Below, piece after piece: positions 1 through 64,000 of a DNA stretch of 64,000 nucleotides. Under the pieces are notes generated by a model. The model was not told the origin of the DNA and did not search any database. It was given only the letters and a program-made list of their open reading frames with translations. Position 1 is the stretch's first letter. Each line of letters begins with the position of its first letter. The DNA comes from an uncultured Candidatus Saccharibacteria bacterium. Lineage in GTDB: Bacteria > Patescibacteriota > Minisyncoccia > Phycocordibacterales > SBAW01. The stretch covers positions 637 through 64,636 of the forward strand of contig CAYWJX010000002.1 in assembly GCA_964459335.1 (NCBI GenBank), given 5' to 3'. Position numbers and translations under genes: made by a program.

Positions 1-1060
1 GCACCGCGGCAAAAGCAGCCGTGGCCGCCACGGCTGTTTTGCCGCTGCCTACATCTCCTTCAAGGAGACGCGACATAGGGTGGCCTCCTTGCATATCTTG
101 CACAATTGCATCAATGGCGCGGGTTTGCGCCACAGTTGGCGTAAAGGGGAAGTGGCTTACAAACTCGGCAACTTCTTTTTGCGGCACGTCGACGGCAAAA
201 CTTTTTTCGCGCAACTGCTTCCTCCGCTCTTGCCCGCGCTCGAGCTGTATCATAAACACCTCCTCAAACGCAAAGCGCTTGCGCGCGGCCACCGAGTCGG
301 CAAGTTTTTGCGGCATGTGCATCCACACGAGCGCCGCGGCAAGGCTCGGCAAATGATAGCGCTTGATAATGTCTGCTGGGATTGGGTCCTCGACACTCTC
401 GAGCGCTCCTTCTTTAATTATTTTTGCAACGGTGTGTCGAAACCAAAGCGATGTCACGCCCTTGCTCTCCGGATACATGGCAAAAAGCGGGGGAGCAGAA
501 ATTTTATGCAACTCACGCTGCGAGCTGCCAAGGTGAGTGGCAGGAAATTTTTGCTCTCTCGAAGGAAAAGAAGGTGGCTGCTGTCCACCTTGGCCGCTCG
601 CAGCGTGTTCATCATCCACCTTCTTTTCCTTCGCAAACAAAGTTTCTTCAGCGATAGAAACTTTTTGGAGTTGTGGATTTGCCAAATAGAGTTTGCCGGG
701 CGAGCCGCCCACTTTGCCAACCGCGCGCACGCGCGTGCCGTCAATATACATTTTTGCAATGTAAGGTTGGTTAAACCACCGGCACTTGATGCGGCCGCTC
801 GAGTCGCGCAAATACCCTTCACTCACCGGCACGCGGCTCTTCCAGCTTTTTTTGGTCTCCATCTTTTCCAACACGCCAATGATGCTCGCCTCCATGCCGG
901 CCGTGAGCCCGGCAACTGCCGCCTCGCCGCCCGCCTGTTCGTATCGAAAGGGGAAGTGGTAGAGTAAATCGCGCACAGTAGTAATCCCAAGCTTTTTGAG
1001 CGCCACCTTGTGTGTGTCTGCGAGCCGAAACGTGTTTGAGAGTGGGTCGGTGAGCCGCAT
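1..1060 (-). CDS. recG: ATP-dependent DNA helicase RecG, N-terminal ~353 codons (gene runs off the window start)
   Basis: Not in the ORF track because it is open at the window edge. Hand translation of the minus strand from ATG (1060-1058) gives MRLTDPLSNTFRLADTHKVALKKLGITTVRDLLYHFPFRYE ... FTPTVAQTRAIDAIVQDMQGGHPMSRLLEGDVGSGKTAVAA (RecG N-terminus/wedge region, then Walker A GDVGSGKT). The listed 80..967 + ORF is its antisense shadow. Confidence 0.85.
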   Translation of the reverse strand, partial: MRLTDPLSNTFRLADTHKVALKKLGITTVRDLLYHFPFRYEQAGGEAAVAGLTAGMEASIIGVLEKMETKKSWKSRVPVSEGYLRDSSGRIKCRWFNQPYIAKMYIDGTRVRAVGKVGGSPGKLYLANPQLQKVSIAEETLFAKEKKVDDEHAASGQGGQQPPSFPSREQKFPATHLGSSQRELHKISAPPLFAMYPESKGVTSLWFRHTVAKIIKEGALESVEDPIPADIIKRYHLPSLAAALVWMHMPQKLADSVAARKRFAFEEVFMIQLERGQERRKQLREKSFAVDVPQKEVAEFVSHFPFTPTVAQTRAIDAIVQDMQGGHPMSRLLEGDVGSGKTAVAATAAFAAV

Positions 1061-1073
1061 AATTCCCTTGTAG

Positions 1074-1079
1074 TATACT
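1074..1079 (+). promoter_or_regulatory. -10 box TATACT, 7 nt upstream of the malic-enzyme ATG (leaderless-type promoter). The palindromic AGTATACT core could also serve divergent recG.
   Basis: Sequence gtagTATACTcatatttATG; no Shine-Dalgarno between box and ATG. The same hexamer/spacing recurs at other gene starts in the window. Confidence 0.4.
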
Positions 1080-1086
1080 CATATTT

Positions 1087-2223
1087 ATGACCCAAAAACA
1101 AAACGATGCAAAAGCTCTCGCTCTCCACAAAAAACTCCGCGGGAAGATTCGCATTACCCCCGCCTTGGCTATCAAAGACAGGGCCACTCTCTCTCTTATA
1201 TATACGCCGGGTGTTGCAGCGGTTTCCACATTGATTGCAAAAAATCCAAAGCTTGCCCGCGAGTATACTATGAAGGCCAGAATGATAGCCGTTATCAGCG
1301 ACGGCTCGTCGGTGCTCGGCCTTGGCAACATCGGCCCCTACGGAGCGTTGCCTGTTTTGGAAGGCAAGGCCGCACTTTTTAAAACGTTTGCAGATGTCGA
1401 CGCGTTCCCGCTTGTGCTTGATACGCAAAATGTCGATGAGGTTGTCGAGACAATAGTGCGCATCGCGCCCGCATTTGGCGGGATTAATCTCGAGGACATT
1501 AAAGCGCCGGAGTGTTTTGCCATTGAGGAGCGTCTTAAGGAGCGGCTCGACATCCCGGTAATGCACGACGACCAACACGGCACGGCAATCGCCGCGCTTG
1601 CGGCGCTCATCAACGCGGCCAAGGTGGTCAAAAAAGATTTAAAAAAATTAAAAGTGGTTATCAGCGGCGCAGGTGCGGCGGGCACGGCCATTGCCAAACT
1701 GCTTTTTAAAGCGGGTGTTAAAGATATTATTGTGCTCGACAGTAAAGGGATTATCGATGCCTCGCGCAATGAGCCGCACAAAAAAGAACTAGCGAATCTT
1801 ACGAATCCGCGCCGAATAAAAGGAGGTTTGCAAGATGCACTGCTTGGCGCCGACGCACTCATTGGCGTGTCGGGGCCCGATCTCTTGCAGGCTAAAGAGG
1901 TGGCACTCATGGCGCAACGCGCAATCATATTTGCGATGGCAAACCCGGTGCCGGAGATAACACCCGAGGAGGCGCTTAAAGGCGGGGCAGCGGTGGTGGG
2001 CACCGGGCGCTCCGACTACCCAAATCAAATCAACAACTCGCTCGTCTTCCCGGGCGTGTTTCGTGGTGCGCTCGACAACCACGTGAGCAAAATCACCGAC
2101 GAGATGAAGCTAAAAGCCGCGCACAACCTCGCGGCATTGGTCAAAAAACCCACCAAAGAAAAAATAGTCCCCGGAGCGTTTGAAAAGGGCGTGGTCGCCG
2201 CGGTTGCCCGGGCGATAAAGTAG
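1087..2223 (+). CDS. NAD(P)-dependent malic enzyme (short single-module form)
   Basis: 378 aa. Malic-enzyme hallmarks: LSLIYTPGVA, VISDGSSVLGLGNIGPYGALPVLEGKAALFK, INLEDIKAPECF, HDDQHGTA, Rossmann GAGAAG, FAMANPVPEI, NNSLVFPG. Confidence 0.9.
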   Translation: MTQKQNDAKALALHKKLRGKIRITPALAIKDRATLSLIYTPGVAAVSTLIAKNPKLAREYTMKARMIAVISDGSSVLGLGNIGPYGALPVLEGKAALFKTFADVDAFPLVLDTQNVDEVVETIVRIAPAFGGINLEDIKAPECFAIEERLKERLDIPVMHDDQHGTAIAALAALINAAKVVKKDLKKLKVVISGAGAAGTAIAKLLFKAGVKDIIVLDSKGIIDASRNEPHKKELANLTNPRRIKGGLQDALLGADALIGVSGPDLLQAKEVALMAQRAIIFAMANPVPEITPEEALKGGAAVVGTGRSDYPNQINNSLVFPGVFRGALDNHVSKITDEMKLKAAHNLAALVKKPTKEKIVPGAFEKGVVAAVARAIK

Positions 2224-2304
2224 AACAAAAATAATACAGAGGCCCGTCTCGAGGCACTCGGGCCACTTGGCAATTTTCTAAATACGACAAGTGCAACATA
2301 TGTT

Positions 2305-3090
2305 ATGGTGCGCTATTATGTATTTATGCCCGCTGAGCCTTCTCCCAAATTAGCCGCCTATTCTGTAGTCGCCTCAATTGGTCGTATTATTGTTTCGGTG
2401 ATCGGGGGGATTCTACTCATTGTGGTGATCGTTCCGGCCGGTTTCTATGTCTACTCCCGAACAACTGATTACGTTCATGATCGAAACACACTACCACAAG
2501 TCAATACGGCGCTGAGTTGGGTCGAGGATTTTTACACCCGCGCCAATCGCTATCCAACAGAGAGTGAGTTTAATGCACAGTTCCCGTCGTTCCACACTAT
2601 TGGCACACACTCTGACTATTATGATTACAACTCTTCAGCTCCTCAATCTTATATTCTCTATTATGACCTAACGCAAACGTCATCAAATGCGCCTGGAGAT
2701 CCTGAAACAGGAGGGGGTCTCTTTGGCACCGTCTATCTGGGAGTGTATGCAGCATGGCCGTGTCCGCGATGGACAATAAATGGCAACGTGCAACCGCCTC
2801 AACCCATACTACTTACTGAGCAACCACGCGGTAGTATTTTTGCCAACTTTGCAACCGGAGATGTGTACTTTGCATACTTCAACGGAATGTATTCGTACGG
2901 AACAACGACCATCATGACGGGGTTGGTGGACCCGCGAACGTTCCAAAATAACAACAAGTACTACATCACTAATGGTAGTGATGTCTATGTATATGATTGG
3001 GATCCCGCACATTTAAAACTCATTGATCCTCTTAAAGTTGGAACCGTCCCCACTGGTTGTATCGAAAATACGCATCACTTTAATCCATGA
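2305..3090 (+). CDS. hypothetical membrane-anchored protein (one N-terminal TM helix, Tyr/Asn-rich extracytoplasmic part)
   Basis: 261-aa ORF with hydrophobic segment IIVSVIGGILLIVVIVPAGFYVY. No recognisable catalytic motif. The region looks AT-richer than its neighbours. Confidence 0.5.
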   Translation: MVRYYVFMPAEPSPKLAAYSVVASIGRIIVSVIGGILLIVVIVPAGFYVYSRTTDYVHDRNTLPQVNTALSWVEDFYTRANRYPTESEFNAQFPSFHTIGTHSDYYDYNSSAPQSYILYYDLTQTSSNAPGDPETGGGLFGTVYLGVYAAWPCPRWTINGNVQPPQPILLTEQPRGSIFANFATGDVYFAYFNGMYSYGTTTIMTGLVDPRTFQNNNKYYITNGSDVYVYDWDPAHLKLIDPLKVGTVPTGCIENTHHFNP

Positions 3091-3102
3091 GATGAGGAAT
3101 AT

Positions 3103-3123
3103 GTCAAACAATCGGTGTTTGAC
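3103..3123. terminator. hairpin between convergent genes (possible bidirectional terminator)
   Basis: Perfect 8-bp stem GTCAAACA/TGTTTGAC (3103-3110 / 3116-3123) with a 5-nt loop, lying between stop codons at 3090 (+) and 3136 (-). No strong T-run. Confidence 0.4.
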
Positions 3124-3135
3124 AGAGAAGGGTGA

Positions 3136-4245
3136 TTAAAACGAATCGGTTTGCGGGGAGCCTAAGCCGGTGACGTAGTCGTAGTGCGTGCGCGCATCGC
3201 AAAAGTATCCGCATGAGCCGTTGGAGCCGCTCGTGATATCGCGAAAGTATTTGGCGTGCTCGCCGGTTGATTTGTCGGCGTAGAGTTGCGCGTTGGTAAC
3301 TCCCGAGCCGAGGGCCGCAATGGCAGCCCATTGCGGCGCGCCCGCCGAGGTGCCGCCCGCCGTGTGCCACGAGCCTTTAACATAAATAGGGAAGCCGGTG
3401 GCCGGATTGGCATCGTAGGCAACATCGGGTATTGCGCGCATGCCGCCCGCCTTGGGAATACTGTAATTTTTTTGAAAGGCCGGCTCTTTTTCGTATGCGC
3501 TCACGCCGCCTCCGCTCCCGCTCCACGCGCCCTCGCCGGTGACCGCACCGCTCGAAGTTACTAATAGTGTTGTGCCGCCGACGCTAATGACATTGGGCGA
3601 CGAGGCGGGCCATGATGCACCCGCGCCGTTGTCTCCGGATGACGCAAAAAACGGCGCGCCGCTCGCGCTCACAAAATGCGAGTCCATCGAAACCTCCTCA
3701 GGGAACTCGCCGCCGCCCCAGCTCATCGAGATAGCCGATGCATTTTTAACACTCGCCGCGTAATCAACCGCCTTAAGCAAGTTGGCGCCGCTTGGTGTGG
3801 TAGCTTCGACCAACAAAATTTTGGCTTGCGGCGCGATGGCGTGCGCCCACTCGACATCGAGCGAGGTTTCCACCGCCCAGCCGCTGTTACTTGCGATGGT
3901 GGTGCTAAAGGCATGTTTGGTAAAACAACCATTGGCGGTGGTGCACGCGGGTAAGTTAAATGTTTTATCAAACACAGCGAGGTCGGCCTCGAGCGTCGTG
4001 TCGTTGTATGCGCCGACGATAACAATCGTGCCGTGGCCGCCGCTTTCGGGTAGGTTGTACGCTTTTTTAATTTGGCTCGGTGTCATGCCGACGGGCGTTT
4101 TGCTTGTGCCACCCTGCGTGTGTATCGGCGGCACGCCTTGGTAATTGCTAAAGTGATACGAAGCGTCTGCGGTGGTGTAAAAAAGCGCCTCTCCAAAAAA
4201 CAAACACGTGATAAAAAATAGACCGAAAGCTGTTACCTGTTTCAT
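3136..4245 (-). CDS. secreted S53 (sedolisin/kumamolisin-like) serine-carboxyl peptidase
   Basis: The ORF track gives 3136..4356, but the first 37 codons overlap the tRNA-Ser gene. Start chosen at ATG 4245 (MKQVTAFGLFFITCLFF signal peptide). Motifs: TPSQIKKAYNLP, GTIVIVGAYND, DLAVFDKTFNLP, SMSWGG, SSGDNGA, catalytic-Ser motif GGTSAGAPQWAAIAAL. No long pro-domain. Confidence 0.75.
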   Translation of the reverse strand: MKQVTAFGLFFITCLFFGEALFYTTADASYHFSNYQGVPPIHTQGGTSKTPVGMTPSQIKKAYNLPESGGHGTIVIVGAYNDTTLEADLAVFDKTFNLPACTTANGCFTKHAFSTTIASNSGWAVETSLDVEWAHAIAPQAKILLVEATTPSGANLLKAVDYAASVKNASAISMSWGGGEFPEEVSMDSHFVSASGAPFFASSGDNGAGASWPASSPNVISVGGTTLLVTSSGAVTGEGAWSGSGGGVSAYEKEPAFQKNYSIPKAGGMRAIPDVAYDANPATGFPIYVKGSWHTAGGTSAGAPQWAAIAALGSGVTNAQLYADKSTGEHAKYFRDITSGSNGSCGYFCDARTHYDYVTGLGSPQTDSF

Positions 4246-4325
4246 GCGCGGGAGCATACCAAGCTGCTTCGGGGGATGCAAGGCGGCGTGCGCGTAGACA
4301 AAAATTAGTGTAAGGTAATCTCTAC

Positions 4326-4412
4326 GGAGAGGTGCCAGAGCGGTCGAATGGAGCAACCTGCTAAGTTGTTGACCGGGAAACCGGTCCGAGGGTTCGAATC
4401 CCTCCCTCTCCG
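4326..4412 (+). tRNA. tRNA-Ser (anticodon GCU), long variable arm
   Basis: Hand fold: acceptor GGAGAGG/CCTCTCC, anticodon stem-loop GCAAC-CTGCTAA-GTTGT (GCT), variable arm TGACCGGGAAACCGGTCC, T-arm GAGGG-TTCGAAT-CCCTC, discriminator G. No encoded CCA. Confidence 0.9.
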
Positions 4413-4586
4413 CATTTTGAAAATACGCCTTTTAGGGCGTTATTTTCTTATGCGGAGAGGAGTGATGTACTTGAGTACATCACGTGGGGGATTCGAAAAG
4501 GCTCTCCCATATTTTTGAGAAGCTCTGCTTTGAAAAAATGGGAAGCCTGTACTGAAGCTGTAAGCTTCGAATCCCTCCCTCTCCGC
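4410..4586 (+). repeat. left copy of a perfect 177-bp direct repeat (starts in the last 3 nt of tRNA-Ser, ends with a 21-nt copy of the tRNA 3' end)
   Basis: 4410-4586 is identical base-for-base to 9092-9268 (offset 4682). It ends in TTCGAATCCCTCCCTCTCCGC (4566-4586), identical to tRNA-Ser 4393-4413. Confidence 0.9.
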
Positions 4587-4643
4587 CAGATTTCCAACTT
4601 TGAACCGAAGCAAAATAAGGGTTCTTGGGCTAAAATAAAGATT

Positions 4644-5483
4644 ATGTCAAAACCATTAACTAAAAAAGAAGCCGTCGAATATTTAGGTCTTGATGAGAAG
4701 ACTTTTGATAACTATTTTAAAAATGCGTTAGAATTTCCATGTCTCGATAGGAATGGTACCAAAGGACGTTTTTATTTTAACAAAGACGTGCTTCGTAAAT
4801 GGAAAGATGGCTTAGATTGGAGAACTGTTGAGCTAGACAAGGAGGATTATGCCTTGTGCTTAGATTTTGCGCTTGCACAGCATTTCAGAAATTATGTGCA
4901 ATCAGACTTTGGCACTGGACGACAGCGAGAGTTTGGTCAAAAAATTACAAATTGGGTCAAGGGTCAATTGGGAGAAGTCGCTGTTAAAAAATTCTTTAAA
5001 AGGGAATTTGGAATAAAGATTGATCTCGATTTTGATATTCGTGACGAGATCGTTTTACAAGATATAACAGGAGTTGAAGATAAAGGAAAAATGAGAGAAC
5101 CAAAAATTGGTGTTGGTATAAAATCATCCAAGCCAAAAAGCGCATTTTTGGTACTTGGGGAAAATGAAATCAAAATCAAAGAGCGTAGATCAGATATCTA
5201 CATCTACTGTCGTCCCGATATCCCCGATGATCATCTTTTGAGACTTACGAAGGAAGAAGTTAATGAAGCGGTAAAAAACAAACCTCATTATTCAAAATAT
5301 AAGGATTTGATGCCTGATTTTGTAAACATACCATGTGAAATCGCTGGGTGGTGCTATTATTCCGACTTGAAAGAAGTGAAAGAAATCCCCGGACAAGAAT
5401 TTGACGGCGTCAGGTTTGTTAAAGAATCTGGATTACTAAAAAAATCAAAGAAAGATTGGGAGAAACTTATAAGGCAACTGTAG
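4644..5483 (+). CDS. HTH (excisionase/MerR-like HTH_17) fused to a putative PD-(D/E)xK nuclease; candidate restriction endonuclease partner of the adjacent C5-methyltransferase
   Basis: The ORF track start 4515 lies inside the direct repeat; ATG 4644 (MSKPLTKKEAVEYLGLDEKTFDNYF...FYFNKDVLRKW) was chosen. Downstream GQLGEVAVKKF ... DLDFDIRDEIV ... IGVGIKSSKPK resembles a nuclease core. It converges on, and overlaps by 17 nt, the methyltransferase gene. Confidence 0.45.
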   Translation: MSKPLTKKEAVEYLGLDEKTFDNYFKNALEFPCLDRNGTKGRFYFNKDVLRKWKDGLDWRTVELDKEDYALCLDFALAQHFRNYVQSDFGTGRQREFGQKITNWVKGQLGEVAVKKFFKREFGIKIDLDFDIRDEIVLQDITGVEDKGKMREPKIGVGIKSSKPKSAFLVLGENEIKIKERRSDIYIYCRPDIPDDHLLRLTKEEVNEAVKNKPHYSKYKDLMPDFVNIPCEIAGWCYYSDLKEVKEIPGQEFDGVRFVKESGLLKKSKKDWEKLIRQL

Positions 5484-6612
5484 CTTCAACTTTCATATCA
5501 CTAAACAAACTCGCCATCTCTTGTGCGTTTGGTTCTACGTTAGTAAGTTTCGATTCAATAGATTCATAGGGGATTCCCGCAAAAGTTTTTAGTACAGCAG
5601 AAATTATAGCCTGTGCTCCAACTGGAGGCACAGCCATGCCGATTTGTTTTCTGGCACTTTCTTTTGACCCTTCAAAGAAAAAGTCATCAGGAAAAGACTG
5701 CAATCGTGCACGTTCTCTATTTGTCAGAGCACGATTTTCTGACCAATGATAGACATGCGTTCCACCTCCTCCACTTCCGGTGATCGTATAGGAAGGTTTT
5801 TGTGGGTCCAGTCGTTTGTAGATTTGGCTCATTCGAGCACCTTTTACGTTTAACCTTAGGTGTTGAGGTATTCCTTCATACCAGGCATTTTCTCCAGCGG
5901 GTATATGTTTTAATCGTTCTATAACACTTGCAGATTGCTTGGTAAGCTCATGATTTTGTGCGTCATTTGATATTCTCGGATTTTCAATTGCTTCGCGCGC
6001 GCTCACATAATTATTCTTTGTAGTCGGAGCAGGAACTTTGAATCTCAAACCCAAATCTTTCCTTATGCCGATAATGACAATACGATGTCTTTGTTGTGGT
6101 ACTCCGTATTCTTCAAACTTGTATAAGTGTGGCGTGAGAACATAACCTTTTCCTGCCAAACTAAGGTCTTTCAGAATTTGCTTAAAAGCATTTCCGCCAT
6201 TTGCACTCTGTAGGCCACTAACATTTTCTGCAATGAACCATTTCGGATTGTGTATGTTTATTGCTCTCACTCCGTGAGAATAAAGAGGGCCAAATTTTCC
6301 GTCAAAACCTTTCTGTTCACCAACTACACTAAAGTCATTGCAAGGAAACCCAAAAGCAAGCACATCAAACTTCGGAACTTTTTTAAAATCTATATCTTGG
6401 ACAGGAGCGCAAACGACACCCTTCTCGTTTCCATCGTGAATATTGCGAGCGTATGTCTTGCAAGTATCGGCGTCATAATCGTTCGCCCAAACAGGTTCGA
6501 TACCATAAATGGTACTTTCGTTTTCGGCAAAAGATCGGATTGCACCGAGAGCAAGCCCACCGGGGCCGGAGAATAATTCAGCTAATTTAAATTTAATTTC
6601 TTTTTTCTTCAT
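5467..6612 (-). CDS. DNA (cytosine-5)-methyltransferase
   Basis: 381 aa with canonical C5-MTase motifs: I ELFSGPGG, IV GFPCNDFS, VI ENV, VIII QQRHRIVIIG, IX/X ALTNRERARLQSFPDDF and GMAVPP. Confidence 0.92.
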   Translation of the reverse strand: MKKKEIKFKLAELFSGPGGLALGAIRSFAENESTIYGIEPVWANDYDADTCKTYARNIHDGNEKGVVCAPVQDIDFKKVPKFDVLAFGFPCNDFSVVGEQKGFDGKFGPLYSHGVRAINIHNPKWFIAENVSGLQSANGGNAFKQILKDLSLAGKGYVLTPHLYKFEEYGVPQQRHRIVIIGIRKDLGLRFKVPAPTTKNNYVSAREAIENPRISNDAQNHELTKQSASVIERLKHIPAGENAWYEGIPQHLRLNVKGARMSQIYKRLDPQKPSYTITGSGGGGTHVYHWSENRALTNRERARLQSFPDDFFFEGSKESARKQIGMAVPPVGAQAIISAVLKTFAGIPYESIESKLTNVEPNAQEMASLFSDMKVEATVAL

Positions 6613-6638
6613 AAATTCTCAATTTATTTTACCATTTA

Positions 6639-7265
6639 TTAAACTTCTTTCCTAAGTACACCGACGACCCTCCCTTGTATCTCTACGTTTGTCTCATAGA
6701 AGGGCTTCATTTTTTGATTTGCTGGAACCAGCTTAATACGGTTTTTTTCGTGATAAATTCTTTTTAGTGTAACTGCGTCTCTGTCTGGCAAATACGCAAC
6801 AGCTTTTTCGCCATCATCAACTGTCGATTGCTCGCGAACGACAACAATATCGCCGTCAAAAATACCATCTTCAATCATGCTTGTACCTGCAACTTTCAAA
6901 GCGTAGAAATTCGCTCCAGTTGAAATCATATTCCTAGGAACTTCAATCGGTCGAGGATCTCTAATTGCTTCAATAGGGCCACCTGCGGCAATGAGCCCCA
7001 TAAGTGGAATTTCTACGATGCCACTTTTCTGAATATTTAACGCCTGAATAGATCGTCTCTTGCCCTTTTCGGTGGTAAGTAAATTTTTCTGTTGAAGATA
7101 AAATACATGTTGATGAATCGTTGGAACGGACACGCCAAAATTATCTGCGATCTCTCCCAGAGAGGGGGCGTAACCCTTCTTGGGGCGAAATTCGGAAATA
7201 AATTGCAGTATCTCGGCCTGCCGTTTTGACGGCTTACCTATTCCAATGCTTGACTTTCTTTTCAT
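6639..7265 (-). CDS. lexA: LexA-family autocleavable repressor (winged-helix DNA-binding domain + S24 peptidase), island-encoded
   Basis: 208 aa. N-terminal RQAEILQFI...GYAPSLGEIADNFGVSVPTIHQHV, cleavage-site-like IAAGGP (Ala-Gly), catalytic Ser in AGTSM and Lys in VTLKRI. AT-rich like the rest of the island. Confidence 0.85.
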   Translation of the reverse strand: MKRKSSIGIGKPSKRQAEILQFISEFRPKKGYAPSLGEIADNFGVSVPTIHQHVFYLQQKNLLTTEKGKRRSIQALNIQKSGIVEIPLMGLIAAGGPIEAIRDPRPIEVPRNMISTGANFYALKVAGTSMIEDGIFDGDIVVVREQSTVDDGEKAVAYLPDRDAVTLKRIYHEKNRIKLVPANQKMKPFYETNVEIQGRVVGVLRKEV

Positions 7266-7300
7266 ACCTAAAGTATAATACCTTATATAAACCTAATCAA

Positions 7301-7315
7301 GTGGATGTTATCCAC
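7301..7315. promoter_or_regulatory. perfect palindrome GTGGAT-GTT-ATCCAC in the divergent lexA-like / small-ORF intergenic region (candidate operator)
   Basis: Read directly at 7301-7315, inside the 93-bp AT-rich spacer between start codons at 7265 (-) and 7359 (+). Confidence 0.4.
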
Positions 7316-7358
7316 AGGGGTTAAAGGTCGAAATTATAAAAAATTATGTTAAAAAATT

Positions 7359-7562
7359 ATGCCTAAATATATTAGAAATATTGGAAAGCATTGGACACAA
7401 AAAGCAGAAAGGCAACTTTCACAATTTGCCAAGCAAAATACTCCTACTAGAGTGATTGGCCTGAAGCTTGGTCGTCCAGAAAATGGTGTCCGTGCAAAAG
7501 CAAGTGAGCTTGGTATTAGTCTTCGTCCAACGAATCAGTCTCCATACAATCGTAAAAAATAG
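7359..7562 (+). CDS. small basic protein, possible Myb/GcrA-like helix-turn-helix
   Basis: 67 aa. The W..K.E..L....K.....VIGLKLGRPENGVRAKASELGISL pattern resembles the GcrA/SANT-like N-terminal HTH. Divergent from the LexA-like gene. No stronger support. Confidence 0.35.
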   Translation: MPKYIRNIGKHWTQKAERQLSQFAKQNTPTRVIGLKLGRPENGVRAKASELGISLRPTNQSPYNRKK

Positions 7563-7707
7563 GTACTTGGAAAAAGTGACTTAGTCGATAGAGCTTGAGT
7601 GTTTGATACGACAACCAGTATTCAGCTATTCAGAATTGCACACACAATAGCGATCAAAAAGCACACCTTCCCGATTGTTTGATTAAAAATTATTAAAACG
7701 ACTTAAC

Positions 7708-8877
7708 ATGAATAAAGAACAAAAGATTAAATGCCCAAACTGCGGTGAATCAATTTCCATTGATGATGTTTTATCTCACCAAATTGAAGCAAAATACAAA
7801 AAAGAATTCACTGAAAAAGAAGAGCAACTGAAGAAAAATCTCGAAAGTGAAGTGAAGAAAAAAATTACTGAGCAATCAGAGGAATACAAAAAGCAAATAA
7901 AGAATCAAGTTGAAAAAGAAGCGGAAACAGAGAAAAAGTTTTTGAACGAACAGCTTGCAGAAAAAGATCGCAAATTAAAAGAAGCTCAGCAAAACGAAAT
8001 AGAAATTAGAAAAGAGAAGCAAAAACTCAAAGATGAAAAAGATGCATTCGAGCTTGAAAAAACTAGACAACTGGATGAGGAAAGAAAGAAAATTGAAGAA
8101 GAAGCCTCAAAAAAAGCAACTGAAGCAAAACAATCAGAAATTGACCAGCTCAATAAAAAACTTTCAGACGCAACAAAAGCAAAAGATGAACTAGCGAGAA
8201 AACTTGAGCAAGGTTCACAGCAGACACAGGGAGAAGTACAGGAAATAATTCTTGAAGATCTTTTGAAATCAGAGTTTATTCACGATGATATTTCACCCGT
8301 GCCCAAAGGTGTAAACGGAGCTGATGTTATTCAGACAGTAAAAACCAAAGCTGGTATCGAATGTGGAAAGATAATTTGGGAATCAAAGAAAACAAAAGCA
8401 TGGTCAGATGGATGGATTAAGAAATTAAAAGATGATCAGAGATTAGTGAAAGCTGAAATAGCCGTAATTGTTTCTTCTGTGTTGCCAGATGACGTAAAAG
8501 GAATAGCCTTGCGTGATGGCGTATGGGTGTGTGATATAAAATTTGCTACCTCTATTGCAACAGCTTTAAGGAATTCTCTTGAAGCTGTTTCAAGAGAAAA
8601 ATCAATGTCAGTTGGGAAGAATGAAAAAATGGAAATTTTATATTCTTATCTCACAGGAACGGAATTCAGGCAAAGAATGGAAGCTATAGTTGAAACTTTT
8701 TATTCTATGAACACATCACGTAATAAAGAAAAACTTTATTTTGAAAAAAAGTGGGCAGAAGAAGAAAAGCAAATTCAAAAAGTTATAAAAAATACAGTCG
8801 GAATCTATGGTGATCTAAGTGGTATCGTTCATTTGCAGAAAATAGATTTATTAGAACTACCCGAGGGAACAAATTAG
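7708..8877 (+). CDS. DUF2130-family protein (N-terminal Zn-ribbon, long Lys/Glu coiled coil, C-terminal nuclease-like domain; RmuC-like architecture)
   Basis: 389 aa: CPNCGESISIDD, ~170 aa of KE-rich heptads, then GADVIQTVKTKAGIECGKIIWESKKTKAWSDGWIKKLKDDQ...AEIAVIVSSVLP, typical of DUF2130 as I recall it. Confidence 0.6.
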   Translation: MNKEQKIKCPNCGESISIDDVLSHQIEAKYKKEFTEKEEQLKKNLESEVKKKITEQSEEYKKQIKNQVEKEAETEKKFLNEQLAEKDRKLKEAQQNEIEIRKEKQKLKDEKDAFELEKTRQLDEERKKIEEEASKKATEAKQSEIDQLNKKLSDATKAKDELARKLEQGSQQTQGEVQEIILEDLLKSEFIHDDISPVPKGVNGADVIQTVKTKAGIECGKIIWESKKTKAWSDGWIKKLKDDQRLVKAEIAVIVSSVLPDDVKGIALRDGVWVCDIKFATSIATALRNSLEAVSREKSMSVGKNEKMEILYSYLTGTEFRQRMEAIVETFYSMNTSRNKEKLYFEKKWAEEEKQIQKVIKNTVGIYGDLSGIVHLQKIDLLELPEGTN

Positions 8878-8888
8878 GTTTAGGAAGT

Positions 8889-8926
8889 CCCGCTCGAAAT
8901 GATGATAGGTATGCGAGCGGGGTTTT
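8889..8926 (+). terminator. rho-independent terminator after the DUF2130 gene
   Basis: Stem CCCGCTCG (8889-8896) / CGAGCGGG (8914-8921) followed by GTTTT. Confidence 0.6.
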
Positions 8927-9091
8927 ACCTATATCAAATAATCCACTGCATTTTCCCCTTTATCTGACTTCGGTTTTGGTGTTTCGAACCATTCGGGATG
9001 AACTTTGAAGATAGCTCTTAATTCCTGTATACTTTTATCAATATCCTCAAATTTGAGCCACTTTCTGGGTTCAAAGTTGCGGACATCGTGC

Positions 9092-9268
9092 CCGCATTTT
9101 GAAAATACGCCTTTTAGGGCGTTATTTTCTTATGCGGAGAGGAGTGATGTACTTGAGTACATCACGTGGGGGATTCGAAAAGGCTCTCCCATATTTTTGA
9201 GAAGCTCTGCTTTGAAAAAATGGGAAGCCTGTACTGAAGCTGTAAGCTTCGAATCCCTCCCTCTCCGC
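9092..9268 (+). repeat. right copy of the perfect 177-bp direct repeat (attR-like)
   Basis: Identical to 4410-4586. It ends with the tRNA-Ser 3'-end 21-mer at 9248-9268. Confidence 0.9.
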
Positions 9269-9450
9269 ATCGAGTGTTTTTATCGGACTTGTTAGCCTTT
9301 AACAAGAGGCAGCTCAGCGGATTTTCATGTTTGTGATGTACTATTTCGGCGAGCGTGCAGAGGAGGTACTTATCTGTTTAAATGGGTAAGGGCTTGCGCG
9401 TAAGCCCTATAGGGAAACCAGCCAAAGCCTGAAGAAGGCTCCTCGGATGT

Positions 9451-12129
9451 ATGGCTGTCTTTCTCGATATATCAAAACGAAGGAAATTTTATTTTAGAGG
9501 CGTTGTTGTCGCATGTGTCTTATTTTTTCTGGTAGGCACGCTGTTTGTTGTATTTGGTCTTGCGCGCGCCGCTGCGGCGCGCGCACCCATCTCCTACGCG
9601 GATGCGGCGCAAATGTATCACTATTATTACAGCGCCGCGAACGCAAAAAAAGTTGCGCTCACCATAGACGACGGACCGCATCCGCCGGTCTCTCAGGTGC
9701 TCATAGACACGCTCTCGTACTATCGCGCTCCGGCGACATTTTTTTACATAGGAGACAAAGCACTCCTGCGGCCGGATCTCGTGCAAGAAGCACACGACAA
9801 GGGTTTCGAAATCGGGATACACTCTTTTGACCACGGCTACGGCGTCGACTCCTCACATGTGCGGCTCGCCTTTGAGCTCAATGCGACCAACTATCTGCTC
9901 TCGGGAGTTACCGACTCGACGATTCAATATTACCGGCCGCCGTATCTTTTGGGCATTGGTATCGATCCGACGATCAATCCTTATATCCCGACCTCGCAAG
10001 ACATGCTATGGTCGCTGGAACTCGGGTATCTGCCGGTGGGCTCCGACATTGATCCAAAAGACTGGCTCGCCAACTCGCCCGAGCAAGTGATGACAGGCTT
10101 GGAGCGGGCGCTTGCACAAAGCCCCAATGGGCACATCATCCTATTGCACGAGGACGTAAACACCGGCAAAGCGATGCCTCAAATCATCGCTTATCTGCGC
10201 GGTAATGGTTATACCATCGTGCCGCTCTCACAGCTGTTGACGCCTCCCGCCGACATTGTGCTCGCACATACACTTTCGTATGGCGACACCGACTCCACAA
10301 CCGGAGGCGATGTATCAAAACTCCAATGGTTTCTCTACCGACAAAAATATCTTGATCCATATGAGCTTACGGGAGTTTTTGACGACCAAACGCAAGGCGC
10401 TCTCAGCAACTTCCAGACCAGCAATCATCTTATTACTACAAGCGGCACCAGCACGGCAATCCTCGGCGTTGCTGATGCACCCACGCGCGCCCTCATACAC
10501 GCCATAGCGCTCGCGAGTGTGCCGCCAGGCACGGCTGCCGGTGCAACCTATACGCCGCAGAACACGCTCATTACCGGCATCGAAGGAGTTTTTTTAAGCG
10601 TGTATATTCGCTTCTTTCCTTATGTAGATGAGTTTTTTGTCGGACTGATATATGCCACGCTTTTGCTTGTCATTTCGCGCATGTTGGTGCTTATTGCTCT
10701 CTTGTGGTGGCGCGCGCGGCACGGGCCGCTGTATGGCGCAGCGGCCAAAGATACGCCCATGCCGCCTTGCGACACGCAAGGCGTCTCGGTGCTTATCCCC
10801 GCGTACAACGAGCAGGAAAATATCGCCTCCACAATCGAGAGTGTTATCCGCAGCACACACCGCGTGTGGGAGATAGTCGTTATCGATGACGGCTCGAAGG
10901 ATAATACTGCAAACGAGGTGCGTCGGGTGATCGAAGCATATCCAAGCAAGCCTATCGTGCTTATACAAAAATCAAATAGCGGCAAGGCGAGTTCTCTCAA
11001 CGTTGGCGTAAACGAAGCGAAGCACGATATTATTGCCATCCTCGACGCCGACGCAATATTGGACACGGAAGCGCTCGGGCATTTTGTTGCGCATTTTGTC
11101 GATGAGCGCGTCGCCGCCGTCGCAGGCAAGGTGTCCACCACGAGGAGTACCGGCCTCCTCGACCTTTTGCAGAGTCTTGAGTACGCGGTAGGACAAAACA
11201 TTGACAAAAAAGCGTTTGGCACAATTGGCGGAGTAGGTGTCGTGCCGGGTCCCGCGGGCGCCTGGCGGCGCTCTATGCTTTTGGCGGCGGGCGGTTTCCA
11301 CGCGGACACGCTTGTTGAGGATCAGGAGATGACGCTCTGTATGCTGCGCATGGGCAAGAGGGTTGTCTATGAGCCTTTGGCGATTGCATATACCGAAACG
11401 CCGCATACGTTAAAAAATTTTCTCGCACAGCGCTTCCGCTGGGTGTATGGCACTATGCAGTGTCTTTGGAAGCACAAGGGCGCATATACGGAAGATCCAA
11501 CAAGCATGCTCTGTGTTGTTGCGTTGCCGAACATTGTTGTGTATAACACGCTGTTGCCGCTGACCTATCCGTTTGCAGATTCGGCCCTTGTCTTCGGAAT
11601 TATATTTGGGCAATGGGCTACCCTCGTGCTGCCGTTTTTGGTATTTACTTTTTTTGACATGTGCTACGCGTTCATTGGCATTCGCGGCGAGCCGCGCAGG
11701 GGGCAGCTGATGCTCGCGGTTCCGCTCCAGCGGCTAATATACCGCTGGCTCCTTTACTACACCGTGATGCGCAGCCTCGTGTGTGCCATAGAGGGAAGCC
11801 CCGCGAGCTGGAATAAATTTAGTAAAATAGGGGAGACAAGACGCTTTTTCCTTTCTTTGCTTGTAGAATCCGGCCGCCAAGCCGTGCCGAGTCCTTACCA
11901 GCTGGTACCCGAGGAGGTAACCACCGCCTTCCATGGACCGTTCGGAACTGCGCTTGCATCGACAAATGCCCAAGAGGTTGTCGCGTTGTCAGTCATGCCG
12001 AGGCAGTCCCAGAGCGCGGGCGAGACATCAAGCCCGGCACGAGCGCCAAAAGTGTTGGAGGGATATGCCGCTTTGCCAAACACATACGCCACGTCGTCTT
12101 CGCCGTTAGGACCGACATCTTCCCATTGA
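9451..12129 (+). CDS. fusion protein: NodB/CE4 polysaccharide deacetylase + peptidoglycan-binding-like domain + processive family-2 glycosyltransferase (PgaB-PgaC / chitin-synthase-like)
   Basis: 892 aa. N-terminal TM. NodB motifs LTIDDGPHP, HSFDH, LLHED. PG_binding-like LQWFLYRQKYL...GVFDDQTQGALSNFQ. GT2 motifs VSVLIPAYNEQENI, VIDDGSKDNT, ILDADA, EDQEMT, QRFRWVYG, followed by C-terminal TM helices. The last ~78 codons are low-complexity and antisense to the next gene. Confidence 0.8.
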   Translation: MAVFLDISKRRKFYFRGVVVACVLFFLVGTLFVVFGLARAAAARAPISYADAAQMYHYYYSAANAKKVALTIDDGPHPPVSQVLIDTLSYYRAPATFFYIGDKALLRPDLVQEAHDKGFEIGIHSFDHGYGVDSSHVRLAFELNATNYLLSGVTDSTIQYYRPPYLLGIGIDPTINPYIPTSQDMLWSLELGYLPVGSDIDPKDWLANSPEQVMTGLERALAQSPNGHIILLHEDVNTGKAMPQIIAYLRGNGYTIVPLSQLLTPPADIVLAHTLSYGDTDSTTGGDVSKLQWFLYRQKYLDPYELTGVFDDQTQGALSNFQTSNHLITTSGTSTAILGVADAPTRALIHAIALASVPPGTAAGATYTPQNTLITGIEGVFLSVYIRFFPYVDEFFVGLIYATLLLVISRMLVLIALLWWRARHGPLYGAAAKDTPMPPCDTQGVSVLIPAYNEQENIASTIESVIRSTHRVWEIVVIDDGSKDNTANEVRRVIEAYPSKPIVLIQKSNSGKASSLNVGVNEAKHDIIAILDADAILDTEALGHFVAHFVDERVAAVAGKVSTTRSTGLLDLLQSLEYAVGQNIDKKAFGTIGGVGVVPGPAGAWRRSMLLAAGGFHADTLVEDQEMTLCMLRMGKRVVYEPLAIAYTETPHTLKNFLAQRFRWVYGTMQCLWKHKGAYTEDPTSMLCVVALPNIVVYNTLLPLTYPFADSALVFGIIFGQWATLVLPFLVFTFFDMCYAFIGIRGEPRRGQLMLAVPLQRLIYRWLLYYTVMRSLVCAIEGSPASWNKFSKIGETRRFFLSLLVESGRQAVPSPYQLVPEEVTTAFHGPFGTALASTNAQEVVALSVMPRQSQSAGETSSPARAPKVLEGYAALPNTYATSSSPLGPTSSH

Positions 12130-12638
12130 CCATAACAAATTGCGCCATCATGTTTTACTTCTATCCAATGATTTTTCAACAGTGGCGTGAGGCCGCTCTG
12201 ATACCACGGCACTTCTTGTGCCGATGCCTTGATTGCGTTGCCATCATCGGTAAATTCTCCATACGGCAGCGCAAAATAAAACGGATTTTCTTTTGGCGTA
12301 AATCCGCACGGATTGTAGCCGCAACGCTGAGAAGGATCGTCTACGCCGCCAAAATGTGTTTCCCAATTATCATCCCAGTAGCTCACGTCATTCGGTATGA
12401 AATCATTTGAGGCATCGGAGGGCTCTCCTACAAAAAAGTATGTAGTCATGGTTGATTTAAAAATCCTTTGCGGAGCAGTTGGGGTGGTAGAGGCGGTAGG
12501 AACAACCGAGGCCCTCGGCCGTAGCTCCGCCACGGGCGACGCCTGCGGTGCCACCACAAAACGCCCTCCCACAAAAAAAGCTCCTGCAGCAATGGCCGCC
12601 AGCAGCATAAGGATCGAAACAAGCTTGAGCGGCACCAT
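11895..12638 (-). CDS. secreted protein with RlpA/expansin-like (double-psi beta-barrel) appearance
   Basis: Start moved to ATG 12638 (MVPLKLVSILMLLAAIAAGAFF signal/anchor). Conserved-looking core: FYFALPYGEF, NHWIEVKHDGAICYGQWEDVGP, GARAGLDVSPALWDCLG. The family assignment is from memory only. Confidence 0.45.
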   Translation of the reverse strand: MVPLKLVSILMLLAAIAAGAFFVGGRFVVAPQASPVAELRPRASVVPTASTTPTAPQRIFKSTMTTYFFVGEPSDASNDFIPNDVSYWDDNWETHFGGVDDPSQRCGYNPCGFTPKENPFYFALPYGEFTDDGNAIKASAQEVPWYQSGLTPLLKNHWIEVKHDGAICYGQWEDVGPNGEDDVAYVFGKAAYPSNTFGARAGLDVSPALWDCLGMTDNATTSWAFVDASAVPNGPWKAVVTSSGTSW

Positions 12639-12651
12639 AGGCACATAGTAT

Positions 12652-13944
12652 ATGAAATTTAATTTTTGGAAATGGTTGGGGATATGGTTTGGCACGGCTT
12701 TTATCCTGTGTGCGGTAGGAGGCGCCATGCTTTTTGTAGGCGTACAAGCGCGTCAAGCAGACCTTGCCGCCGTCGATGACACCTATACCCCAAACAAAGA
12801 TCCTTTCGAGGGACCTTTGCAGGGCGGCACGAGCACCAGTACTAGTGCCACATTGATTGATGGCTATCTTTACCGCGACTCGCTGCCGCTTGGTTTTACC
12901 AATTGGTCTTGGGATGCCGAGGCTGTGTGGCAGTCGACGCGCCACATATATGAAGGCTTGTACGCGCTCCAGATAACCTTTGACAAGCCCGACTCCAACA
13001 TTGGGATGAACGGCCCGGCTGTTCCGATCGGCGGATATCACTCGCTCTCGATCGCAGTGTATCCCGACTCGTCGGTGGAAAACTTGTATCTTGAACTCTA
13101 TGATGCGCAAGGGAACTCGTTGGGGAGGCAGTCGCTTGCATGGTATGCACCGGACTCCGTTCTCAAACCAAACACCTGGCAAGTTATCACTCTGCCGCTT
13201 GCCAATCTTGTCGGCTCATCGAGCGCCGCGGTGATAAATGGTTTTGGTATTACGGGCGAAAATCCCGGCGTTGCCTATATCGACTCTGTACAGCTCAACA
13301 CTGCCGTAGTGGCGCACAGCGTGTGGACTCCGCCGCCTCCTCCCGTCGATACGCCATATGATCCGCTTGCCACCTCGACACCGGTTGCGCTGCCATACTC
13401 GCTTTCTCTCACGCAGGCGGCGCTCGCGCGCTGGTACACTTTTTACGGGACGTTCAAATTATTTAACGGGCTGCTTATTGCGGGTCCGGAGCCGGGCGGT
13501 AATACCGACGCAGTGAGTATCTTTCCCGGCGGGAAAGTATGGAGCGACTATGCGGAGCAAGCGAGCCTTAACTGGGGAGAAGTCAGCGTCTTTTCACTTA
13601 TCGTCCGCTTTGTTGACCAAAAAAATTATGATTCGTGCGCTTTCTCCCACGATGCCGACACGGTGCAGATATATCAGGTTGTCAACGGAGTATCGACACT
13701 TATCGGACAAACGCCCACGTTGGCGGTTGATTACGATACGCCGTGGGCAAACGTCGTTGTCGCGGCGCAGGTTGAGGAGGAACATCTCTCTTGCATAGTG
13801 GGCGGCCGGAACGTGCTTTCTGCCGACATTCCCAGCATGCGTCCCACGGGGACGGTGGGTGTAGAGTCATATGACCCAAATTCGTACGCCTCACCTCATA
13901 CTATTCACATGTTTAAAGTGGAAGAATTGACAGGAGGGGAATAG
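12652..13944 (+). CDS. membrane-anchored extracytoplasmic protein with CBM-like and LamG/DUF1080-like beta-sandwich regions (function unknown)
   Basis: 430 aa. N-terminal TM (WLGIWFGTAFILCAVGGAMLFVG), a PPPPP linker, then a beta-rich C-terminal half. The start is only 13 bp from the divergent start at 12638. Confidence 0.5.
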   Translation: MKFNFWKWLGIWFGTAFILCAVGGAMLFVGVQARQADLAAVDDTYTPNKDPFEGPLQGGTSTSTSATLIDGYLYRDSLPLGFTNWSWDAEAVWQSTRHIYEGLYALQITFDKPDSNIGMNGPAVPIGGYHSLSIAVYPDSSVENLYLELYDAQGNSLGRQSLAWYAPDSVLKPNTWQVITLPLANLVGSSSAAVINGFGITGENPGVAYIDSVQLNTAVVAHSVWTPPPPPVDTPYDPLATSTPVALPYSLSLTQAALARWYTFYGTFKLFNGLLIAGPEPGGNTDAVSIFPGGKVWSDYAEQASLNWGEVSVFSLIVRFVDQKNYDSCAFSHDADTVQIYQVVNGVSTLIGQTPTLAVDYDTPWANVVVAAQVEEEHLSCIVGGRNVLSADIPSMRPTGTVGVESYDPNSYASPHTIHMFKVEELTGGE

Positions 13945-13990
13945 AACCCCTATGATAGATACTATAATAATCACATAATCATATACTTTT

Positions 13991-16372
13991 ATGCACTCTA
14001 GTATTCCCAGGCTAGTAGTGACATCGGCCGTCGTCGGCATCTTTTCACTCCTTGCGTTGCTTGCGTTTTTTGTGGTTGATACTCGCATTACCTATGCGGC
14101 GGGTAACTTGGTTCCAAATGGTAATTTAGAAACACCAAGCAGCACCTCCTCCTCCACACCCGCAGGGTGGAGCAGCGATTCTTGGGGTACGATGACCGTC
14201 ACGTTTACCTATCCGGTGCCGGGCATGGGCGGGGGGAGTGCGGCACAGGTCGCCATCACAAAATATACCTCAGGTGACGCCAAGTGGTACTTCAATAATA
14301 TTCCGGTAACAGCAGGCACCACCTACCAACTAAGCGATAACTACTCAAGCAATGTCGTCACGGAAGTCGATGTCGACTTTCATCTGTCCAACGGTACCGA
14401 AAGCTACCTCTGGATAGCAAATCCCGCCACAACAACAGCCGGTGCGTGGGGGAGCTTTAGCGGCCAAGTAACCGCGCCTTCTAATGCGGTGTCTATGACC
14501 GTGTTACATCTCCTACAGAGCGTCGGCACGCTCACCATAGACAATATGTCGGTTACCTCTGGCACGGCACCGCCTCCGGCGCCGACCTGTACGCTCACCG
14601 CCAGCCCGACTTCCATACAAGCAGGACAGTCGAGTACTCTCGCATGGACCTCGCAAAATGCAAGCACTACGAGCATTACAGGGCTTGGTTCGGTGGCGGT
14701 AAGCGGGAGCGCTTCGGTATCGCCGACGGCGACTACCACTTACACGGGTACTTTTGCGGGAGCGGGGGGCACCACCACATGCGCTGCCATAGTCGATGTA
14801 ATTGTGCCGCAAGCGCCTCCGCCGACCATCTCTTCATTTACCGCAAATCCACAAACTATTCCGACGGGTAATAGTTCAACACTTTCGTGGTCCGTCAACG
14901 GCGCAACATCGCTCACTATCGACCAGGGCATTGGTACCGTGCTTGGCACGAGCAGTGAGGTTGTCTCGCCGACGGCGACCACCACCTATACACTCACTGC
15001 GAGCAATGCGAACGGCACTACCACCGCGACTGCCGTGGTGGCTGTAATCGTTTCGCAACCGCCTCCTCCGCCGACCAATCTGATCCCCAACGCCAACTTT
15101 GCGGCGGGCACGACCAACAATCCCACCGGCTGGAACGCCGATTACTGGGGTTCGCTAAAAACAAAGTTTACCTATCCTGTCACCGGTGCCGATGGCACAA
15201 CAAGCAAAGCGGCGCAAATAGTCGTTACCGCGTATAAGAGCGGCGATGCCGACTGGGATTTCAATCCGGTTTCGGTAACCCCCGGCCAGATCTACACTTT
15301 TACCGACAAATATATGGCGACGGTCGAAACTGAAATCGATGTGCAGTACGTAGTAGTAAAGGCGGACACTATCGCCGGCGAGTGCTCGCCGGATTCAAAT
15401 GCAAGCTATGTAGATTGTGCCGAAGTGATATCTTCCGCTGTCCCCGTGTCATCAAGTTTTACCGCTTTTTCGGGAGTCATCTCTCCGCCCGCCGGCACCG
15501 TTTCAATGACCGTGCTCCATATGCTCATTTCAAACGGCACACTTGCCGTCACCGACTACTCGCTTACCCCCGGAGTCGATCCCGCGCTCATATATCCGCA
15601 GGGTATAGTCTCGCTGACGTTCGATGACGGCTATCTCGACCACTACACCAACGCTCTCCCCATTCTGCAAAGCGCTTCCGGCGGCGCTCTGCACGGCACC
15701 TTCTATATGATCCCTGACGATACGGTGGATAAAACACAAACCGGCTACATGACAATCGCGCAAATGCTTCAAATGCAGACCGCGGGCAACGACATGGCTT
15801 CCCATACCGCGGATCATTGCGACTTGGTGGCGTTGTATAACAATCCAAAGTCGGCTACCGACGGAGGAAGGCCATCGGGTGTTGCAGGCACTCCCGGCAT
15901 CGGATGTCCCGACCACGCGCTCAAAGCGGCCACCACCTCGCAGGCGGAGATAACAAATTCTAAGATTGAACTTCAGGGCTTTGGCGCATCCCCGGATAAT
16001 AATCTTGCATATCCGTTTGGTTCTTACAATAATGCCGTGGAACAACAGGTTAAAAATGGCGGTTTTCTCGCCGCTCGCACCATTGACGTAGGATATAACA
16101 CTAAAGCGACAAACCCATATGCGCTTGTTGTGCAAGATTTGGATGACACAACGACCGTTGCGACGGTCCAGTCTTGGATAGATACTGCGATGGCAAATAA
16201 AGTGTGGCTCATTCTGGTATTCCATCAGATCGAATCAAATCCCGCCAACTTCAACGACTCGTACGCCGAGACTCCCATCACATTACAGGGCATAGTAAAT
16301 TATCTTGCTCAAAAGCATACGTGCGTGCTCACGGTAGGGCAAGTTGTCAGCAATAAAACGTCTTGCCCGTAA
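13991..16372 (+). CDS. secreted multidomain polysaccharide deacetylase (CBM-like, two Ig-like repeats, CBM-like, C-terminal NodB/CE4)
   Basis: 793 aa. Signal/anchor at the N-terminus. Two ~85-aa repeats (TLTASPTSIQAGQSSTLAWTS... / SFTANPQTIPTGNSSTLSWSV...TATTTYTLTA). Two similar GNLVPNGNLE / NLIPNANFA galactose-binding-like modules. C-terminal LTFDDGY, ASHTADH, LAYPFGSYN. Confidence 0.75.
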   Translation: MHSSIPRLVVTSAVVGIFSLLALLAFFVVDTRITYAAGNLVPNGNLETPSSTSSSTPAGWSSDSWGTMTVTFTYPVPGMGGGSAAQVAITKYTSGDAKWYFNNIPVTAGTTYQLSDNYSSNVVTEVDVDFHLSNGTESYLWIANPATTTAGAWGSFSGQVTAPSNAVSMTVLHLLQSVGTLTIDNMSVTSGTAPPPAPTCTLTASPTSIQAGQSSTLAWTSQNASTTSITGLGSVAVSGSASVSPTATTTYTGTFAGAGGTTTCAAIVDVIVPQAPPPTISSFTANPQTIPTGNSSTLSWSVNGATSLTIDQGIGTVLGTSSEVVSPTATTTYTLTASNANGTTTATAVVAVIVSQPPPPPTNLIPNANFAAGTTNNPTGWNADYWGSLKTKFTYPVTGADGTTSKAAQIVVTAYKSGDADWDFNPVSVTPGQIYTFTDKYMATVETEIDVQYVVVKADTIAGECSPDSNASYVDCAEVISSAVPVSSSFTAFSGVISPPAGTVSMTVLHMLISNGTLAVTDYSLTPGVDPALIYPQGIVSLTFDDGYLDHYTNALPILQSASGGALHGTFYMIPDDTVDKTQTGYMTIAQMLQMQTAGNDMASHTADHCDLVALYNNPKSATDGGRPSGVAGTPGIGCPDHALKAATTSQAEITNSKIELQGFGASPDNNLAYPFGSYNNAVEQQVKNGGFLAARTIDVGYNTKATNPYALVVQDLDDTTTVATVQSWIDTAMANKVWLILVFHQIESNPANFNDSYAETPITLQGIVNYLAQKHTCVLTVGQVVSNKTSCP

Positions 16373-16386
16373 CCGGCCGACGCACC

Positions 16387-17388
16387 TTACATCGCTAAAA
16401 TATTTTTTGATTCTCCCTTCTCAAATGCGACGATATTTTCTATCGTGGTGTCGAGGATGCGGCGTATCGCCTCGCCCGTGTCAAACGCAATGTGCGGCGT
16501 GATAATCACGCGCGGATGGGTCATCAGATAATGATTTTCGAGCACCACTTTAAGCTCCTCCTCTTTTGGATGCGCTCCGGTGAGGAGCCGGAGTTCGTCG
16601 TTCATGTCGCCCTCCTCCTCAAGCACATCGAGCCCGGCGCCCGCGAGCGTGCCGTTTTTTAATGCCGCGATGATAGCCTCGGTTTCCACCACCGCGCCGC
16701 GCGCGGTGTTGATCAGATACGCGCCTTTTTTAATGAGCGAAATATTTTGCAGGTTTATAAGATGATGGGTGTGCTCGTTGTAGGGGACATGGAGCGTGAT
16801 GATGTCGGATTGTGCGAGTAGCTCCTCGAGTGTTGCATAGGTAAAGTTGTTTTCTTTTGCGAGCGCCTCGTCGCGGTGCGTATCAAACACCACCGCTCGC
16901 ATGCCAAAGCCGTTGGCGATTTTAATGGTATAGAAACCGATGTGTCCGCCTCCGACCACGCCGATGGTTTTGCCCTGCAAATCAAATCCGGTGAGGTTTG
17001 CCTGCGAAAAAGAGCCGCTCTCGGCTACGCGCTCATGCGCCTCGCACACGCGGCGTGAGAGCGCGAGGATGAGCGCAAATGCAAACTCGGCTACCGTGTT
17101 GACGCCATAAGAGGGGACACTTGCCACCGCGACGCCGCGCTTTTTAGCCTCTACCAAGTCGATATGGTCAAAGCCGGTTGAGCGCGTGGCAATGAGTTTG
17201 AGTTTTGGATAGGCGTCAAACACGGGAGCATCAACGCGGCCGTTAACAAAGGTACAAAGTATCTCGGCCTCGGCGTCTCCTGCATTGTCTTGTACCACGC
17301 CGAGTTTAAAAACAATATCCAAGCCCGGCAGACGTTCTCTTATGTGAGCTTCCTCCCAAGCCTCCTGTCCAAAATATACGAGTTTCAT
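16387..17388 (-). CDS. D-isomer-specific 2-hydroxyacid dehydrogenase (D-lactate/glycerate dehydrogenase family)
   Basis: 333 aa. NAD-binding GKTIGVVGGGHIGFYTI, INTARG, catalytic-region PHIAF. Confidence 0.85.
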   Translation of the reverse strand: MKLVYFGQEAWEEAHIRERLPGLDIVFKLGVVQDNAGDAEAEILCTFVNGRVDAPVFDAYPKLKLIATRSTGFDHIDLVEAKKRGVAVASVPSYGVNTVAEFAFALILALSRRVCEAHERVAESGSFSQANLTGFDLQGKTIGVVGGGHIGFYTIKIANGFGMRAVVFDTHRDEALAKENNFTYATLEELLAQSDIITLHVPYNEHTHHLINLQNISLIKKGAYLINTARGAVVETEAIIAALKNGTLAGAGLDVLEEEGDMNDELRLLTGAHPKEEELKVVLENHYLMTHPRVIITPHIAFDTGEAIRRILDTTIENIVAFEKGESKNILAM

Positions 17389-17404
17389 ATTTTAATACTA
17401 TACC

Positions 17405-18037
17405 TTACGCGTTTACGTTTGACTCGACTTGGCGCGCTTCTTTACTGAGCATTTTGCCATCCTCGTCTACTTGGTAGAGCACGACCGCGCCAAAGAGTGT
17501 CTCGACATCGCGCGCACGCTCGTTTGGTATCGACTCCATATACATGGTGAGCGCGCGCAAGCTGTTACCATGCGCAACCACAAGTACATTTTTACCCTCT
17601 TTGAGGAGCGGCACAATGGTGCCCTGATAAAACGGCACGACGCGCTCATATACCATCTTTAATGTCTCGCCGTTTGGTATAGGATAATTCCAATCGCGGC
17701 GTATGTGGTCAAACGTTTCTTCGCCGAGCTCTTTTTTTATGTCCCATTTATTTTTGCCGGTGTAGTCGCCGTAGTCGCGTTCGTTCAACGCCGCAGTATG
17801 TTCTATGGGCACGCGTGTGTCTCCCGCGGCATGGAGCATCGCTTCGAGCGTCTCTTCGGCGCGCACCAAGGTTGAGGTGTAGACGCAGTCGATGCGCGTG
17901 TCTTTGAGCAAGCGCCCCATCTCCTCCGACTTTTCAAACCCGTACGGTGTTAAATGCACGTCGCGCAAACCGGTCCAAAGCCCGAGCTTGTTCCACTCCG
18001 ACTCGTGATGCCGCGCAATAATGAGCGTCCCCTTCAT
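17405..18037 (-). CDS. gpmA: 2,3-bisphosphoglycerate-dependent phosphoglycerate mutase
   Basis: 210 aa. LIIARHHESEWNKLGLWTG...VVAHGNSLRAL is very close to dPGM, but the signature reads RHH rather than RHG. Confidence 0.8.
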   Translation of the reverse strand: MKGTLIIARHHESEWNKLGLWTGLRDVHLTPYGFEKSEEMGRLLKDTRIDCVYTSTLVRAEETLEAMLHAAGDTRVPIEHTAALNERDYGDYTGKNKWDIKKELGEETFDHIRRDWNYPIPNGETLKMVYERVVPFYQGTIVPLLKEGKNVLVVAHGNSLRALTMYMESIPNERARDVETLFGAVVLYQVDEDGKMLSKEARQVESNVNA

Positions 18038-20488
18038 TTATTTATTTTCAAGCTCCTGCTCTTTTTTTGCAATGGCAACGGTCGTGCTGACAACCGTGTC
18101 GGGGTTGAGCGAGATACTTTCGATGCCCCTTTCGACAAGAAATGTCGCAAAATCGGGATAATCGGACGGGGCTTGGCCACAAATGCCGATATATTTGCTA
18201 CGCGCGCGGCAGGTGCCGATGATGTCGGCGATAAGTTTTTTGACCGCATCGTTATTTTCGTTGGATACTTTGCTGACAATACCCGAGTCGCGGTCGAGAC
18301 CAAGCGTTAGTTGAGTGAGATCGTTGGAGCCGATGGACATCCCGTCAAAAATATCCAAAAAGGCGTCGGCGAGAAGCACGTTGGAGGGGATCTCGCACAT
18401 CACATAGATTGGCGTCTCGTGTGTGCGGTCGCCCTGTATCGACTCGGGTTTGTGATGCAGGATGTAATTGGTCACCAGCCCCACCTCGGCCATTGCCTCC
18501 TGGGTTTTGATGCCTTCTTCCACCGTCCGGCAAAAGGGAACCATCGGGATGACGTTGGTAAGACCCATGTCTTCGCGCACCGCTTTGATTGCCGTCGCCT
18601 CAAGGAGAAATGCCGGTTTAAACTTTGGGTCGTAATACCGCGAAGCGCCGCGCCAGCCGATCATCGGATTTTCTTCTTTCGGCTCATACTGCTCGCCGCC
18701 GAGCAGTGTCCGGTATTCGTTTGTTTTAAAGTCGGAAAATCGCACGATGACCTTGTGCGGATAAAACGCCGCGCCGATTTTTGCGATACCAAACGCAAGG
18801 TTGTCGACGTAATATTTTTTTGGATCTTCCCACCCGCTCATCTTGGCTTCGATGGCCTTTCGCACCGCGGGCGTCTGGCTCTTCAAGTTGAGGAGCGCCA
18901 TCGGATGCAACCCCATCTTTGACGCGATGATAAACTCTTCGCGCGCCAACCCCACGCCTTGATTGGGCAAAAACGAAGTCTCAAACGCGCTATCCGGAAT
19001 TGCCACATTGACCATCACTTTTGTCCTGGGTTGCGGGATTGTTTTGAGATCGTGCTCGACCACTTTAAACTTGAGGAAGCCTTTGTAAATGTTCCCGGCG
19101 CTCCCGGTGGTGTCGACCGTTATTTGGTCGCCTGTTTTGATAAGTTTGGTCGCTTTTTCGGTGCCCACCACGGCGGGGATGCCGAGCTCGCGGCTCACAA
19201 TTGCCGCATGCGATGTCCTGCCGCCTTTGTCCGTCACAATGGCGGAGGCGATTTTCATAATCGGCTCCCAATCGGGGTCGGTCATCGTCGTCACCAAAAT
19301 CTCTCCTTTTTTAAAGTCGCCAATGTGCTTTGCGTCGAGGATGACGTGCGCTTTGCCGGTGGCAATTTTTGACCCGACCGACGCGCCCATCACGATGACC
19401 GGCTTTTTTTCGAGCGGCAAAAATTCTTTGATTTTGGAAAAATCGCGGCCCGCTTGGATGGTCTCCGGCCGCGCCTGCACGATAAACAATTCACCGGTCG
19501 TGCCGTCTTTGGCCCATTCCATATCCATCGGCGTCCATTTGTGGTAGTGCTCCGTGTAATGCTGTTCGATAATCGTGCCCCAGCGCGCGAGCTTGGCCAC
19601 CTCGTCGTCGGTTAACACAAAAGAGTTGCGCTCTTTTGTGGTGGTGGGAATGATCTTCGTTTGCTGTATGGTGTTCCCGTGGTGATAAATCATCTTGCGC
19701 AACTTGACGCCGATTCTTTTTTCGATAATCGGGCGGGCAACGTTTTTTGCAAGGCCCTCCTTCCACACGATAAACTCGTCGGGCGTCACCTCGCCTTTAA
19801 CGATCATCTCGCCCAAGCCCCATGAGCCATTGATGAGCACGATGTTGCGGAAGCCGGACTCGGTGTCGACGGTAAACATGACGCCCGAGCATGCTTTGTC
19901 GGAGCGGACCATTTTTTGCACGCCGGCCGACAGCGCAATTTTGAGGTGGTCGAATCCGCGATCGGCGCGATAGGAGATTGCGCGGTCGGTAAAAAGCGAT
20001 GCCATGGTGGCGCGGACGGCAACGAGCACCTCGGGGGCTCCGCGGATGCCCAAATAACTTTCTTGTTCGCCGGCAAAGCTCGCGCCCGGCAGGTCTTCGG
20101 CCGTGGCGCTCGAGCGCACCGCGACGTCGGCATTTTTGCCGTAACGTTTTTCCAACTCATGATAGCCGCGCACAATTTCGTCCTGCAAATCTTGGGGGAA
20201 CGCGGTGCGCAGGATGGCGGTGCGGACAATCTTGCCGCGGCGTTGGAGCTCTTTGAGGTTTTTGGTGTCGAGGCCCTTGAGCGTTTTGCGGATAAGCTCA
20301 TCCAAACCGGTACTCTCTAAAAAATAAAAATAGGCCGAAGCCGTCACGATAAATCCGCTCGGGACCGGGACGCCTTTTGCGGCGAGTGTTTGGATCATTT
20401 CACCCAACGAGGCGTTTTTACCTCCCACCGAGCCCACATCTTGTATGCCGACTTCCTCAAACGTGACGATATGCTTTTTTGAATCCAT
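18038..20488 (-). CDS. ppsA: phosphoenolpyruvate synthase (pyruvate, water dikinase)
   Basis: 816 aa. VGGKNASLGEM, phospho-His region GGRTSHAAIVSRELGIPAVVG, C-terminal PEP-utilising TIM-barrel motifs GSNDLTQ. Confidence 0.9.
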   Translation of the reverse strand: MDSKKHIVTFEEVGIQDVGSVGGKNASLGEMIQTLAAKGVPVPSGFIVTASAYFYFLESTGLDELIRKTLKGLDTKNLKELQRRGKIVRTAILRTAFPQDLQDEIVRGYHELEKRYGKNADVAVRSSATAEDLPGASFAGEQESYLGIRGAPEVLVAVRATMASLFTDRAISYRADRGFDHLKIALSAGVQKMVRSDKACSGVMFTVDTESGFRNIVLINGSWGLGEMIVKGEVTPDEFIVWKEGLAKNVARPIIEKRIGVKLRKMIYHHGNTIQQTKIIPTTTKERNSFVLTDDEVAKLARWGTIIEQHYTEHYHKWTPMDMEWAKDGTTGELFIVQARPETIQAGRDFSKIKEFLPLEKKPVIVMGASVGSKIATGKAHVILDAKHIGDFKKGEILVTTMTDPDWEPIMKIASAIVTDKGGRTSHAAIVSRELGIPAVVGTEKATKLIKTGDQITVDTTGSAGNIYKGFLKFKVVEHDLKTIPQPRTKVMVNVAIPDSAFETSFLPNQGVGLAREEFIIASKMGLHPMALLNLKSQTPAVRKAIEAKMSGWEDPKKYYVDNLAFGIAKIGAAFYPHKVIVRFSDFKTNEYRTLLGGEQYEPKEENPMIGWRGASRYYDPKFKPAFLLEATAIKAVREDMGLTNVIPMVPFCRTVEEGIKTQEAMAEVGLVTNYILHHKPESIQGDRTHETPIYVMCEIPSNVLLADAFLDIFDGMSIGSNDLTQLTLGLDRDSGIVSKVSNENNDAVKKLIADIIGTCRARSKYIGICGQAPSDYPDFATFLVERGIESISLNPDTVVSTTVAIAKKEQELENK

Positions 20489-20541
20489 GATCCTTACTGA
20501 TTACGAACAAATAATAATAGTACTTATTTATTACTATGATA

Positions 20542-21813
20542 TCACACGGCAAGCTGCTTCTCGATTTCCATGAGCCGGTTATATTTGCACACGCGCTCGC
20601 CGCGCATGAGCGAGCCGCTCTTTATAAGCGGACACGCAAGCCCCACCGCAAAGTCGGCAATAAAGGTGTCGGTTGTCTCTCCCGAGCGATGCGAGGCAAA
20701 CGGTTTCCATCCTTGTTTTTTGGTGAGCAGGACAGCTTCGATGGCTTCGGTGACGGTGCCAATTTGATTGGGTTTAATCAAAACCGCGTTAACGGCATTT
20801 TTTTCGATAGCGGTTTGTATCCTTTGTATAGTAGTCACGAGCAAATCATCGCCCACGATTATGGTTGCTTGCGGTGAGCCTGTCGAATCCGTGTCGCCCA
20901 TCGCTTGTGTGAGCGATGTAAATCCATCCCAATCGTCCTCGGCAAGGCCATCTTCAATCAACATGAGCGGATACTGTGCTGCGAGCGATTGATACCATAC
21001 AATAAGCTCGGCGCTCGAAAGTGTTTTTGCTTCGCCGTTTATCTTAAGCGTATATTTTCCGTCATTATAAAAACTCGAGGCCGCGGCATCGATACCAATT
21101 TTTACCTGTTCGGTGTTATAACCCGCAAGCTCAATCGCCGCGACCATTAACTCGAGTGCCTCTTCGTTGGAGTGGAGTTTGGGCGCAAAGCCGCCCTCGT
21201 CGCCAACGCCGGTGGAGTATCCTTTTTGGGTAAGCAAATCATGGAGTGTATGGAGAATCTCCGAGCCGACGCGCACCTTTTCGGCAAAAGTATCAAATGC
21301 AACGGGTGCAAGCATAAACTCTTGTATATCGAGGCCGCTGTCCGCGTGTTTGCCGCCGTTTAAAATGTTAAACATCGGCTGGGGCAGGGCAGGAGCACTG
21401 TTGCCGGCCAAATTCCCCAAGTGCGCGTAGAGAGGCGCGCCTTTTTCCTCGGCGCACGCGCGGGCAAATGCCATTGAGATACCAAGCAAAGCATTGGCTC
21501 CAAGGCGCGACTTGTTGGGCGTGCCATCGAGCCCTCGTAAAAAAGAATCCAGCTCAGCTTGCTCAAATGTTTTGCCAAGCAAAGCGTTGCGCAGCTCGTC
21601 GTTGACGTTGGCCACAGCCTTGTGCACGCCGCGGCCAAAGTAGCGATGCGGGTCATTGTCGCGGAGCTCCAAAGCCTCGTGGCTCCCGGTGCTTTTGCCG
21701 GATGGTACCGAGGCAACAGCCGACACAGTATCGAGGCCGAGCACAACCTCAAGGGTCGGCTCGCCCCGAGAGTCCAAAATTTCCCGAGCCCGAAGTGTGC
21801 GTATAGTTGCCAT
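20542..21813 (-). CDS. eno: enolase
   Basis: 423 aa. REILDSRGEPTLEV, SGKSTGSHEALELRD, LIKPNQIGTVTE, SHRSGETTDTFIADFAVG. Confidence 0.95.
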   Translation of the reverse strand: MATIRTLRAREILDSRGEPTLEVVLGLDTVSAVASVPSGKSTGSHEALELRDNDPHRYFGRGVHKAVANVNDELRNALLGKTFEQAELDSFLRGLDGTPNKSRLGANALLGISMAFARACAEEKGAPLYAHLGNLAGNSAPALPQPMFNILNGGKHADSGLDIQEFMLAPVAFDTFAEKVRVGSEILHTLHDLLTQKGYSTGVGDEGGFAPKLHSNEEALELMVAAIELAGYNTEQVKIGIDAAASSFYNDGKYTLKINGEAKTLSSAELIVWYQSLAAQYPLMLIEDGLAEDDWDGFTSLTQAMGDTDSTGSPQATIIVGDDLLVTTIQRIQTAIEKNAVNAVLIKPNQIGTVTEAIEAVLLTKKQGWKPFASHRSGETTDTFIADFAVGLACPLIKSGSLMRGERVCKYNRLMEIEKQLAV

Positions 21814-21969
21814 GCAGTAATAATGTCTCGTTTCTTACTATACACCTTTTTGTGCCCTATTTTAGACTGTTGTTTTGGTTGTCCCCACTTTCATTGACAA
21901 TTCACTTGGCCTGGATATACTGTAGGGGTCATTCGAGAACGTCCACGCGCAAGCGGGGGCGTTTTCATT

Positions 21970-22626
21970 TTATGTGCTCGCTGGTATTACTTTTTTGATT
22001 GTATCCTTTATGTCTTTTAGCGAAGTATAGATGACCTTATCAGGTTTTTCTTTAATGAGCGCCTGCAATTTTGTAGAGAATCTAGAAACGAGTACTCCGG
22101 CCTGTGTAACTTTTCCTGCATAGGAGACCACCTCGACTCTCTCCACTCCCTTCTCCAACGCTCTGCGTATGAGATACTCAAAATCCCCATCGGCAGTAAA
22201 TATCATTAACTCTACCTCGGGAGCTGATTTTTCGATTGCATCGACGGATAGTTCCACATCACAATTTGATTTTTTGGTATGACCCATATTTACGGTGTGT
22301 ATGTTGTCTTTACCGCACCCAAAACATTTAAGAGCAATTATTTTGTCTTTATTTTTATAGTAATACGTAACCTTGCTTCTCACCGTGCAACAACCCATTT
22401 TGGAAAGAGCTTCAAATTCATTGGCGGTTTCTATGTCGCCTTGGTCAATGCCGGTGTAAAGAAAAATCTCAGTGCAAGACCTCTTATTTTTTAAGTAGTC
22501 GCAGAGTTTGCTCCAGTCAATAACAATCCCGAGTATGTGCTCCGCAGTACTCGCCGTATTGTGGACGTCTATAAAGGCGTATCTCTTCATCGGCTCACAT
22601 TGTACGCGCATAGTCTTTATTTGCAA
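21970..22626 (-). CDS. NYN-domain (LabA/DUF88-like) putative ribonuclease with inserted Cys pair
   Basis: 218 aa. AFIDVHN, KKSNCDVELSVDAI, IFTADGDFEYLI match the NYN pattern; insert CFGCG. TTG start at 22626 preceded by GGAG; ATG 22590 is an alternative. AT-rich relative to neighbours. Confidence 0.6.
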   Translation of the reverse strand: MQIKTMRVQCEPMKRYAFIDVHNTASTAEHILGIVIDWSKLCDYLKNKRSCTEIFLYTGIDQGDIETANEFEALSKMGCCTVRSKVTYYYKNKDKIIALKCFGCGKDNIHTVNMGHTKKSNCDVELSVDAIEKSAPEVELMIFTADGDFEYLIRRALEKGVERVEVVSYAGKVTQAGVLVSRFSTKLQALIKEKPDKVIYTSLKDIKDTIKKVIPAST

Positions 22627-22712
22627 TTAAAACACTCTCCCCAGAGTTACCAACACCCCCCCATGACGCTTGATTTATATAGTATGATTACTGTGTGAAC
22701 AATCCCTTTTTA

Positions 22713-22722
22713 CCCCCCCCCC
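22713..22722 (+). repeat. homopolymeric C10 tract at the 5' end of the tail-fibre-like gene (a C7 tract also at 22656-22662)
   Basis: Counted directly: tacccccccc|cctcg gives C at 22713-22722. Confidence 0.95.
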
Positions 22723-22818
22723 TCGCGCTTCCGCTTTAGCATAGCCGCAGTTCTTCTCGTCCTCTGTCTCACCATTGTCAGCGCGCCGCGTGCCCGCGCT
22801 GCAAGTTTCAGCGACTAC

Positions 22819-25800
22819 GTGGCCACTCCTTTTCAATCAGTGGCCACGGCGTTTGAAACGGTCTTCGCAAAACTCATTGCGCTGGTGGAGCCGCAGCACA
22901 CTATTACTATCAGCCCAGCTCCAGTGACCCCTTGGCATGCGGTAGGGAAGTCACAAGCTGCCGCTGCCTTTAATGCAGCGGCCGTTGCCGATGCGCAAAA
23001 GCCGGTCACTCCTCAGCGAATTGCAAACGCCTCTCCGAAGCCCGCACAATTGGATGTCCATGCTGCGACACTGGGCGGCGTCCTTGGAACGTCCACTACA
23101 GACGGCGTCGTGACGCACGCCGAGCTTGCGGCAGCAATCAATCAAACAACTAACGCGCTGCGCTCGCTGATCTACCAAAATGAAAGTGCACCAAACTCCG
23201 CGATGGGCACAGGCGGCTTCACCAACGAAATTGCGGCGTCGAACAAAATCGATCAGCTGAGCGGCACCACGCTGACCAATGTCATCGTCAACGGCGTCTC
23301 GGGACTTACAACCTCGCAAGTCTCGGAGGGATCAAACCTCTACTTCACCAATGCGCGGGTCGCGGCCTACGTCGAATCTTCGAGCACTATTCCCACCGCC
23401 GCCGGAACGCTTGGCACCGTCCTCTCATGGAACGGGTCATCGTGGACTGCGGTCGCGACATCATCCTTGGGCATTGTTGGAGGCGGCGGAGGAACCTGGG
23501 GCACCATCACGGGCACGCTCTCCAATCAAACTGATCTACAGTCCGCCCTCGATGCGAAACTTTCCCTTACGAACTGGTACGCCACGACGACCGACGCCCT
23601 CCATGAGGGAACCACCAACCTCTACTTCACCAATGCGCGTTTCGATGCGCGCCTTGCAGCGACAACGTCTCTTCCGAACCTTTTGGCGGTCAGCCCGTCG
23701 CTGTTTTGGCAAAATGGCCCCACCTTCAATCTCTCAGTCGGTGCCAATGGACTTAATACGACGGTCTCTCAAGCAGGCGGCGGTCTTAATGGGCAAGGGA
23801 ATACAGCCGTTGGTGTAGGGGCTCTTAATGGCAATACGACTGGCTATCATAATACGGGTCTTGGATATCTGGCTGGCGCAGCTCTCACAACTGGTTACAG
23901 CAACACCGCCTTAGGAGAAGGTGCCTTATGGCAATGCCCCACCTGCTACCAGTCAGTCGCTATTGGCATAGATACTCTGGCGCAGCCGACAAACACCGGT
24001 GCGTTTAATATCGGTATCGGCAACGGGGCTCTCAATGGCAATACGACGGGGAGTTTCAACGTCGCGGTTGGACATAGTGCCCTTGGCTCTAACACCTCCG
24101 CCAATGGTAACGTAGCCGTTGGGTATGTCGCTCTCGGCGTTGATACCACTGGCGACAGCAATGTTGCGACTGGTTTCCAGGCGATGAACGCAAATACGAC
24201 TGGCGGCAGAAACGTCGCAAACGGTTATGGAGCGCTCTACAGCAACACCACCGGAGGCAATAATGTCGCCAACGGTTATGAATCGATGTTTTTCAACACT
24301 ACTGGCGGCGATAATGTCGCCAATGGCTACGCTGCCCTCTACAATAACACTACGGGCAACTATAACACCGCCAACGGCTTCGACTCTCTCTATAACAACA
24401 CCACTGGTTCAGCTAATATCGCCATTGGTAATGGTTCCCTTTACTACAACATGTCTGCCACAACCACTGTTGCTGTGGGCAATGCTGCTGGCCAAGGTAC
24501 CGGTTTGTACTATAACCAAGGAGGAACCTATGTCGGTTATGATGCTGGCCTAAGCGCTGCCACGGCCTCCAACTACAACACTTTTCTCGGTTACCAAACC
24601 GGCTATGACGTCACCACTGGCACCAACAACACCATTATCGGCAGCGAGCAGACGACTAACACCGGCATCACCACTGGAAGCAACAACATCTTAATCGGCC
24701 AGGACCTCCAGCCCAAGAACATCCCCGGCCTTTCGCAGACAGCAAGCAACCAGCTCGACATCGGCAATCTCATTTTTGGTACGGGTCTCTCGTACGGTTC
24801 CACACTCTCGACAGGAAACATTGGGATTGGAACGTCGAGTCCGAGCCAGTTGTTGACTGTCGGGAATAATAACCAGTTTACGGTCACCTCGGCAGGAGCC
24901 CTGAGCGCGGCGGGAGCAACATTCGGTTCTTCGATTGTAGTGAGTGGGAGTGCGACTCCCTCCCCGAACGGAACATACGGGTATGCGGGACAGTATAACG
25001 GTGCACCTTATTACGCGAACGGAACAAGCTGGTACATTTGGTATCGACCCTCCGGTTCCAATTGGTTTCTATCCACTACTCTCGGCGGCTATGCACCTGA
25101 TTGGTATCTTGGTGGAACAGCATCATCGCCGCCGATTAATGTGTCGTGGGCAGCAGACCAATCACCAGCCGCGGGAAGCCCATACCTTTCTGTCGGGTCT
25201 ACTGCCAACGTCTCGATTGGTATTGGCGGTATAACGTGGGCACAAAGCACCGTAACAAATGACTCTATGCCACAAATTATTTTTCCAACCAGAAATGACG
25301 GAACGCAAAATACATATCAAGCTGGAAGCAGTATAGGTCAGACATTTCAGGACTCTAATGGGAAGGCATTAGCGTCAATCTCGTTCAACCGCAATGCAAG
25401 TCCAGGCGGCGGTGGGGCACGATCGTCTTCCGAGATTCGTTTTAACACGACCGGGAGCACGTACGGAGCGGACAACCTCAACTTCTCTACCAAGATGATA
25501 ATTACCGGCGGTGGCAATGTCGGTATCGGAACGCAAGGCGGCACGCTGTCCGCAAAGCTGGTCGTTAACGCCGATAACGGCGACACAAACTCCAACATAT
25601 TTCTCATCGCTTCCTCGACCGCGAGCGCAACGACTACGCTGTTCAACGTTACGAACACGGGTAGCGCCACGCTTGCAGGAACGCTGACTCAAAACTCCGA
25701 TCAACGCCTCAAAACAGACATCCAACCCCTTAATGCTTCGTCATCTCTTACGGCGATCGAGGCGCTCAATCCAGTGTCATACCAGTGGGCCGGCAACATC

Positions 25801-26481
25801 TTCGGCTCAGGCGAACAGGCCGGCTTCATCGCGCAGCAGGTGCAGTCGGTATTTCCAAACCTTGTCTCGACTACGTCGCCCACTGCACTCACGCCCGACG
25901 GCACGCTCGGGCTCAACTACATCGGCCTCATCTCGCCGATCGTCGCGGCGATCCAAGCGCTCGATAAGGAAGTGACGTCGCTCGCGGCGACCGTCGCCGG
26001 CTTCGCGGAGTCGATCTCGACGAACGTGCTCAACGCCGCAACAGGGCACTTCTCGAATCAGCTCTGCGTCGGCAGCACGTGCGTGACGCCTACACAATTC
26101 CAGGCGATGGTCTCCGCCGCCGGACAGTCAAATAGCGGCTCATCAGATTCCGCGCCGTCTTCGGCAGGGGAAGCGACTGACACGCCGCCGGTCATTCAGA
26201 TCAACGGCGACAATCCCGCCGTCATCCAAGTGGGCGCGAGCTACGCTGATCTCGGCGCGACGATCACCGGGCCTGCTGCCGATCTCAACCTCGGGGTCAA
26301 GACGTTCGTCAACGGCCTGTTCGTGAGCAACATTCTGCTCGATACGAGCGCCGCGGCGACCGACACAATCGACTATGTCGTCACCGACGGCCAAGGCCTC
26401 ACGAGCACATCAACGCGCACCGTGATTATAGAAGCGGCGAACGACAACCAGACCTCAAGCGCCACTTCCACTGCTCAATAG
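22819..26481 (+). CDS. large tail-fibre-like surface protein (NTTG-type repeat region, S74 intramolecular-chaperone autoprocessing domain, C-terminal DUF5011/Ig-like domain). The probable true start is GTG 22695, out of frame as sequenced.
   Basis: 1220 aa from GTG 22819. ~270 aa of N(T/A)TG..N.A.G repeats (about nt 23800-24620). SDQRLKTDIQPL...GFIAQQVQSVFPNLV...LNYIGLISPIVAAIQAL (S74 pattern, Ser codon at 25696). C-terminal PPVIQINGDNPAVIQVGASYADLGATI...DYVVTDGQGLTSTSTRTVII. The in-frame upstream codons encode a signal peptide but contain no start codon. Confidence 0.8.
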   Translation: MATPFQSVATAFETVFAKLIALVEPQHTITISPAPVTPWHAVGKSQAAAAFNAAAVADAQKPVTPQRIANASPKPAQLDVHAATLGGVLGTSTTDGVVTHAELAAAINQTTNALRSLIYQNESAPNSAMGTGGFTNEIAASNKIDQLSGTTLTNVIVNGVSGLTTSQVSEGSNLYFTNARVAAYVESSSTIPTAAGTLGTVLSWNGSSWTAVATSSLGIVGGGGGTWGTITGTLSNQTDLQSALDAKLSLTNWYATTTDALHEGTTNLYFTNARFDARLAATTSLPNLLAVSPSLFWQNGPTFNLSVGANGLNTTVSQAGGGLNGQGNTAVGVGALNGNTTGYHNTGLGYLAGAALTTGYSNTALGEGALWQCPTCYQSVAIGIDTLAQPTNTGAFNIGIGNGALNGNTTGSFNVAVGHSALGSNTSANGNVAVGYVALGVDTTGDSNVATGFQAMNANTTGGRNVANGYGALYSNTTGGNNVANGYESMFFNTTGGDNVANGYAALYNNTTGNYNTANGFDSLYNNTTGSANIAIGNGSLYYNMSATTTVAVGNAAGQGTGLYYNQGGTYVGYDAGLSAATASNYNTFLGYQTGYDVTTGTNNTIIGSEQTTNTGITTGSNNILIGQDLQPKNIPGLSQTASNQLDIGNLIFGTGLSYGSTLSTGNIGIGTSSPSQLLTVGNNNQFTVTSAGALSAAGATFGSSIVVSGSATPSPNGTYGYAGQYNGAPYYANGTSWYIWYRPSGSNWFLSTTLGGYAPDWYLGGTASSPPINVSWAADQSPAAGSPYLSVGSTANVSIGIGGITWAQSTVTNDSMPQIIFPTRNDGTQNTYQAGSSIGQTFQDSNGKALASISFNRNASPGGGGARSSSEIRFNTTGSTYGADNLNFSTKMIITGGGNVGIGTQGGTLSAKLVVNADNGDTNSNIFLIASSTASATTTLFNVTNTGSATLAGTLTQNSDQRLKTDIQPLNASSSLTAIEALNPVSYQWAGNIFGSGEQAGFIAQQVQSVFPNLVSTTSPTALTPDGTLGLNYIGLISPIVAAIQALDKEVTSLAATVAGFAESISTNVLNAATGHFSNQLCVGSTCVTPTQFQAMVSAAGQSNSGSSDSAPSSAGEATDTPPVIQINGDNPAVIQVGASYADLGATITGPAADLNLGVKTFVNGLFVSNILLDTSAAATDTIDYVVTDGQGLTSTSTRTVIIEAANDNQTSSATSTAQ

Positions 26482-26611
26482 TGTTGCCAACCTCTCTCTT
26501 ATGCTAGTGTTTTGCAAAACACTACAATAGAAAAACTGCGGCAGTCAGACTTCCGCATATTTATGGCGCTCTGTAAATTGCTTTTATTTTTGGGGGCGCT
26601 ATAGTTTCTGT

Positions 26612-26926
26612 ATGGACGGAGAAAAGCTACAAAAACAGGTAGACCATATTGAGGAGGTGGTAGACACCCTTGCCCGGGCTGTGGCGCATGGGTTTGAGGA
26701 AGTTCATGGTGAATTTACTAACATCCGCTCGGAAATGCAGGATGGTTTTACGAGTATCCGCTCGGAGATGGCTACTAAAGCCGAAATGAGTAAAGGTTTT
26801 GAAGGAGTTAATGCTCGGATAGAAGGCATTAATCGCCGCATCGACAACGAAGCCGACCAACGTGTCGAGCTTGGCCTCCGTGTTGAGAAGGTTGAAGCAA
26901 AAGTTTTTCCTGAACTCCAGCGTTAA
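26612..26926 (+). CDS. small coiled-coil protein, unknown function
   Basis: 104 aa. Internal repeat F(T/N)(N/S)IRSEM twice. A TATAGT box (26600-26605) lies 6 nt upstream of the ATG. Confidence 0.45.
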   Translation: MDGEKLQKQVDHIEEVVDTLARAVAHGFEEVHGEFTNIRSEMQDGFTSIRSEMATKAEMSKGFEGVNARIEGINRRIDNEADQRVELGLRVEKVEAKVFPELQR

Positions 26927-27114
26927 TTAAGTTTTCTATAAAAAGTTTTAAAAACCCACCTTTTTGGGGCTCTGTTACACCGCTATTTTTTTGTCTCTAT
27001 TTACCCCTCCGCGGATTTGTTTTCGCGTCTCTTGTGCACACACTTTTTTGTTAACATCCTATAAACTGCGAGTACTATAGATAAGCAGTTATTAGTCTAA
27101 CAATTTAGCGTCCT

Positions 27115-29298
27115 ATGCCCAAGCCACCTGTAGCCATTTCCAGTGTTATTAAGCGAGATGGCTCGACCGCGCCTTTTAACGTGCACAAAATCGAGACCGC
27201 GGTAGAAAAGGCGATGAAGGCGGCAGGGGAGTTTAAGGAGGGCGCACCCAAAGTTGTTGCCGAGGGCGTGGTTAAGGCGCTTGAGCGCGAGGCCGCGATT
27301 GACAAAGACTTTGTGCCGACCGTCGAGGGCGTGCAGGACATCGTCGAGCAACAGCTCATCTTCAAAAAATTCCCCGCAACGGCAAAAGCGTATATTTTGT
27401 ACCGCGAAAAGCACGCCGAGATGCGTGCGTTTGTTACCGCATCCTCGCTCGGCTTGGTTGACAACTACCTCAACGAGCTCGACTGGCAGGTAAAAGAAAA
27501 CAGCAACATGGGCTACTCGCTCCAGGGGATGAACAACTACATTTTTTCCGAAGTGAGCAAAACCTATTGGCTCAACAAAGTGTATCCGCAAAATATTAAA
27601 AGCGCGTACGAGCACGGCGACCTGCATATTCACGACCTCGGCACACTCTCGGTGTATTGCGTCGGGTGGGATTTGCAGGATTTGCTCATGGAGGGCTTCC
27701 GCGGCGTTGCCGACAAAATCGAGTCGAGCCCTGCAAAACATTTGAGGACTGCTTTGGGCCAGATGGTCAACTTTATGTACACGCTCCAGGGCGAGGCGGC
27801 GGGCGCGATTGCGTTTTCCAACTTTGACACGTTGCTCGCGCCGTTTATCCGCTACGACAAACTTTCGCAAGACGAGGTCAAACAGGCGCTCCAAGAGTTT
27901 ATCTTTAACATGAATGTCCCGACACGTGTGGGCTTCCAAACGCCGTTCTCCAACATCACGCTCGACCTCACCCCGTCGCCCAACTTTAAGGACCAGGCGG
28001 TGATGATCGGCGGCAAACCGCAAAAAGAAAAGTACGGAGAGTTTCAGCATGAGATGGACATGCTCAACAAGGCGTTCTTTGAGGTGATGGGCGAGGGCGA
28101 CGCGGCCGGCCGCGTGTTTACCTTCCCAATCCCGACCGTCAACGTGACCAAAGACTTCGACTGGGACAACCCCAACCTCGCGGGGCTGTGGGAGATTACC
28201 GCCAAATACGGCATCCCGTACTTTAGCAACTTTGTTAACTCCGACATGCATCCGAAGGACACGCGCTCCATGTGTTGCCGCTTGCGGCTCGATCTTTCCG
28301 CGCTCGACCGCCGCGGCGGCGGGCTTTTTGGTGCCAACGCCTTGACCGGCTCGGTGGGTGTGGTCACCATCAACATGCCTCGCTTGGGCTATGTGGCCAA
28401 ACACAAGGCGGGTAACGACACCAAAAAGGCAAAAGAACTCTTTTACACCATGCTTGCCGAAAAGATGGACATCGCAAAAGAGAGCTTGGAGATAAAGCGC
28501 AAAATGTTGGAAAAGTTTACCGACGCCAACCTCTATCCGTATACCAAGTTTTATCTGCGTAAGATAAAAGAGGCGACCGGCTCGTATTGGGAAAATCATT
28601 TTTCGACTATTGGGCTCTTTGGCACAAACGAAGCGGCGCTCAATTTGCTTGGGGTGAACCTCGGCACCGAGGAGGGTCAGGCATTTGCGGGGGAAACACT
28701 CGACTTTATGCGCAACCGGCTCGTTGAGTATCAAAAGGAAACCGGCAATCTTTACAATCTTGAGGCGACGCCTGCCGAGGGCCTCTCGTACCGGTTCCCC
28801 AGCAAAGACCGCAAGGAGTTCCCGGACATTATTGTTGGGAACGAGGCCGAGTCGCACCATGGCGCACAGCCGTTTTACACCAACTCTTCGCATCTGCCGG
28901 TCAACTACACCGACGACATCATCGAAGCGCTCAACATCCAGGACCATCTGCAAACCAAGTACACCGGCGGTACCGTGATGCACCTCTTTTTGGGCGAGCG
29001 CATCGCCGACCCGCGTGCTATCCCCGCACTCGTTAAAAAAATCTGCGAAAATTACCACCTGCCGTACTTTACGATTACGCCAACCTTTAGCGTGTGCGGC
29101 TCGCATGGTTATATCGCGGGCGAGCACACCAATTGCCCCAATTGTAACCGCGCGTGCGAGATATACTCACGCATTGTGGGGTACTTGCGACCCTTAAGCC
29201 AATGGCACACCGCCAAGCAGGCCGAGTTTGCCGTGCGCGAAACCTACAATCCCAACAGCGTACTTTCGGCCGAGCATCACGCAGTGCCCACCACCTAG
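27115..29298 (+). CDS. nrdD: anaerobic ribonucleoside-triphosphate reductase (class III)
   Basis: 727 aa. N-terminal ATP-cone (VIKRDGSTAPFNVHKI). C-terminal Zn-ribbon CPNCNRAC and glycyl-radical motif SRIVGYLRP. Confidence 0.92.
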   Translation: MPKPPVAISSVIKRDGSTAPFNVHKIETAVEKAMKAAGEFKEGAPKVVAEGVVKALEREAAIDKDFVPTVEGVQDIVEQQLIFKKFPATAKAYILYREKHAEMRAFVTASSLGLVDNYLNELDWQVKENSNMGYSLQGMNNYIFSEVSKTYWLNKVYPQNIKSAYEHGDLHIHDLGTLSVYCVGWDLQDLLMEGFRGVADKIESSPAKHLRTALGQMVNFMYTLQGEAAGAIAFSNFDTLLAPFIRYDKLSQDEVKQALQEFIFNMNVPTRVGFQTPFSNITLDLTPSPNFKDQAVMIGGKPQKEKYGEFQHEMDMLNKAFFEVMGEGDAAGRVFTFPIPTVNVTKDFDWDNPNLAGLWEITAKYGIPYFSNFVNSDMHPKDTRSMCCRLRLDLSALDRRGGGLFGANALTGSVGVVTINMPRLGYVAKHKAGNDTKKAKELFYTMLAEKMDIAKESLEIKRKMLEKFTDANLYPYTKFYLRKIKEATGSYWENHFSTIGLFGTNEAALNLLGVNLGTEEGQAFAGETLDFMRNRLVEYQKETGNLYNLEATPAEGLSYRFPSKDRKEFPDIIVGNEAESHHGAQPFYTNSSHLPVNYTDDIIEALNIQDHLQTKYTGGTVMHLFLGERIADPRAIPALVKKICENYHLPYFTITPTFSVCGSHGYIAGEHTNCPNCNRACEIYSRIVGYLRPLSQWHTAKQAEFAVRETYNPNSVLSAEHHAVPTT

Positions 29299-29301
29299 CC
29301 T

Positions 29302-29988
29302 ATGGTGTTCGGCGGGATAGAAAAGTTTACGCTCATTGACTATCCCGGCAAGATTGCGTGCATGGTGTATACCATCGGATGTAATTTTCGATGTCCGTAT
29401 TGTCACAACCCGGAGCTCGTCGACGAAACAACCGACGTACACATTGGCGAGCAGGAATTTTTTGATTTTTTAGACACGCGTAAAGGCATACTTGACGGCG
29501 TGGTTATCACCGGCGGCGAACCCACCATGCATGCCGACTTGCCGCGCGTCATGCAAGCAATAAAAAACCGCGGATTTTTGGTTAAACTCGACTCCAACGG
29601 CACCAATCCAAAGATGCTCCGCGAGGTTATTAAAAATAATCTTGTTGATTACATTGCGATGGACATCAAATCGCCGCTTTCTTTGTATGGGCGAACCGTT
29701 GCACGGCCGGTTGATACCGAGGCAATCCAAGAGAGTGTGGCGCTCATTATGGCCTCGTCCGTTGCGTACGAGTTTAGGACGACACTCGTTAAAGGCATGC
29801 TCTCGCAAGGCGACATGAGGCAGATAGGCCGCGAGATACAAGGCGCAAAGCTGTATGTGCTCCAAAAATTTGTCTCGACAAAAATACTCAATCCGCAGTT
29901 TCGGCACAAGACCAGTTACAGCGACGAGGAAATGAAGGAGTTTCAGGATATGCTAAGTGTATATGTCGACCAATGCCACATCCGGTAA
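29302..29988 (+). CDS. nrdG: anaerobic RNR activating protein (radical SAM)
   Basis: 228 aa. CNFRCPYCHNPE cluster motif, GVVITGGEP. Confidence 0.88.
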   Translation: MVFGGIEKFTLIDYPGKIACMVYTIGCNFRCPYCHNPELVDETTDVHIGEQEFFDFLDTRKGILDGVVITGGEPTMHADLPRVMQAIKNRGFLVKLDSNGTNPKMLREVIKNNLVDYIAMDIKSPLSLYGRTVARPVDTEAIQESVALIMASSVAYEFRTTLVKGMLSQGDMRQIGREIQGAKLYVLQKFVSTKILNPQFRHKTSYSDEEMKEFQDMLSVYVDQCHIR

Positions 29989-31174
29989 TGTTCCAGAGAG
30001 GGAAGTGTACTTAGACTACGCCGCGACAACCCCCACCGACCCTCGTGTGCTCGAGGCAATGTTGCCGTACTTTGATGCACGCTTTGGCAATGCCTCATCG
30101 ATGTATAGGAGCGGTCGTCGCGCGGCGCAGGCTTTAAATGATGCACGCGGCACGGTCGCGCGGATACTCGGCTCTCTGCCCGAAGAAATTATATTTACCG
30201 GCTCGGGCACCGAGTCGGATAACCTTGCCATACTCGGCGGTGCACGCGCAAACCGTGCGAGTGGGAAGCATGTGATCGTTTCGGCCATCGAGCACAAAGC
30301 GGTGCTTGAGTCAGCCAATACGCTTGAGCGCGAAGGGTTTGAGGTAAGCATCGCACCCGTGCACTCCAACGGTCTTATCGACCTCGATGCGTTTGAAAAA
30401 CTCTTGCGTGATGACACCATCCTTGTCTCGATAATGTATGCCAACAACGAAGTTGGTACCATCGAACCTATTGCACACATTGCCGCGATTATTAAAAAAC
30501 ATCGTGGGCAAAAAAATTTCCCGCTCTTCCATACCGATGCATGTCAAGCGGCCGGCTTATTGCCGCTCAATGTCCAAAAACTCGGCGTCGACCTGATGAC
30601 AGTAAACGGCTCAAAAATATACGGTCCAAAAGGTGTCGGTTTGTTATACAAAAAGAAAGGCGTTTTAATAGAGCCGATTATCGTGGGCGGCGAGCAAGAG
30701 CGGGGGCTCCGCGCCGGCACCGAGAGCGTGCCGCTTATTGTGGGGCTCGCCGAAGCGCTCTCGCTCGCCGAGGCATTCCGCGACGACGAAGCGGCAAGGC
30801 TCACGGAGCTCCGCGATTATTTTATTGCCGAGGTACGTAAAAAAATACCGCAGGCGCTCCTCAACGGGCATGAGCACGAGCGCCTGCCCAACAACGCGCA
30901 CTTTTCCTTCCCAGACATCGAAGGTGAGTCTATACTGCTTATGCTCGACCAAGCGGGTATTGAGGTATCGACCGGCTCGGCCTGCTCGGCGCGCGACCTC
31001 AAGCCCTCGTATGTGCTTTTGGCTCTCGGCCAAAACGCCGAGCTCGCACACGGGAGCGTGCGCATAACCCTTGGACGATACACCACTAGAGAAGATATCG
31101 ATTATGTGCTCTCGGTGTTGCCCAACGTTGTTACACAGTTAAGCTCAATGTCGGCACTCACGGCAACTATATGA
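29957..31174 (+). CDS. nifS: cysteine desulfurase (NifS/IscS class)
   Basis: 405 aa. LDYAATTP, SAIEHKAV, HTDACQAAG, PLP-Lys region NGSKIYGPKG, active-site SGSACSA. Overlaps nrdG by 32 nt. Confidence 0.9.
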   Translation: MYMSTNATSGNVPEREVYLDYAATTPTDPRVLEAMLPYFDARFGNASSMYRSGRRAAQALNDARGTVARILGSLPEEIIFTGSGTESDNLAILGGARANRASGKHVIVSAIEHKAVLESANTLEREGFEVSIAPVHSNGLIDLDAFEKLLRDDTILVSIMYANNEVGTIEPIAHIAAIIKKHRGQKNFPLFHTDACQAAGLLPLNVQKLGVDLMTVNGSKIYGPKGVGLLYKKKGVLIEPIIVGGEQERGLRAGTESVPLIVGLAEALSLAEAFRDDEAARLTELRDYFIAEVRKKIPQALLNGHEHERLPNNAHFSFPDIEGESILLMLDQAGIEVSTGSACSARDLKPSYVLLALGQNAELAHGSVRITLGRYTTREDIDYVLSVLPNVVTQLSSMSALTATI

Positions 31175-31629
31175 AAAAAGAAACACCAATCATACAAACA
31201 AAAGCGCCAACCTGCGATGTCGAGGCGTGGGTATACAGCGACACGGTCAAAGACCACTTTTTTCATCCGCGCAATTTGTTGCTCGACGAAAAAAATTACG
31301 TGGCCGACGGTATCGGCGTGGTGGGGAGCCCCGCGTGCGGCGACTTGATGGCGCTGTGGATTAAAGTCAACAAAAAAAGCGGTCGCATTGCGGAGTGCAA
31401 GTGGCGCACGTTTGGGTGTGCGTCGGCGATTGCCTCAACCTCGATGCTCTCGGTGATGGCAACCGAGGAGGGTGGCATGCCGCTTAAGTGTGCAAAAAAA
31501 ATTACGCCCGAGGCAATCATCGAGCGGCTCGGCGGCCTCCCGGACCGCAAATATCATTGCTCGGTGTTAGGGCACTTAGCTTTGCGCGAAGCTATCAAAG
31601 ATTACGAAACCAATGCCGGAGGGAAATAA
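31171..31629 (+). CDS. nifU: NifU/IscU-type Fe-S cluster scaffold
   Basis: 152 aa. GSPACGDLM, FGCASAIASTS, YHCSVLG (three conserved Cys). Confidence 0.88.
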   Translation: MKKETPIIQTKAPTCDVEAWVYSDTVKDHFFHPRNLLLDEKNYVADGIGVVGSPACGDLMALWIKVNKKSGRIAECKWRTFGCASAIASTSMLSVMATEEGGMPLKCAKKITPEAIIERLGGLPDRKYHCSVLGHLALREAIKDYETNAGGK

Positions 31630-32320
31630 AAAAAAGTATACGGTAACCAACACGCATGCCGAGACGCCGGGTGTCGTGAGTTTAGAGCTTGCGTGCGAAG
31701 GCGGCGCTCCTTTATATATACCGGGACAATTTATTACGGTGTACATGCCGGAGCAGGGCTCCCCGGAGGGCAAAGCCTACAGCATCTCGAGCGCGTCTAA
31801 CGAGCCTTTGCGCATTACGGTAGAGGAACGCGGCCAGTTTTCGCGCCATTTGTGCGCACTCAAAGCAGGCGGCTCGTTTTTAGCATCAGAGCCGGAAGGA
31901 TATTTTTACAGCGAGTCGGATACGAGCACTCTTATAATGCTCGCCGCGGGCATAGGCATTGCGCCCTTCCGAAGTGTGCTACTCGCAAGCCTCCAAAAAA
32001 ATCCTACGCGGCGCATCGTGCTGTTGTATAGCAGTCGCACGATGCAAAATATTATATTTCGAGAGGAACTGGAGAAGCTTGCGGCAAAACACAAAGCGTT
32101 TGAGGTGCATCATTTTATTACGCGGGAAGAACATGTGCCGGAAGGGGTAACGAAGGGCAGGATGTCTGCCGAGGCGATACTAAAAAAAATGGGGAATGCC
32201 CCAGACCCGGAGTTTTTTATCTGCGGCTCAATATCATTTGTCAGAGATATGTGGAAAGGTCTTAAAACCGCAGGTGTGGAAGAAGAGCGCTTGTATACTG
32301 AAGCCTTTTTCGCCCAGTAA
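31613..32320 (+). CDS. ferredoxin/flavodoxin-NAD(P)+ reductase-like flavoprotein (FAD_binding_6 + NAD_binding_1)
   Basis: 235 aa. GQFITVYMP, KAYSISS (RxYS-type), LMLAAGIGIAPFRS, FICGS. Overlaps nifU by 17 nt. Confidence 0.75.
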   Translation: MPEGNKKKYTVTNTHAETPGVVSLELACEGGAPLYIPGQFITVYMPEQGSPEGKAYSISSASNEPLRITVEERGQFSRHLCALKAGGSFLASEPEGYFYSESDTSTLIMLAAGIGIAPFRSVLLASLQKNPTRRIVLLYSSRTMQNIIFREELEKLAAKHKAFEVHHFITREEHVPEGVTKGRMSAEAILKKMGNAPDPEFFICGSISFVRDMWKGLKTAGVEEERLYTEAFFAQ

Positions 32321-32395
32321 AAACAACTCGACTTTTTTGCAATTTGTTGTAATATCTTGGCGGATGTACGGGAGTCTCTAATTGGAGGGTCGGTC

Positions 32396-33064
32396 GTGGG
32401 TAAGATTGTTGACGAGGCCAAGAGAGAAGAACAGCGCATCGAGGCGCGCGTGAAAGGATACGTGGGCGAAGCATGCCCCGAGTGCGGTGACTTTTATCTC
32501 ATGCGCAGCGGCACGGGCTTGAGATGCGACCGCTGTGGTTGGACAAGCGACACTTCTTCTGAAGGCAAAATGCCAACAGCAGATGTGCAGCTCCCGACGG
32601 CTGAGGATATCAAGAGGACATTCCTCGCTGCCATGCGCGCTGGGTATGCCAGCGATGCACCCAAAAAGACAACCATCGTCGAGCTTCCCGGCTCGAAGGT
32701 TATCACTTTCGAGGATGGCCCTTGGGTGGTCAAAGACGTTTACTTTGTCAGCCCTGGGAGCACCTTTAGCAGCGGCATGACTATCATTTACTACAACTGT
32801 CATGTCGTGTGGACGATGCAATATCAGGGTTCGTATCCCGAGAACATCATCCCGTTCTTGAAGCGAGCGCTTGCCGCCAACTACAACAAAAATGAGTGGT
32901 GCGGCGGCCGAGGCCCTGCCCACTACGGCGAAGGCGAGTTGGTATATCTCAACACGAGGGCGTACAACTTTGAGAAATTTGAAGGCCGCGAGGAAATCAG
33001 CAGAAGTCCCGGCGGTCAATTGCTGGGCTTCCACACCTATCAAGGGATTATGTGGGGGTTCTGA
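32396..33064 (+). CDS. Zn-ribbon + DUF5680-domain protein
   Basis: The ORF track starts at TTG 32357; GTG 32396 is preferred (GGAGGG 6 nt upstream). CPECG...CDRCG ribbon. The C-terminal half (VWTMQYQGSY...FLKRALAANY...GGRGPAHY...FEGREEI) matches my recollection of DUF5680. A terminator follows on the + strand. Confidence 0.55.
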   Translation: MGKIVDEAKREEQRIEARVKGYVGEACPECGDFYLMRSGTGLRCDRCGWTSDTSSEGKMPTADVQLPTAEDIKRTFLAAMRAGYASDAPKKTTIVELPGSKVITFEDGPWVVKDVYFVSPGSTFSSGMTIIYYNCHVVWTMQYQGSYPENIIPFLKRALAANYNKNEWCGGRGPAHYGEGELVYLNTRAYNFEKFEGREEISRSPGGQLLGFHTYQGIMWGF

Positions 33065-33074
33065 GCAGACAAAA

Positions 33075-33102
33075 GCGCGAACCGTGAGGTTTGCGCTTTT
33101 TT
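33075..33102 (+). terminator. rho-independent terminator (+ strand)
   Basis: GCGCGAACC-GTGA-GGTTTGCGC (one G:U pair) followed by TTTTTT. Confidence 0.7.
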
Positions 33103-33105
33103 AAT

Positions 33106-33136
33106 ATAAAAATCCGGATGCTTTTGGCATCCGGAT
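33106..33136 (-). terminator. rho-independent terminator (- strand) for the AroE-like gene
   Basis: 10-bp perfect stem ATCCGGATGC/GCATCCGGAT (33112-33121 / 33127-33136). Read on the minus strand it is followed by TTTTTAT. Confidence 0.7.
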
Positions 33137-33140
33137 TGAG

Positions 33141-34190
33141 TCACAGTTTTGGCTTATAGCCGAATAGTGAGCCGATTTTCTTGTATATCGCAGGGGACAC
33201 GTCGTAGCCCCACAGCTTTGAGAGCGCCTTCGAAGGAATGATGTACCCCTCGACGACCATCCCGCTCCCGTCGTATATGGCGAGATTGTTTTTTGGCGCC
33301 TGCTTCTTTGCGTTGCCCGCAAGCGCCGACTTAGCGCCGTAGTTTGCATCCACGATGAGCGTCCCCGAGGGGAGCAGTTCATACACGTGATGGTCAAACA
33401 ACGGGTCACCCTCGGTAATTGAGGACACCAACACATCTTGGTCGGGAGCAATAAGGGCAAGATCATCGAGCGGATGCGCAAACACCTTTGCATCGGGGAA
33501 AAGCGCCCTGTTCTTGCGAGCGGCCTCAACCGCTTTTTCCACCGTGCGATTGAAGATAGTCACGCTTCCGCGTCCTGCGGTTTGCTTTACCAACTCGTCG
33601 ATAATACCGAGTGCAGCGCCGCCGGCACCGATGACACCAACGTTTTTGTCTTTGAGGTCGCTAAGCCCCATAGAGTTGAGGTACGTATCGATTGCGCGAG
33701 CCATACCCTGACCGTCCGAGTTGATGACGTGAAAGACGTTGTTGGGGCCAATCAGTATTTGATTGGTAGCTCCTATACGCTCTGCGTCAGCAGAAATCAC
33801 AACCCGGTTTGAAAACTTCTTGGCTTTGTCCTGGAAGTACTCCAGCGCCCGAATCTTGTAAGGATTGGTGATGGTCAGCACCCGGAAGTTTTTGGCTCCG
33901 AATGTAAACGCAACATCGAGCAGCTTTTCAAGATTTTCCGCTTTCACAAGCGAGATATCGATGGGAAGGAACAGTCCTTTTGCCGAGCGGAGTTTAAATT
34001 CCGCATTCCACATCAACGGGCTCACCGCGTATGCCGAGGGATGCTCCCCAATGATGACCGAGAGCGGCTCGTAGTTAAGACCCTCCGCGTTCACCTGCGG
34101 TTGATATTCCGGCCCCAACGCAAAGATCGATTCTTGCAGCTGCAAGACATCGTTCTCAATGAGGGGGCGTATTTTTTGTAGGATATTCAT
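33141..34190 (-). CDS. shikimate/quinate dehydrogenase-family protein (AroE-like, extended)
   Basis: Start set at ATG 34190 (GGAGG 5 nt upstream) instead of 34325. Motifs SPLMWN, ITNPYK, GATNQ, NSDGQG, GAGGAALG. Confidence 0.65.
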   Translation of the reverse strand: MNILQKIRPLIENDVLQLQESIFALGPEYQPQVNAEGLNYEPLSVIIGEHPSAYAVSPLMWNAEFKLRSAKGLFLPIDISLVKAENLEKLLDVAFTFGAKNFRVLTITNPYKIRALEYFQDKAKKFSNRVVISADAERIGATNQILIGPNNVFHVINSDGQGMARAIDTYLNSMGLSDLKDKNVGVIGAGGAALGIIDELVKQTAGRGSVTIFNRTVEKAVEAARKNRALFPDAKVFAHPLDDLALIAPDQDVLVSSITEGDPLFDHHVYELLPSGTLIVDANYGAKSALAGNAKKQAPKNNLAIYDGSGMVVEGYIIPSKALSKLWGYDVSPAIYKKIGSLFGYKPKL

Positions 34191-34212
34191 AATTGCCTCC
34201 TCATGGGGTTTA

Positions 34213-34602
34213 TTACAGATATGGGAATTCGATGATACTCGCTTCTTCGTCGGCGTCGATAGGGCGTTGCTCGAAGAGCGAGAGATCGTGTTGGACATCT
34301 CTCCAGTCGTGATAGGGGAGAGCATTTTGCAAATCGTCCGATGTCAGTTCGGCAATAGGCCGCACCGTGACAGTGTCGATGCGGACAGTGTGACGCAGAC
34401 ACTCCTCGTTATTCTCATCGAGCACCCGCAGTATCACAACCTGTCCGGGCTCATAGCCCTTGGGGTGTGTAGCGTCGCGGGCGCCGAGCCTCGGAGTGGC
34501 TTTTATCAATTGACTTTCAACGAACACTAAAAGAACTTGAAGCGGCAGTTTTTGACTCGGTCGAAACCATAGTTCAGGCCTAGCTTTGTGGTCCCGTGTC
34601 AT
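34213..34602 (-). CDS. hypothetical protein (possibly ASCH/PUA-like fold)
   Basis: Start set at ATG 34602 (130 aa). Only a weak pattern resemblance. Confidence 0.3.
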   Translation of the reverse strand: MTRDHKARPELWFRPSQKLPLQVLLVFVESQLIKATPRLGARDATHPKGYEPGQVVILRVLDENNEECLRHTVRIDTVTVRPIAELTSDDLQNALPYHDWRDVQHDLSLFEQRPIDADEEASIIEFPYL

Positions 34603-34697
34603 AGTTGTTGGTTCCTTATCTGTCGCTGATACTACTCTTAATACGCTCGATGTGCAAAAATGTTTCATTACAACACGAGGGAGCGTATACTCTACCT

Positions 34698-35258
34698 ATG
34701 GTCAGTGGGGAAGATAGCAGGAGCGACGAGACACTGGCCGCTCTCGTACAAGGAAATAATCAGGAGGCTCTCGGTGTACTAATAGACAGATATCAGGGCA
34801 AGCTCATGCGTTACGGAAGGCGGTTTTTGGCGCAGGATGCCGATATTGCGGATGCCGTGCAAGACGTTTTTATAAAAGCATATGAAAATATCCAGAGCTT
34901 TGATGCGACCAGGAGATTTTCGCCGTGGATATACCGCATCGCCCACAACACCTTTGTGAACGAGCTCCGGCGCAAAAGCCGCGAGCCGCTCCTGTATATC
35001 GACCTCGACACCATCCTTGCACACCCTTCGTATGAGTTTGACCCGGCCGCCGACGAAGAGCGTACGGAGATGAAGGCGCTTATGGACAAAGGGCTCAATA
35101 CACTCTCGCCGGCATATAAAGAGGTTATCATTTTGTATTATATTGAAAATCAGAGCTACCAGGAAATTGCCGACATTCTCCAGGTTCCTCTCGGTACCGT
35201 TGGCGTGAGACTCAAGCGTGCGCGCGAAGCGCTTAAAAAATATGTTGAAGGAGACTGA
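34698..35258 (+). CDS. ECF-type RNA polymerase sigma-70 factor
   Basis: Start at ATG 34698 (a TATACT box ends 6 nt upstream). Region 2 DAVQDVFIKAYENIQSFD...FSPWIYRIAHNTFVNELRR. Region 4 SYQEIADILQVPLGTVGVRLKRAREAL. Confidence 0.88.
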   Translation: MVSGEDSRSDETLAALVQGNNQEALGVLIDRYQGKLMRYGRRFLAQDADIADAVQDVFIKAYENIQSFDATRRFSPWIYRIAHNTFVNELRRKSREPLLYIDLDTILAHPSYEFDPAADEERTEMKALMDKGLNTLSPAYKEVIILYYIENQSYQEIADILQVPLGTVGVRLKRAREALKKYVEGD

Positions 35259-35955
35259 TATAAAAGAAAAGGTGTTTGCAAAAATCCGCACGGGTACTGT
35301 TTCGATGCGCCCAAGGATTTATTTTGTCGTGCGCATCATACTACTGGCAACCGTTGCCGTTATCACGCTCGCGCTTGCCATGCTGGTACTCAGTTTTGCC
35401 TTTTTTAGCATCCATGAGAGCGGCGAACAATTTTTGCTCGGTTTCGGACAGCGCGGTTTTATGGCGTTTATCATGCTCTTCCCATGGCTACCGTTGTTGC
35501 TCACATTGCTCTTGGTGTTACTGCTCGATTTTCTCCTGCGCTACTTTAAGTTTGGGTACCGAATATCCGTGCTCGAAATCTTTTTGCTGGCGCTCGCGGT
35601 CGTGGTTGGTGCGGGGATACTCATCAACTTTACGCCGTTGCATGCAACGCTCCTCAATGATGCCGACCACGATACTCTGCCGCTCATCGGCCCCTTGTAC
35701 GAAGAGTTGCACGACTCGCACCAAGCGGAGGGAATATATCGAGGCGATGTTTCTTCGATACAAGGCAACGAGTTTGTTATCACGCATAACGATAATGACC
35801 AAGATACCGACGACGGCACGTGGACTATTAGCGCTCCTGCCGGATTTGATATGACAACCTTGCGCATTGGCGAGCCGGTATATGTGGCCGGCAGACTTAT
35901 TTTGGGAGTGGTACAGGCGTATGGTGTACACGAGCTCACGCCGGACAGGAGCTGA
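35242..35955 (+). CDS. polytopic membrane protein, putative anti-sigma factor/partner of the ECF sigma
   Basis: Overlaps the sigma gene stop by 17 nt. 4-5 predicted TM helices, then an acidic extracytoplasmic tail. Assignment is by position only. Confidence 0.4.
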   Translation: MLKETDIKEKVFAKIRTGTVSMRPRIYFVVRIILLATVAVITLALAMLVLSFAFFSIHESGEQFLLGFGQRGFMAFIMLFPWLPLLLTLLLVLLLDFLLRYFKFGYRISVLEIFLLALAVVVGAGILINFTPLHATLLNDADHDTLPLIGPLYEELHDSHQAEGIYRGDVSSIQGNEFVITHNDNDQDTDDGTWTISAPAGFDMTTLRIGEPVYVAGRLILGVVQAYGVHELTPDRS

Positions 35956-35993
35956 AATAAACCGCTCCCGACGGTGTATAAAAGGTACACGTC

Positions 35994-36482
35994 ATGACCA
36001 CATCAAAAAAAATACAGAAAAATAAGGTTCTGGTGTCGCTCGGGCTGGGCATAGCGTCCGTTATCTACGTGCTTTCCCAATATGTGGGAGGCGTATCGGC
36101 CGCCGGGGCGCCTGCGGCAACTGCCGCGGTGTCATCGAGCCAAACGCACACCGTGTCTGCCGTCGCCACAACTCAAACCGCTTCCACACCGGCAGGCCAA
36201 TACACCGACGGCACTTATACGGGTAGCGCCGCAAACGCCTATTACGGCACGGTGCAGGTGCAGGCGGTGATACAAAACGGCAAGATTACCAACGTACAGT
36301 TTTTGCAATATGCAAATGACCGGAGCACATCCGTTGCCATCAACGACCGGGCGATACCGATTTTGCAGAGTGAGGCCATTGCAAGCCAAAGCGCCAATGT
36401 CAATATCGTGTCGGGTGCGACGTTTACCAGCCAGGCGTTTGAGCAATCTCTCGGCTCGGCGCTCCAGCAAGCGCAAGGCTAG
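35994..36482 (+). CDS. membrane-anchored FMN-binding (FMN_bind) domain protein, ApbE substrate type
   Basis: 162 aa. N-terminal TM. YTDGTYTGSA...YYGTVQVQAVIQNGKITNVQFL and flavinylation motif NIVSGATFTSQAF. Confidence 0.8.
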   Translation: MTTSKKIQKNKVLVSLGLGIASVIYVLSQYVGGVSAAGAPAATAAVSSSQTHTVSAVATTQTASTPAGQYTDGTYTGSAANAYYGTVQVQAVIQNGKITNVQFLQYANDRSTSVAINDRAIPILQSEAIASQSANVNIVSGATFTSQAFEQSLGSALQQAQG

Positions 36483-36484
36483 GT

Positions 36485-37234
36485 ATGAAGGAGACGCGGA
36501 TACTCATGGGGATGCCGGTGACTGTTGCTATTGCTGATGCGTCGGCAACTCACGATACTTTGGAAAAAGTATTTGCCTATCTTGCCGCCGTAGACGAGCG
36601 GTTTAGTACGTATAAAAGTACGAGCGAAATCTCGCGTATCAATAGCGGCGAGATTTCGGAAAAGGATTACAGCCGTGAAATGCGGGAAATTTTTGCGCTT
36701 GCCGAAAAAACAAAACAGGAAACAAACGGCTACTTTGACATAACAAAACCCGAGGGCTCGCGGGACCCTTCGGGCGTGGTCAAAGGTTGGGCGATAGCGC
36801 GCGCGGCCGAGCTTCTTACCAAAGACGGATATACTAATTTTTATGTTGATGCCGGAGGTGACATACAGTCGCGCGGCGTCAACGAGCAGGGCGAGGCATG
36901 GAGCGTTGGTATACGCAATCCGTTTAATCACGATGAGATAGTGAAGGTGGTATATCCGCGGGGAGCGGGTGTCGCAACCTCGGGCACGTATATACGCGGA
37001 CAGCATATTTACAATCCTCATGCGCCCAAAGAAAAACTCGGTGATGTGGTGAGCCTGACCGTCATCGGTCCGAACGTGCTCGAGGCCGACCGCTTTGCGA
37101 CCGGCGCATTTGCGATGGGGAAGGAGGGCATCAATTTTGTTGAGCAACTTCCGGGTTTTGAAGGATATGCAATCGACCGGAGCGGAATGGCGACCATGAC
37201 CAGTGGTTTTAATAGGTATACTCAATCACTATGA
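36485..37234 (+). CDS. apbE: FAD:protein FMN transferase (ApbE family), no recognisable signal peptide
   Basis: 249 aa. LMGMPVTV, FSTYKSTSEISRIN, GYFDIT, DPSGVVKGWA, VDAGGDI, VATSGTY. Starts 2 nt after the preceding stop, so no upstream extension is possible. Confidence 0.85.
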   Translation: MKETRILMGMPVTVAIADASATHDTLEKVFAYLAAVDERFSTYKSTSEISRINSGEISEKDYSREMREIFALAEKTKQETNGYFDITKPEGSRDPSGVVKGWAIARAAELLTKDGYTNFYVDAGGDIQSRGVNEQGEAWSVGIRNPFNHDEIVKVVYPRGAGVATSGTYIRGQHIYNPHAPKEKLGDVVSLTVIGPNVLEADRFATGAFAMGKEGINFVEQLPGFEGYAIDRSGMATMTSGFNRYTQSL

Positions 37235-38001
37235 CCACTCCGCAACTTATCGCGTATGTCCGCCAACAACTTGCCGACGGCACCGCACGGGAAGTAATCA
37301 CAAAAAATTTGGCTCAAAACGGATGGTCGCCGCAGGATATAACAGAGACCTTTGCCGCACCCTCCACCGCCACACCGGTGGTGCAACCTTCTTTTGCGGG
37401 CAGAAAGGTGCTTATTTCGTCGGCCCTGGTGGTTGCCTCGGCTCTGTATATCTTTTTTCAATATACGGCGAATGCACAACAATCGCCGGAGGTGGTAACC
37501 GTAGTCTCAACCCCGGCGCAAAATGTACCGGTAACCACTCCGGTGGCAACCACGGTAAGCCAGACCCCCGCCGCCCCGGCGCCGCCGCCTCAAAAAACTC
37601 AAACATCAATCCCGATTGTTACTCCGGCTCCAACGCCGGTCTCAACACCGGCGCCAACTCCAACTCCAACACCTGCACCGGCCCCAACACCCGCCCCCGC
37701 TCCAAAACCGGCGGGCCAGTATGCCGACGGTACTTATACCGGCAACTCCGCCGACGCGTATTACGGCACGGTACAGGTACAGGCAACCATACAAAACGGC
37801 GCGCTTACTAATGTACAGTTTCTGCAGTATCCCAGCGACAGAAGCACCTCGCGCCGCATCAACAGCCAAGCGATGCCCGTGCTCATCAGCGAGGCATTGC
37901 AGGTGCAGAGCGCCAATGTCGACATCGTGTCGGGCGCCACGGATACCAGCCAGGCGTTTCAGCAATCGCTCGGCTCGGCGCTTGCGCTGGCAAAAAACTA
38001 A
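37231..38001 (+). CDS. second membrane-anchored FMN_bind-domain protein (paralog of 35994..36482) with Pro/Thr linker
   Basis: 256 aa. TM helix, PAPTPVSTPAPTPTPTPAPAPTPAPAPKP linker, YADGTYTGNS...YYGTVQVQATIQNG, DIVSGATDTSQAF. Confidence 0.8.
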   Translation: MTTPQLIAYVRQQLADGTAREVITKNLAQNGWSPQDITETFAAPSTATPVVQPSFAGRKVLISSALVVASALYIFFQYTANAQQSPEVVTVVSTPAQNVPVTTPVATTVSQTPAAPAPPPQKTQTSIPIVTPAPTPVSTPAPTPTPTPAPAPTPAPAPKPAGQYADGTYTGNSADAYYGTVQVQATIQNGALTNVQFLQYPSDRSTSRRINSQAMPVLISEALQVQSANVDIVSGATDTSQAFQQSLGSALALAKN

Positions 38002-38010
38002 TACCTCGTT

Positions 38011-39522
38011 ATGAAATTTATAGACAATCTGTTAAATCGCATCACCATGTACCGCTTGGTGTTGTACTATCTGCTGGTACTTCTCGGCGCGGCGGTGCTT
38101 TTCGGCTTTGTCGGTCTTTTGCCGTACAACCCGGCCACGCTTGTGTTTTCGACTCTGCTCATCGTGGGGGTATGTTGGATTACCAACACCATTTTTGCAA
38201 ACGCGTTTGGCGCGGCAACCAACGTTGAGTCGGTATATATCACCGCGCTCATCCTCGCGCTTATTATTACGCCGGTCGTCTCGACCGATTATGTTGGCGT
38301 CGGGTTTCTCATATTTGCATCCGCGTGGGCGATGGCATCAAAATATATTTTTGCTATCGGCAAAAAACATATTTTTAACCCGGCCGCCTTTGGCGCTGCA
38401 CTCTCCGCTATTGCTATTAATCAATCGGCCACCTGGTGGGTGGGAGGAAATCTGATATTACTGCCCATCGTATTTTTTGGCGGTCTGCTTATTGTCCGCA
38501 AGATTCACCGTTTTGATCTGGTGTGGAGTTTTATAGTGGTCGCTTGTGCCACCATCATCCTCACCGCGGGTTCGGGAGATTATCTGACACCCATTACGCA
38601 AACCTTGCTCCACTCGCCGTTCTTTTTCCTCGCGTTTGTCATGCTCACCGAGCCGCTCACAATGCCTCCCAATTGGTGGTTGCGCGTCATGTACGGCTCA
38701 ATCGTGGGCTTTTTGTTTGCACCCAATATCCATGTCGGTTCGTTTTACCTGACGCCGGAGTTGGCGCTCCTGGTCGGAAACATATTTGCATACGCGGTCA
38801 GCCCTAAGGGGCGTTTTATGCTCAAACTTATTGAAAAAAATAAACTGGCAACCGGCGTGTTTGAGTTTGTGTTTGCGTCAGACCGGCCGTTTGCGTTCCG
38901 CCCCGGGCAATATCTTGAGTGGACGCTCGGGCATCGCTTTGCCGACAATAGGGGCAATCGCCGCTACTTTACGATTGCCTCTTCGCCGACCGAAAATACC
39001 GTGCGCATGGGCGTAAAGTTTTACGAACCCGCGAGTACCTTTAAGCGGGCGCTTGGCATGATGAAAATAAACGACACCATATCCGCCTCGCATCTTGCGG
39101 GAGACTTTGTATTGCCGAAGGACCCCAAGAAAAAACTGGTGTTTATCGCCGGCGGTATCGGTATCACGCCGTTTCGTAGTATGGCGCAATATCTCATCGA
39201 CAAAAAAGAGACGCGCTCCGCAGTGCTTTTGTACTCCAACAAAACAGCCGCCGAAGTTGCGTACAAAGAGGTGTTTGATAGCGCGGCGGCAGTGGGGCTC
39301 AAGACCATTTATGCACTCAGCAACGAGCCTGCTCCGGTAGCGGGCATGTACAACGGCTCGATTGACGGCGCGCTCATTGCGCGCGAAGTCCCCGACTACC
39401 GCGAGCGCACGTTTTATATCTCGGGCCCGCACGGTATGGTTGATGCATTTAAAAAAACATTGCACGATATGGGCGTCCCGCGCTGGCGAGTCAAATCCGA
39501 TTACTTCCCGGGCTTTGCGTAG
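38011..39522 (+). CDS. fusion of RnfD/NqrB-like polytopic membrane domain with C-terminal FNR-like FAD/NAD(P)-binding reductase
   Basis: 503 aa. Membrane half carries KHIFNPAAFG and FVMLTEPLTMP (RnfD/NqrB-family signatures as I recall them). C-terminal half has RPGQYLEW, RRYFTIASSP, LVFIAGGIGITPFRSM, YISGP. Confidence 0.7.
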   Translation: MKFIDNLLNRITMYRLVLYYLLVLLGAAVLFGFVGLLPYNPATLVFSTLLIVGVCWITNTIFANAFGAATNVESVYITALILALIITPVVSTDYVGVGFLIFASAWAMASKYIFAIGKKHIFNPAAFGAALSAIAINQSATWWVGGNLILLPIVFFGGLLIVRKIHRFDLVWSFIVVACATIILTAGSGDYLTPITQTLLHSPFFFLAFVMLTEPLTMPPNWWLRVMYGSIVGFLFAPNIHVGSFYLTPELALLVGNIFAYAVSPKGRFMLKLIEKNKLATGVFEFVFASDRPFAFRPGQYLEWTLGHRFADNRGNRRYFTIASSPTENTVRMGVKFYEPASTFKRALGMMKINDTISASHLAGDFVLPKDPKKKLVFIAGGIGITPFRSMAQYLIDKKETRSAVLLYSNKTAAEVAYKEVFDSAAAVGLKTIYALSNEPAPVAGMYNGSIDGALIAREVPDYRERTFYISGPHGMVDAFKKTLHDMGVPRWRVKSDYFPGFA

Positions 39523-40026
39523 ATGTCCAGACCACCTATGGAATTTACTTCACCAAAAGAAAAAAGAATTACCGAGTACTTCCGCATTAGCGTGCTTTTA
39601 AAAGGCGTTTTTTCGCTTATTGAAATCAGTGCCGGAGTGCTTGCACTATTCTTTCCGGTGTCGGCTGTCACCAACTTTGTTATCGCGCTGGCGCAGGGCG
39701 AGCTTGTGGAAGAGCCCGGCGATTTTGTTGCCACGCATCTGCTTTCGTTCGCGCAACAGCTCTCGGTCCCGAGCGGGATTTTTGTCGCTATGTATCTCCT
39801 CAGCCGCGGGTTGATACAGCTTGGGCTCGTCGTAGCGCTTTTAAAAAATAAATTGTGGGCCTACCCGAGCTCTTTAGTGGTGCTTGGTTTATTTATCGTG
39901 TATCAGGCGTATCAAATAGTGCTTACATCCTCGCTACCCTTACTGGCGCTTACCGTATTCGACCTTGTCGTTATGTGGTTTATCTGGCGAGAGTACGAAG
40001 TTGTCCGCCTCCGTTCCGCACAATAA
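39523..40026 (+). CDS. DUF2127-like small membrane protein
   Basis: 167 aa, 4 TM helices. The FRISVLLKGVFSLIEISAGVLALF opening is typical of DUF2127. The ATG directly abuts the preceding stop. Confidence 0.5.
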   Translation: MSRPPMEFTSPKEKRITEYFRISVLLKGVFSLIEISAGVLALFFPVSAVTNFVIALAQGELVEEPGDFVATHLLSFAQQLSVPSGIFVAMYLLSRGLIQLGLVVALLKNKLWAYPSSLVVLGLFIVYQAYQIVLTSSLPLLALTVFDLVVMWFIWREYEVVRLRSAQ

Positions 40027-40057
40027 AGCCTGTATGTTTGTAGTATGATAGGCACAT

Positions 40058-40768
40058 ATGGCACGTCACCATCATCATGAACTGCACCAAATCGGCGCTG
40101 AGTCAAAATTAAACTGGTTGCGGGCTGCGGTCTTGGGCGCCAACGACGGTGTGATTTCTGTGGCGTCAATAGTGGTAGGCGTCGCCGCCGCCGCCAACTC
40201 GATTACTTTTATTTTGACTGCGGGCATAGCGGGCCTTGTGGCCGGCGCTCTCTCCATGGCGGTGGGCGAGTATGTGTCGGTGAGTGCCCAGCGCGATACC
40301 GAAAAAGCTTTGCTTGAAAAAGAGCGGTACGAACTCGAGCACGAGCCCGAGGCCGAGCTTGAGGAACTTGCAGGGCTGTATCGGGCAAAAGGTTTAACGG
40401 AAGTGACCGCGCACCAAGTTGCCAAAGAGCTCACCGCACACGATGTATTTGCCGCGCATGTCGATGCGGAGCTACATATCGACCCCAACAATCTCGTTAA
40501 TCCGTGGCAAGCCGCGTTTGCATCGGCCGCCTCGTTTTTTTGCGGTGCCATCATACCGCTTGTCGTGATACTCCTGCCGCCGTCCGTGTGGCGGATACCC
40601 GTTACGTTTATTGCGGTTCTTTTTGTGCTCGTTATTACGGGCACGTTGAGCGCGCAAGCGGGCGGTGCGCGCAAAACAACCGCGGTATTAAGAGTGGTGC
40701 TCGGCGGTATCATCGCGATGGCGGTGACCTTTGGTATAGGCAAACTTTTTGGCGTTGCCGGGATCTAG
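40058..40768 (+). CDS. VIT1/CCC1-family iron/manganese transporter
   Basis: 236 aa. LRAAVLGANDGVISVASIVVGVAAA, central acidic helix EKERYELEHEPEAELEEL, C-terminal TM bundle. His-rich N-terminus MARHHHHELH. Confidence 0.85.
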   Translation: MARHHHHELHQIGAESKLNWLRAAVLGANDGVISVASIVVGVAAAANSITFILTAGIAGLVAGALSMAVGEYVSVSAQRDTEKALLEKERYELEHEPEAELEELAGLYRAKGLTEVTAHQVAKELTAHDVFAAHVDAELHIDPNNLVNPWQAAFASAASFFCGAIIPLVVILLPPSVWRIPVTFIAVLFVLVITGTLSAQAGGARKTTAVLRVVLGGIIAMAVTFGIGKLFGVAGI

Positions 40769-40837
40769 CAAGAAAAATAAAAAGAATTTTTTTGCGCATC
40801 CGATGACGAGGAAAAAAATTCTTTTTATTTTTCTTGC
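40768..40837. terminator. 26-bp perfect inverted repeat (18-nt loop) exactly between two convergent stop codons; likely bidirectional terminator
   Basis: GCAAGAAAAATAAAAAGAATTTTTTT (40768-40793) and its exact reverse complement (40812-40837). Begins at the last base of the VIT stop and ends 2 nt before the comF stop. Confidence 0.6.
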
Positions 40838-40839
40838 TT

Positions 40840-41541
40840 TTACGACTGTGCGAGCGCGACACAGCGCACTTCGCTTGCTCCGGCTTTTTTTAACGCGCGT
40901 TTTGCCTCGGCAAATGTTGCGCCGGTAGTTACAACATCATCTACAATAATGCATGTGCGGCCTTTAACCTGCTCGGGATATTTTACCAGCATCGAGTCTT
41001 TAACATTTTTTAACCGCTCGCTCCGTTCGAGCCCTTGTTGCGTTCGAGTGTTTTTTACACGAGCTAATAGGTTGGGGTTATAGAAAAAACGCTCAGAAAA
41101 AAAGTCCTCGGGGAGCGTGCCAGCCCTTAGCCCGGGGCTGTGCACTGCCAGACTATTTTTTCTGAGCGTTTTTTCACCACCCAGTGCTTTGAGCACCGCC
41201 TCGCACAGCAACTCGGTTTGATTGTGGCCGCGCTCTTTGCGGCGCGCCTCGTGCATCGGCATCGGTATTAAAAGCAGGGTGCCAATATGCTCCTCGGCCT
41301 CGGCAAGCAAAAGCTCGCTTAGATATGCGCCCGCCAGCTCGCGGGCGCGCGGACGCGCGCGGTATTTTAACTCCCATACGAGCGCGCGCACTGCGCGCTC
41401 GTGGTAGGGGAGCGTGCCGTCGTAGCGCGCGAGTGCTTGCAATTTTTCAAGCGTGAGCTCATTGAGCAAGCTTTCGGTCTCGCGCGGCGGCGCAAAAAGC
41501 CCCACGATAAAGTAAAAAACAGTGTAAATCGTTTTTTGCAT
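40840..41541 (-). CDS. comFC: ComF-family protein (phosphoribosyltransferase domain, ComFC-like)
   Basis: 233 aa. LLIPMPMHEARRKERGHNQTELL, PRT motif CIIVDDVVTTGATF. Confidence 0.8.
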   Translation of the reverse strand: MQKTIYTVFYFIVGLFAPPRETESLLNELTLEKLQALARYDGTLPYHERAVRALVWELKYRARPRARELAGAYLSELLLAEAEEHIGTLLLIPMPMHEARRKERGHNQTELLCEAVLKALGGEKTLRKNSLAVHSPGLRAGTLPEDFFSERFFYNPNLLARVKNTRTQQGLERSERLKNVKDSMLVKYPEQVKGRTCIIVDDVVTTGATFAEAKRALKKAGASEVRCVALAQS

Positions 41542-41574
41542 GTATATAAGTGGTATACTTTACGAGATAGCCCT

Positions 41575-42654
41575 ATGGATTTCAAAATCCCATCCTTTTC
41601 GTCCTTGTTTAAAAAAGAAGCCGCGAGCGTCATTGGCGTCGACATTGGCTCCTCTTCCATTAAAGTGGTGCAACTGCGCCGCGCGCACGGCCGCGTGGTC
41701 CTCGAAACGTACGGCGCCATCGCGCTTGGCCCCTATGCAGGTGTTGAGATAGGCCGCGCCACCTCGCTCCCGGCCGAGAAGATAAGCGAGGCGCTCAAAG
41801 ACGTCATCCGCGAAGCCAACGTCACTACGGCCGACGCCGCCATATCCATACCATATTCTTCGAGCTTAGTCTCTATCATCAAATTGCCTGCTTCGGTGGA
41901 GAAACAGTTGGCCCAAGTGGTGCCGATTGAGGCGCGCAAATATATCCCCGTGCCAATCAACGAGGTATTGCTCGACTGGTTTGTCGTTTCCGGTGGCAAA
42001 GGGAGCCAGCCGTCAAAAGACGGCAAAATGGAAGTGCTCCTGGTTGCGATACACAACGACACGATTGCCAAGTTTCGCTCGATCGCAACCGAGGCCAATC
42101 TCGCGGCGGCGTTTTTTGAGATAGAGGTGTTTAGTGCGGTGCGCGCCAGCCTTGACCATGGCATTGCGCCGGTTGCCGTGGTCGACATGGGCGCCGCAAC
42201 GACCAAGTTTTATGTGGTGGAGCGCGGGTTGATACACGAAAGTCACATCATCAACCACGGTGCGCAAGACTTAACGCTCGCCGCCTCGCGCGCGCTTGGT
42301 ATCACGGTGGTGCAAGCCGAGGAGCACAAGCGCAAGTTTGGACTCAGCGACACACTCAAGGAGTCGTTGGAGCTCTCACTTAATCCGCTGCTCTCCGAGC
42401 TCTCGCGCACGGCAATTGCGTATGAGCAGCAAGTGAATCAAACCTTGAGCACTATGGTGTTTACCGGCGGCGGTGCGACACTGAAAGGCTTAAAAGAGTT
42501 TGCGCAACAAAAAATCCAAACCGAGTTGCGCCTCTCCGACCCGTTTGGCAAAACGCAGACGCCCGCGTTTCTCGAGAAAATTCTTAAAGATGCCGGCCCC
42601 GAGTTTAGCGTAGCAGTGGGCTTGGCGTTGCGCCGTTTGCAGGAGCTCGGATAA
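41575..42654 (+). CDS. pilM: type IV pilus assembly protein PilM (actin-like ATPase fold)
   Basis: Start at ATG 41575 (the ORF-track start 41401 would overlap comF). VIGVDIGSSSIKVVQL, VVDMGAATTKFYVV, FTGGGATLKGL. Confidence 0.85.
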   Translation: MDFKIPSFSSLFKKEAASVIGVDIGSSSIKVVQLRRAHGRVVLETYGAIALGPYAGVEIGRATSLPAEKISEALKDVIREANVTTADAAISIPYSSSLVSIIKLPASVEKQLAQVVPIEARKYIPVPINEVLLDWFVVSGGKGSQPSKDGKMEVLLVAIHNDTIAKFRSIATEANLAAAFFEIEVFSAVRASLDHGIAPVAVVDMGAATTKFYVVERGLIHESHIINHGAQDLTLAASRALGITVVQAEEHKRKFGLSDTLKESLELSLNPLLSELSRTAIAYEQQVNQTLSTMVFTGGGATLKGLKEFAQQKIQTELRLSDPFGKTQTPAFLEKILKDAGPEFSVAVGLALRRLQELG

Positions 42655-42656
42655 GC

Positions 42657-43682
42657 ATGAAAGCGTATTTTGAGCACCCGGGCAAAGCTGTAGAAGACTC
42701 GCGTTTTAGCCACATGATGGCGATTACGCTCGACCCAGCCTCTAATAATAAAAAAGGGGTAGTTCGCTGTATCACTAGCCGCGAAGGAGACGTAGAAGTA
42801 AAAGGTTACACTGACCGCAGTAAATTGTTTACTGTTTCCGGAGATTCGCTAGAACGTTTTACTGTTGGCAAAGAGTTGCAGATAAAGAACGCACAAGAAA
42901 TAATCGACCGACTCAATATTGAAGGTTTTGATTTTTTAGGGCTTGAAGACCCGGATATTTGGCGAGACGAGACAAACGGTTTGTTGCATTTATATTTTAC
43001 GATGCCTTTTATAGACAGGAGCAAGGAAGAAGGACACTCGCTCGTGCATCTCGGTCATGCAGTCGGCGAAGATCTTAGCTCTCTTGCGATGACGATGCCG
43101 GTACTTGAAGCTTCTAAAGAAAAATATGAAGACGCCCGGGCAAAAGAAGTCTCAATCGCACCTCTAAACTCAAAAGGATTTAGATACAACTTATTTGAAG
43201 GCCACAACAAATTGCATGAAGAAGATATTGATACATATTCAACGGTGCGAGTTGCAAAAGTAACAAACATGGATGCAGATTGGGAGTTTGGTCCAACAGT
43301 TTTTCATCCCGCAGAGCACAAGTTCTCATGGATTGCCGGACACGCATCGCCTGGGCCGCTTTTTTCAAAAGATTTCATTAATGTCGGCAAAGGGAAAGTG
43401 CTCGGTATCATAAATGGGCGTGAAGCAAATAAGCATATGGACGGCAAAACACTTTACGGTACGTTTTCGGTCGGGCTGTTTATATACGATTACGAAAACG
43501 GAAAAATAGATTGGGTTTCGCCGGAACCGTTTATTCAAGACTCGGAAGCAAAAACCATTACATTCGCGAGCCAGTTTGTTGAGAAAGGGAAGGGCGAGGG
43601 CGTGTTGTATGCGCATGTCGACGATTCGTTTGTTCGTGCCTACACATTAAAAGCAGAAGACATCAAACCGCTGTTGCCATAG
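42657..43682 (+). CDS. beta-propeller glycosidase-like protein (GH130/DUF377-like?), unexpected within the pilus operon
   Basis: 341 aa. GLEDPDIW, HLYFT, YAHVDDSFVRAY resemble GH130/GH43-type propeller motifs (from memory). AT-rich relative to flanks. Starts 2 nt after the pilM stop. Confidence 0.4.
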   Translation: MKAYFEHPGKAVEDSRFSHMMAITLDPASNNKKGVVRCITSREGDVEVKGYTDRSKLFTVSGDSLERFTVGKELQIKNAQEIIDRLNIEGFDFLGLEDPDIWRDETNGLLHLYFTMPFIDRSKEEGHSLVHLGHAVGEDLSSLAMTMPVLEASKEKYEDARAKEVSIAPLNSKGFRYNLFEGHNKLHEEDIDTYSTVRVAKVTNMDADWEFGPTVFHPAEHKFSWIAGHASPGPLFSKDFINVGKGKVLGIINGREANKHMDGKTLYGTFSVGLFIYDYENGKIDWVSPEPFIQDSEAKTITFASQFVEKGKGEGVLYAHVDDSFVRAYTLKAEDIKPLLP

Positions 43683-43726
43683 TGTGTTTCTGCCTATAGA
43701 CACGGCGTGTCTACAAACTTGCATGA

Positions 43727-43744
43727 TGTACATATAGATGTACA
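43727..43744. promoter_or_regulatory. two TGTACA hexamers 12 bp apart (GATGTACA-TATA-GATGTACA), YefM/Phd-type operator candidate overlapping a TATAGAT -10
   Basis: TGTACA at 43727-43732 and 43739-43744, immediately upstream of the antitoxin start. The E. coli yefM-yoeB operator is built on TGTACA cores. Confidence 0.5.
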
Positions 43745-43752
43745 ATAGAGGT

Positions 43753-44013
43753 ATGACTACTGCCGCTTTCCAAAAAGTGCAAAAAAGCGTTGATGTCAGC
43801 GACTTTAGGGCTGCCATGGCTTCACATTTGGCTAAAGCAAAAAACAAGCCGCTGGTTGTCTCGGCCCGTCGGGGGGGGGACTCCTTTGTAGTGCTCTCGG
43901 TAGATACATACAACAAGCTCGTGGAAACTTGGGAAAATGAACAAGACTCCAAGGAGCTTGCCCGCCTTGTCAAATTGCAAAAGGGCAAAAAATGGGTAGA
44001 GTTGAAGCGCTAA
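43753..44013 (+). CDS. Phd/YefM-family type II antitoxin
   Basis: Start at ATG 43753 (the first ATG, 43738, lies within the operator). DVSDFRAAMASHLAKAKNKPLVVSARRGGDSFVVLSVDTYNKLVE is a typical Phd/YefM N-domain. Confidence 0.8.
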   Translation: MTTAAFQKVQKSVDVSDFRAAMASHLAKAKNKPLVVSARRGGDSFVVLSVDTYNKLVETWENEQDSKELARLVKLQKGKKWVELKR

Positions 44014-44022
44014 ACGCGCTTT

Positions 44023-44277
44023 ATGTATCGAATATTTCTCAACCCAAGATCCCAAAAAGAACTCAACAGTCTGCCCAAAGACGTCGCTCACACAATTAAG
44101 GCTGTTCTTTTGGGTGCTTTAAAGAGGAACCCTTTTTCTTGTCCTCATGTTAAAAAACTCCAGCCTCCTCTCGAAGGGTATCGTCTGCGAGTGGGAGACT
44201 ACCGCATACTGTTTCAAGTAGAAGGACCGTCTGTTTTGATATACTCAATCAAGCATCGCAAAGACGCATATAGATAG
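44023..44277 (+). CDS. RelE/ParE-family type II toxin
   Basis: 84 aa. Ends ...GYRLRVGDYRILFQVEGPSVLIYSIKHRKDAY, the characteristic RelE/ParE pattern. Lies 9 nt after the antitoxin. Confidence 0.85.
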   Translation: MYRIFLNPRSQKELNSLPKDVAHTIKAVLLGALKRNPFSCPHVKKLQPPLEGYRLRVGDYRILFQVEGPSVLIYSIKHRKDAYR

Positions 44278-44327
44278 TGTTGATAGCTTAACACTTGCGC
44301 CTTTTTGTACGATATACTTAAACGTAC

Positions 44328-44996
44328 ATGGATCCTCAGGTTCAGTCATCTTTCATACCTAAAAAGTCGCTCGATATTTCCGCTTCGCGGAGAGAAGGCT
44401 CTTTCGGACTCCTATTTCTCATCGCTTTGCTTGTGTTTATCGCATCAATAATTGCCGCAGGCGGTTCGTTTGCCTACACCCAATATTTAAACAGTGCCAT
44501 CGCATCTAAAGCTCAGTCACTCGCGCTTGCCGAGGGGGCATTTGATCCGGGCACGATACAGGACCTCGTGCGTCTCGACAGCCGGCTCAACCAATCAAAG
44601 ACGCTTCTTGCAAGCCATGCGGCTGTGTCGGGTGTGTTTGCCCTCCTCTCGCAGCAGACGCTTGCCAATGTATCGTTTAGCAATTTTGAGTATGACCTCA
44701 ACCCCGATGGCACTGCAAAAATAAGCATGACCGGCACCGCAGACAGCTTTTCGACCGTCGCATTGCAGTCCGACCAGTTTGGCGGCACTAAATCGCTTAA
44801 AGATGTGGTCTTCTCCGGCATCACCGTTAACACCGACGGTAGCGTAGGATTTACAGTAAGCGCCACGGTCGACTCGTCGGTGCTCGCGTACATGAGCTCG
44901 CTTAGCACAGGCAACACAGTGAGCACAAACACACCCGTGTCGCCTATAGCTGGTACCTCATCCGCATCTACCGGTAGCACTACACCCGGACAATAA
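44328..44996 (+). CDS. PilN-like bitopic pilus assembly protein
   Basis: 222 aa. Short cytoplasmic N-terminus, one TM helix (LLFLIALLVFIASIIAAGGSF), then coiled-coil/ferredoxin-like periplasmic part. Position between pilM and pilO-like. Confidence 0.55.
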   Translation: MDPQVQSSFIPKKSLDISASRREGSFGLLFLIALLVFIASIIAAGGSFAYTQYLNSAIASKAQSLALAEGAFDPGTIQDLVRLDSRLNQSKTLLASHAAVSGVFALLSQQTLANVSFSNFEYDLNPDGTAKISMTGTADSFSTVALQSDQFGGTKSLKDVVFSGITVNTDGSVGFTVSATVDSSVLAYMSSLSTGNTVSTNTPVSPIAGTSSASTGSTTPGQ

Positions 44997-44997
44997 T

Positions 44998-45546
44998 ATG
45001 AGACTCTTCATGCCCATAGTACTCATCATTGCCGCCGTCGGCCTCTTTGTCGTATATACCAATCCGACCTACCAAGCTACCCATACGCTCCAAGCGCAGG
45101 CGAGCGCATACGACGACGCACTCACCAAGTCGCAACAGTTTCGCGCGATACGCGACCAACTCCTAAGCAAGCGCAACACCTTTTCGGCGGACGATGTGCA
45201 AAAATTGCAGGAGGTACTTCCCGACAACGTCGACAACATCCGCTTTATTATTGACGTCAACAATATCGCGTCGCGGCACAACATATCGCTCAGCAACGTA
45301 CAGCTCGGCACCATTGGCGGCAGTGCGCAAGCGCAGTCAAGCGTAGCCTCTGCGGGAGGGGGGCCGGTCGGCTCGGTTGATATTGGTTTTACGATAAACG
45401 CATCGTACAGCGACATGCTTTCTTTCCTTCAAGACTTGGAGCACAGTGTGCGTCTCATTGATGTCGAGAAGCTCAGTTTTACCGCTCCCTCAAGTGGCGC
45501 TACCACCGACTACACCTTTGTCGTCCGCACGTATTGGCTCCATTAA
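44998..45546 (+). CDS. PilO-like bitopic pilus assembly protein
   Basis: 182 aa. N-terminal TM helix, coiled coil, C-terminal SFLQDLEHSVRLIDVEKLSF pattern. Confidence 0.55.
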   Translation: MRLFMPIVLIIAAVGLFVVYTNPTYQATHTLQAQASAYDDALTKSQQFRAIRDQLLSKRNTFSADDVQKLQEVLPDNVDNIRFIIDVNNIASRHNISLSNVQLGTIGGSAQAQSSVASAGGGPVGSVDIGFTINASYSDMLSFLQDLEHSVRLIDVEKLSFTAPSSGATTDYTFVVRTYWLH

Positions 45547-45558
45547 CATGCTACCCAT

Positions 45559-45924
45559 ATGAACTTTTTGAAACAAAATAAAGTGGCCATAGGAGGGATT
45601 GTCGTCCTTGTGGTGCTGGGTTATATCTACTTTGCCTATTTTTCGGGCTCCTCCACGCCGGCTTTGACCTCAACCGACACCGCTAACACCGCACTTTCTC
45701 AAAATTTGCTCGTGACGCTCCAAAATTTGCAGACAATCAAACTCGACAACAGTATCTTTTCGGACCCGGCGTTTATATCGCTTACCGACTTTGGTGTGAC
45801 CATCCCGCCGCAGGCGGTGGGGAATCCCGACCCGTTTTTGCCGCAGAGCGGCGGTTCATCGACCGGCACGAAAGGAAGCTCCAACATACTCCCCGCTATC
45901 AAGTTACCAACGGGCGGGAATTAA
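45559..45924 (+). CDS. small bitopic protein of the pilus cluster (function unknown)
   Basis: 121 aa with an N-terminal TM helix. Operon position only. Confidence 0.4.
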   Translation: MNFLKQNKVAIGGIVVLVVLGYIYFAYFSGSSTPALTSTDTANTALSQNLLVTLQNLQTIKLDNSIFSDPAFISLTDFGVTIPPQAVGNPDPFLPQSGGSSTGTKGSSNILPAIKLPTGGN

Positions 45925-45930
45925 CGTGAT

Positions 45931-47808
45931 ATGAATCTGCTTCAATTGCTCAGCGACAGCGGCGTTGTCGATGCGAAGGCTGTGCCGGAGATAGAGGGTG
46001 AGCTTGCAAAACCGGGCACTGATTTGGAAACCGTGCTCCAAAAAAACGGCGTCACGCTTCCGCAGATACTCAAAGCAAAAGGCGACTACTACAGCATCCC
46101 CACGCGCGAGCTGGGAGGCAAACCGGTTTCGTTTGACACCCTGCGCTTTGTGCCCGAGGAGAGCGCGCGGCATTATCGCTTTGCGCCGCTTGGCGTTGTC
46201 GACGGTGCACTCGAGGTGGGTATTACCGACCCCGACAACATGGAGGCGCGCGACGCGCTCACCTTTATATCGGCAAAGGTGGGCATGCCATACAAAATAT
46301 TTTTGATAACCGAGACCGATTTTGCAAAACTGCTTTTGCAATATAAAGGCCTCTCCGGCGAAGTGGGCAAGGCGCTCGGTGAGTATGAGACTGGCGAGGT
46401 GGTAGAGAAAAAAACAGAAGGGAAGACAGGCGCGCGCCTCGTTGGCCTGGAAGAAAACGAGGTCACCGAGACCGAGACCTCGGCAATTACCGAAGACGCG
46501 CCGGTCACTAAAATCGTGGCCACCATTTTGCGTCATGCCTCCGAGCAGCGCGCCTCCGATATCCACATTGAGCCTTTGGTCGACCAAACGCGCGTACGCT
46601 TCCGCATCGACGGCGTCTTGATTACCAACATTACGTTGCCCTCCAAAGTACACGGCGCCGTGGTGGCACGCATCAAAGTGCTCTCCAACATGCGCCTCGA
46701 CGAAAAGCGCAAGCCGCAAGACGGGCGCTTTAGCGCGCGCGTCGGCGGCAACAAAGTCGACTTTCGCGTCTCGACCTTCCCGACCTACTACGGCGAGAAG
46801 GTAGTGATGCGTATTTTAGGCAGCGCCACAATTGAGCTCAAGCTCGAATCCTTTGGTCTCTCGGCGCGCAATCTTGAGATGATACGCACCGCGATAAAAA
46901 AACCGTACGGTATGATACTTATCTCCGGCCCTACAGGCTCCGGTAAATCAACTACGCTCTACTCGATACTCAACGAGGTCGATAGGGAAAAACAAAACGT
47001 ACTTTCGCTCGAGGACCCGGTCGAGTACACCATCCCGGGTGTCTCGCAAAGCCAAGTGCGTCCCGAAATCGGCTACACCTTTGCCAACGGCTTGCGCACC
47101 ACGCTCCGCCAAGACCCCAACGTCATCATGGTGGGTGAGATCCGCGACGCCGAAACCGCCAATCTGGCGGTGCAAGCGGCGCTCACCGGCCACCTCGTGC
47201 TCTCCACCATCCACACCAACAACGCAATAGGCATCGTGCCGCGCCTCCTCGACATGGGCGTCGAGCCGTACCTTATCCCGCCTGTGTTGATACTTGGCAT
47301 GGCTCAACGCTTGGTGCGCACGCTGTGCCCGGGCGGTGGCAAAAAAATGAAGGTAGATGAGAGCATGGCGCTCATGTTTAAAGACCAATTTGCCGACTTG
47401 CCGCCCGAGTACAAAGGAGAAGTGCCGCCGCTCGATGAAGTGTATCTTAGGGATCCTTCGCCCGATTGCCCGGCTGGAACGCGCGGCCGCATCGCCGTGT
47501 TTGAGATGTTCGATATGAATCTTGAGCTCGAACACGCGATACTCGCCGGCAAACCGGAGGACGATATGTTTGCAATCGTGCGCAAACACGGCATGCTCGC
47601 CATGAAAGAGGATGCTATTATTAAAGCGGCAAAGGGCGTTATACCGTTTGAGGAGGTCAACACGCTCGGCGGCCAGTTTGAGTTGCCCGAGGAGGAAGCC
47701 GATTACAGCGCATCAAAAGCGCCGGAGGTACTCGGTGAGGATGTCAAAGAGGAGGACACCAAAGAGGAGGTCATCGCCAAAACCAGCGCTCAGGAGATAC
47801 AAGCTTAA
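45931..47808 (+). CDS. pilB: type IV pilus assembly ATPase (PilB/GspE family)
   Basis: 625 aa. N-terminal T2SSE_N-like domain, Walker A GPTGSGKSTT, Asp/His boxes, tetra-Cys-like region, acidic C-terminal tail. Confidence 0.9.
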   Translation: MNLLQLLSDSGVVDAKAVPEIEGELAKPGTDLETVLQKNGVTLPQILKAKGDYYSIPTRELGGKPVSFDTLRFVPEESARHYRFAPLGVVDGALEVGITDPDNMEARDALTFISAKVGMPYKIFLITETDFAKLLLQYKGLSGEVGKALGEYETGEVVEKKTEGKTGARLVGLEENEVTETETSAITEDAPVTKIVATILRHASEQRASDIHIEPLVDQTRVRFRIDGVLITNITLPSKVHGAVVARIKVLSNMRLDEKRKPQDGRFSARVGGNKVDFRVSTFPTYYGEKVVMRILGSATIELKLESFGLSARNLEMIRTAIKKPYGMILISGPTGSGKSTTLYSILNEVDREKQNVLSLEDPVEYTIPGVSQSQVRPEIGYTFANGLRTTLRQDPNVIMVGEIRDAETANLAVQAALTGHLVLSTIHTNNAIGIVPRLLDMGVEPYLIPPVLILGMAQRLVRTLCPGGGKKMKVDESMALMFKDQFADLPPEYKGEVPPLDEVYLRDPSPDCPAGTRGRIAVFEMFDMNLELEHAILAGKPEDDMFAIVRKHGMLAMKEDAIIKAAKGVIPFEEVNTLGGQFELPEEEADYSASKAPEVLGEDVKEEDTKEEVIAKTSAQEIQA

Positions 47809-47814
47809 ACACTC

Positions 47815-48879
47815 ATGCCAAACTACAAACAAAAACTGCAACAACTTATCGAGGCGCTCATCACGCAGGGCGGCTCCGACTTGCACCTTTCCTCCGGTAT
47901 ACAACCGATGATGCGCGTGTCGGGCGTCCTCACTCCCATGTTAAGCGAGGCCGTACTCACAAGCGCCGATATGCTCGGGCTCATTACCGAACTCTTGCCT
48001 CCGGAGCGCAAAGACCTTTTCCTTAAAACGCAGGAGGCCGACTTTTCGTTTGCCTATGGCGATAAAGTACGCTTCCGCGGCAATGCCTACTTTGAGCGCG
48101 GCTCGATAGGCGTGGCGCTCCGCCTCATACCGCGCACCATCCGCAACGTAGCCGAGCTCCATTTGCCTGCCGTACTCGAGACATTTGCCGAGCGCCAACA
48201 GGGATTTTTTTTGGTGGTGGGGCCGGTGGGGCAGGGTAAGACCACCACACTCGCCGCGCTGATAGAAAAAATAAATCAGGAACGTAGCGAGCACATCATT
48301 ACTATCGAAGACCCAATCGAGTATCTGTTTGAAAATAAAAAGTCGCTGGTGGAGCAGCGCGAGGTGCGCGTTGATACCGCCGACTTCCCGCAGGCACTGC
48401 AGTCGGTGTTCCGCCAGGACGTCGACGTGCTTATGATAGGCGAGATGCGCACGCCGGAGACCATCTCGACCGCCGTGACCGCTTCCGAAACAGGACACCT
48501 CGTGTTCTCAACTCTCCATACCAACAACGCCGCACAAACAGTCGACCGCATCATCGACTCCTTCCCGGCGACGCAGCAGGAGCAGATACGCGTCCAGCTT
48601 GCGGGCTCGCTTGCGGGCATCTTTAGCCAGCGCCTCGTGCCGCGCATTGCAGGCGGCCTTATCCCGGCGTATGAGCTCTTGCTCAACAACAGCGCGATTG
48701 CAAACCTCATTCGCGAAAAGCGCACGCACGAGATACAAACCGTCATCGAAACCGGTAGCGCCGATGGCATGATAGACATGAACCGTTGTCTTGCCGACCT
48801 TGTGCGCCAGGGCGAGATAACCATCGAGAGCGCCTATGCGAGAAGCTGGAACCCCAAGAGCCTTGAGCGCTTGATGTAA
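47815..48879 (+). CDS. pilT: twitching-motility retraction ATPase PilT
   Basis: 354 aa. GGSDLHLSSG, Walker A GPVGQGKTTT, TIEDPIEY, GHLVFSTLHTNNA. Confidence 0.9.
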   Translation: MPNYKQKLQQLIEALITQGGSDLHLSSGIQPMMRVSGVLTPMLSEAVLTSADMLGLITELLPPERKDLFLKTQEADFSFAYGDKVRFRGNAYFERGSIGVALRLIPRTIRNVAELHLPAVLETFAERQQGFFLVVGPVGQGKTTTLAALIEKINQERSEHIITIEDPIEYLFENKKSLVEQREVRVDTADFPQALQSVFRQDVDVLMIGEMRTPETISTAVTASETGHLVFSTLHTNNAAQTVDRIIDSFPATQQEQIRVQLAGSLAGIFSQRLVPRIAGGLIPAYELLLNNSAIANLIREKRTHEIQTVIETGSADGMIDMNRCLADLVRQGEITIESAYARSWNPKSLERLM

Positions 48880-48894
48880 CAATATTTATTACTT

Positions 48895-50106
48895 ATGGAA
48901 TTTACGTACGAAGGACTCGACAGTCAGGGCAAGCCGCAAGGCGGCATTGTAAACGCCGCGTCGCAGGATGTGGCCATACAAAGCCTCCAGCGCAACGGCG
49001 TTACCATTACGGCAATTAAGGCAACGGGGCAAAAGGGAGGCCTCGGCTCTCTGCATATTCCGTTCTTGAGCGGCGTACGGAGCCGCGACCTCGTGATCCT
49101 CTCGCGCCAAATCGCGACGCTCTTTGAGGCACAAGTATCGGCCTTGCGCGTGTTCCGCTTGCTTGCCGAGCAGGCCGAAAAGCCGGCTTTGCGCCAAGCC
49201 TTAACCGAAATAAGCGACGACCTCCAGGGAGGCACCAGCATATCCAAAGCGCTCGACAAGCATCCCAAAATATTTTCCGACTTTTACGTCAACATGGTGC
49301 GCGCCGGTGAGGAGTCGGGCAAGCTCGACCAGACATTTCTCTTTTTGGCCGACTATATCGACCGCAATTATGCGCTTACCTCAAAGGCGAGGAACGCGCT
49401 TGTATATCCGGGCTTTATTTTCTGCACGTTTATCGGCGTGATGGTGCTCATGCTCACGGTCATTATCCCCAATATAGGTTCCATTTTGACCGACTCCGGC
49501 GGGACGCTCCCGCTTGAAACACAAATCGTACTCGGACTCTCGGCATTTTTGGTTGATTACGGCATATTTTTGCTTATTGCGCTCATTATCGGGGGGTACT
49601 TTGTCATGCGATACTTTAAAACCCCCAAAGGTAAGCTCGCCTTGGGCCAGCTCAAACTCTCGGTCCCATACATCGGCGATTTGTATAAAAAGCTCTATTT
49701 AACGCGTATTTCCGATAACATGCATATCATGCTCTCCTCCGGTATATCGGCGGTGCGCTCGCTCGAGATAACCGCCGCGGTGGTGGACAACGAGATTTAC
49801 GAGCGTATCCTCACCGAGGCTGTTGAGGGGGTCAAGGCCGGCAGTTCGATGTCTCAAACCTTTGCCAAATATCCCAAGGAAATCCCCACTATTTTGGTGC
49901 AAATGCTCCAAATTGGCGAGGAAACGGGCGAAATGGGCAGTGTGTTGGAGCGCCTCTCCAAGTTTTATGAGCGGGAGGTTAACGCGGCCGTTGACACGCT
50001 TGTTGCTCTTATCGAGCCGGCGCTTATCATCGCTCTGGCTGTTGGCGTGGGCTTTTTGCTCGCTTCCGTGCTCCTGCCTATCTACAACACCACCGCCAAT
50101 ATGTAA
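48895..50106 (+). CDS. pilC: type IV pilus platform protein PilC (GspF family)
   Basis: 403 aa. Two GspF repeats and three TM segments. Confidence 0.88.
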   Translation: MEFTYEGLDSQGKPQGGIVNAASQDVAIQSLQRNGVTITAIKATGQKGGLGSLHIPFLSGVRSRDLVILSRQIATLFEAQVSALRVFRLLAEQAEKPALRQALTEISDDLQGGTSISKALDKHPKIFSDFYVNMVRAGEESGKLDQTFLFLADYIDRNYALTSKARNALVYPGFIFCTFIGVMVLMLTVIIPNIGSILTDSGGTLPLETQIVLGLSAFLVDYGIFLLIALIIGGYFVMRYFKTPKGKLALGQLKLSVPYIGDLYKKLYLTRISDNMHIMLSSGISAVRSLEITAAVVDNEIYERILTEAVEGVKAGSSMSQTFAKYPKEIPTILVQMLQIGEETGEMGSVLERLSKFYEREVNAAVDTLVALIEPALIIALAVGVGFLLASVLLPIYNTTANM

Positions 50107-50114
50107 TAAATCTT

Positions 50115-50152
50115 CCCCGACGCTTCGGTCGGGGCCCGACCAAGGCGTCGGG
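50115..50152 (+). terminator. tandem GC-rich hairpins after pilC (terminator/attenuator or processing site upstream of the pilin genes)
   Basis: CCCCGAC-GCTTCG-GTCGGGG (50115-50134) immediately followed by CCCGAC-CAAGGC-GTCGGG (50135-50152). The arms are mutually interchangeable. Confidence 0.45.
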
Positions 50153-50261
50153 CTTATCCACATGCCCCCCTCTTGCATAGTGCAAAAGGCCAGTATACTT
50201 GAGGGGCAGGAGACTAAAAGTCGTTTTATTTATTAATTATTTAGTAACCTACAGATTAGAT

Positions 50262-50777
50262 ATGAATAAAGGTCTGAAGAAGGGTTTTACCCTCATCGAG
50301 CTCTTGGTGGTTATCGCCATCATCGGTATCCTCGCTTCCATTGTGCTGGTCTCTCTTAACAGCGCCCGCTCCAAAGGCCGCGATGCACAGCGCGTCGCCA
50401 ACCTCCAGGAGATGGCAAAGGCTATTTCGCTCAACGACACGGGTTCTCCTGTCGCTATTGCAACCTGTGTTGCTCAAGATGCCGATGCCTCGACCTGTAC
50501 TGGTCTGACAGGTGCAAACTTTGCGTCATACAAGGATCCTTCGACTTCAGGTTCGCACTGTGTGGGTATAGCTCCCGGCCCCGAGTCAACTGCCACTTGT
50601 CAGTACTCTATTGCAACTGATGCCGGCGCAGCCGCCGCAACAACTGAGAACTACGAGATTTGCACTTACCTCGAGAACGGCAACAGTTCTTACGCCAATC
50701 CTAATGCCGATGCAAACACCGGCATGGTAAGCGTTACCGACGCTACCTCTGGCGGTATTATCCGCGGCTGCAAATAG
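50262..50777 (+). CDS. type IV pilin (major-pilin-like paralog 1)
   Basis: Start ATG 50262. Class III signal MNKGLKKG|[27 protein letters not shown] box at 50194-50199. Confidence 0.85.
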
Positions 50778-50804
50778 TCTCTATCTCCAGTCTTGAGTTT
50801 AAGA

Positions 50805-50836
50805 AATCCCCAACCTTGCGGCTGGGGATTTTCTTT
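50805..50836 (+). terminator. rho-independent terminator after pilin 1
   Basis: AATCCCCA (50805-50812) / TGGGGATT (50823-50830) followed by TTCTTT. Confidence 0.6.
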
Positions 50837-50968
50837 GGGGGTATACTACCTTTAGTGACTCACTATACGATACAAATCTCCGATAGAGGGGGCCGGGGTC
50901 ACAATACATCGGGATAAGAATTCCGGCGGACGCTCTCTTGTTTGATACTGGAACTATGTGTATGTACT

Positions 50969-51460
50969 ATGAACATAAAAATTTTTAAATCGCGAGGTTT
51001 TACTCTCGTTGAACTCCTCATTGTGATAGCTATCATCGGTATTTTGGCATCTATTATTCTTGCCTCTCTTGGTGGTGCCCGCTCCAAAGGCCGCGATGCC
51101 ACGCGTGTATCCGCATTGGAGCAAATGGTGCGGGCAATAACGCTTGACCCAAACTACGACACCCCAACCGCTTTTGGAGGCTGCACTACGGCGGGCGCCC
51201 AGCAAGCTACCACATGCACCACGCCTAACTTTGCCGCTTTTAAGGATCCGGCAGGCTCCTCCGGCAACTGCGCGGCAGGCACATCGGGCACCTATGCGGC
51301 GTGCGGATATACCATCACTGCGGGCAGTAGTTTTTCCAGCCAGCCCAAGTATAACGACTGGCAGATAAAAACCAGCCTCGAGGTGGGCGCCGGCTCTTTG
51401 GGCGCTGGCTATGTGTGTGTCAGTTATGCCAGCTCGACGCCAAACGTCGGGTGCAAATAG
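50969..51460 (+). CDS. type IV pilin (paralog 2)
   Basis: Start ATG 50969. MNIKIFKSRG|[21 protein letters not shown]...SKGRDATRV. Confidence 0.85.
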   Translation: MNIKIFKSRGFTLVELLIVIAIIGILASIILASLGGARSKGRDATRVSALEQMVRAITLDPNYDTPTAFGGCTTAGAQQATTCTTPNFAAFKDPAGSSGNCAAGTSGTYAACGYTITAGSSFSSQPKYNDWQIKTSLEVGAGSLGAGYVCVSYASSTPNVGCK

Positions 51461-51477
51461 TAGGATATTATTACGAT

Positions 51478-52014
51478 ATGTATATCAATTTTTCTAAGGC
51501 GCGGGGCTTCACTCTCATCGAGCTCCTGACCGTTATTGCTATCATCGGCATACTTGCCTCTATTGTTATGACGTCGCTCTCCGCCGCCCAATCAAAAGGC
51601 CGCGATGCAAAGCGCGTCGCCGACATCCGCACCATCCAGCTTGCGCTTGAGGAGTATTACAACGATAACGGCAATTATCCCACTGCACTTTCGGCTCTTA
51701 CACCCAACTACCTCCCGGCGATACCTACCGATCCAAAAAACAACGGTACTTCCTATTTCTATAGCGCTTACAATGCGCTTAACAATGCCAATTGTGTCGG
51801 TGCCAACAAGCCGATCAAATACCACTTGGCTGCGGCGATGGAGAGTACCAATGCAACCAACTCGGCGCTCAATCAAGATGCCGATTGGCCTGGCACAGGC
51901 GGCGGGGCAGTGTGTACTGGCACTACAGCCGACTTTAACGGCAATGCGCCTCTTTGCAGCGGCACAACAGCCCAAGCACTCGGTGTGGACAACTGCTACG
52001 ACGAAACAAATTAA
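51478..52014 (+). CDS. type IV pilin (paralog 3)
   Basis: Start ATG 51478. MYINFSKARG|[21 protein letters not shown]...SKGRDAKRV. Confidence 0.85.
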   Translation: MYINFSKARGFTLIELLTVIAIIGILASIVMTSLSAAQSKGRDAKRVADIRTIQLALEEYYNDNGNYPTALSALTPNYLPAIPTDPKNNGTSYFYSAYNALNNANCVGANKPIKYHLAAAMESTNATNSALNQDADWPGTGGGAVCTGTTADFNGNAPLCSGTTAQALGVDNCYDETN

Positions 52015-52020
52015 CTACGC

Positions 52021-52842
52021 GTGAGCATTTTTATTATATTGCTGGTGGGGGCCGCGCTCCTCGGCGTTATTGTGGGGAGTTTTTTAAACGCGCTCTCGTT
52101 TCGTTTTAACACGGGCCGCGGCATTATATGGGACGGCCCTTCGACAAGGCCCAGGGCAAGCCGCTCGCGCTGTATGCAATGCGGGCACCCCCTAGGGAGT
52201 CTCGATTTGGTGCCCGTTTTTTCGTATCTTTTGCTCCGAGGGAAGTGCCGCTACTGCGGCTCGCGCATCTCGGTGCAGTATCCGTTGGTCGAGCTTATGG
52301 CAGGCGCGCTTGCCGCGGGCGTTTTTATACTCAATCCGACACCACTCGCATTTTTATTTTGGTTTGTGGTGTGGATGACGCTCTTGTTTGTCGTCATCTA
52401 CGATATCAAACACATGATTATCCCGTGGAGCTGTTCGCTTGTGCTGATTACGCTTGCGGTTATTGGCCTTTTGTTCGAGCCTCTTGGTCCAACATTAAGC
52501 CTGTGGGCATGGGTAGCCGGGCCACTGCTCGCACTTCCGCTTTTTTTGCTCTCGCTCGTGTCGTGGGGCAGGTGGATGGGATGGGCCGACAGCATACTCG
52601 AGCTCTCAATAGGAGCGTTGCTCGGCGCCGGCGCCGGTGCAACCGCGCTTATGCTCGCTTTTTGGAGCGGCGCACTCGTGGGGCTAGTGCTCCTCCTGCT
52701 CTCACATGTTTTTTCTCGACTACATTTTTTTCGTTATACAATAAAGAGCGAGATGCCGTTTGCTCCGTTTTTGGTGCTTGGAGCCGCTCTCGCATATTTT
52801 TTCCATGTCGATTTTTTCTCATCGCTCACGCTCTTTTGGTAA
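52021..52842 (+). CDS. pilD: prepilin peptidase (A24 family, PilD)
   Basis: 273 aa, GTG start. GSFLNALSFRF, Zn-motif CMQCGH...CRYCG, catalytic Asp context VVIYDIKHMIIP, polytopic. Confidence 0.85.
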   Translation: MSIFIILLVGAALLGVIVGSFLNALSFRFNTGRGIIWDGPSTRPRASRSRCMQCGHPLGSLDLVPVFSYLLLRGKCRYCGSRISVQYPLVELMAGALAAGVFILNPTPLAFLFWFVVWMTLLFVVIYDIKHMIIPWSCSLVLITLAVIGLLFEPLGPTLSLWAWVAGPLLALPLFLLSLVSWGRWMGWADSILELSIGALLGAGAGATALMLAFWSGALVGLVLLLLSHVFSRLHFFRYTIKSEMPFAPFLVLGAALAYFFHVDFFSSLTLFW

Positions 52843-53458
52843 CAGAGGTTTTACCTTGCTTGAGCTTATGGTAACGATGGCCATCATGGTCATTGTTACC
52901 AGTATTATGCTGTTTAACCAGGCCAAGTTCGACAGCTCCACCATTTTGCGCTCACTCGCATACAGCGTTGCGCTTTCGGTCCGCCAGGCGCAGGTATATG
53001 GCACCTCGGTTCTCGGTACCTCGACGCCCCAGGTGGCATGCAACGGTTTTTATTCGGCAGGGGAGTGTTATGTCTCCGCATACGGCGTGTACTTTAACGC
53101 CGCGAGCCCCGGGCAATATATCCTTTTTGCCGACCTCAACAATAACGGCCGTTACGATACGGGAGAGGATATAAAAGTATTTTCGCTCAACACCAACTAT
53201 ACGATCAGCCAGTTTTGTGCAAATGGTGTAAACAACGGCAGCAATGTGTCGCGTTGCTCACCGGCGCTCATAAACTCCCTCTCGATAGTGTTTAAGCGTC
53301 CAAATCCCGATGCGCAATTTTATGCCGACTTTAACGGCACCCCGATAGCCGGCGACGTATACACGAGCGCCACCATACAACTGCAAGATCCGAGCGATAC
53401 CACCGGCCCGGTGCGGGGTGTGACGGTCACCAATACGGGGCTTATATCGGCACAATAA
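52805..53458 (+). CDS. minor (pseudo)pilin
   Basis: Start ATG 52805 (overlaps pilD by 38 nt). ...FGNRG|FTLLELMVTMAIMVIV. Confidence 0.7.
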   Translation: MSIFSHRSRSFGNRGFTLLELMVTMAIMVIVTSIMLFNQAKFDSSTILRSLAYSVALSVRQAQVYGTSVLGTSTPQVACNGFYSAGECYVSAYGVYFNAASPGQYILFADLNNNGRYDTGEDIKVFSLNTNYTISQFCANGVNNGSNVSRCSPALINSLSIVFKRPNPDAQFYADFNGTPIAGDVYTSATIQLQDPSDTTGPVRGVTVTNTGLISAQ

Positions 53459-53460
53459 CT

Positions 53461-54069
53461 ATGAAACGAGGATTTACACTTATAGAAATGCTCGTCTCGG
53501 TTGCGCTGTTTTCTGTCGTGATGGTGATGGCGCTTGGCGCGTTGCTCTCGCTCTCCACCGCCGATAGGAAGGCACAGGGGCTCAAGTCGGCAATAGACAA
53601 CCTCAACTTTGCACTCGACTCCATGTCGCGCACGATACGCACCGGCTCCGGCTACAGTTGTAGTTCGGTTCCCGCAACAAATTGCTTGACGACTGGCAGT
53701 AACACATTTTATTTTACTGCCAACAACGGCGTAGTAACCGCCTATCGGCTTGAGAGTACTAATGTTGACTCCAACGCTGCCTCTGTGTGCGGGCAACAAA
53801 CTATTGCTACTCCCGGTTGTCTCGCTATTTCGGTCGACGGCGGCGTTACCTGGGCGTCTATCACGAGCCCCAATGTTATTATCAATGATTTAAGTAACAA
53901 TACTCCTCCCGGATATCTTTTTTATGCATGGGGTACCAAACTAGGAAGTGCAGACAATATACAACCTGTTGTGGTAATTACGGTGAGCGGCTACGTGCAA
54001 GTGAGCACGACGCAACAATCAACTTTTCATCTGCAAACCACCGTGACGCAACGCATTTATGATCAATAA
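53461..54069 (+). CDS. minor (pseudo)pilin
   Basis: MKRG|FTLIEMLVSVALFSVVMV. Confidence 0.75.
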   Translation: MKRGFTLIEMLVSVALFSVVMVMALGALLSLSTADRKAQGLKSAIDNLNFALDSMSRTIRTGSGYSCSSVPATNCLTTGSNTFYFTANNGVVTAYRLESTNVDSNAASVCGQQTIATPGCLAISVDGGVTWASITSPNVIINDLSNNTPPGYLFYAWGTKLGSADNIQPVVVITVSGYVQVSTTQQSTFHLQTTVTQRIYDQ

Positions 54070-54655
54070 ATTTTTTGCAAAAATAAAGAATAGAGGTTTT
54101 ACCTTGGTGGAGACGCTGATAGCCATCAGTGTGCTCGCGCTTGCCATTGTCGGTCCACTCACGATTGCACAAGAGGGTTTGCAGGCCGCGCTTATCTCCA
54201 AAGACCAGATTACCGCGTTTTATCTGGCGCAAGATGCTATCGAGTACATCCGCTATGCGCGCGACACCAATTGTTTGCAGGCCGGCTCCGGCTCCAGTGG
54301 GTGCCCGGCAGGGCAGTGGCTTGCCGGCAATGGGAATCCTCAAACAACTATAGATCTTACTAAATGTCTAAGCCCTAACACTTGCACGGTTGACGTGATA
54401 GCACTCACGCCACCGGCTCTGTGCGCGGGCGGCGTGTGTTCGGCTATCAACTACGATTCGAGTAGAAATTATTTTACCTATGCGAGCGGCTCGGCCAGCA
54501 TCTTTACGCGAACGATTAGCATCACCTCTCCCGTATGCGGCTCTTCGGGCTCTCCTTGCAACCCCAACGAAGCGGCAATTACGGTGACGGTTGCGTGGAG
54601 CGATCCTGTGTCCCACTCGATAACGGTCAGGGAAAATCTAACCGATTGGCAATAA
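54059..54655 (+). CDS. minor (pseudo)pilin
   Basis: ...KIKNRG|FTLVETLIAISVLALAIVG. Confidence 0.75.
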   Translation: MINKFFAKIKNRGFTLVETLIAISVLALAIVGPLTIAQEGLQAALISKDQITAFYLAQDAIEYIRYARDTNCLQAGSGSSGCPAGQWLAGNGNPQTTIDLTKCLSPNTCTVDVIALTPPALCAGGVCSAINYDSSRNYFTYASGSASIFTRTISITSPVCGSSGSPCNPNEAAITVTVAWSDPVSHSITVRENLTDWQ

Positions 54656-54656
54656 T

Positions 54657-55160
54657 ATGACTAAAGGATTTACCTTATTTTTTGCACTGCTGATATCGAG
54701 CCTTGCGCTCGCCATCGGGCTCGCTATTTATGACATCACGGTACGCGAGCTCCAACTCTCGGAGGCGGCAACGCAATCGCAATATGCCATCTACGCCGCC
54801 GACACCGGCGCCGAGTGCGCGTTGTATTGGGAAAACAAATATACTACCGGCAACGGCGGCACCAACAGCGCGTTTGCCACCTCATCCGCCGACACGCAGT
54901 TTGCGACAAGCGGTGTCATATGCAATGGGCAAGATGTTGCCGCATCTGCCGTTACGGCAGGCAACTGGCCGCAAGCCGTTGATGCCAACGATGCTACCAC
55001 CACCTTTAGCATTGCCGGTACCACCACAGCCTTGCCTTGCTCCATTGTGTATGTATATAAGAGCGGCAATCCTTCGGTAACCACGGTGGTGTCGCATGGC
55101 TACAATACCTGCACCGCAGGGCCGCTCCAGCTCGAGCGCGTATTCCAGGTTACCTACTAG
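54657..55160 (+). CDS. minor pilin-like protein (degenerate prepilin signal, no Glu5)
   Basis: MTKG|FTLFFALLISSLALAIGLAI. PilX-like position at the end of the cluster. Confidence 0.6.
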   Translation: MTKGFTLFFALLISSLALAIGLAIYDITVRELQLSEAATQSQYAIYAADTGAECALYWENKYTTGNGGTNSAFATSSADTQFATSGVICNGQDVAASAVTAGNWPQAVDANDATTTFSIAGTTTALPCSIVYVYKSGNPSVTTVVSHGYNTCTAGPLQLERVFQVTY

Positions 55161-55165
55161 GCTAA

Positions 55166-57244
<2,079 letters not shown>

Positions 57245-57447
57245 CGTACTCTAAACAAAAACAGACATACACCAAAGATGTCCTATAGGACGAAAATGGT
57301 GTATATAGATTATGATATTACGTAATATAAAAATATCGGCAGAGTTTCTAAAATTGACGAAATCATAAAAAGTTGGTACCGTATCTGCGGCTGATGGGAC
57401 CGGTCTTGCCGGCCGCCAGGACAGCTCATTGCTATGGAGAAACTCTG

Positions 57448-58101
57448 ATGGCTAACATCGGAACCTTGCCGGGCGAACGCCTGGCTGGTCTCTCTGCCGA
57501 CTTGTTCCACAAGCTGCAGAGAGGGAATATAACCTTGGATGAACTGGCACTGTTCACGCAGCACAAGAACCCATTCACTTTCGAACGCAACGAGCATGGT
57601 CACATCGTTTTGAACGTGACCGGCCTCTATCTCGATGGCGCTCAGGAAATCGAGAGGCTCGACGCTGCTAGCTATCGCATCAGTGGCGACGCCAAGTCCT
57701 GTCTCCTCTCTGTGATGGAGGACGGCTATGACGCAATGCACAGGTTAATGAACAGGCAGTATAAAGTCGTGCTCATGCCGATTAAGGATATTGAGAACGA
57801 AAACGACCATACAACCGATAACTTGTACAAACGGGGCACCGAAAAGTACGGCTACATCAAACCTGTTGGTGGCGTCATGCCTCGTGTACGCGAACAGATC
57901 TCCGACGGACAGATGGAAGACATTGGAATTTACTACATTGTTGCTTTCCACGAACCCATAAAGAATTCCAACGGCGATCCATATGTTCTCTGTATAGACC
58001 GCAATGATGGAGGGCGATGGCTCGACGCAAGCGTGAACCAATCTGGTGGCGGCCATTGGGATGATGGGGGGTGTGTCGCGTTCCTCGCCCCCGAAGGCTA
58101 A
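57448..58101 (+). CDS. hypothetical protein
   Basis: Start ATG 57448 (GGAGA 7 nt upstream). 217 aa with no recognisable motif. Confidence 0.45.
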   Translation: MANIGTLPGERLAGLSADLFHKLQRGNITLDELALFTQHKNPFTFERNEHGHIVLNVTGLYLDGAQEIERLDAASYRISGDAKSCLLSVMEDGYDAMHRLMNRQYKVVLMPIKDIENENDHTTDNLYKRGTEKYGYIKPVGGVMPRVREQISDGQMEDIGIYYIVAFHEPIKNSNGDPYVLCIDRNDGGRWLDASVNQSGGGHWDDGGCVAFLAPEG

Positions 58102-58107
58102 TCCTGT

Positions 58108-58149
58108 CCCGCATTTGCGATTTATCGCGAGTGCGGGATTTTTATTTTT
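58108..58149 (+). terminator. rho-independent terminator
   Basis: CCCGCA...TGCGGG outer stem (58108-58113 / 58132-58137) with inner GCGAT/ATCGC, followed by ATTTTTATTTTT. Confidence 0.75.
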
Positions 58150-58165
58150 GCGGTAGTATGGGCTC

Positions 58166-58486
58166 ATGATTTCCAAAGAGGAGGTATTGCAATTGGCAAC
58201 GCTAGCTCGGCTTGAGGTAACACCCGCCGAGGTGGAGAGTTTGCAAAAGGACATCTCAAACATTTTGGGTTATGTCGGCCAAGTGGCGGCGGTATCGGTT
58301 GGCAACGCCGAGCCTGAGGTGCCTCTCGTGCACAATGTGCTCCGGCCGGATGTGCCGCGCCTGCCTGCGCAGGCAGGCGCCGCTGGCGACACGATGGCAG
58401 GCAAGGAGGCACAGGTTGTGGCGGCGTTCCCAAAGCGCGAAGGCACGTTTAACGTCGTACGCAAGATAATCCAAAAAGATGAGTAA
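58166..58486 (+). CDS. gatC: Asp/Glu-tRNA amidotransferase subunit C
   Basis: 106 aa. MISKEEVLQLATLARLEVTPAEVESLQKDISNILGYV. Overlaps gatA by 8 nt. Confidence 0.85.
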   Translation: MISKEEVLQLATLARLEVTPAEVESLQKDISNILGYVGQVAAVSVGNAEPEVPLVHNVLRPDVPRLPAQAGAAGDTMAGKEAQVVAAFPKREGTFNVVRKIIQKDE

Positions 58487-59909
58487 ATTCAACGAGCTTT
58501 CAATAACAGAGGCATCCCAAAAACTGCAAGCGGGAGAAGTTACCGCGGTAAGCCTGGCGCAAGCATGTTTGGACGAAATAAAAAAAAGAGACAAAACACT
58601 GCACGCGTTTTTGGAAGTGTATGACGATGTGTTAGAGCAAGCCAAGACGGCGGATGAAAGACGAGCCCGTTCGACAAGCTCAGGGCAAGAAGTAAGCCCA
58701 CTTCTTGGCATTCCGCTTGCAATAAAAGACAATATTTTGATCGAAGGGCGCACGGTGTCGGCCGCTTCAAAAATTTTGGAAGGCTACGTTGCCACCTTTG
58801 ACGCCACTATTATTACCAAATTAAAAGAGGCGGGGGTGGTGTTTATTGGCCGCACCAACATGGACGAGTTTGCGCACGGCGGCTCGACCGAAAACTCCGC
58901 ATTTGGCCCGACTAAAAATCCGCATGATGAGCGCCGCGTGCCCGGCGGCTCATCCGGCGGCTCTGCAACAGCTGTGGCTGCACACATGGCGCTGGGTGCA
59001 CTTGGTACCGACACCGGTGGCTCCATCCGCGAGCCTGCAAGTTTTTGCGGGCTCGTGGGGCTCAAGCCAACCTACGGCGCTGTCTCGCGCTCGGGGCTCA
59101 TTGCGATGGGGAGTTCTTTGGACCAAGCGGGACCACTTGCACACACGGTGGAGGATGCGCAGCTTATTTTTGACACTATCCGCGGCAAAGACGCGCTCGA
59201 CAGCACAACCATCGCACCCGACACCTATCCAAAAAAATCTTCCGGCAAGCGCATTGGTGTGCCAAGGCATCTCCTCAAGGAGGGGATAGACAAAGATGTG
59301 TTGCAAAAGTTTGATGAGGCACTTGATGCGCTCAAGAAACAGGGATACGAGATTGTTAATGTGGAGTTGCCGCTCGCGGGCCTCGCGCTCGCCGTGTACT
59401 ATGTCATCATGCCGGCAGAGGTCTCTGCCAACCTCGCGCGCTTCGACGGCGTACGCTACGGCTTATCGCACAAGGGCAAAACATTGTTTGACGATTATGC
59501 GATTTCGCGCGGAAAGGGGTTTGGCCCCGAGGCGCGCCGCCGGATTATGCTCGGCACCTACGTGCTCTCGGCCGGATACTACGATGCGTACTTTGGCAAA
59601 GCAACCGCGGCGCGCGCGCAACTGCGCGCCGATGTCGAGCGCGTGCTCAAAGAGGTTGATGTGATTGTCACGCCAACCACTACGTCGCCCGCTACAAAAC
59701 TTGGCGAGAAAACCGACGACCCGCTTGCGATGTACCTCATGGACATTTTTACCGTTACCGCAAACTTAACCGGCAACCCGGCGCTGTCGGTGCCCATGGG
59801 CACCGTGGAGAGGGAGGGCAAGCAACTCCCGGTAGGTATCCAATTTATGGCCGCGCACGGCGACGAAGCCGCACTGTTTGCTATCGGTAAAAATTTGGAG
59901 CAAAAATAA
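58479..59909 (+). CDS. gatA: Asp/Glu-tRNA amidotransferase subunit A
   Basis: 476 aa. Amidase signature GGSSGGSATAVAA, GTDTGGSIREPA. Confidence 0.93.
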   Translation: MSKFNELSITEASQKLQAGEVTAVSLAQACLDEIKKRDKTLHAFLEVYDDVLEQAKTADERRARSTSSGQEVSPLLGIPLAIKDNILIEGRTVSAASKILEGYVATFDATIITKLKEAGVVFIGRTNMDEFAHGGSTENSAFGPTKNPHDERRVPGGSSGGSATAVAAHMALGALGTDTGGSIREPASFCGLVGLKPTYGAVSRSGLIAMGSSLDQAGPLAHTVEDAQLIFDTIRGKDALDSTTIAPDTYPKKSSGKRIGVPRHLLKEGIDKDVLQKFDEALDALKKQGYEIVNVELPLAGLALAVYYVIMPAEVSANLARFDGVRYGLSHKGKTLFDDYAISRGKGFGPEARRRIMLGTYVLSAGYYDAYFGKATAARAQLRADVERVLKEVDVIVTPTTTSPATKLGEKTDDPLAMYLMDIFTVTANLTGNPALSVPMGTVEREGKQLPVGIQFMAAHGDEAALFAIGKNLEQK

Positions 59910-59929
59910 ATACGTTACAATAATAGCGT

Positions 59930-60514
59930 ATGGACTACGTCCATTTTATAAACCTCGAATATTTTATTTTGCTGGCGTACCGGGTGTTTACCGGCACCAA
60001 CATTGATATCTCGCAAATCCCCGCACAAACGCTCCAGCTTACCGAGTGGGTTGCGTGGGCGGGCATTGTACTCACCGTGGTGTTTGCGTGGCTGTTTTTT
60101 TCTGCGCGGCGGAGCATGCACGCCGTCGAGCATGAGGGCTGGCACAAACGCCACGAAGAAGAGGAACATCTTAAAGTGCGGCATACCGAAGAGGCGCCTA
60201 TCAACTCGCAATGGGAGCATATCCAAACGCTCATGAGCTCGCAGAGCGAGGGTGAGTGGCGCCGCGCCATCATGGAGGCCGACATTATGATGGGCGGCAT
60301 GCTCACGGCGCGCGGGTTTAGGGGCAACACCATTGCCGACCAATTGCGCGATGCAAATCCGATACAATTTACGACGCTCGACTTGGCGTGGAAGGCGCAC
60401 AAAGTGCGCAACGAGATAGCGCATCAAGGCGAGAGCTTTACACTCGACGAGCGCACGGCACAAGCCACGATAAACCTCTACCGCAGAGTCTTTGAAGAGT
60501 TTCAGTATTTGTGA
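59930..60514 (+). CDS. hypothetical membrane protein
   Basis: 194 aa. One or two N-terminal TM helices and a helical C-terminal domain. No motif recognised. Confidence 0.45.
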   Translation: MDYVHFINLEYFILLAYRVFTGTNIDISQIPAQTLQLTEWVAWAGIVLTVVFAWLFFSARRSMHAVEHEGWHKRHEEEEHLKVRHTEEAPINSQWEHIQTLMSSQSEGEWRRAIMEADIMMGGMLTARGFRGNTIADQLRDANPIQFTTLDLAWKAHKVRNEIAHQGESFTLDERTAQATINLYRRVFEEFQYL

Positions 60515-60549
60515 TATCCTAAGGCCATTAGAGGCTAGGCTCTTATCAT

Positions 60550-60620
60550 CGCGGGGTGGAGGAATGGTACCTCACGAGGCTCATAACCTCGGGATCTGGG
60601 TTCGACTCCCGGCCCCGCAA
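60550..60620 (+). tRNA. initiator tRNA-fMet (anticodon CAU)
   Basis: CGCGGGGTGGAG...GCTCATAACC...TTCGACT...CCCCGCAA closely parallels E. coli tRNA-fMet. C1 x A72 mismatch at the acceptor end, discriminator A. Short D-loop and a 4-nt variable loop (71 nt). Confidence 0.8.
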
Positions 60621-60648
60621 CAAGGATTTATCGTTTATACTTATAAGC

Positions 60649-61266
60649 ATGACCCATCATTTTTCGATAGGCGAGTCGCTCGATTTTGGCTGGCAAAAGA
60701 CAAAAGTGCACAGCAAGCTTTTGTTTCAAGCGATGCTCACGCTTTTTGCACTGGAGGTTGCCAACGTGATAGTGCAGCGCGTCCTCGCACATACATTGCT
60801 CGGATTTGCCGCAGAAGTAGTGTTGTGTATCGTCATCATATATCTTAGTGTCGGGCTCACGGTGATAGCGCTCAAAATTGCGCGCGGCGAACATGCTTCC
60901 TACGGAGACCTCGTGCCCAACACGGCGCTCGTGTGACGTTTCTTTTTGGCGGGCCTGCTCACCGCCCTCCTCATAGTCTGTGGCCTCGTGCTTTTGATTA
61001 TCCCGGGCATCTATCTAATGGTGCGCTACAGCATGGTGCGTTTTGCCGTTATCGACGGCGCGAGTGTGACCGACAGTTTGCGCAAAAGCGCCGAGCTCAC
61101 ACAAGGAATCAAATGGCATTTGCTTTGGTTTATCCTCGCCATTATTGCAATCAACATCATCGGCGCGGTGCTCTTTTTGGTGCCGCTCCTTGTGACGGTG
61201 CCGGTGACGATGATAGCGTATGCGCATGTGTATCAAAAACTGCACGGGCGCGCTCATGCGGAGTAA
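60649..61266 (+). pseudogene. polytopic membrane protein (DUF975/GDPD-membrane-domain-like) interrupted by one in-frame TGA at 60934-60936
   Basis: ORFs 60556..60936 (real start ATG 60649) and 60946..61266 are in the same frame. Read through, the sequence is ...GDLVPNTALV*RFFLAGLLTALLIVCGLVLLIIPGIYLMVRYSM..., one continuous TM protein. Confidence 0.6.
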
Positions 61267-61330
61267 GTAATTGAAGAAACAGCCCAAAAATGATACCGTG
61301 AGCACATCTTGTCCGTCTCGGGCAAAGCAT

Positions 61331-61404
61331 GTCGGCGTAGCTCAGGTAGTTAGAGCATGGGACTCATAAACCCAAGGTCGAAGGTGCAAGTCCTTCCGCC
61401 GACA
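61331..61404 (+). tRNA. tRNA with CAU anticodon (elongator Met or, by resemblance, tRNA-Ile2/lysidine type); atypical T-loop
   Basis: Acceptor GTCGGCG/CGCCGAC, anticodon arm TGGGA-CTCATAA-ACCCA (A31:A39 mismatch), T-arm GAAGG-TGCAAGT-CCTTC (G at position 55). Confidence 0.7.
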
Positions 61405-61467
61405 CCCGGTTGTGACGCCAAAACCCGCCTACTCGTTTGACAGGTAATTTTGTGCTACTGTAGGGCC

Positions 61468-62271
61468 ATGAAATCATATATCATATTGCATAAAGGACAG
61501 GCGATTGTAATTTTAAGCTTGTTTGTTCTCCTTGTGCTCGGCGTATTTGGTGTCAGGGCGTTTCAGACAGGGCGTCAAGCGGCCGCCGTGGCGGCTGCCA
61601 ATAGCGTGCAACCGGTTGCTACAACTACGGCAACATGGCAGACGCCAAATCCTCCATACGTATTGTCTCTCTCGGATACCCAGCTCAACAATATTGACGC
61701 GGAAGCCGCAGTCCGCATCAACAACGCGGCGGTGGTCTGCGGCGCACCTTCGTATACGCTCAACTGGGGCGACGGCACGGTCGTCAACAGCCCTTCCGTA
61801 AATTGTCCGACGCCTTCGCCGGGGGCATTAGTCTCTACAACAACTGTTACGCTCTATCACACCTATCCGATGCCGGAATATGGGTCGCGATTCGTTCAGG
61901 TGACGGCGACAAGCAACGGCGTGTCCTCGTCGACATGGATGATGGTATTGCCCCCGGCAGCGGGGCAACGAATCGAGGGAGCCATTTCGACTTCGACATC
62001 GAACAATACGGTCTCCTTTATGTACTACCCAAGTTACAACGCCTGCACGCCGAATAACCAATACACTATTAACTGGGGCGATGGCTCGAGTACCGTAAAT
62101 GGCTATACGCTCAACCTCGTGCCCGGAGTCAGCAGTCCTAATTCGCCGGTATGCCTCAATTACAGCGGCACGTTTTTGGTGAGTCATACCTATGCAACCC
62201 ACGGGACGTACCTTATGACCGTCCAAAGTATGGGCTTAGGTTTCTTTGCACCGGTCACTGTTGGAAGATAA
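61468..62271 (+). CDS. secreted protein with two PKD-like repeats
   Basis: Start ATG 61468. N-terminal TM/signal. Two repeats with Y(T)(L/I)NWGDG...(S)HTY...G(T/S)(Y/R) pattern. Confidence 0.6.
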   Translation: MKSYIILHKGQAIVILSLFVLLVLGVFGVRAFQTGRQAAAVAAANSVQPVATTTATWQTPNPPYVLSLSDTQLNNIDAEAAVRINNAAVVCGAPSYTLNWGDGTVVNSPSVNCPTPSPGALVSTTTVTLYHTYPMPEYGSRFVQVTATSNGVSSSTWMMVLPPAAGQRIEGAISTSTSNNTVSFMYYPSYNACTPNNQYTINWGDGSSTVNGYTLNLVPGVSSPNSPVCLNYSGTFLVSHTYATHGTYLMTVQSMGLGFFAPVTVGR

Positions 62272-62284
62272 CTATTGTCCCGAA

Positions 62285-62677
62285 TTACAGTACCTTACGC
62301 TTTTTCTCCCGTCCGCGTATCTGGCGCTCGTCATAGCCAAAGTGATGCGCGACTTCGTGCCAGATGGTGTCGCGGATAACTTGCCGCACCTCTTTACCTT
62401 CTTGGAGCGCACTTTCTTCAATCGGTTTTTGAAACAGCGTAATAGTGTCGGGTAACGTTGCGCCCACGCCGTAGTAGTCGCCTCGTGCGGTTGCAGGAAC
62501 GCCGTGATATAAACCGAGTAGTGTTTCATTGCGACCCAATCTCTCTTGCTTCCGCAATGTTTGCGAAGGCTCGTCTTCAATCAAAAACGCGACATTGTGC
62601 ATGATGTTGCGGAACTTCTCCGGTATAGCGTTGGGGAACTCCTCCGCAACTAATTGTTCAAATGCATTTTCGGTCAT
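62285..62677 (-). CDS. zinc metallopeptidase-family protein (DUF1025/zincin-like, HExxH)
   Basis: Start ATG 62677 (the ORF-track start 62776 would overlap tRNA-Asp). 130 aa. VAFLIEDEP, LLGLYHG, WHEVAHHFGYDE. Confidence 0.65.
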   Translation of the reverse strand: MTENAFEQLVAEEFPNAIPEKFRNIMHNVAFLIEDEPSQTLRKQERLGRNETLLGLYHGVPATARGDYYGVGATLPDTITLFQKPIEESALQEGKEVRQVIRDTIWHEVAHHFGYDERQIRGREKKRKVL

Positions 62678-62749
62678 GGGTTGGGGTGTGGGGTATTGAT
62701 ATGGAATTAGTCGGGTATCAATAGTGTGTGACCAAAGAAAATCTCTATG

Positions 62750-62823
62750 CGCGAGAGACGGGACTTGAACCCGCAACCTCTGCCGTGACAGGGCAGCGCT
62801 CTAACCAGTTGAGCTACTCCCGC
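62750..62823 (-). tRNA. tRNA-Asp (anticodon GUC)
   Basis: Reverse complement GCGGGAGTAGCTCAACTGGTTAGAGCGCTGCCCTGTCACGGCAGAGGTTGCGGGTTCAAGTCCCGTCTCTCGCG. Anticodon loop CTGTCAC. Confidence 0.9.
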
Positions 62824-62950
62824 ATATGGTGCGGAAACATGCAGATTGTAGCGTAAAAACACCTTTTTTCCAACTCGGCAGGGCACAAAGAGCGGTTGAA
62901 AAAAACCTGCAAATACGTTACTCTGCGGAGGTTCTCGTAATGTTTGTGAA

Positions 62951-63023
62951 GCCGAAGTAGCTCAGATGGTAGAGCAACTCCATGGTAAGGAGTAGGTCGC
63001 CGGTCCGATTCCGGCCTTCGGCT
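62951..63023 (+). tRNA. tRNA-Thr (anticodon GGU); atypical T-loop
   Basis: GCCGAAG...ACTCC-ATGGTAA-GGAGT...GCCGG-TCCGATT-CCGGC-CTTCGGC-T. Position 55 is C. Confidence 0.8.
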
Positions 63024-63066
63024 CCCGATTTTAATCGGAATGCCAAAAAAGAAATAAGAGGTGCAA

Positions 63067-63139
63067 GCCGGAGTAGCTCAGTTGGTAGAGCGAGGGTATC
63101 GTAAACCCTAGGTCGTCGGTTCAATCCCGACCTCCGGCT
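63067..63139 (+). tRNA. tRNA-Thr (anticodon CGU)
   Basis: GCCGGAG...AGGGT-ATCGTAA-ACCCT...GTCGG-TTCAATC-CCGAC-CTCCGGC-T. Confidence 0.88.
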
Positions 63140-63200
63140 CAAAGTGTTGGATACATAAAAAAGGCCGCGGGTCCCTTTTGGGATTCCGCGGCTTCGACGT

Positions 63201-63770
63201 TTAGACTGCTCGCAAAATCAACTCTCGATGTTGGGGGAGGAAATCAACCATCCCGTCGAGCTCGTAGATATTGAACGCCATTGTATCAATTTCTTCGTTT
63301 GAGTCGCCTGTTAAATGCTTGCCAGAGAGGGACATCACCACCTTGTCTGTTGTAAGAATTCCCCAAAAGTGACGGCGATGAGGAAATCTGCCAGACACCA
63401 TGTGGGGAGGAACAAATTGAGTCAACCCCTTAACTCTAGCGTCGGTGGCAAGATTTATTGTTGTGCCACCGGAGCTTGGAGGGATGTCTAACTTGAGGCC
63501 GGCTTCTTCTTCGACGGCGCGACATATAGCCCTCGCAATAACCTCGTTGGGTTCCATCGTCTCCGACACCAGCTTCCAATAATGCGGAAGGGGTTTTGTT
63601 GTTTCTTTGATGAGGAGAATTTTAGTCTCCCCGACAATTGCCACCACCATAACGTTGTTACTTACTGGGTCAGTCGGTTTAAAACACAAGGTACGTCTCC
63701 GCGTATTTGAGTTCTGAAAATCCGAAGGACTTTCCGCGAAGAACCATACCTGATTTGTAGTAAAAGTCAA
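63201..63770 (-). CDS. NUDIX-hydrolase-like protein
   Basis: 189 aa (TTG start; the internal Met at MVVAIVGE is an alternative). Degenerate Nudix box ...EPNEVIARAICRAVEEEAGL. Confidence 0.5.
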   Translation of the reverse strand: MTFTTNQVWFFAESPSDFQNSNTRRRTLCFKPTDPVSNNVMVVAIVGETKILLIKETTKPLPHYWKLVSETMEPNEVIARAICRAVEEEAGLKLDIPPSSGGTTINLATDARVKGLTQFVPPHMVSGRFPHRRHFWGILTTDKVVMSLSGKHLTGDSNEEIDTMAFNIYELDGMVDFLPQHRELILRAV

Positions 63771-63791
63771 GTGCTTGTATACTCCTTATAT

Positions 63792-64000
63792 ATGAGCGCC
63801 GAGCGTATAAAGGAGATAGAGGCCGCTATGGAGCAGTCCGACTTTTGGCAAAACCCCGCCGAGGCGCAGGCGCTTATCAAAGAGCTCCAAGATTTAAAGG
63901 TTGAGGCCGAGGGCGGCAGTGCCTACGACCGCGGCAGTGCCATCATCACCGTGGTGGCGGGAGCAGGCGGCGATGATGCCGAGGATTTTGCGCGGATGCT
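63792..64000 (+). CDS. prfB: peptide chain release factor 2, N-terminal 69 codons (continues past window end)
   Basis: Hand translation: MSAERIKEIEAAMEQSDFWQNPAEAQALIKELQDLKVEAEGGSAYDRGSAIITVVAGAGGDDAEDFARM. DFWqnPaeAQal and AGAGGddAeDFArML parallel the RF2 DVWnePerAQal / AGSGGtEAqDWAsML. A TATACT box ends 8 nt upstream. Confidence 0.75.
   Translation, partial: MSAERIKEIEAAMEQSDFWQNPAEAQALIKELQDLKVEAEGGSAYDRGSAIITVVAGAGGDDAEDFARM

Follow-up and report, generated by a model that had tools for sequence, protein, structure and literature searches.

A poly-C tract separating the putative start codon from the signal peptide in a phage-fibre-like surface protein gene as a candidate on/off switch in a Patescibacteria bacterium

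Introduction

How would a large exported fibre protein be made from a gene whose start codon and signal peptide lie in different reading frames? Such a gene occurs in the 64-kb stretch of DNA analysed here (the window), where a run of ten cytosines stands between a GTG preceded by a -10-like box and a stretch encoding a signal peptide and a tail-fibre-like protein. The original prediction, made from the letters of this DNA, read the run as a candidate for phase variation, in which slipped-strand changes of tract length would turn a host-attachment fibre on and off, with a homopolymer sequencing error as the alternative. The question matters because members of CPR/Patescibacteria are believed to spend their lives on the surface of host cells, and almost nothing is known of how this attachment is regulated, nearly all of them being uncultivated. 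Here, we set out the anatomy of the locus, its counterparts in near-identical assemblies and in relatives, and the explanations that these comparisons favour or disfavour.

Results

A direct check of the window reproduced all coordinates predicted for the start region of the fibre gene, including the position of the C10 run between the GTG and the signal peptide/fibre ORF (Table 1). The fibre frame is closed upstream by a TGA at 22696-22698 and is open from 22699 to 26481, with a translation that runs ...PPPSRFRFSIAAVLLVLCLTIVSAPRARA/ASFSDYV (the slash marks the predicted cleavage site), and its first canonical start codon is GTG 22819. At C10, the signal peptide and fibre frame are offset by one from the frame of GTG 22695, which ends at 22737-22739; as sequenced, the gene is indeed severed from its start codon and export signal, as had been proposed. 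When the tract was edited in silico from C8 to C12, GTG 22695 was joined to the signal peptide and fibre ORF only at C9 and C12, giving uninterrupted proteins of 1261 and 1262 aa, respectively, that start (M)NNPFLPPP(P)SRFRF, and the claim that either length restores a single ORF holds. The C8, C10 and C11 versions all ran into a stop after 14-16 codons. Readthrough of the TGA at 22696 was considered and discarded, this triplet being the +1 reading of the GTGA start. The intergenic region shared with the divergent NYN-domain gene also contains the promoter of that gene, TTGCAA-16-TACAAT, at 22626-22599.

Table 1. Features of the fibre locus and of the control tract (positions in the window)
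Feature	Position	Strand	Remarks
NYN-domain gene, divergent neighbour	21970..22590	-	104-nt intergenic region shared with the fibre gene
C7 tract, promoter region	22656..22662	+	-39 to -33 relative to GTG 22695; invariant
-10-like box TATGAT	22683..22688	+	ends 6 nt before GTG 22695
GTG, proposed leaderless start of the fibre gene	22695..22697	+	
Short ORF read from the GTG at C10, MNNPFLPPPLALPL then stop	22695..22739	+	14 codons; TAG 22737-22739
Poly-C tract, C10 in the window	22713..22722	+	variable element; 9/12 = ON, 8/10/11 = OFF
Orphaned signal-peptide coding segment, SRFRFSIAAVLLVLCLTIVSAPRARA	22723..22800	+	predicted cleavage after ARA
Mature tail-fibre-like protein ORF	22801..26481	+	includes stop TAG 26479-26481; 1226 codons
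Peptidase_S74 intramolecular-chaperone domain with SDQRLK autoproteolysis motif	25696..25866	+	Pfam PF13884, 64.1 bits, cut-off 22
Bacterial surface Ig-like domain, C-terminal	26194..26430	+	Pfam PF16403, 35.1 bits, cut-off 27
Control tract G9, in frame within a PhdYefM-type antitoxin gene	43871..43879	+	not variable

The spacing between the TATGAT box and GTG 22695 had been described as one shared with other gene starts, and the window does show such an enrichment: of 133 long ORFs, 17 have a TAnnnT box ending 6-8 nt before their first ATG, while among all ATGs the share is 4.1% (binomial P = 3.6e-5), and boxes with a spacer of exactly 6 nt precede the gene starts at 26612, 51478, 55184, 58166 and 61468. 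No canonical -35 element was found upstream of TATGAT. A diverged relative of the locus (L006) carries TATTAT at the position of TATGAT with the same 6-nt spacing to the GTG, and a T>C change in this relative destroys the overlapping GTG at 22693 and spares the one at 22695. In addition, GTG 22695 aligns with the ATG of a tract-less ortholog (MDFPPRF against MNNPFLPPPSRF). From this leaderless-start pattern, a -10 box followed after 6 nt by the GTG and kept as such in L006, we infer a leaderless or near-leaderless mRNA with GTG 22695 as its start codon. A comparable arrangement, GATAAT-6nt-GTG, precedes the signal peptide of another family member, P0039 (L020 and L021), which was rejected as a further tract example, as it has no tract and is simply annotated 18 codons too short, leaving out a leaderless GTG and signal peptide that lie in frame.

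Because many long ORFs of the window, the enolase gene among them, end in TGA, the triplet at 22696 is taken to be a real stop, with the standard genetic code in use. Recoding of TGA (code 4 or 25), under which an ATG at 22663 would lie in the fibre frame with TGA 22696 as the one interruption, was rejected on the same ground, and the C8 and C11 alleles would moreover fall outside that frame. A similar ATG...TGA arrangement is seen in L019, the contig of another family member (P0009). Initiation at the near-cognate codons of the fibre frame (ATC 22702, ATA 22741 and ATT 22774), or a restart of translation once the short ORF has ended, is conceivable, but nothing supports it. The C8 frame of L006 extends without a stop to a TTG that precedes the -10 box; in the window lineage, a TGA within TATGAT closes it.

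By inspection, the orphaned segment resembles a Sec-type signal peptide, with an n-region SRFRFS containing two Arg residues, a core IAAVLLVLCLTIV and a c-region SAPRARA/AS, and the N-terminus predicted after cleavage is ASFSDYVATPFQ...; the same layout is present in L006 and in the ortholog P0002. Across its 26 codons, the window and L006 differ at codon positions 1/2/3 in a 2/1/6 pattern, and pN/pS in the fibre frame is 0.24-0.42, compared with about 0.9-2.5 in the remaining two. These values support the reading of the segment as real coding sequence, with purifying selection confined to the fibre frame. The segment is also homologous to the in-frame signal peptide of the orthologs P0002, P0127 and P0128, which run MDFPPRF... 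from ATG GAT TTT CCA CCG with no homopolymer. Alignment to these tract-less orthologs favours a functional frame that starts at GTG 22695 and contains a 3n tract. Thus the proposed signal peptide upstream of 22819 is conserved, synonymously biased in L006 and in frame with an ATG where the tract is missing, and the orthologs, whose N-termini had been named as a check, begin upstream with it and not at the equivalent of 22819.

The same comparison bears on a start at GTG 22819 or 22840, with the upstream signal-peptide-like stretch a mere relic. All three public gene calls do begin at 22840 (1213 aa); we nevertheless consider such a start highly improbable, since neither position is preceded by a -10 box or a Shine-Dalgarno sequence, the 26 upstream codons show coding-type conservation in the fibre frame, and the orthologs and most family members carry a signal peptide. 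As members of the subfamily mostly begin with one, a product from 22819 lacking it would be atypical, and a surface fibre with S74 and Ig-like domains but no export signal would be biologically implausible.

The protein itself is of the phage-fibre type. Its S74 domain aligns with the tail fibres 6f45 and 8jov, with SDQRLK opposite SDRRIK and SDERLK, and the S, D, R and K of the motif are invariant in an alignment of 15 subfamily members; the protein further matches PHROG tail spike and tail fiber families, with its repeat region matching tail spike and virion structural ones, and an NCBIfam search with it returned no family. From the sequence repeats and the PHROG matches, a trimeric fibrous or beta-helical shaft may precede the chaperone. 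Phage proteins with a C-terminal chaperone of this kind include the long tail fibre of phage S16 (6f45) and the K1F endosialidase. Unlike phage tail fibres and tailspikes, however, the gene is chromosomal and stands among housekeeping genes rather than in a prophage, and the protein adds a predicted Sec signal peptide and an Ig-like domain after S74. Because the flanking genes encode NYN, enolase, PEP synthase, NrdD and NrdG-like proteins, the fibre is, on the evidence of its setting, a cellular surface protein of phage-fibre type and not a phage tail fibre. A pattern scan of IMG/VR for the locus gave no match; the S74+Ig alignment matches obtained there were only genuine phage S74 domains of at most 40% identity and were rejected as relatives, the phage S74 loci from IMG/VR serving only as a background for homopolymer frequency. 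Among species-representative genomes, neither a DNA pattern scan nor a protein-based scan of the same genomes matched the locus.

No homopolymer of the window exceeds C10 in length. By chance, 64 kb would contain 0.10 10-mers of C or G, and 8 of 100 dinucleotide shuffles had one; the run by itself is only mildly improbable, and its position is the notable part. Among Pro-Pro dicodons in ORFs of the window, CCC-CCC is used in 0 of 43, and the 882 kb of phage S74 loci contain no G/C run of at least 9 nt.

We compared the tract in four sequences. The window, a JGI contig and an ENA contig represent essentially one Minisyncoccia strain, and L006 is a diverged syntenic relative (dS about 0.76), its synteny with the window resting on the NYN gene. 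The tract is C10 in the window, C11 in the JGI contig, C11 in the ENA contig and C8 in L006. Between the JGI contig and the window, the tract is the single differing site in 32,619 nt; between the ENA contig and the window, it is the only indel in 44,308 nt, alongside three SNPs, and as the ENA and JGI assemblies may share reads, the two comparisons may amount to fewer independent observations. No other homopolymer of at least 7 nt differs in length in the compared regions, including the G9 and A8/T8 runs, and over the 6255 nt around and including G9 the JGI contig matches the window at every base. The length variation among related genomes that the original prediction called for is thus present, and an ON length is not: the four lengths (8, 10, 11 and 11, a very small sample) are all OFF. 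For three independent alleles, an all-OFF outcome has a probability of about 0.3 by chance and is not decisive. The 90% protein cluster of the gene consists of three truncated 1213-aa calls and lacks the ON protein, and searching the protein collection for exact copies of the predicted ON proteins gave no match. As for the second tract pointed out earlier, the C7 at 22656-22662, its presence was confirmed and its involvement in switching was not: its length is the same in all four sequences (window, L001, L003 and L006), with no sign of switching.

Disagreement at a homopolymer raises the suspicion of a sequencing or assembly artefact, in which every cell would truly have C9 or C12 and each assembler mis-called it. 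Illumina chemistry and k-mer assemblers have most difficulty with G/C homopolymers of at least 10 nt, and the three assemblies disagree exactly at the tract. We nonetheless judge an artefact to be improbable. The assemblies give 10, 11 and 11 and the other lineage 8, with 9 or 12 in none; no other homopolymer, G9 included, differs in 32-44 kb; a consensus error would need most reads to be wrong, and two different pipelines, MEGAHIT k141 and that of JGI, agree on C11; and the G10 of L019, described below, is likewise non-3n. A uniform consensus error over a true C9, the alternative left standing by the original prediction, is unlikely, given C11 in two other assemblies and constant length at every other homopolymer. 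Illumina or PCR stutter at a G/C run of 10-11 nt could contribute to the assembly disagreement.

The absence of ON alleles could also mean that the gene is on its way out: an unstable, non-adaptive tract would have knocked it out recently by slippage, leaving it to drift to a pseudogene. Broken copies do occur in the family (P0035, L102), through a frameshift unrelated to a repeat. What the gene retains makes this unlikely. A frame of 1260 codons (3.78 kb) is free of any stop, and the fibre ORF has an omega of 0.23 against L006 (178 codons) across a dS of about 0.76, the window and L006 lineages both having out-of-frame tracts, so that inactivation cannot predate their split. L006 retains TATTAT-6nt-GTG-AACAATCCCTTTTTA followed by C8; conservation extends over the promoter, the GTG and the 18 nt leading up to the tract, which is itself uninterrupted in both lineages though CCC-CCC is otherwise avoided. 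By these comparisons, the fibre gene is evidently not dead. The independent origin of the same layout in L019 also speaks against simple decay.

This second case comes from an unrelated family member in another metagenome, P0009 (L019), known from a single contig (Ga0480578_0003311) of one assembly. Here, GTG-A-G10 is followed by an orphaned basic, hydrophobic N-terminus that is out of frame by one and continues for 97 codons, free of stops, into the annotated fibre gene, and in-silico G9 or G12 fuses the two. The layout of GTG, homopolymer and orphan signal peptide therefore recurs outside the poly-C lineage. L019 has a further G run, a G9, which adjoins a TACAAT box 37 nt ahead of its GTG. 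P0035 (L102) was rejected as a third example, its frameshift being mid-gene in non-repetitive DNA and its contig starting inside the gene.

Discussion

Among the explanations weighed, a genuine slipped-strand (simple-sequence-repeat) contingency locus is the most likely, and we lean towards it with a confidence somewhat above even. According to this model, the -10 box would drive a leaderless or near-leaderless fibre mRNA whose 5' GTG, at 22695, is the start codon, with the poly-C run six codons further on and the signal peptide and 1226-codon fibre downstream of it. Replication slippage would change the tract by one C in either direction at a rate far above that of point mutation. At 3n lengths (C9 or C12), reading from the GTG would run on into the fibre ORF and yield an exported surface fibre of S74 type, presumably a trimer; at other lengths, translation would end after 14-16 codons and yield no fibre or traces of it. 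A population would then be expected to comprise both fibre-ON and fibre-OFF cells, with the sampled peat populations dominated by OFF alleles, and the adaptive role might be to modulate host attachment or to escape recognition by phage or host. Slippage would account for the observed length differences, and ON cells would be expected to exist.

The locus has several hallmarks of known contingency loci: an uninterrupted G/C homopolymer of about 8 nt or more (C10, with C11 and C8 elsewhere), a downstream ORF that a change of one unit switches in silico, length polymorphism among near-identical genomes (C10 and C11, with the control G9 constant) and purifying selection on the ORF despite OFF alleles. 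Natural ON and OFF lengths side by side, a further hallmark, were not seen in the very small sample at hand. Accordingly, the part of the phase-variation proposal that stands is the variation of tract length between near-identical assemblies, together with the recurrence of the design; the sampling of OFF lengths only, in four sequences, weighs on the other side.

The same observations, with all known alleles out of frame and the signal peptide and ORF nevertheless under purifying selection, could be accommodated by recoding instead of DNA switching, namely a ribosome slipping on the C run or an RNA polymerase stuttering on it, to give a low steady level of fibre. Slippage of +1 at C10 and of -1 or +2 at C8 and C11 would be needed, aided by re-pairing of tRNA-Pro on CCC-C and a poly-proline stall. 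CCC-C is well known for promoting +1 shifts, and in insect endosymbionts, frameshifted poly(A) genes are rescued via transcriptional slippage. Even so, we regard recoding as rather unlikely. Programmed sites keep a fixed slippery sequence, and neither a conserved slippery length nor a conserved direction of shift is found here, lengths of 8, 10 and 11 requiring opposite shifts; RNA-polymerase slippage is documented mainly for A/T runs and not for C runs; and in L019 the run is of G and codes for Gly, where the tRNA-Pro argument does not apply.

A slipped-strand contingency locus has close counterparts elsewhere. In Neisseria, the phase-variable gene pilC for a pilus-associated adhesin has a poly-G tract within its signal-peptide coding region, and phase-variable genes of Campylobacter carry G8-13 tracts. 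As here, such loci of Neisseria, Campylobacter, Helicobacter and Haemophilus have an 8-12 nt G/C run in the first few codons of a gene for a surface or adhesion protein, either ahead of the signal peptide or inside it; gain or loss of one nucleotide toggles translation, and lengths differ between near-identical genomes. In contrast, the present locus belongs to a free-environment (peat) Patescibacteria/CPR bacterium, where the others are from animal pathogens; its start is a GTG of leaderless type, and the four sequences show only OFF lengths. The frameshifted poly(A) genes of Buchnera and Blochmannia share with this locus a reduced genome and a homopolymer that puts a conserved gene out of frame. 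For them, rescue by RNA polymerase slippage has been shown experimentally, whereas the tract here is poly-C (poly-G in L019) and is known from DNA alone.

Our literature search on phase variation found no published report of a homopolymer switch of this type in Patescibacteria/CPR. The nearest CPR case is a hypervariable Gracilibacterium PTD-repeat gene, in which an in-frame 9-mer repeat varies protein sequence and length (Sieber et al. 2019, PMC6851277). Both genes are repeat-driven and of surface type, and assemblies break or disagree at the repeat in both; the tract described here differs in being a frame-shifting homopolymer with an on/off effect. A slipped-strand on/off switch would fit as something new for ultrasmall CPR bacteria, within a class of mechanism that is already known. 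More tentatively, and with less than even confidence, we suggest that homopolymer tracts at the start-codon/signal-peptide junction of S74 fibre-like proteins may be a recurrent bet-hedging device in Patescibacteria (CPR), switching a probable host-attachment fibre on and off in populations that are mostly OFF, of which the poly-C tract of the window and the poly-G tract of Ga0480578_0003311, independently evolved, would be the first members.

If true, a stochastic switch on a large phage-fibre-like surface protein would offer a concrete hypothesis that can be tested with read data, one relevant to bet-hedging at the population level, be it in host attachment or in escape from phage or host recognition. 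There is also a practical side. The public gene calls for the fibre gene (three of three) and the call for P0009 start downstream and omit the export signal, and CPR surface-proteome surveys would therefore misclassify such genes as cytoplasmic; annotation aware of tracts would recover such exported proteins.

A homopolymer separates a putative leaderless-type start from the predicted fibre signal peptide

In the fibre gene, a large tail-fibre-like ORF, a C10 tract lies between a putative GTG start and a predicted signal peptide. Upon re-reading the sequence, the coordinates that the original prediction had given for TATGAT, GTG, TGA, C10, TAG and GTG 22819 all proved exact. The standard genetic code applies, since many long ORFs, including that of enolase, terminate at TGA.

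Elements of the fibre gene start region in the window
Feature	Position	Strand	Basis or remark
-10-like box TATGAT	22683-22688	+	sequence
GTG, putative start	22695	+	six nt 3' of TATGAT
TGA closing the long frame at its 5' side	22696-22698	+	sequence
C10 tract	22713-22722	+	sequence
TAG, end of the 14-codon GTG frame	22737-22739	+	sequence
Long fibre frame, open	22699-26481	+	translation; GTG 22819 is its earliest canonical start codon

Translation from the tract to 22819 gives SRFRFSIAAVLLVLCLTIVSAPRARA, the predicted signal peptide, followed after its putative cleavage site by ASFSDYV. In-silico tract edits show that, as had been predicted, one C fewer or two more fuses the GTG to this peptide, C9 and C12 yielding uninterrupted proteins of 1261 and 1262 aa, whereas C8, C10 and C11 lead to termination after 14-16 codons. 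All other homopolymers in the window are shorter than this tract; a run of its length is expected by chance 0.10 times per window and was present in 8/100 shuffles. At Pro runs elsewhere in the window ORFs, CCC-CCC accounts for 0 of 43 dicodons, though 27% of Pro codons are CCC. Three homologs without a tract (P0002, P0127 and P0128) carry almost exactly the N-terminal module of the window protein, yet start with homopolymer-free ATG GAT TTT CCA CCG CGA TTT (MDFPPRF...), in frame with a homologous signal peptide. This start can be aligned with MNNPFLPPPSRF, as read at C9, which supports the view that the functional frame is the one set by GTG 22695 with a 3n tract.

The -10 spacing said to recur at other gene starts is indeed enriched: a TAnnnT box ends 6-8 nt 5' of 17 of the 133 first ATGs, against a background of 4.1% (P = 3.6e-5), and many first-in-operon genes of the window show it. 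GTG 22695 therefore matches the leaderless layout of other starts in the window, and we infer that transcription of the fibre gene would start at the -10 box/GTG. Boxes at this distance from a start codon, with no Shine-Dalgarno, occur for example at 26612, 51478, 55184, 58166, 61468 and 22590(-); this pattern suggests that leaderless mRNAs may be widespread in this Minisyncoccia genome. The public gene call of another family protein, P0039, begins 18 codons too late (L020/L021 ~1447-1500; ENA WOOD18-1 scaffold_8140, k141_827824); 5' of it, GATAAT, 6 nt and a GTG lead without a tract into the in-frame signal peptide VKSSVLSAIAATILSLFG, a further predicted leaderless GTG start within the fibre family.

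Tract length varies among near-identical assemblies

The original prediction had proposed phase variation or homopolymer error. Compared across related assemblies, the tract is C10 in the window, C11 in the JGI and ENA assemblies and C8 in L006, a diverged JGI contig. Over 32,619 nt, JGI contig Ga0455670_0000107 differs from the window only in its C11 tract; ENA MEGAHIT contig k141_1155015 differs over 44,308 nt by three SNPs and C11; Logan contigs of SRR6946416 show zero differences over 11.5 kb, the tract lying outside their coverage. No other homopolymer of at least 7 nt differs in the regions compared, including a G9 control tract at 43871-43879, in frame (coding RRGG) in a PhdYefM antitoxin gene and unchanged in the JGI assembly. 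That no homopolymer but this tract varies argues against general homopolymer noise and singles the tract out as the site of highest mutability, or heterogeneity, in the region, the ENA and JGI read sets possibly not being independent. An assembly artefact in tract length is accordingly improbable, given these clean controls and the absence of any 3n length from three assemblies and one relative.

The control tract belongs to a PhdYefM-type antitoxin and ParE/RelE-type toxin pair (43738-44277). Two of the three ENA SNPs (9169, 9184) sit in the right-hand copy of a perfect 177-nt direct repeat (4410-4586 and 9092-9268) beginning in the 3' end of tRNA-Ser(GCT) (window 4326-9270). The ~4.7 kb between the copies, encoding a DNA methylase, a LexA/S24-type repressor, a DUF2130 protein and a 322-aa ORF, resembles a small element integrated at a tRNA gene.

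The orphaned signal-peptide codons evolve as coding sequence

L006 (Ga0182030_10130652) has the NYN gene upstream, in synteny with the window, and has diverged from it (dS ~0.76). Its start region reads TATTAT, the same 6-nt spacing, GTG, an identical AACAATCCCTTTTTA and then C8; a T>C change destroys the overlapping GTG (22693 equivalent), while the 22695-equivalent GTG is kept. The fibre ORF is under purifying selection (omega = 0.23, window versus L006). Within the 26 signal-peptide codons, differences by codon position are 2/1/6, and fibre-frame pN/pS is 0.24-0.42 versus ~0.9-2.5 in the two other frames, a contrast seen in 3/3 pairwise comparisons that include the tract-less ortholog. The proposed signal peptide, for which cleavage is predicted, thus shows coding-type conservation and is maintained as coding sequence, although both window and L006 lack an in-frame start for it. 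That the gene simply starts downstream is hence highly improbable, the more so as signal peptides are found family-wide.

A second tract in an unrelated N-terminus

Checking family members whose gene calls lack a signal peptide identified P0009, a GDSL+S74+Ig protein on L019 (Ga0480578_0003311, JGI 3300051094), a contig that also has ribosomal protein genes. Here (1146-1210) GTG-A-G10 is followed, one base out of frame, by VRSKRYSVRRGFVNPLAGIVAAILSLFGFGG..., an orphaned signal/TM segment that runs on without a stop for 97 codons until it joins the called gene; in silico, a G9 or G12 tract brings it back into frame. A further G9 adjoins a TACAAT -10-like box 37 nt 5' of the GTG. Because the two N-termini are unrelated and the tracts are G and C, the design arose twice. 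For comparison, G/C runs of at least 9 are absent from 882 kb of phage S74 loci. Another candidate, P0035 (L102 ~470-535; Logan SRR23702543_328229), was rejected: its 1-nt frameshift lies in non-repetitive GGT GTA GGA CT... and reflects an assembly error by Logan or else a true pseudogene. Short ATG-initiated frames of 11 codons (window 22663-22698) and 13 codons (L019 1158-1200), in register with the fibre at a tract length of 10 nt, both end at the TGA overlapping the GTG start (GTGA), probably a coincidence of GTGA starts.

A slipped-strand contingency locus is the best-supported reading

All observed tract lengths (8, 10, 11 and 11) are OFF. The 90% cluster of the fibre gene holds three truncated 1213-aa calls only and no ON protein, and exact look-up of four predicted ON proteins among ~15 billion sequences gave zero matches. 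If the alleles are counted as three independent ones, chance alone would give all-OFF with a probability of ~0.3; the result is not decisive, yet it keeps recoding and decay alive as rivals. Non-adaptive decay of the gene is unlikely in view of its omega, a 3.8-kb frame that has stayed intact, conservation of the tract and the recurrence on L019. That slippage of ribosomes or RNA polymerase provides low-level expression is similarly unlikely, as tract length is variable and the second example is poly-G. We therefore regard a slipped-strand contingency locus as the best-supported and moderately probable reading.

Slipped-strand homopolymer switching is a textbook mechanism. Neisseria pilC has a tract inside its signal-peptide coding region; both genes carry a homopolymer at the signal peptide, G in pilC and C in the fibre gene. 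The literature searched on phase variation yielded no homopolymer ON/OFF switch in Patescibacteria/CPR; the nearest case is a Gracilibacterium gene with a hypervariable 9-mer repeat (PMC6851277), which is in frame, in contrast to the frame-shifting homopolymer here.

The fibre is a chromosomally encoded surface protein

The fibre ORF carries a Peptidase_S74 intramolecular-chaperone domain, whose intact SDQRLK motif aligns with solved phage tail fibres, a C-terminal Ig-like domain, and repeats matching PHROG tail spike and virion-structural families. The S74 chaperone is common to phage tail fibres; however, the fibre gene is chromosomal and lies among housekeeping genes, its neighbours being a divergent NYN-domain gene, enolase, PEP synthase and NrdD. 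The product is therefore a phage-fibre-like protein of the cell surface rather than a prophage gene product. The chromosome is that of a Minisyncoccia (Patescibacteria/CPR) bacterium, an assignment taken from the NCBI name of the representative of the 90%-identity NrdD cluster. The enolase (20542-21813, -) is 423 aa on the ENA contig versus 400 aa on the JGI contig with identical DNA, a discrepancy of gene calling only. The contig of the fibre gene also bears a type IV pilus-like cluster (window 45925-54655) with two T2SSE/PilB-PilT ATPases, a T2SSF platform protein, several N_methyl prepilins and a prepilin peptidase.
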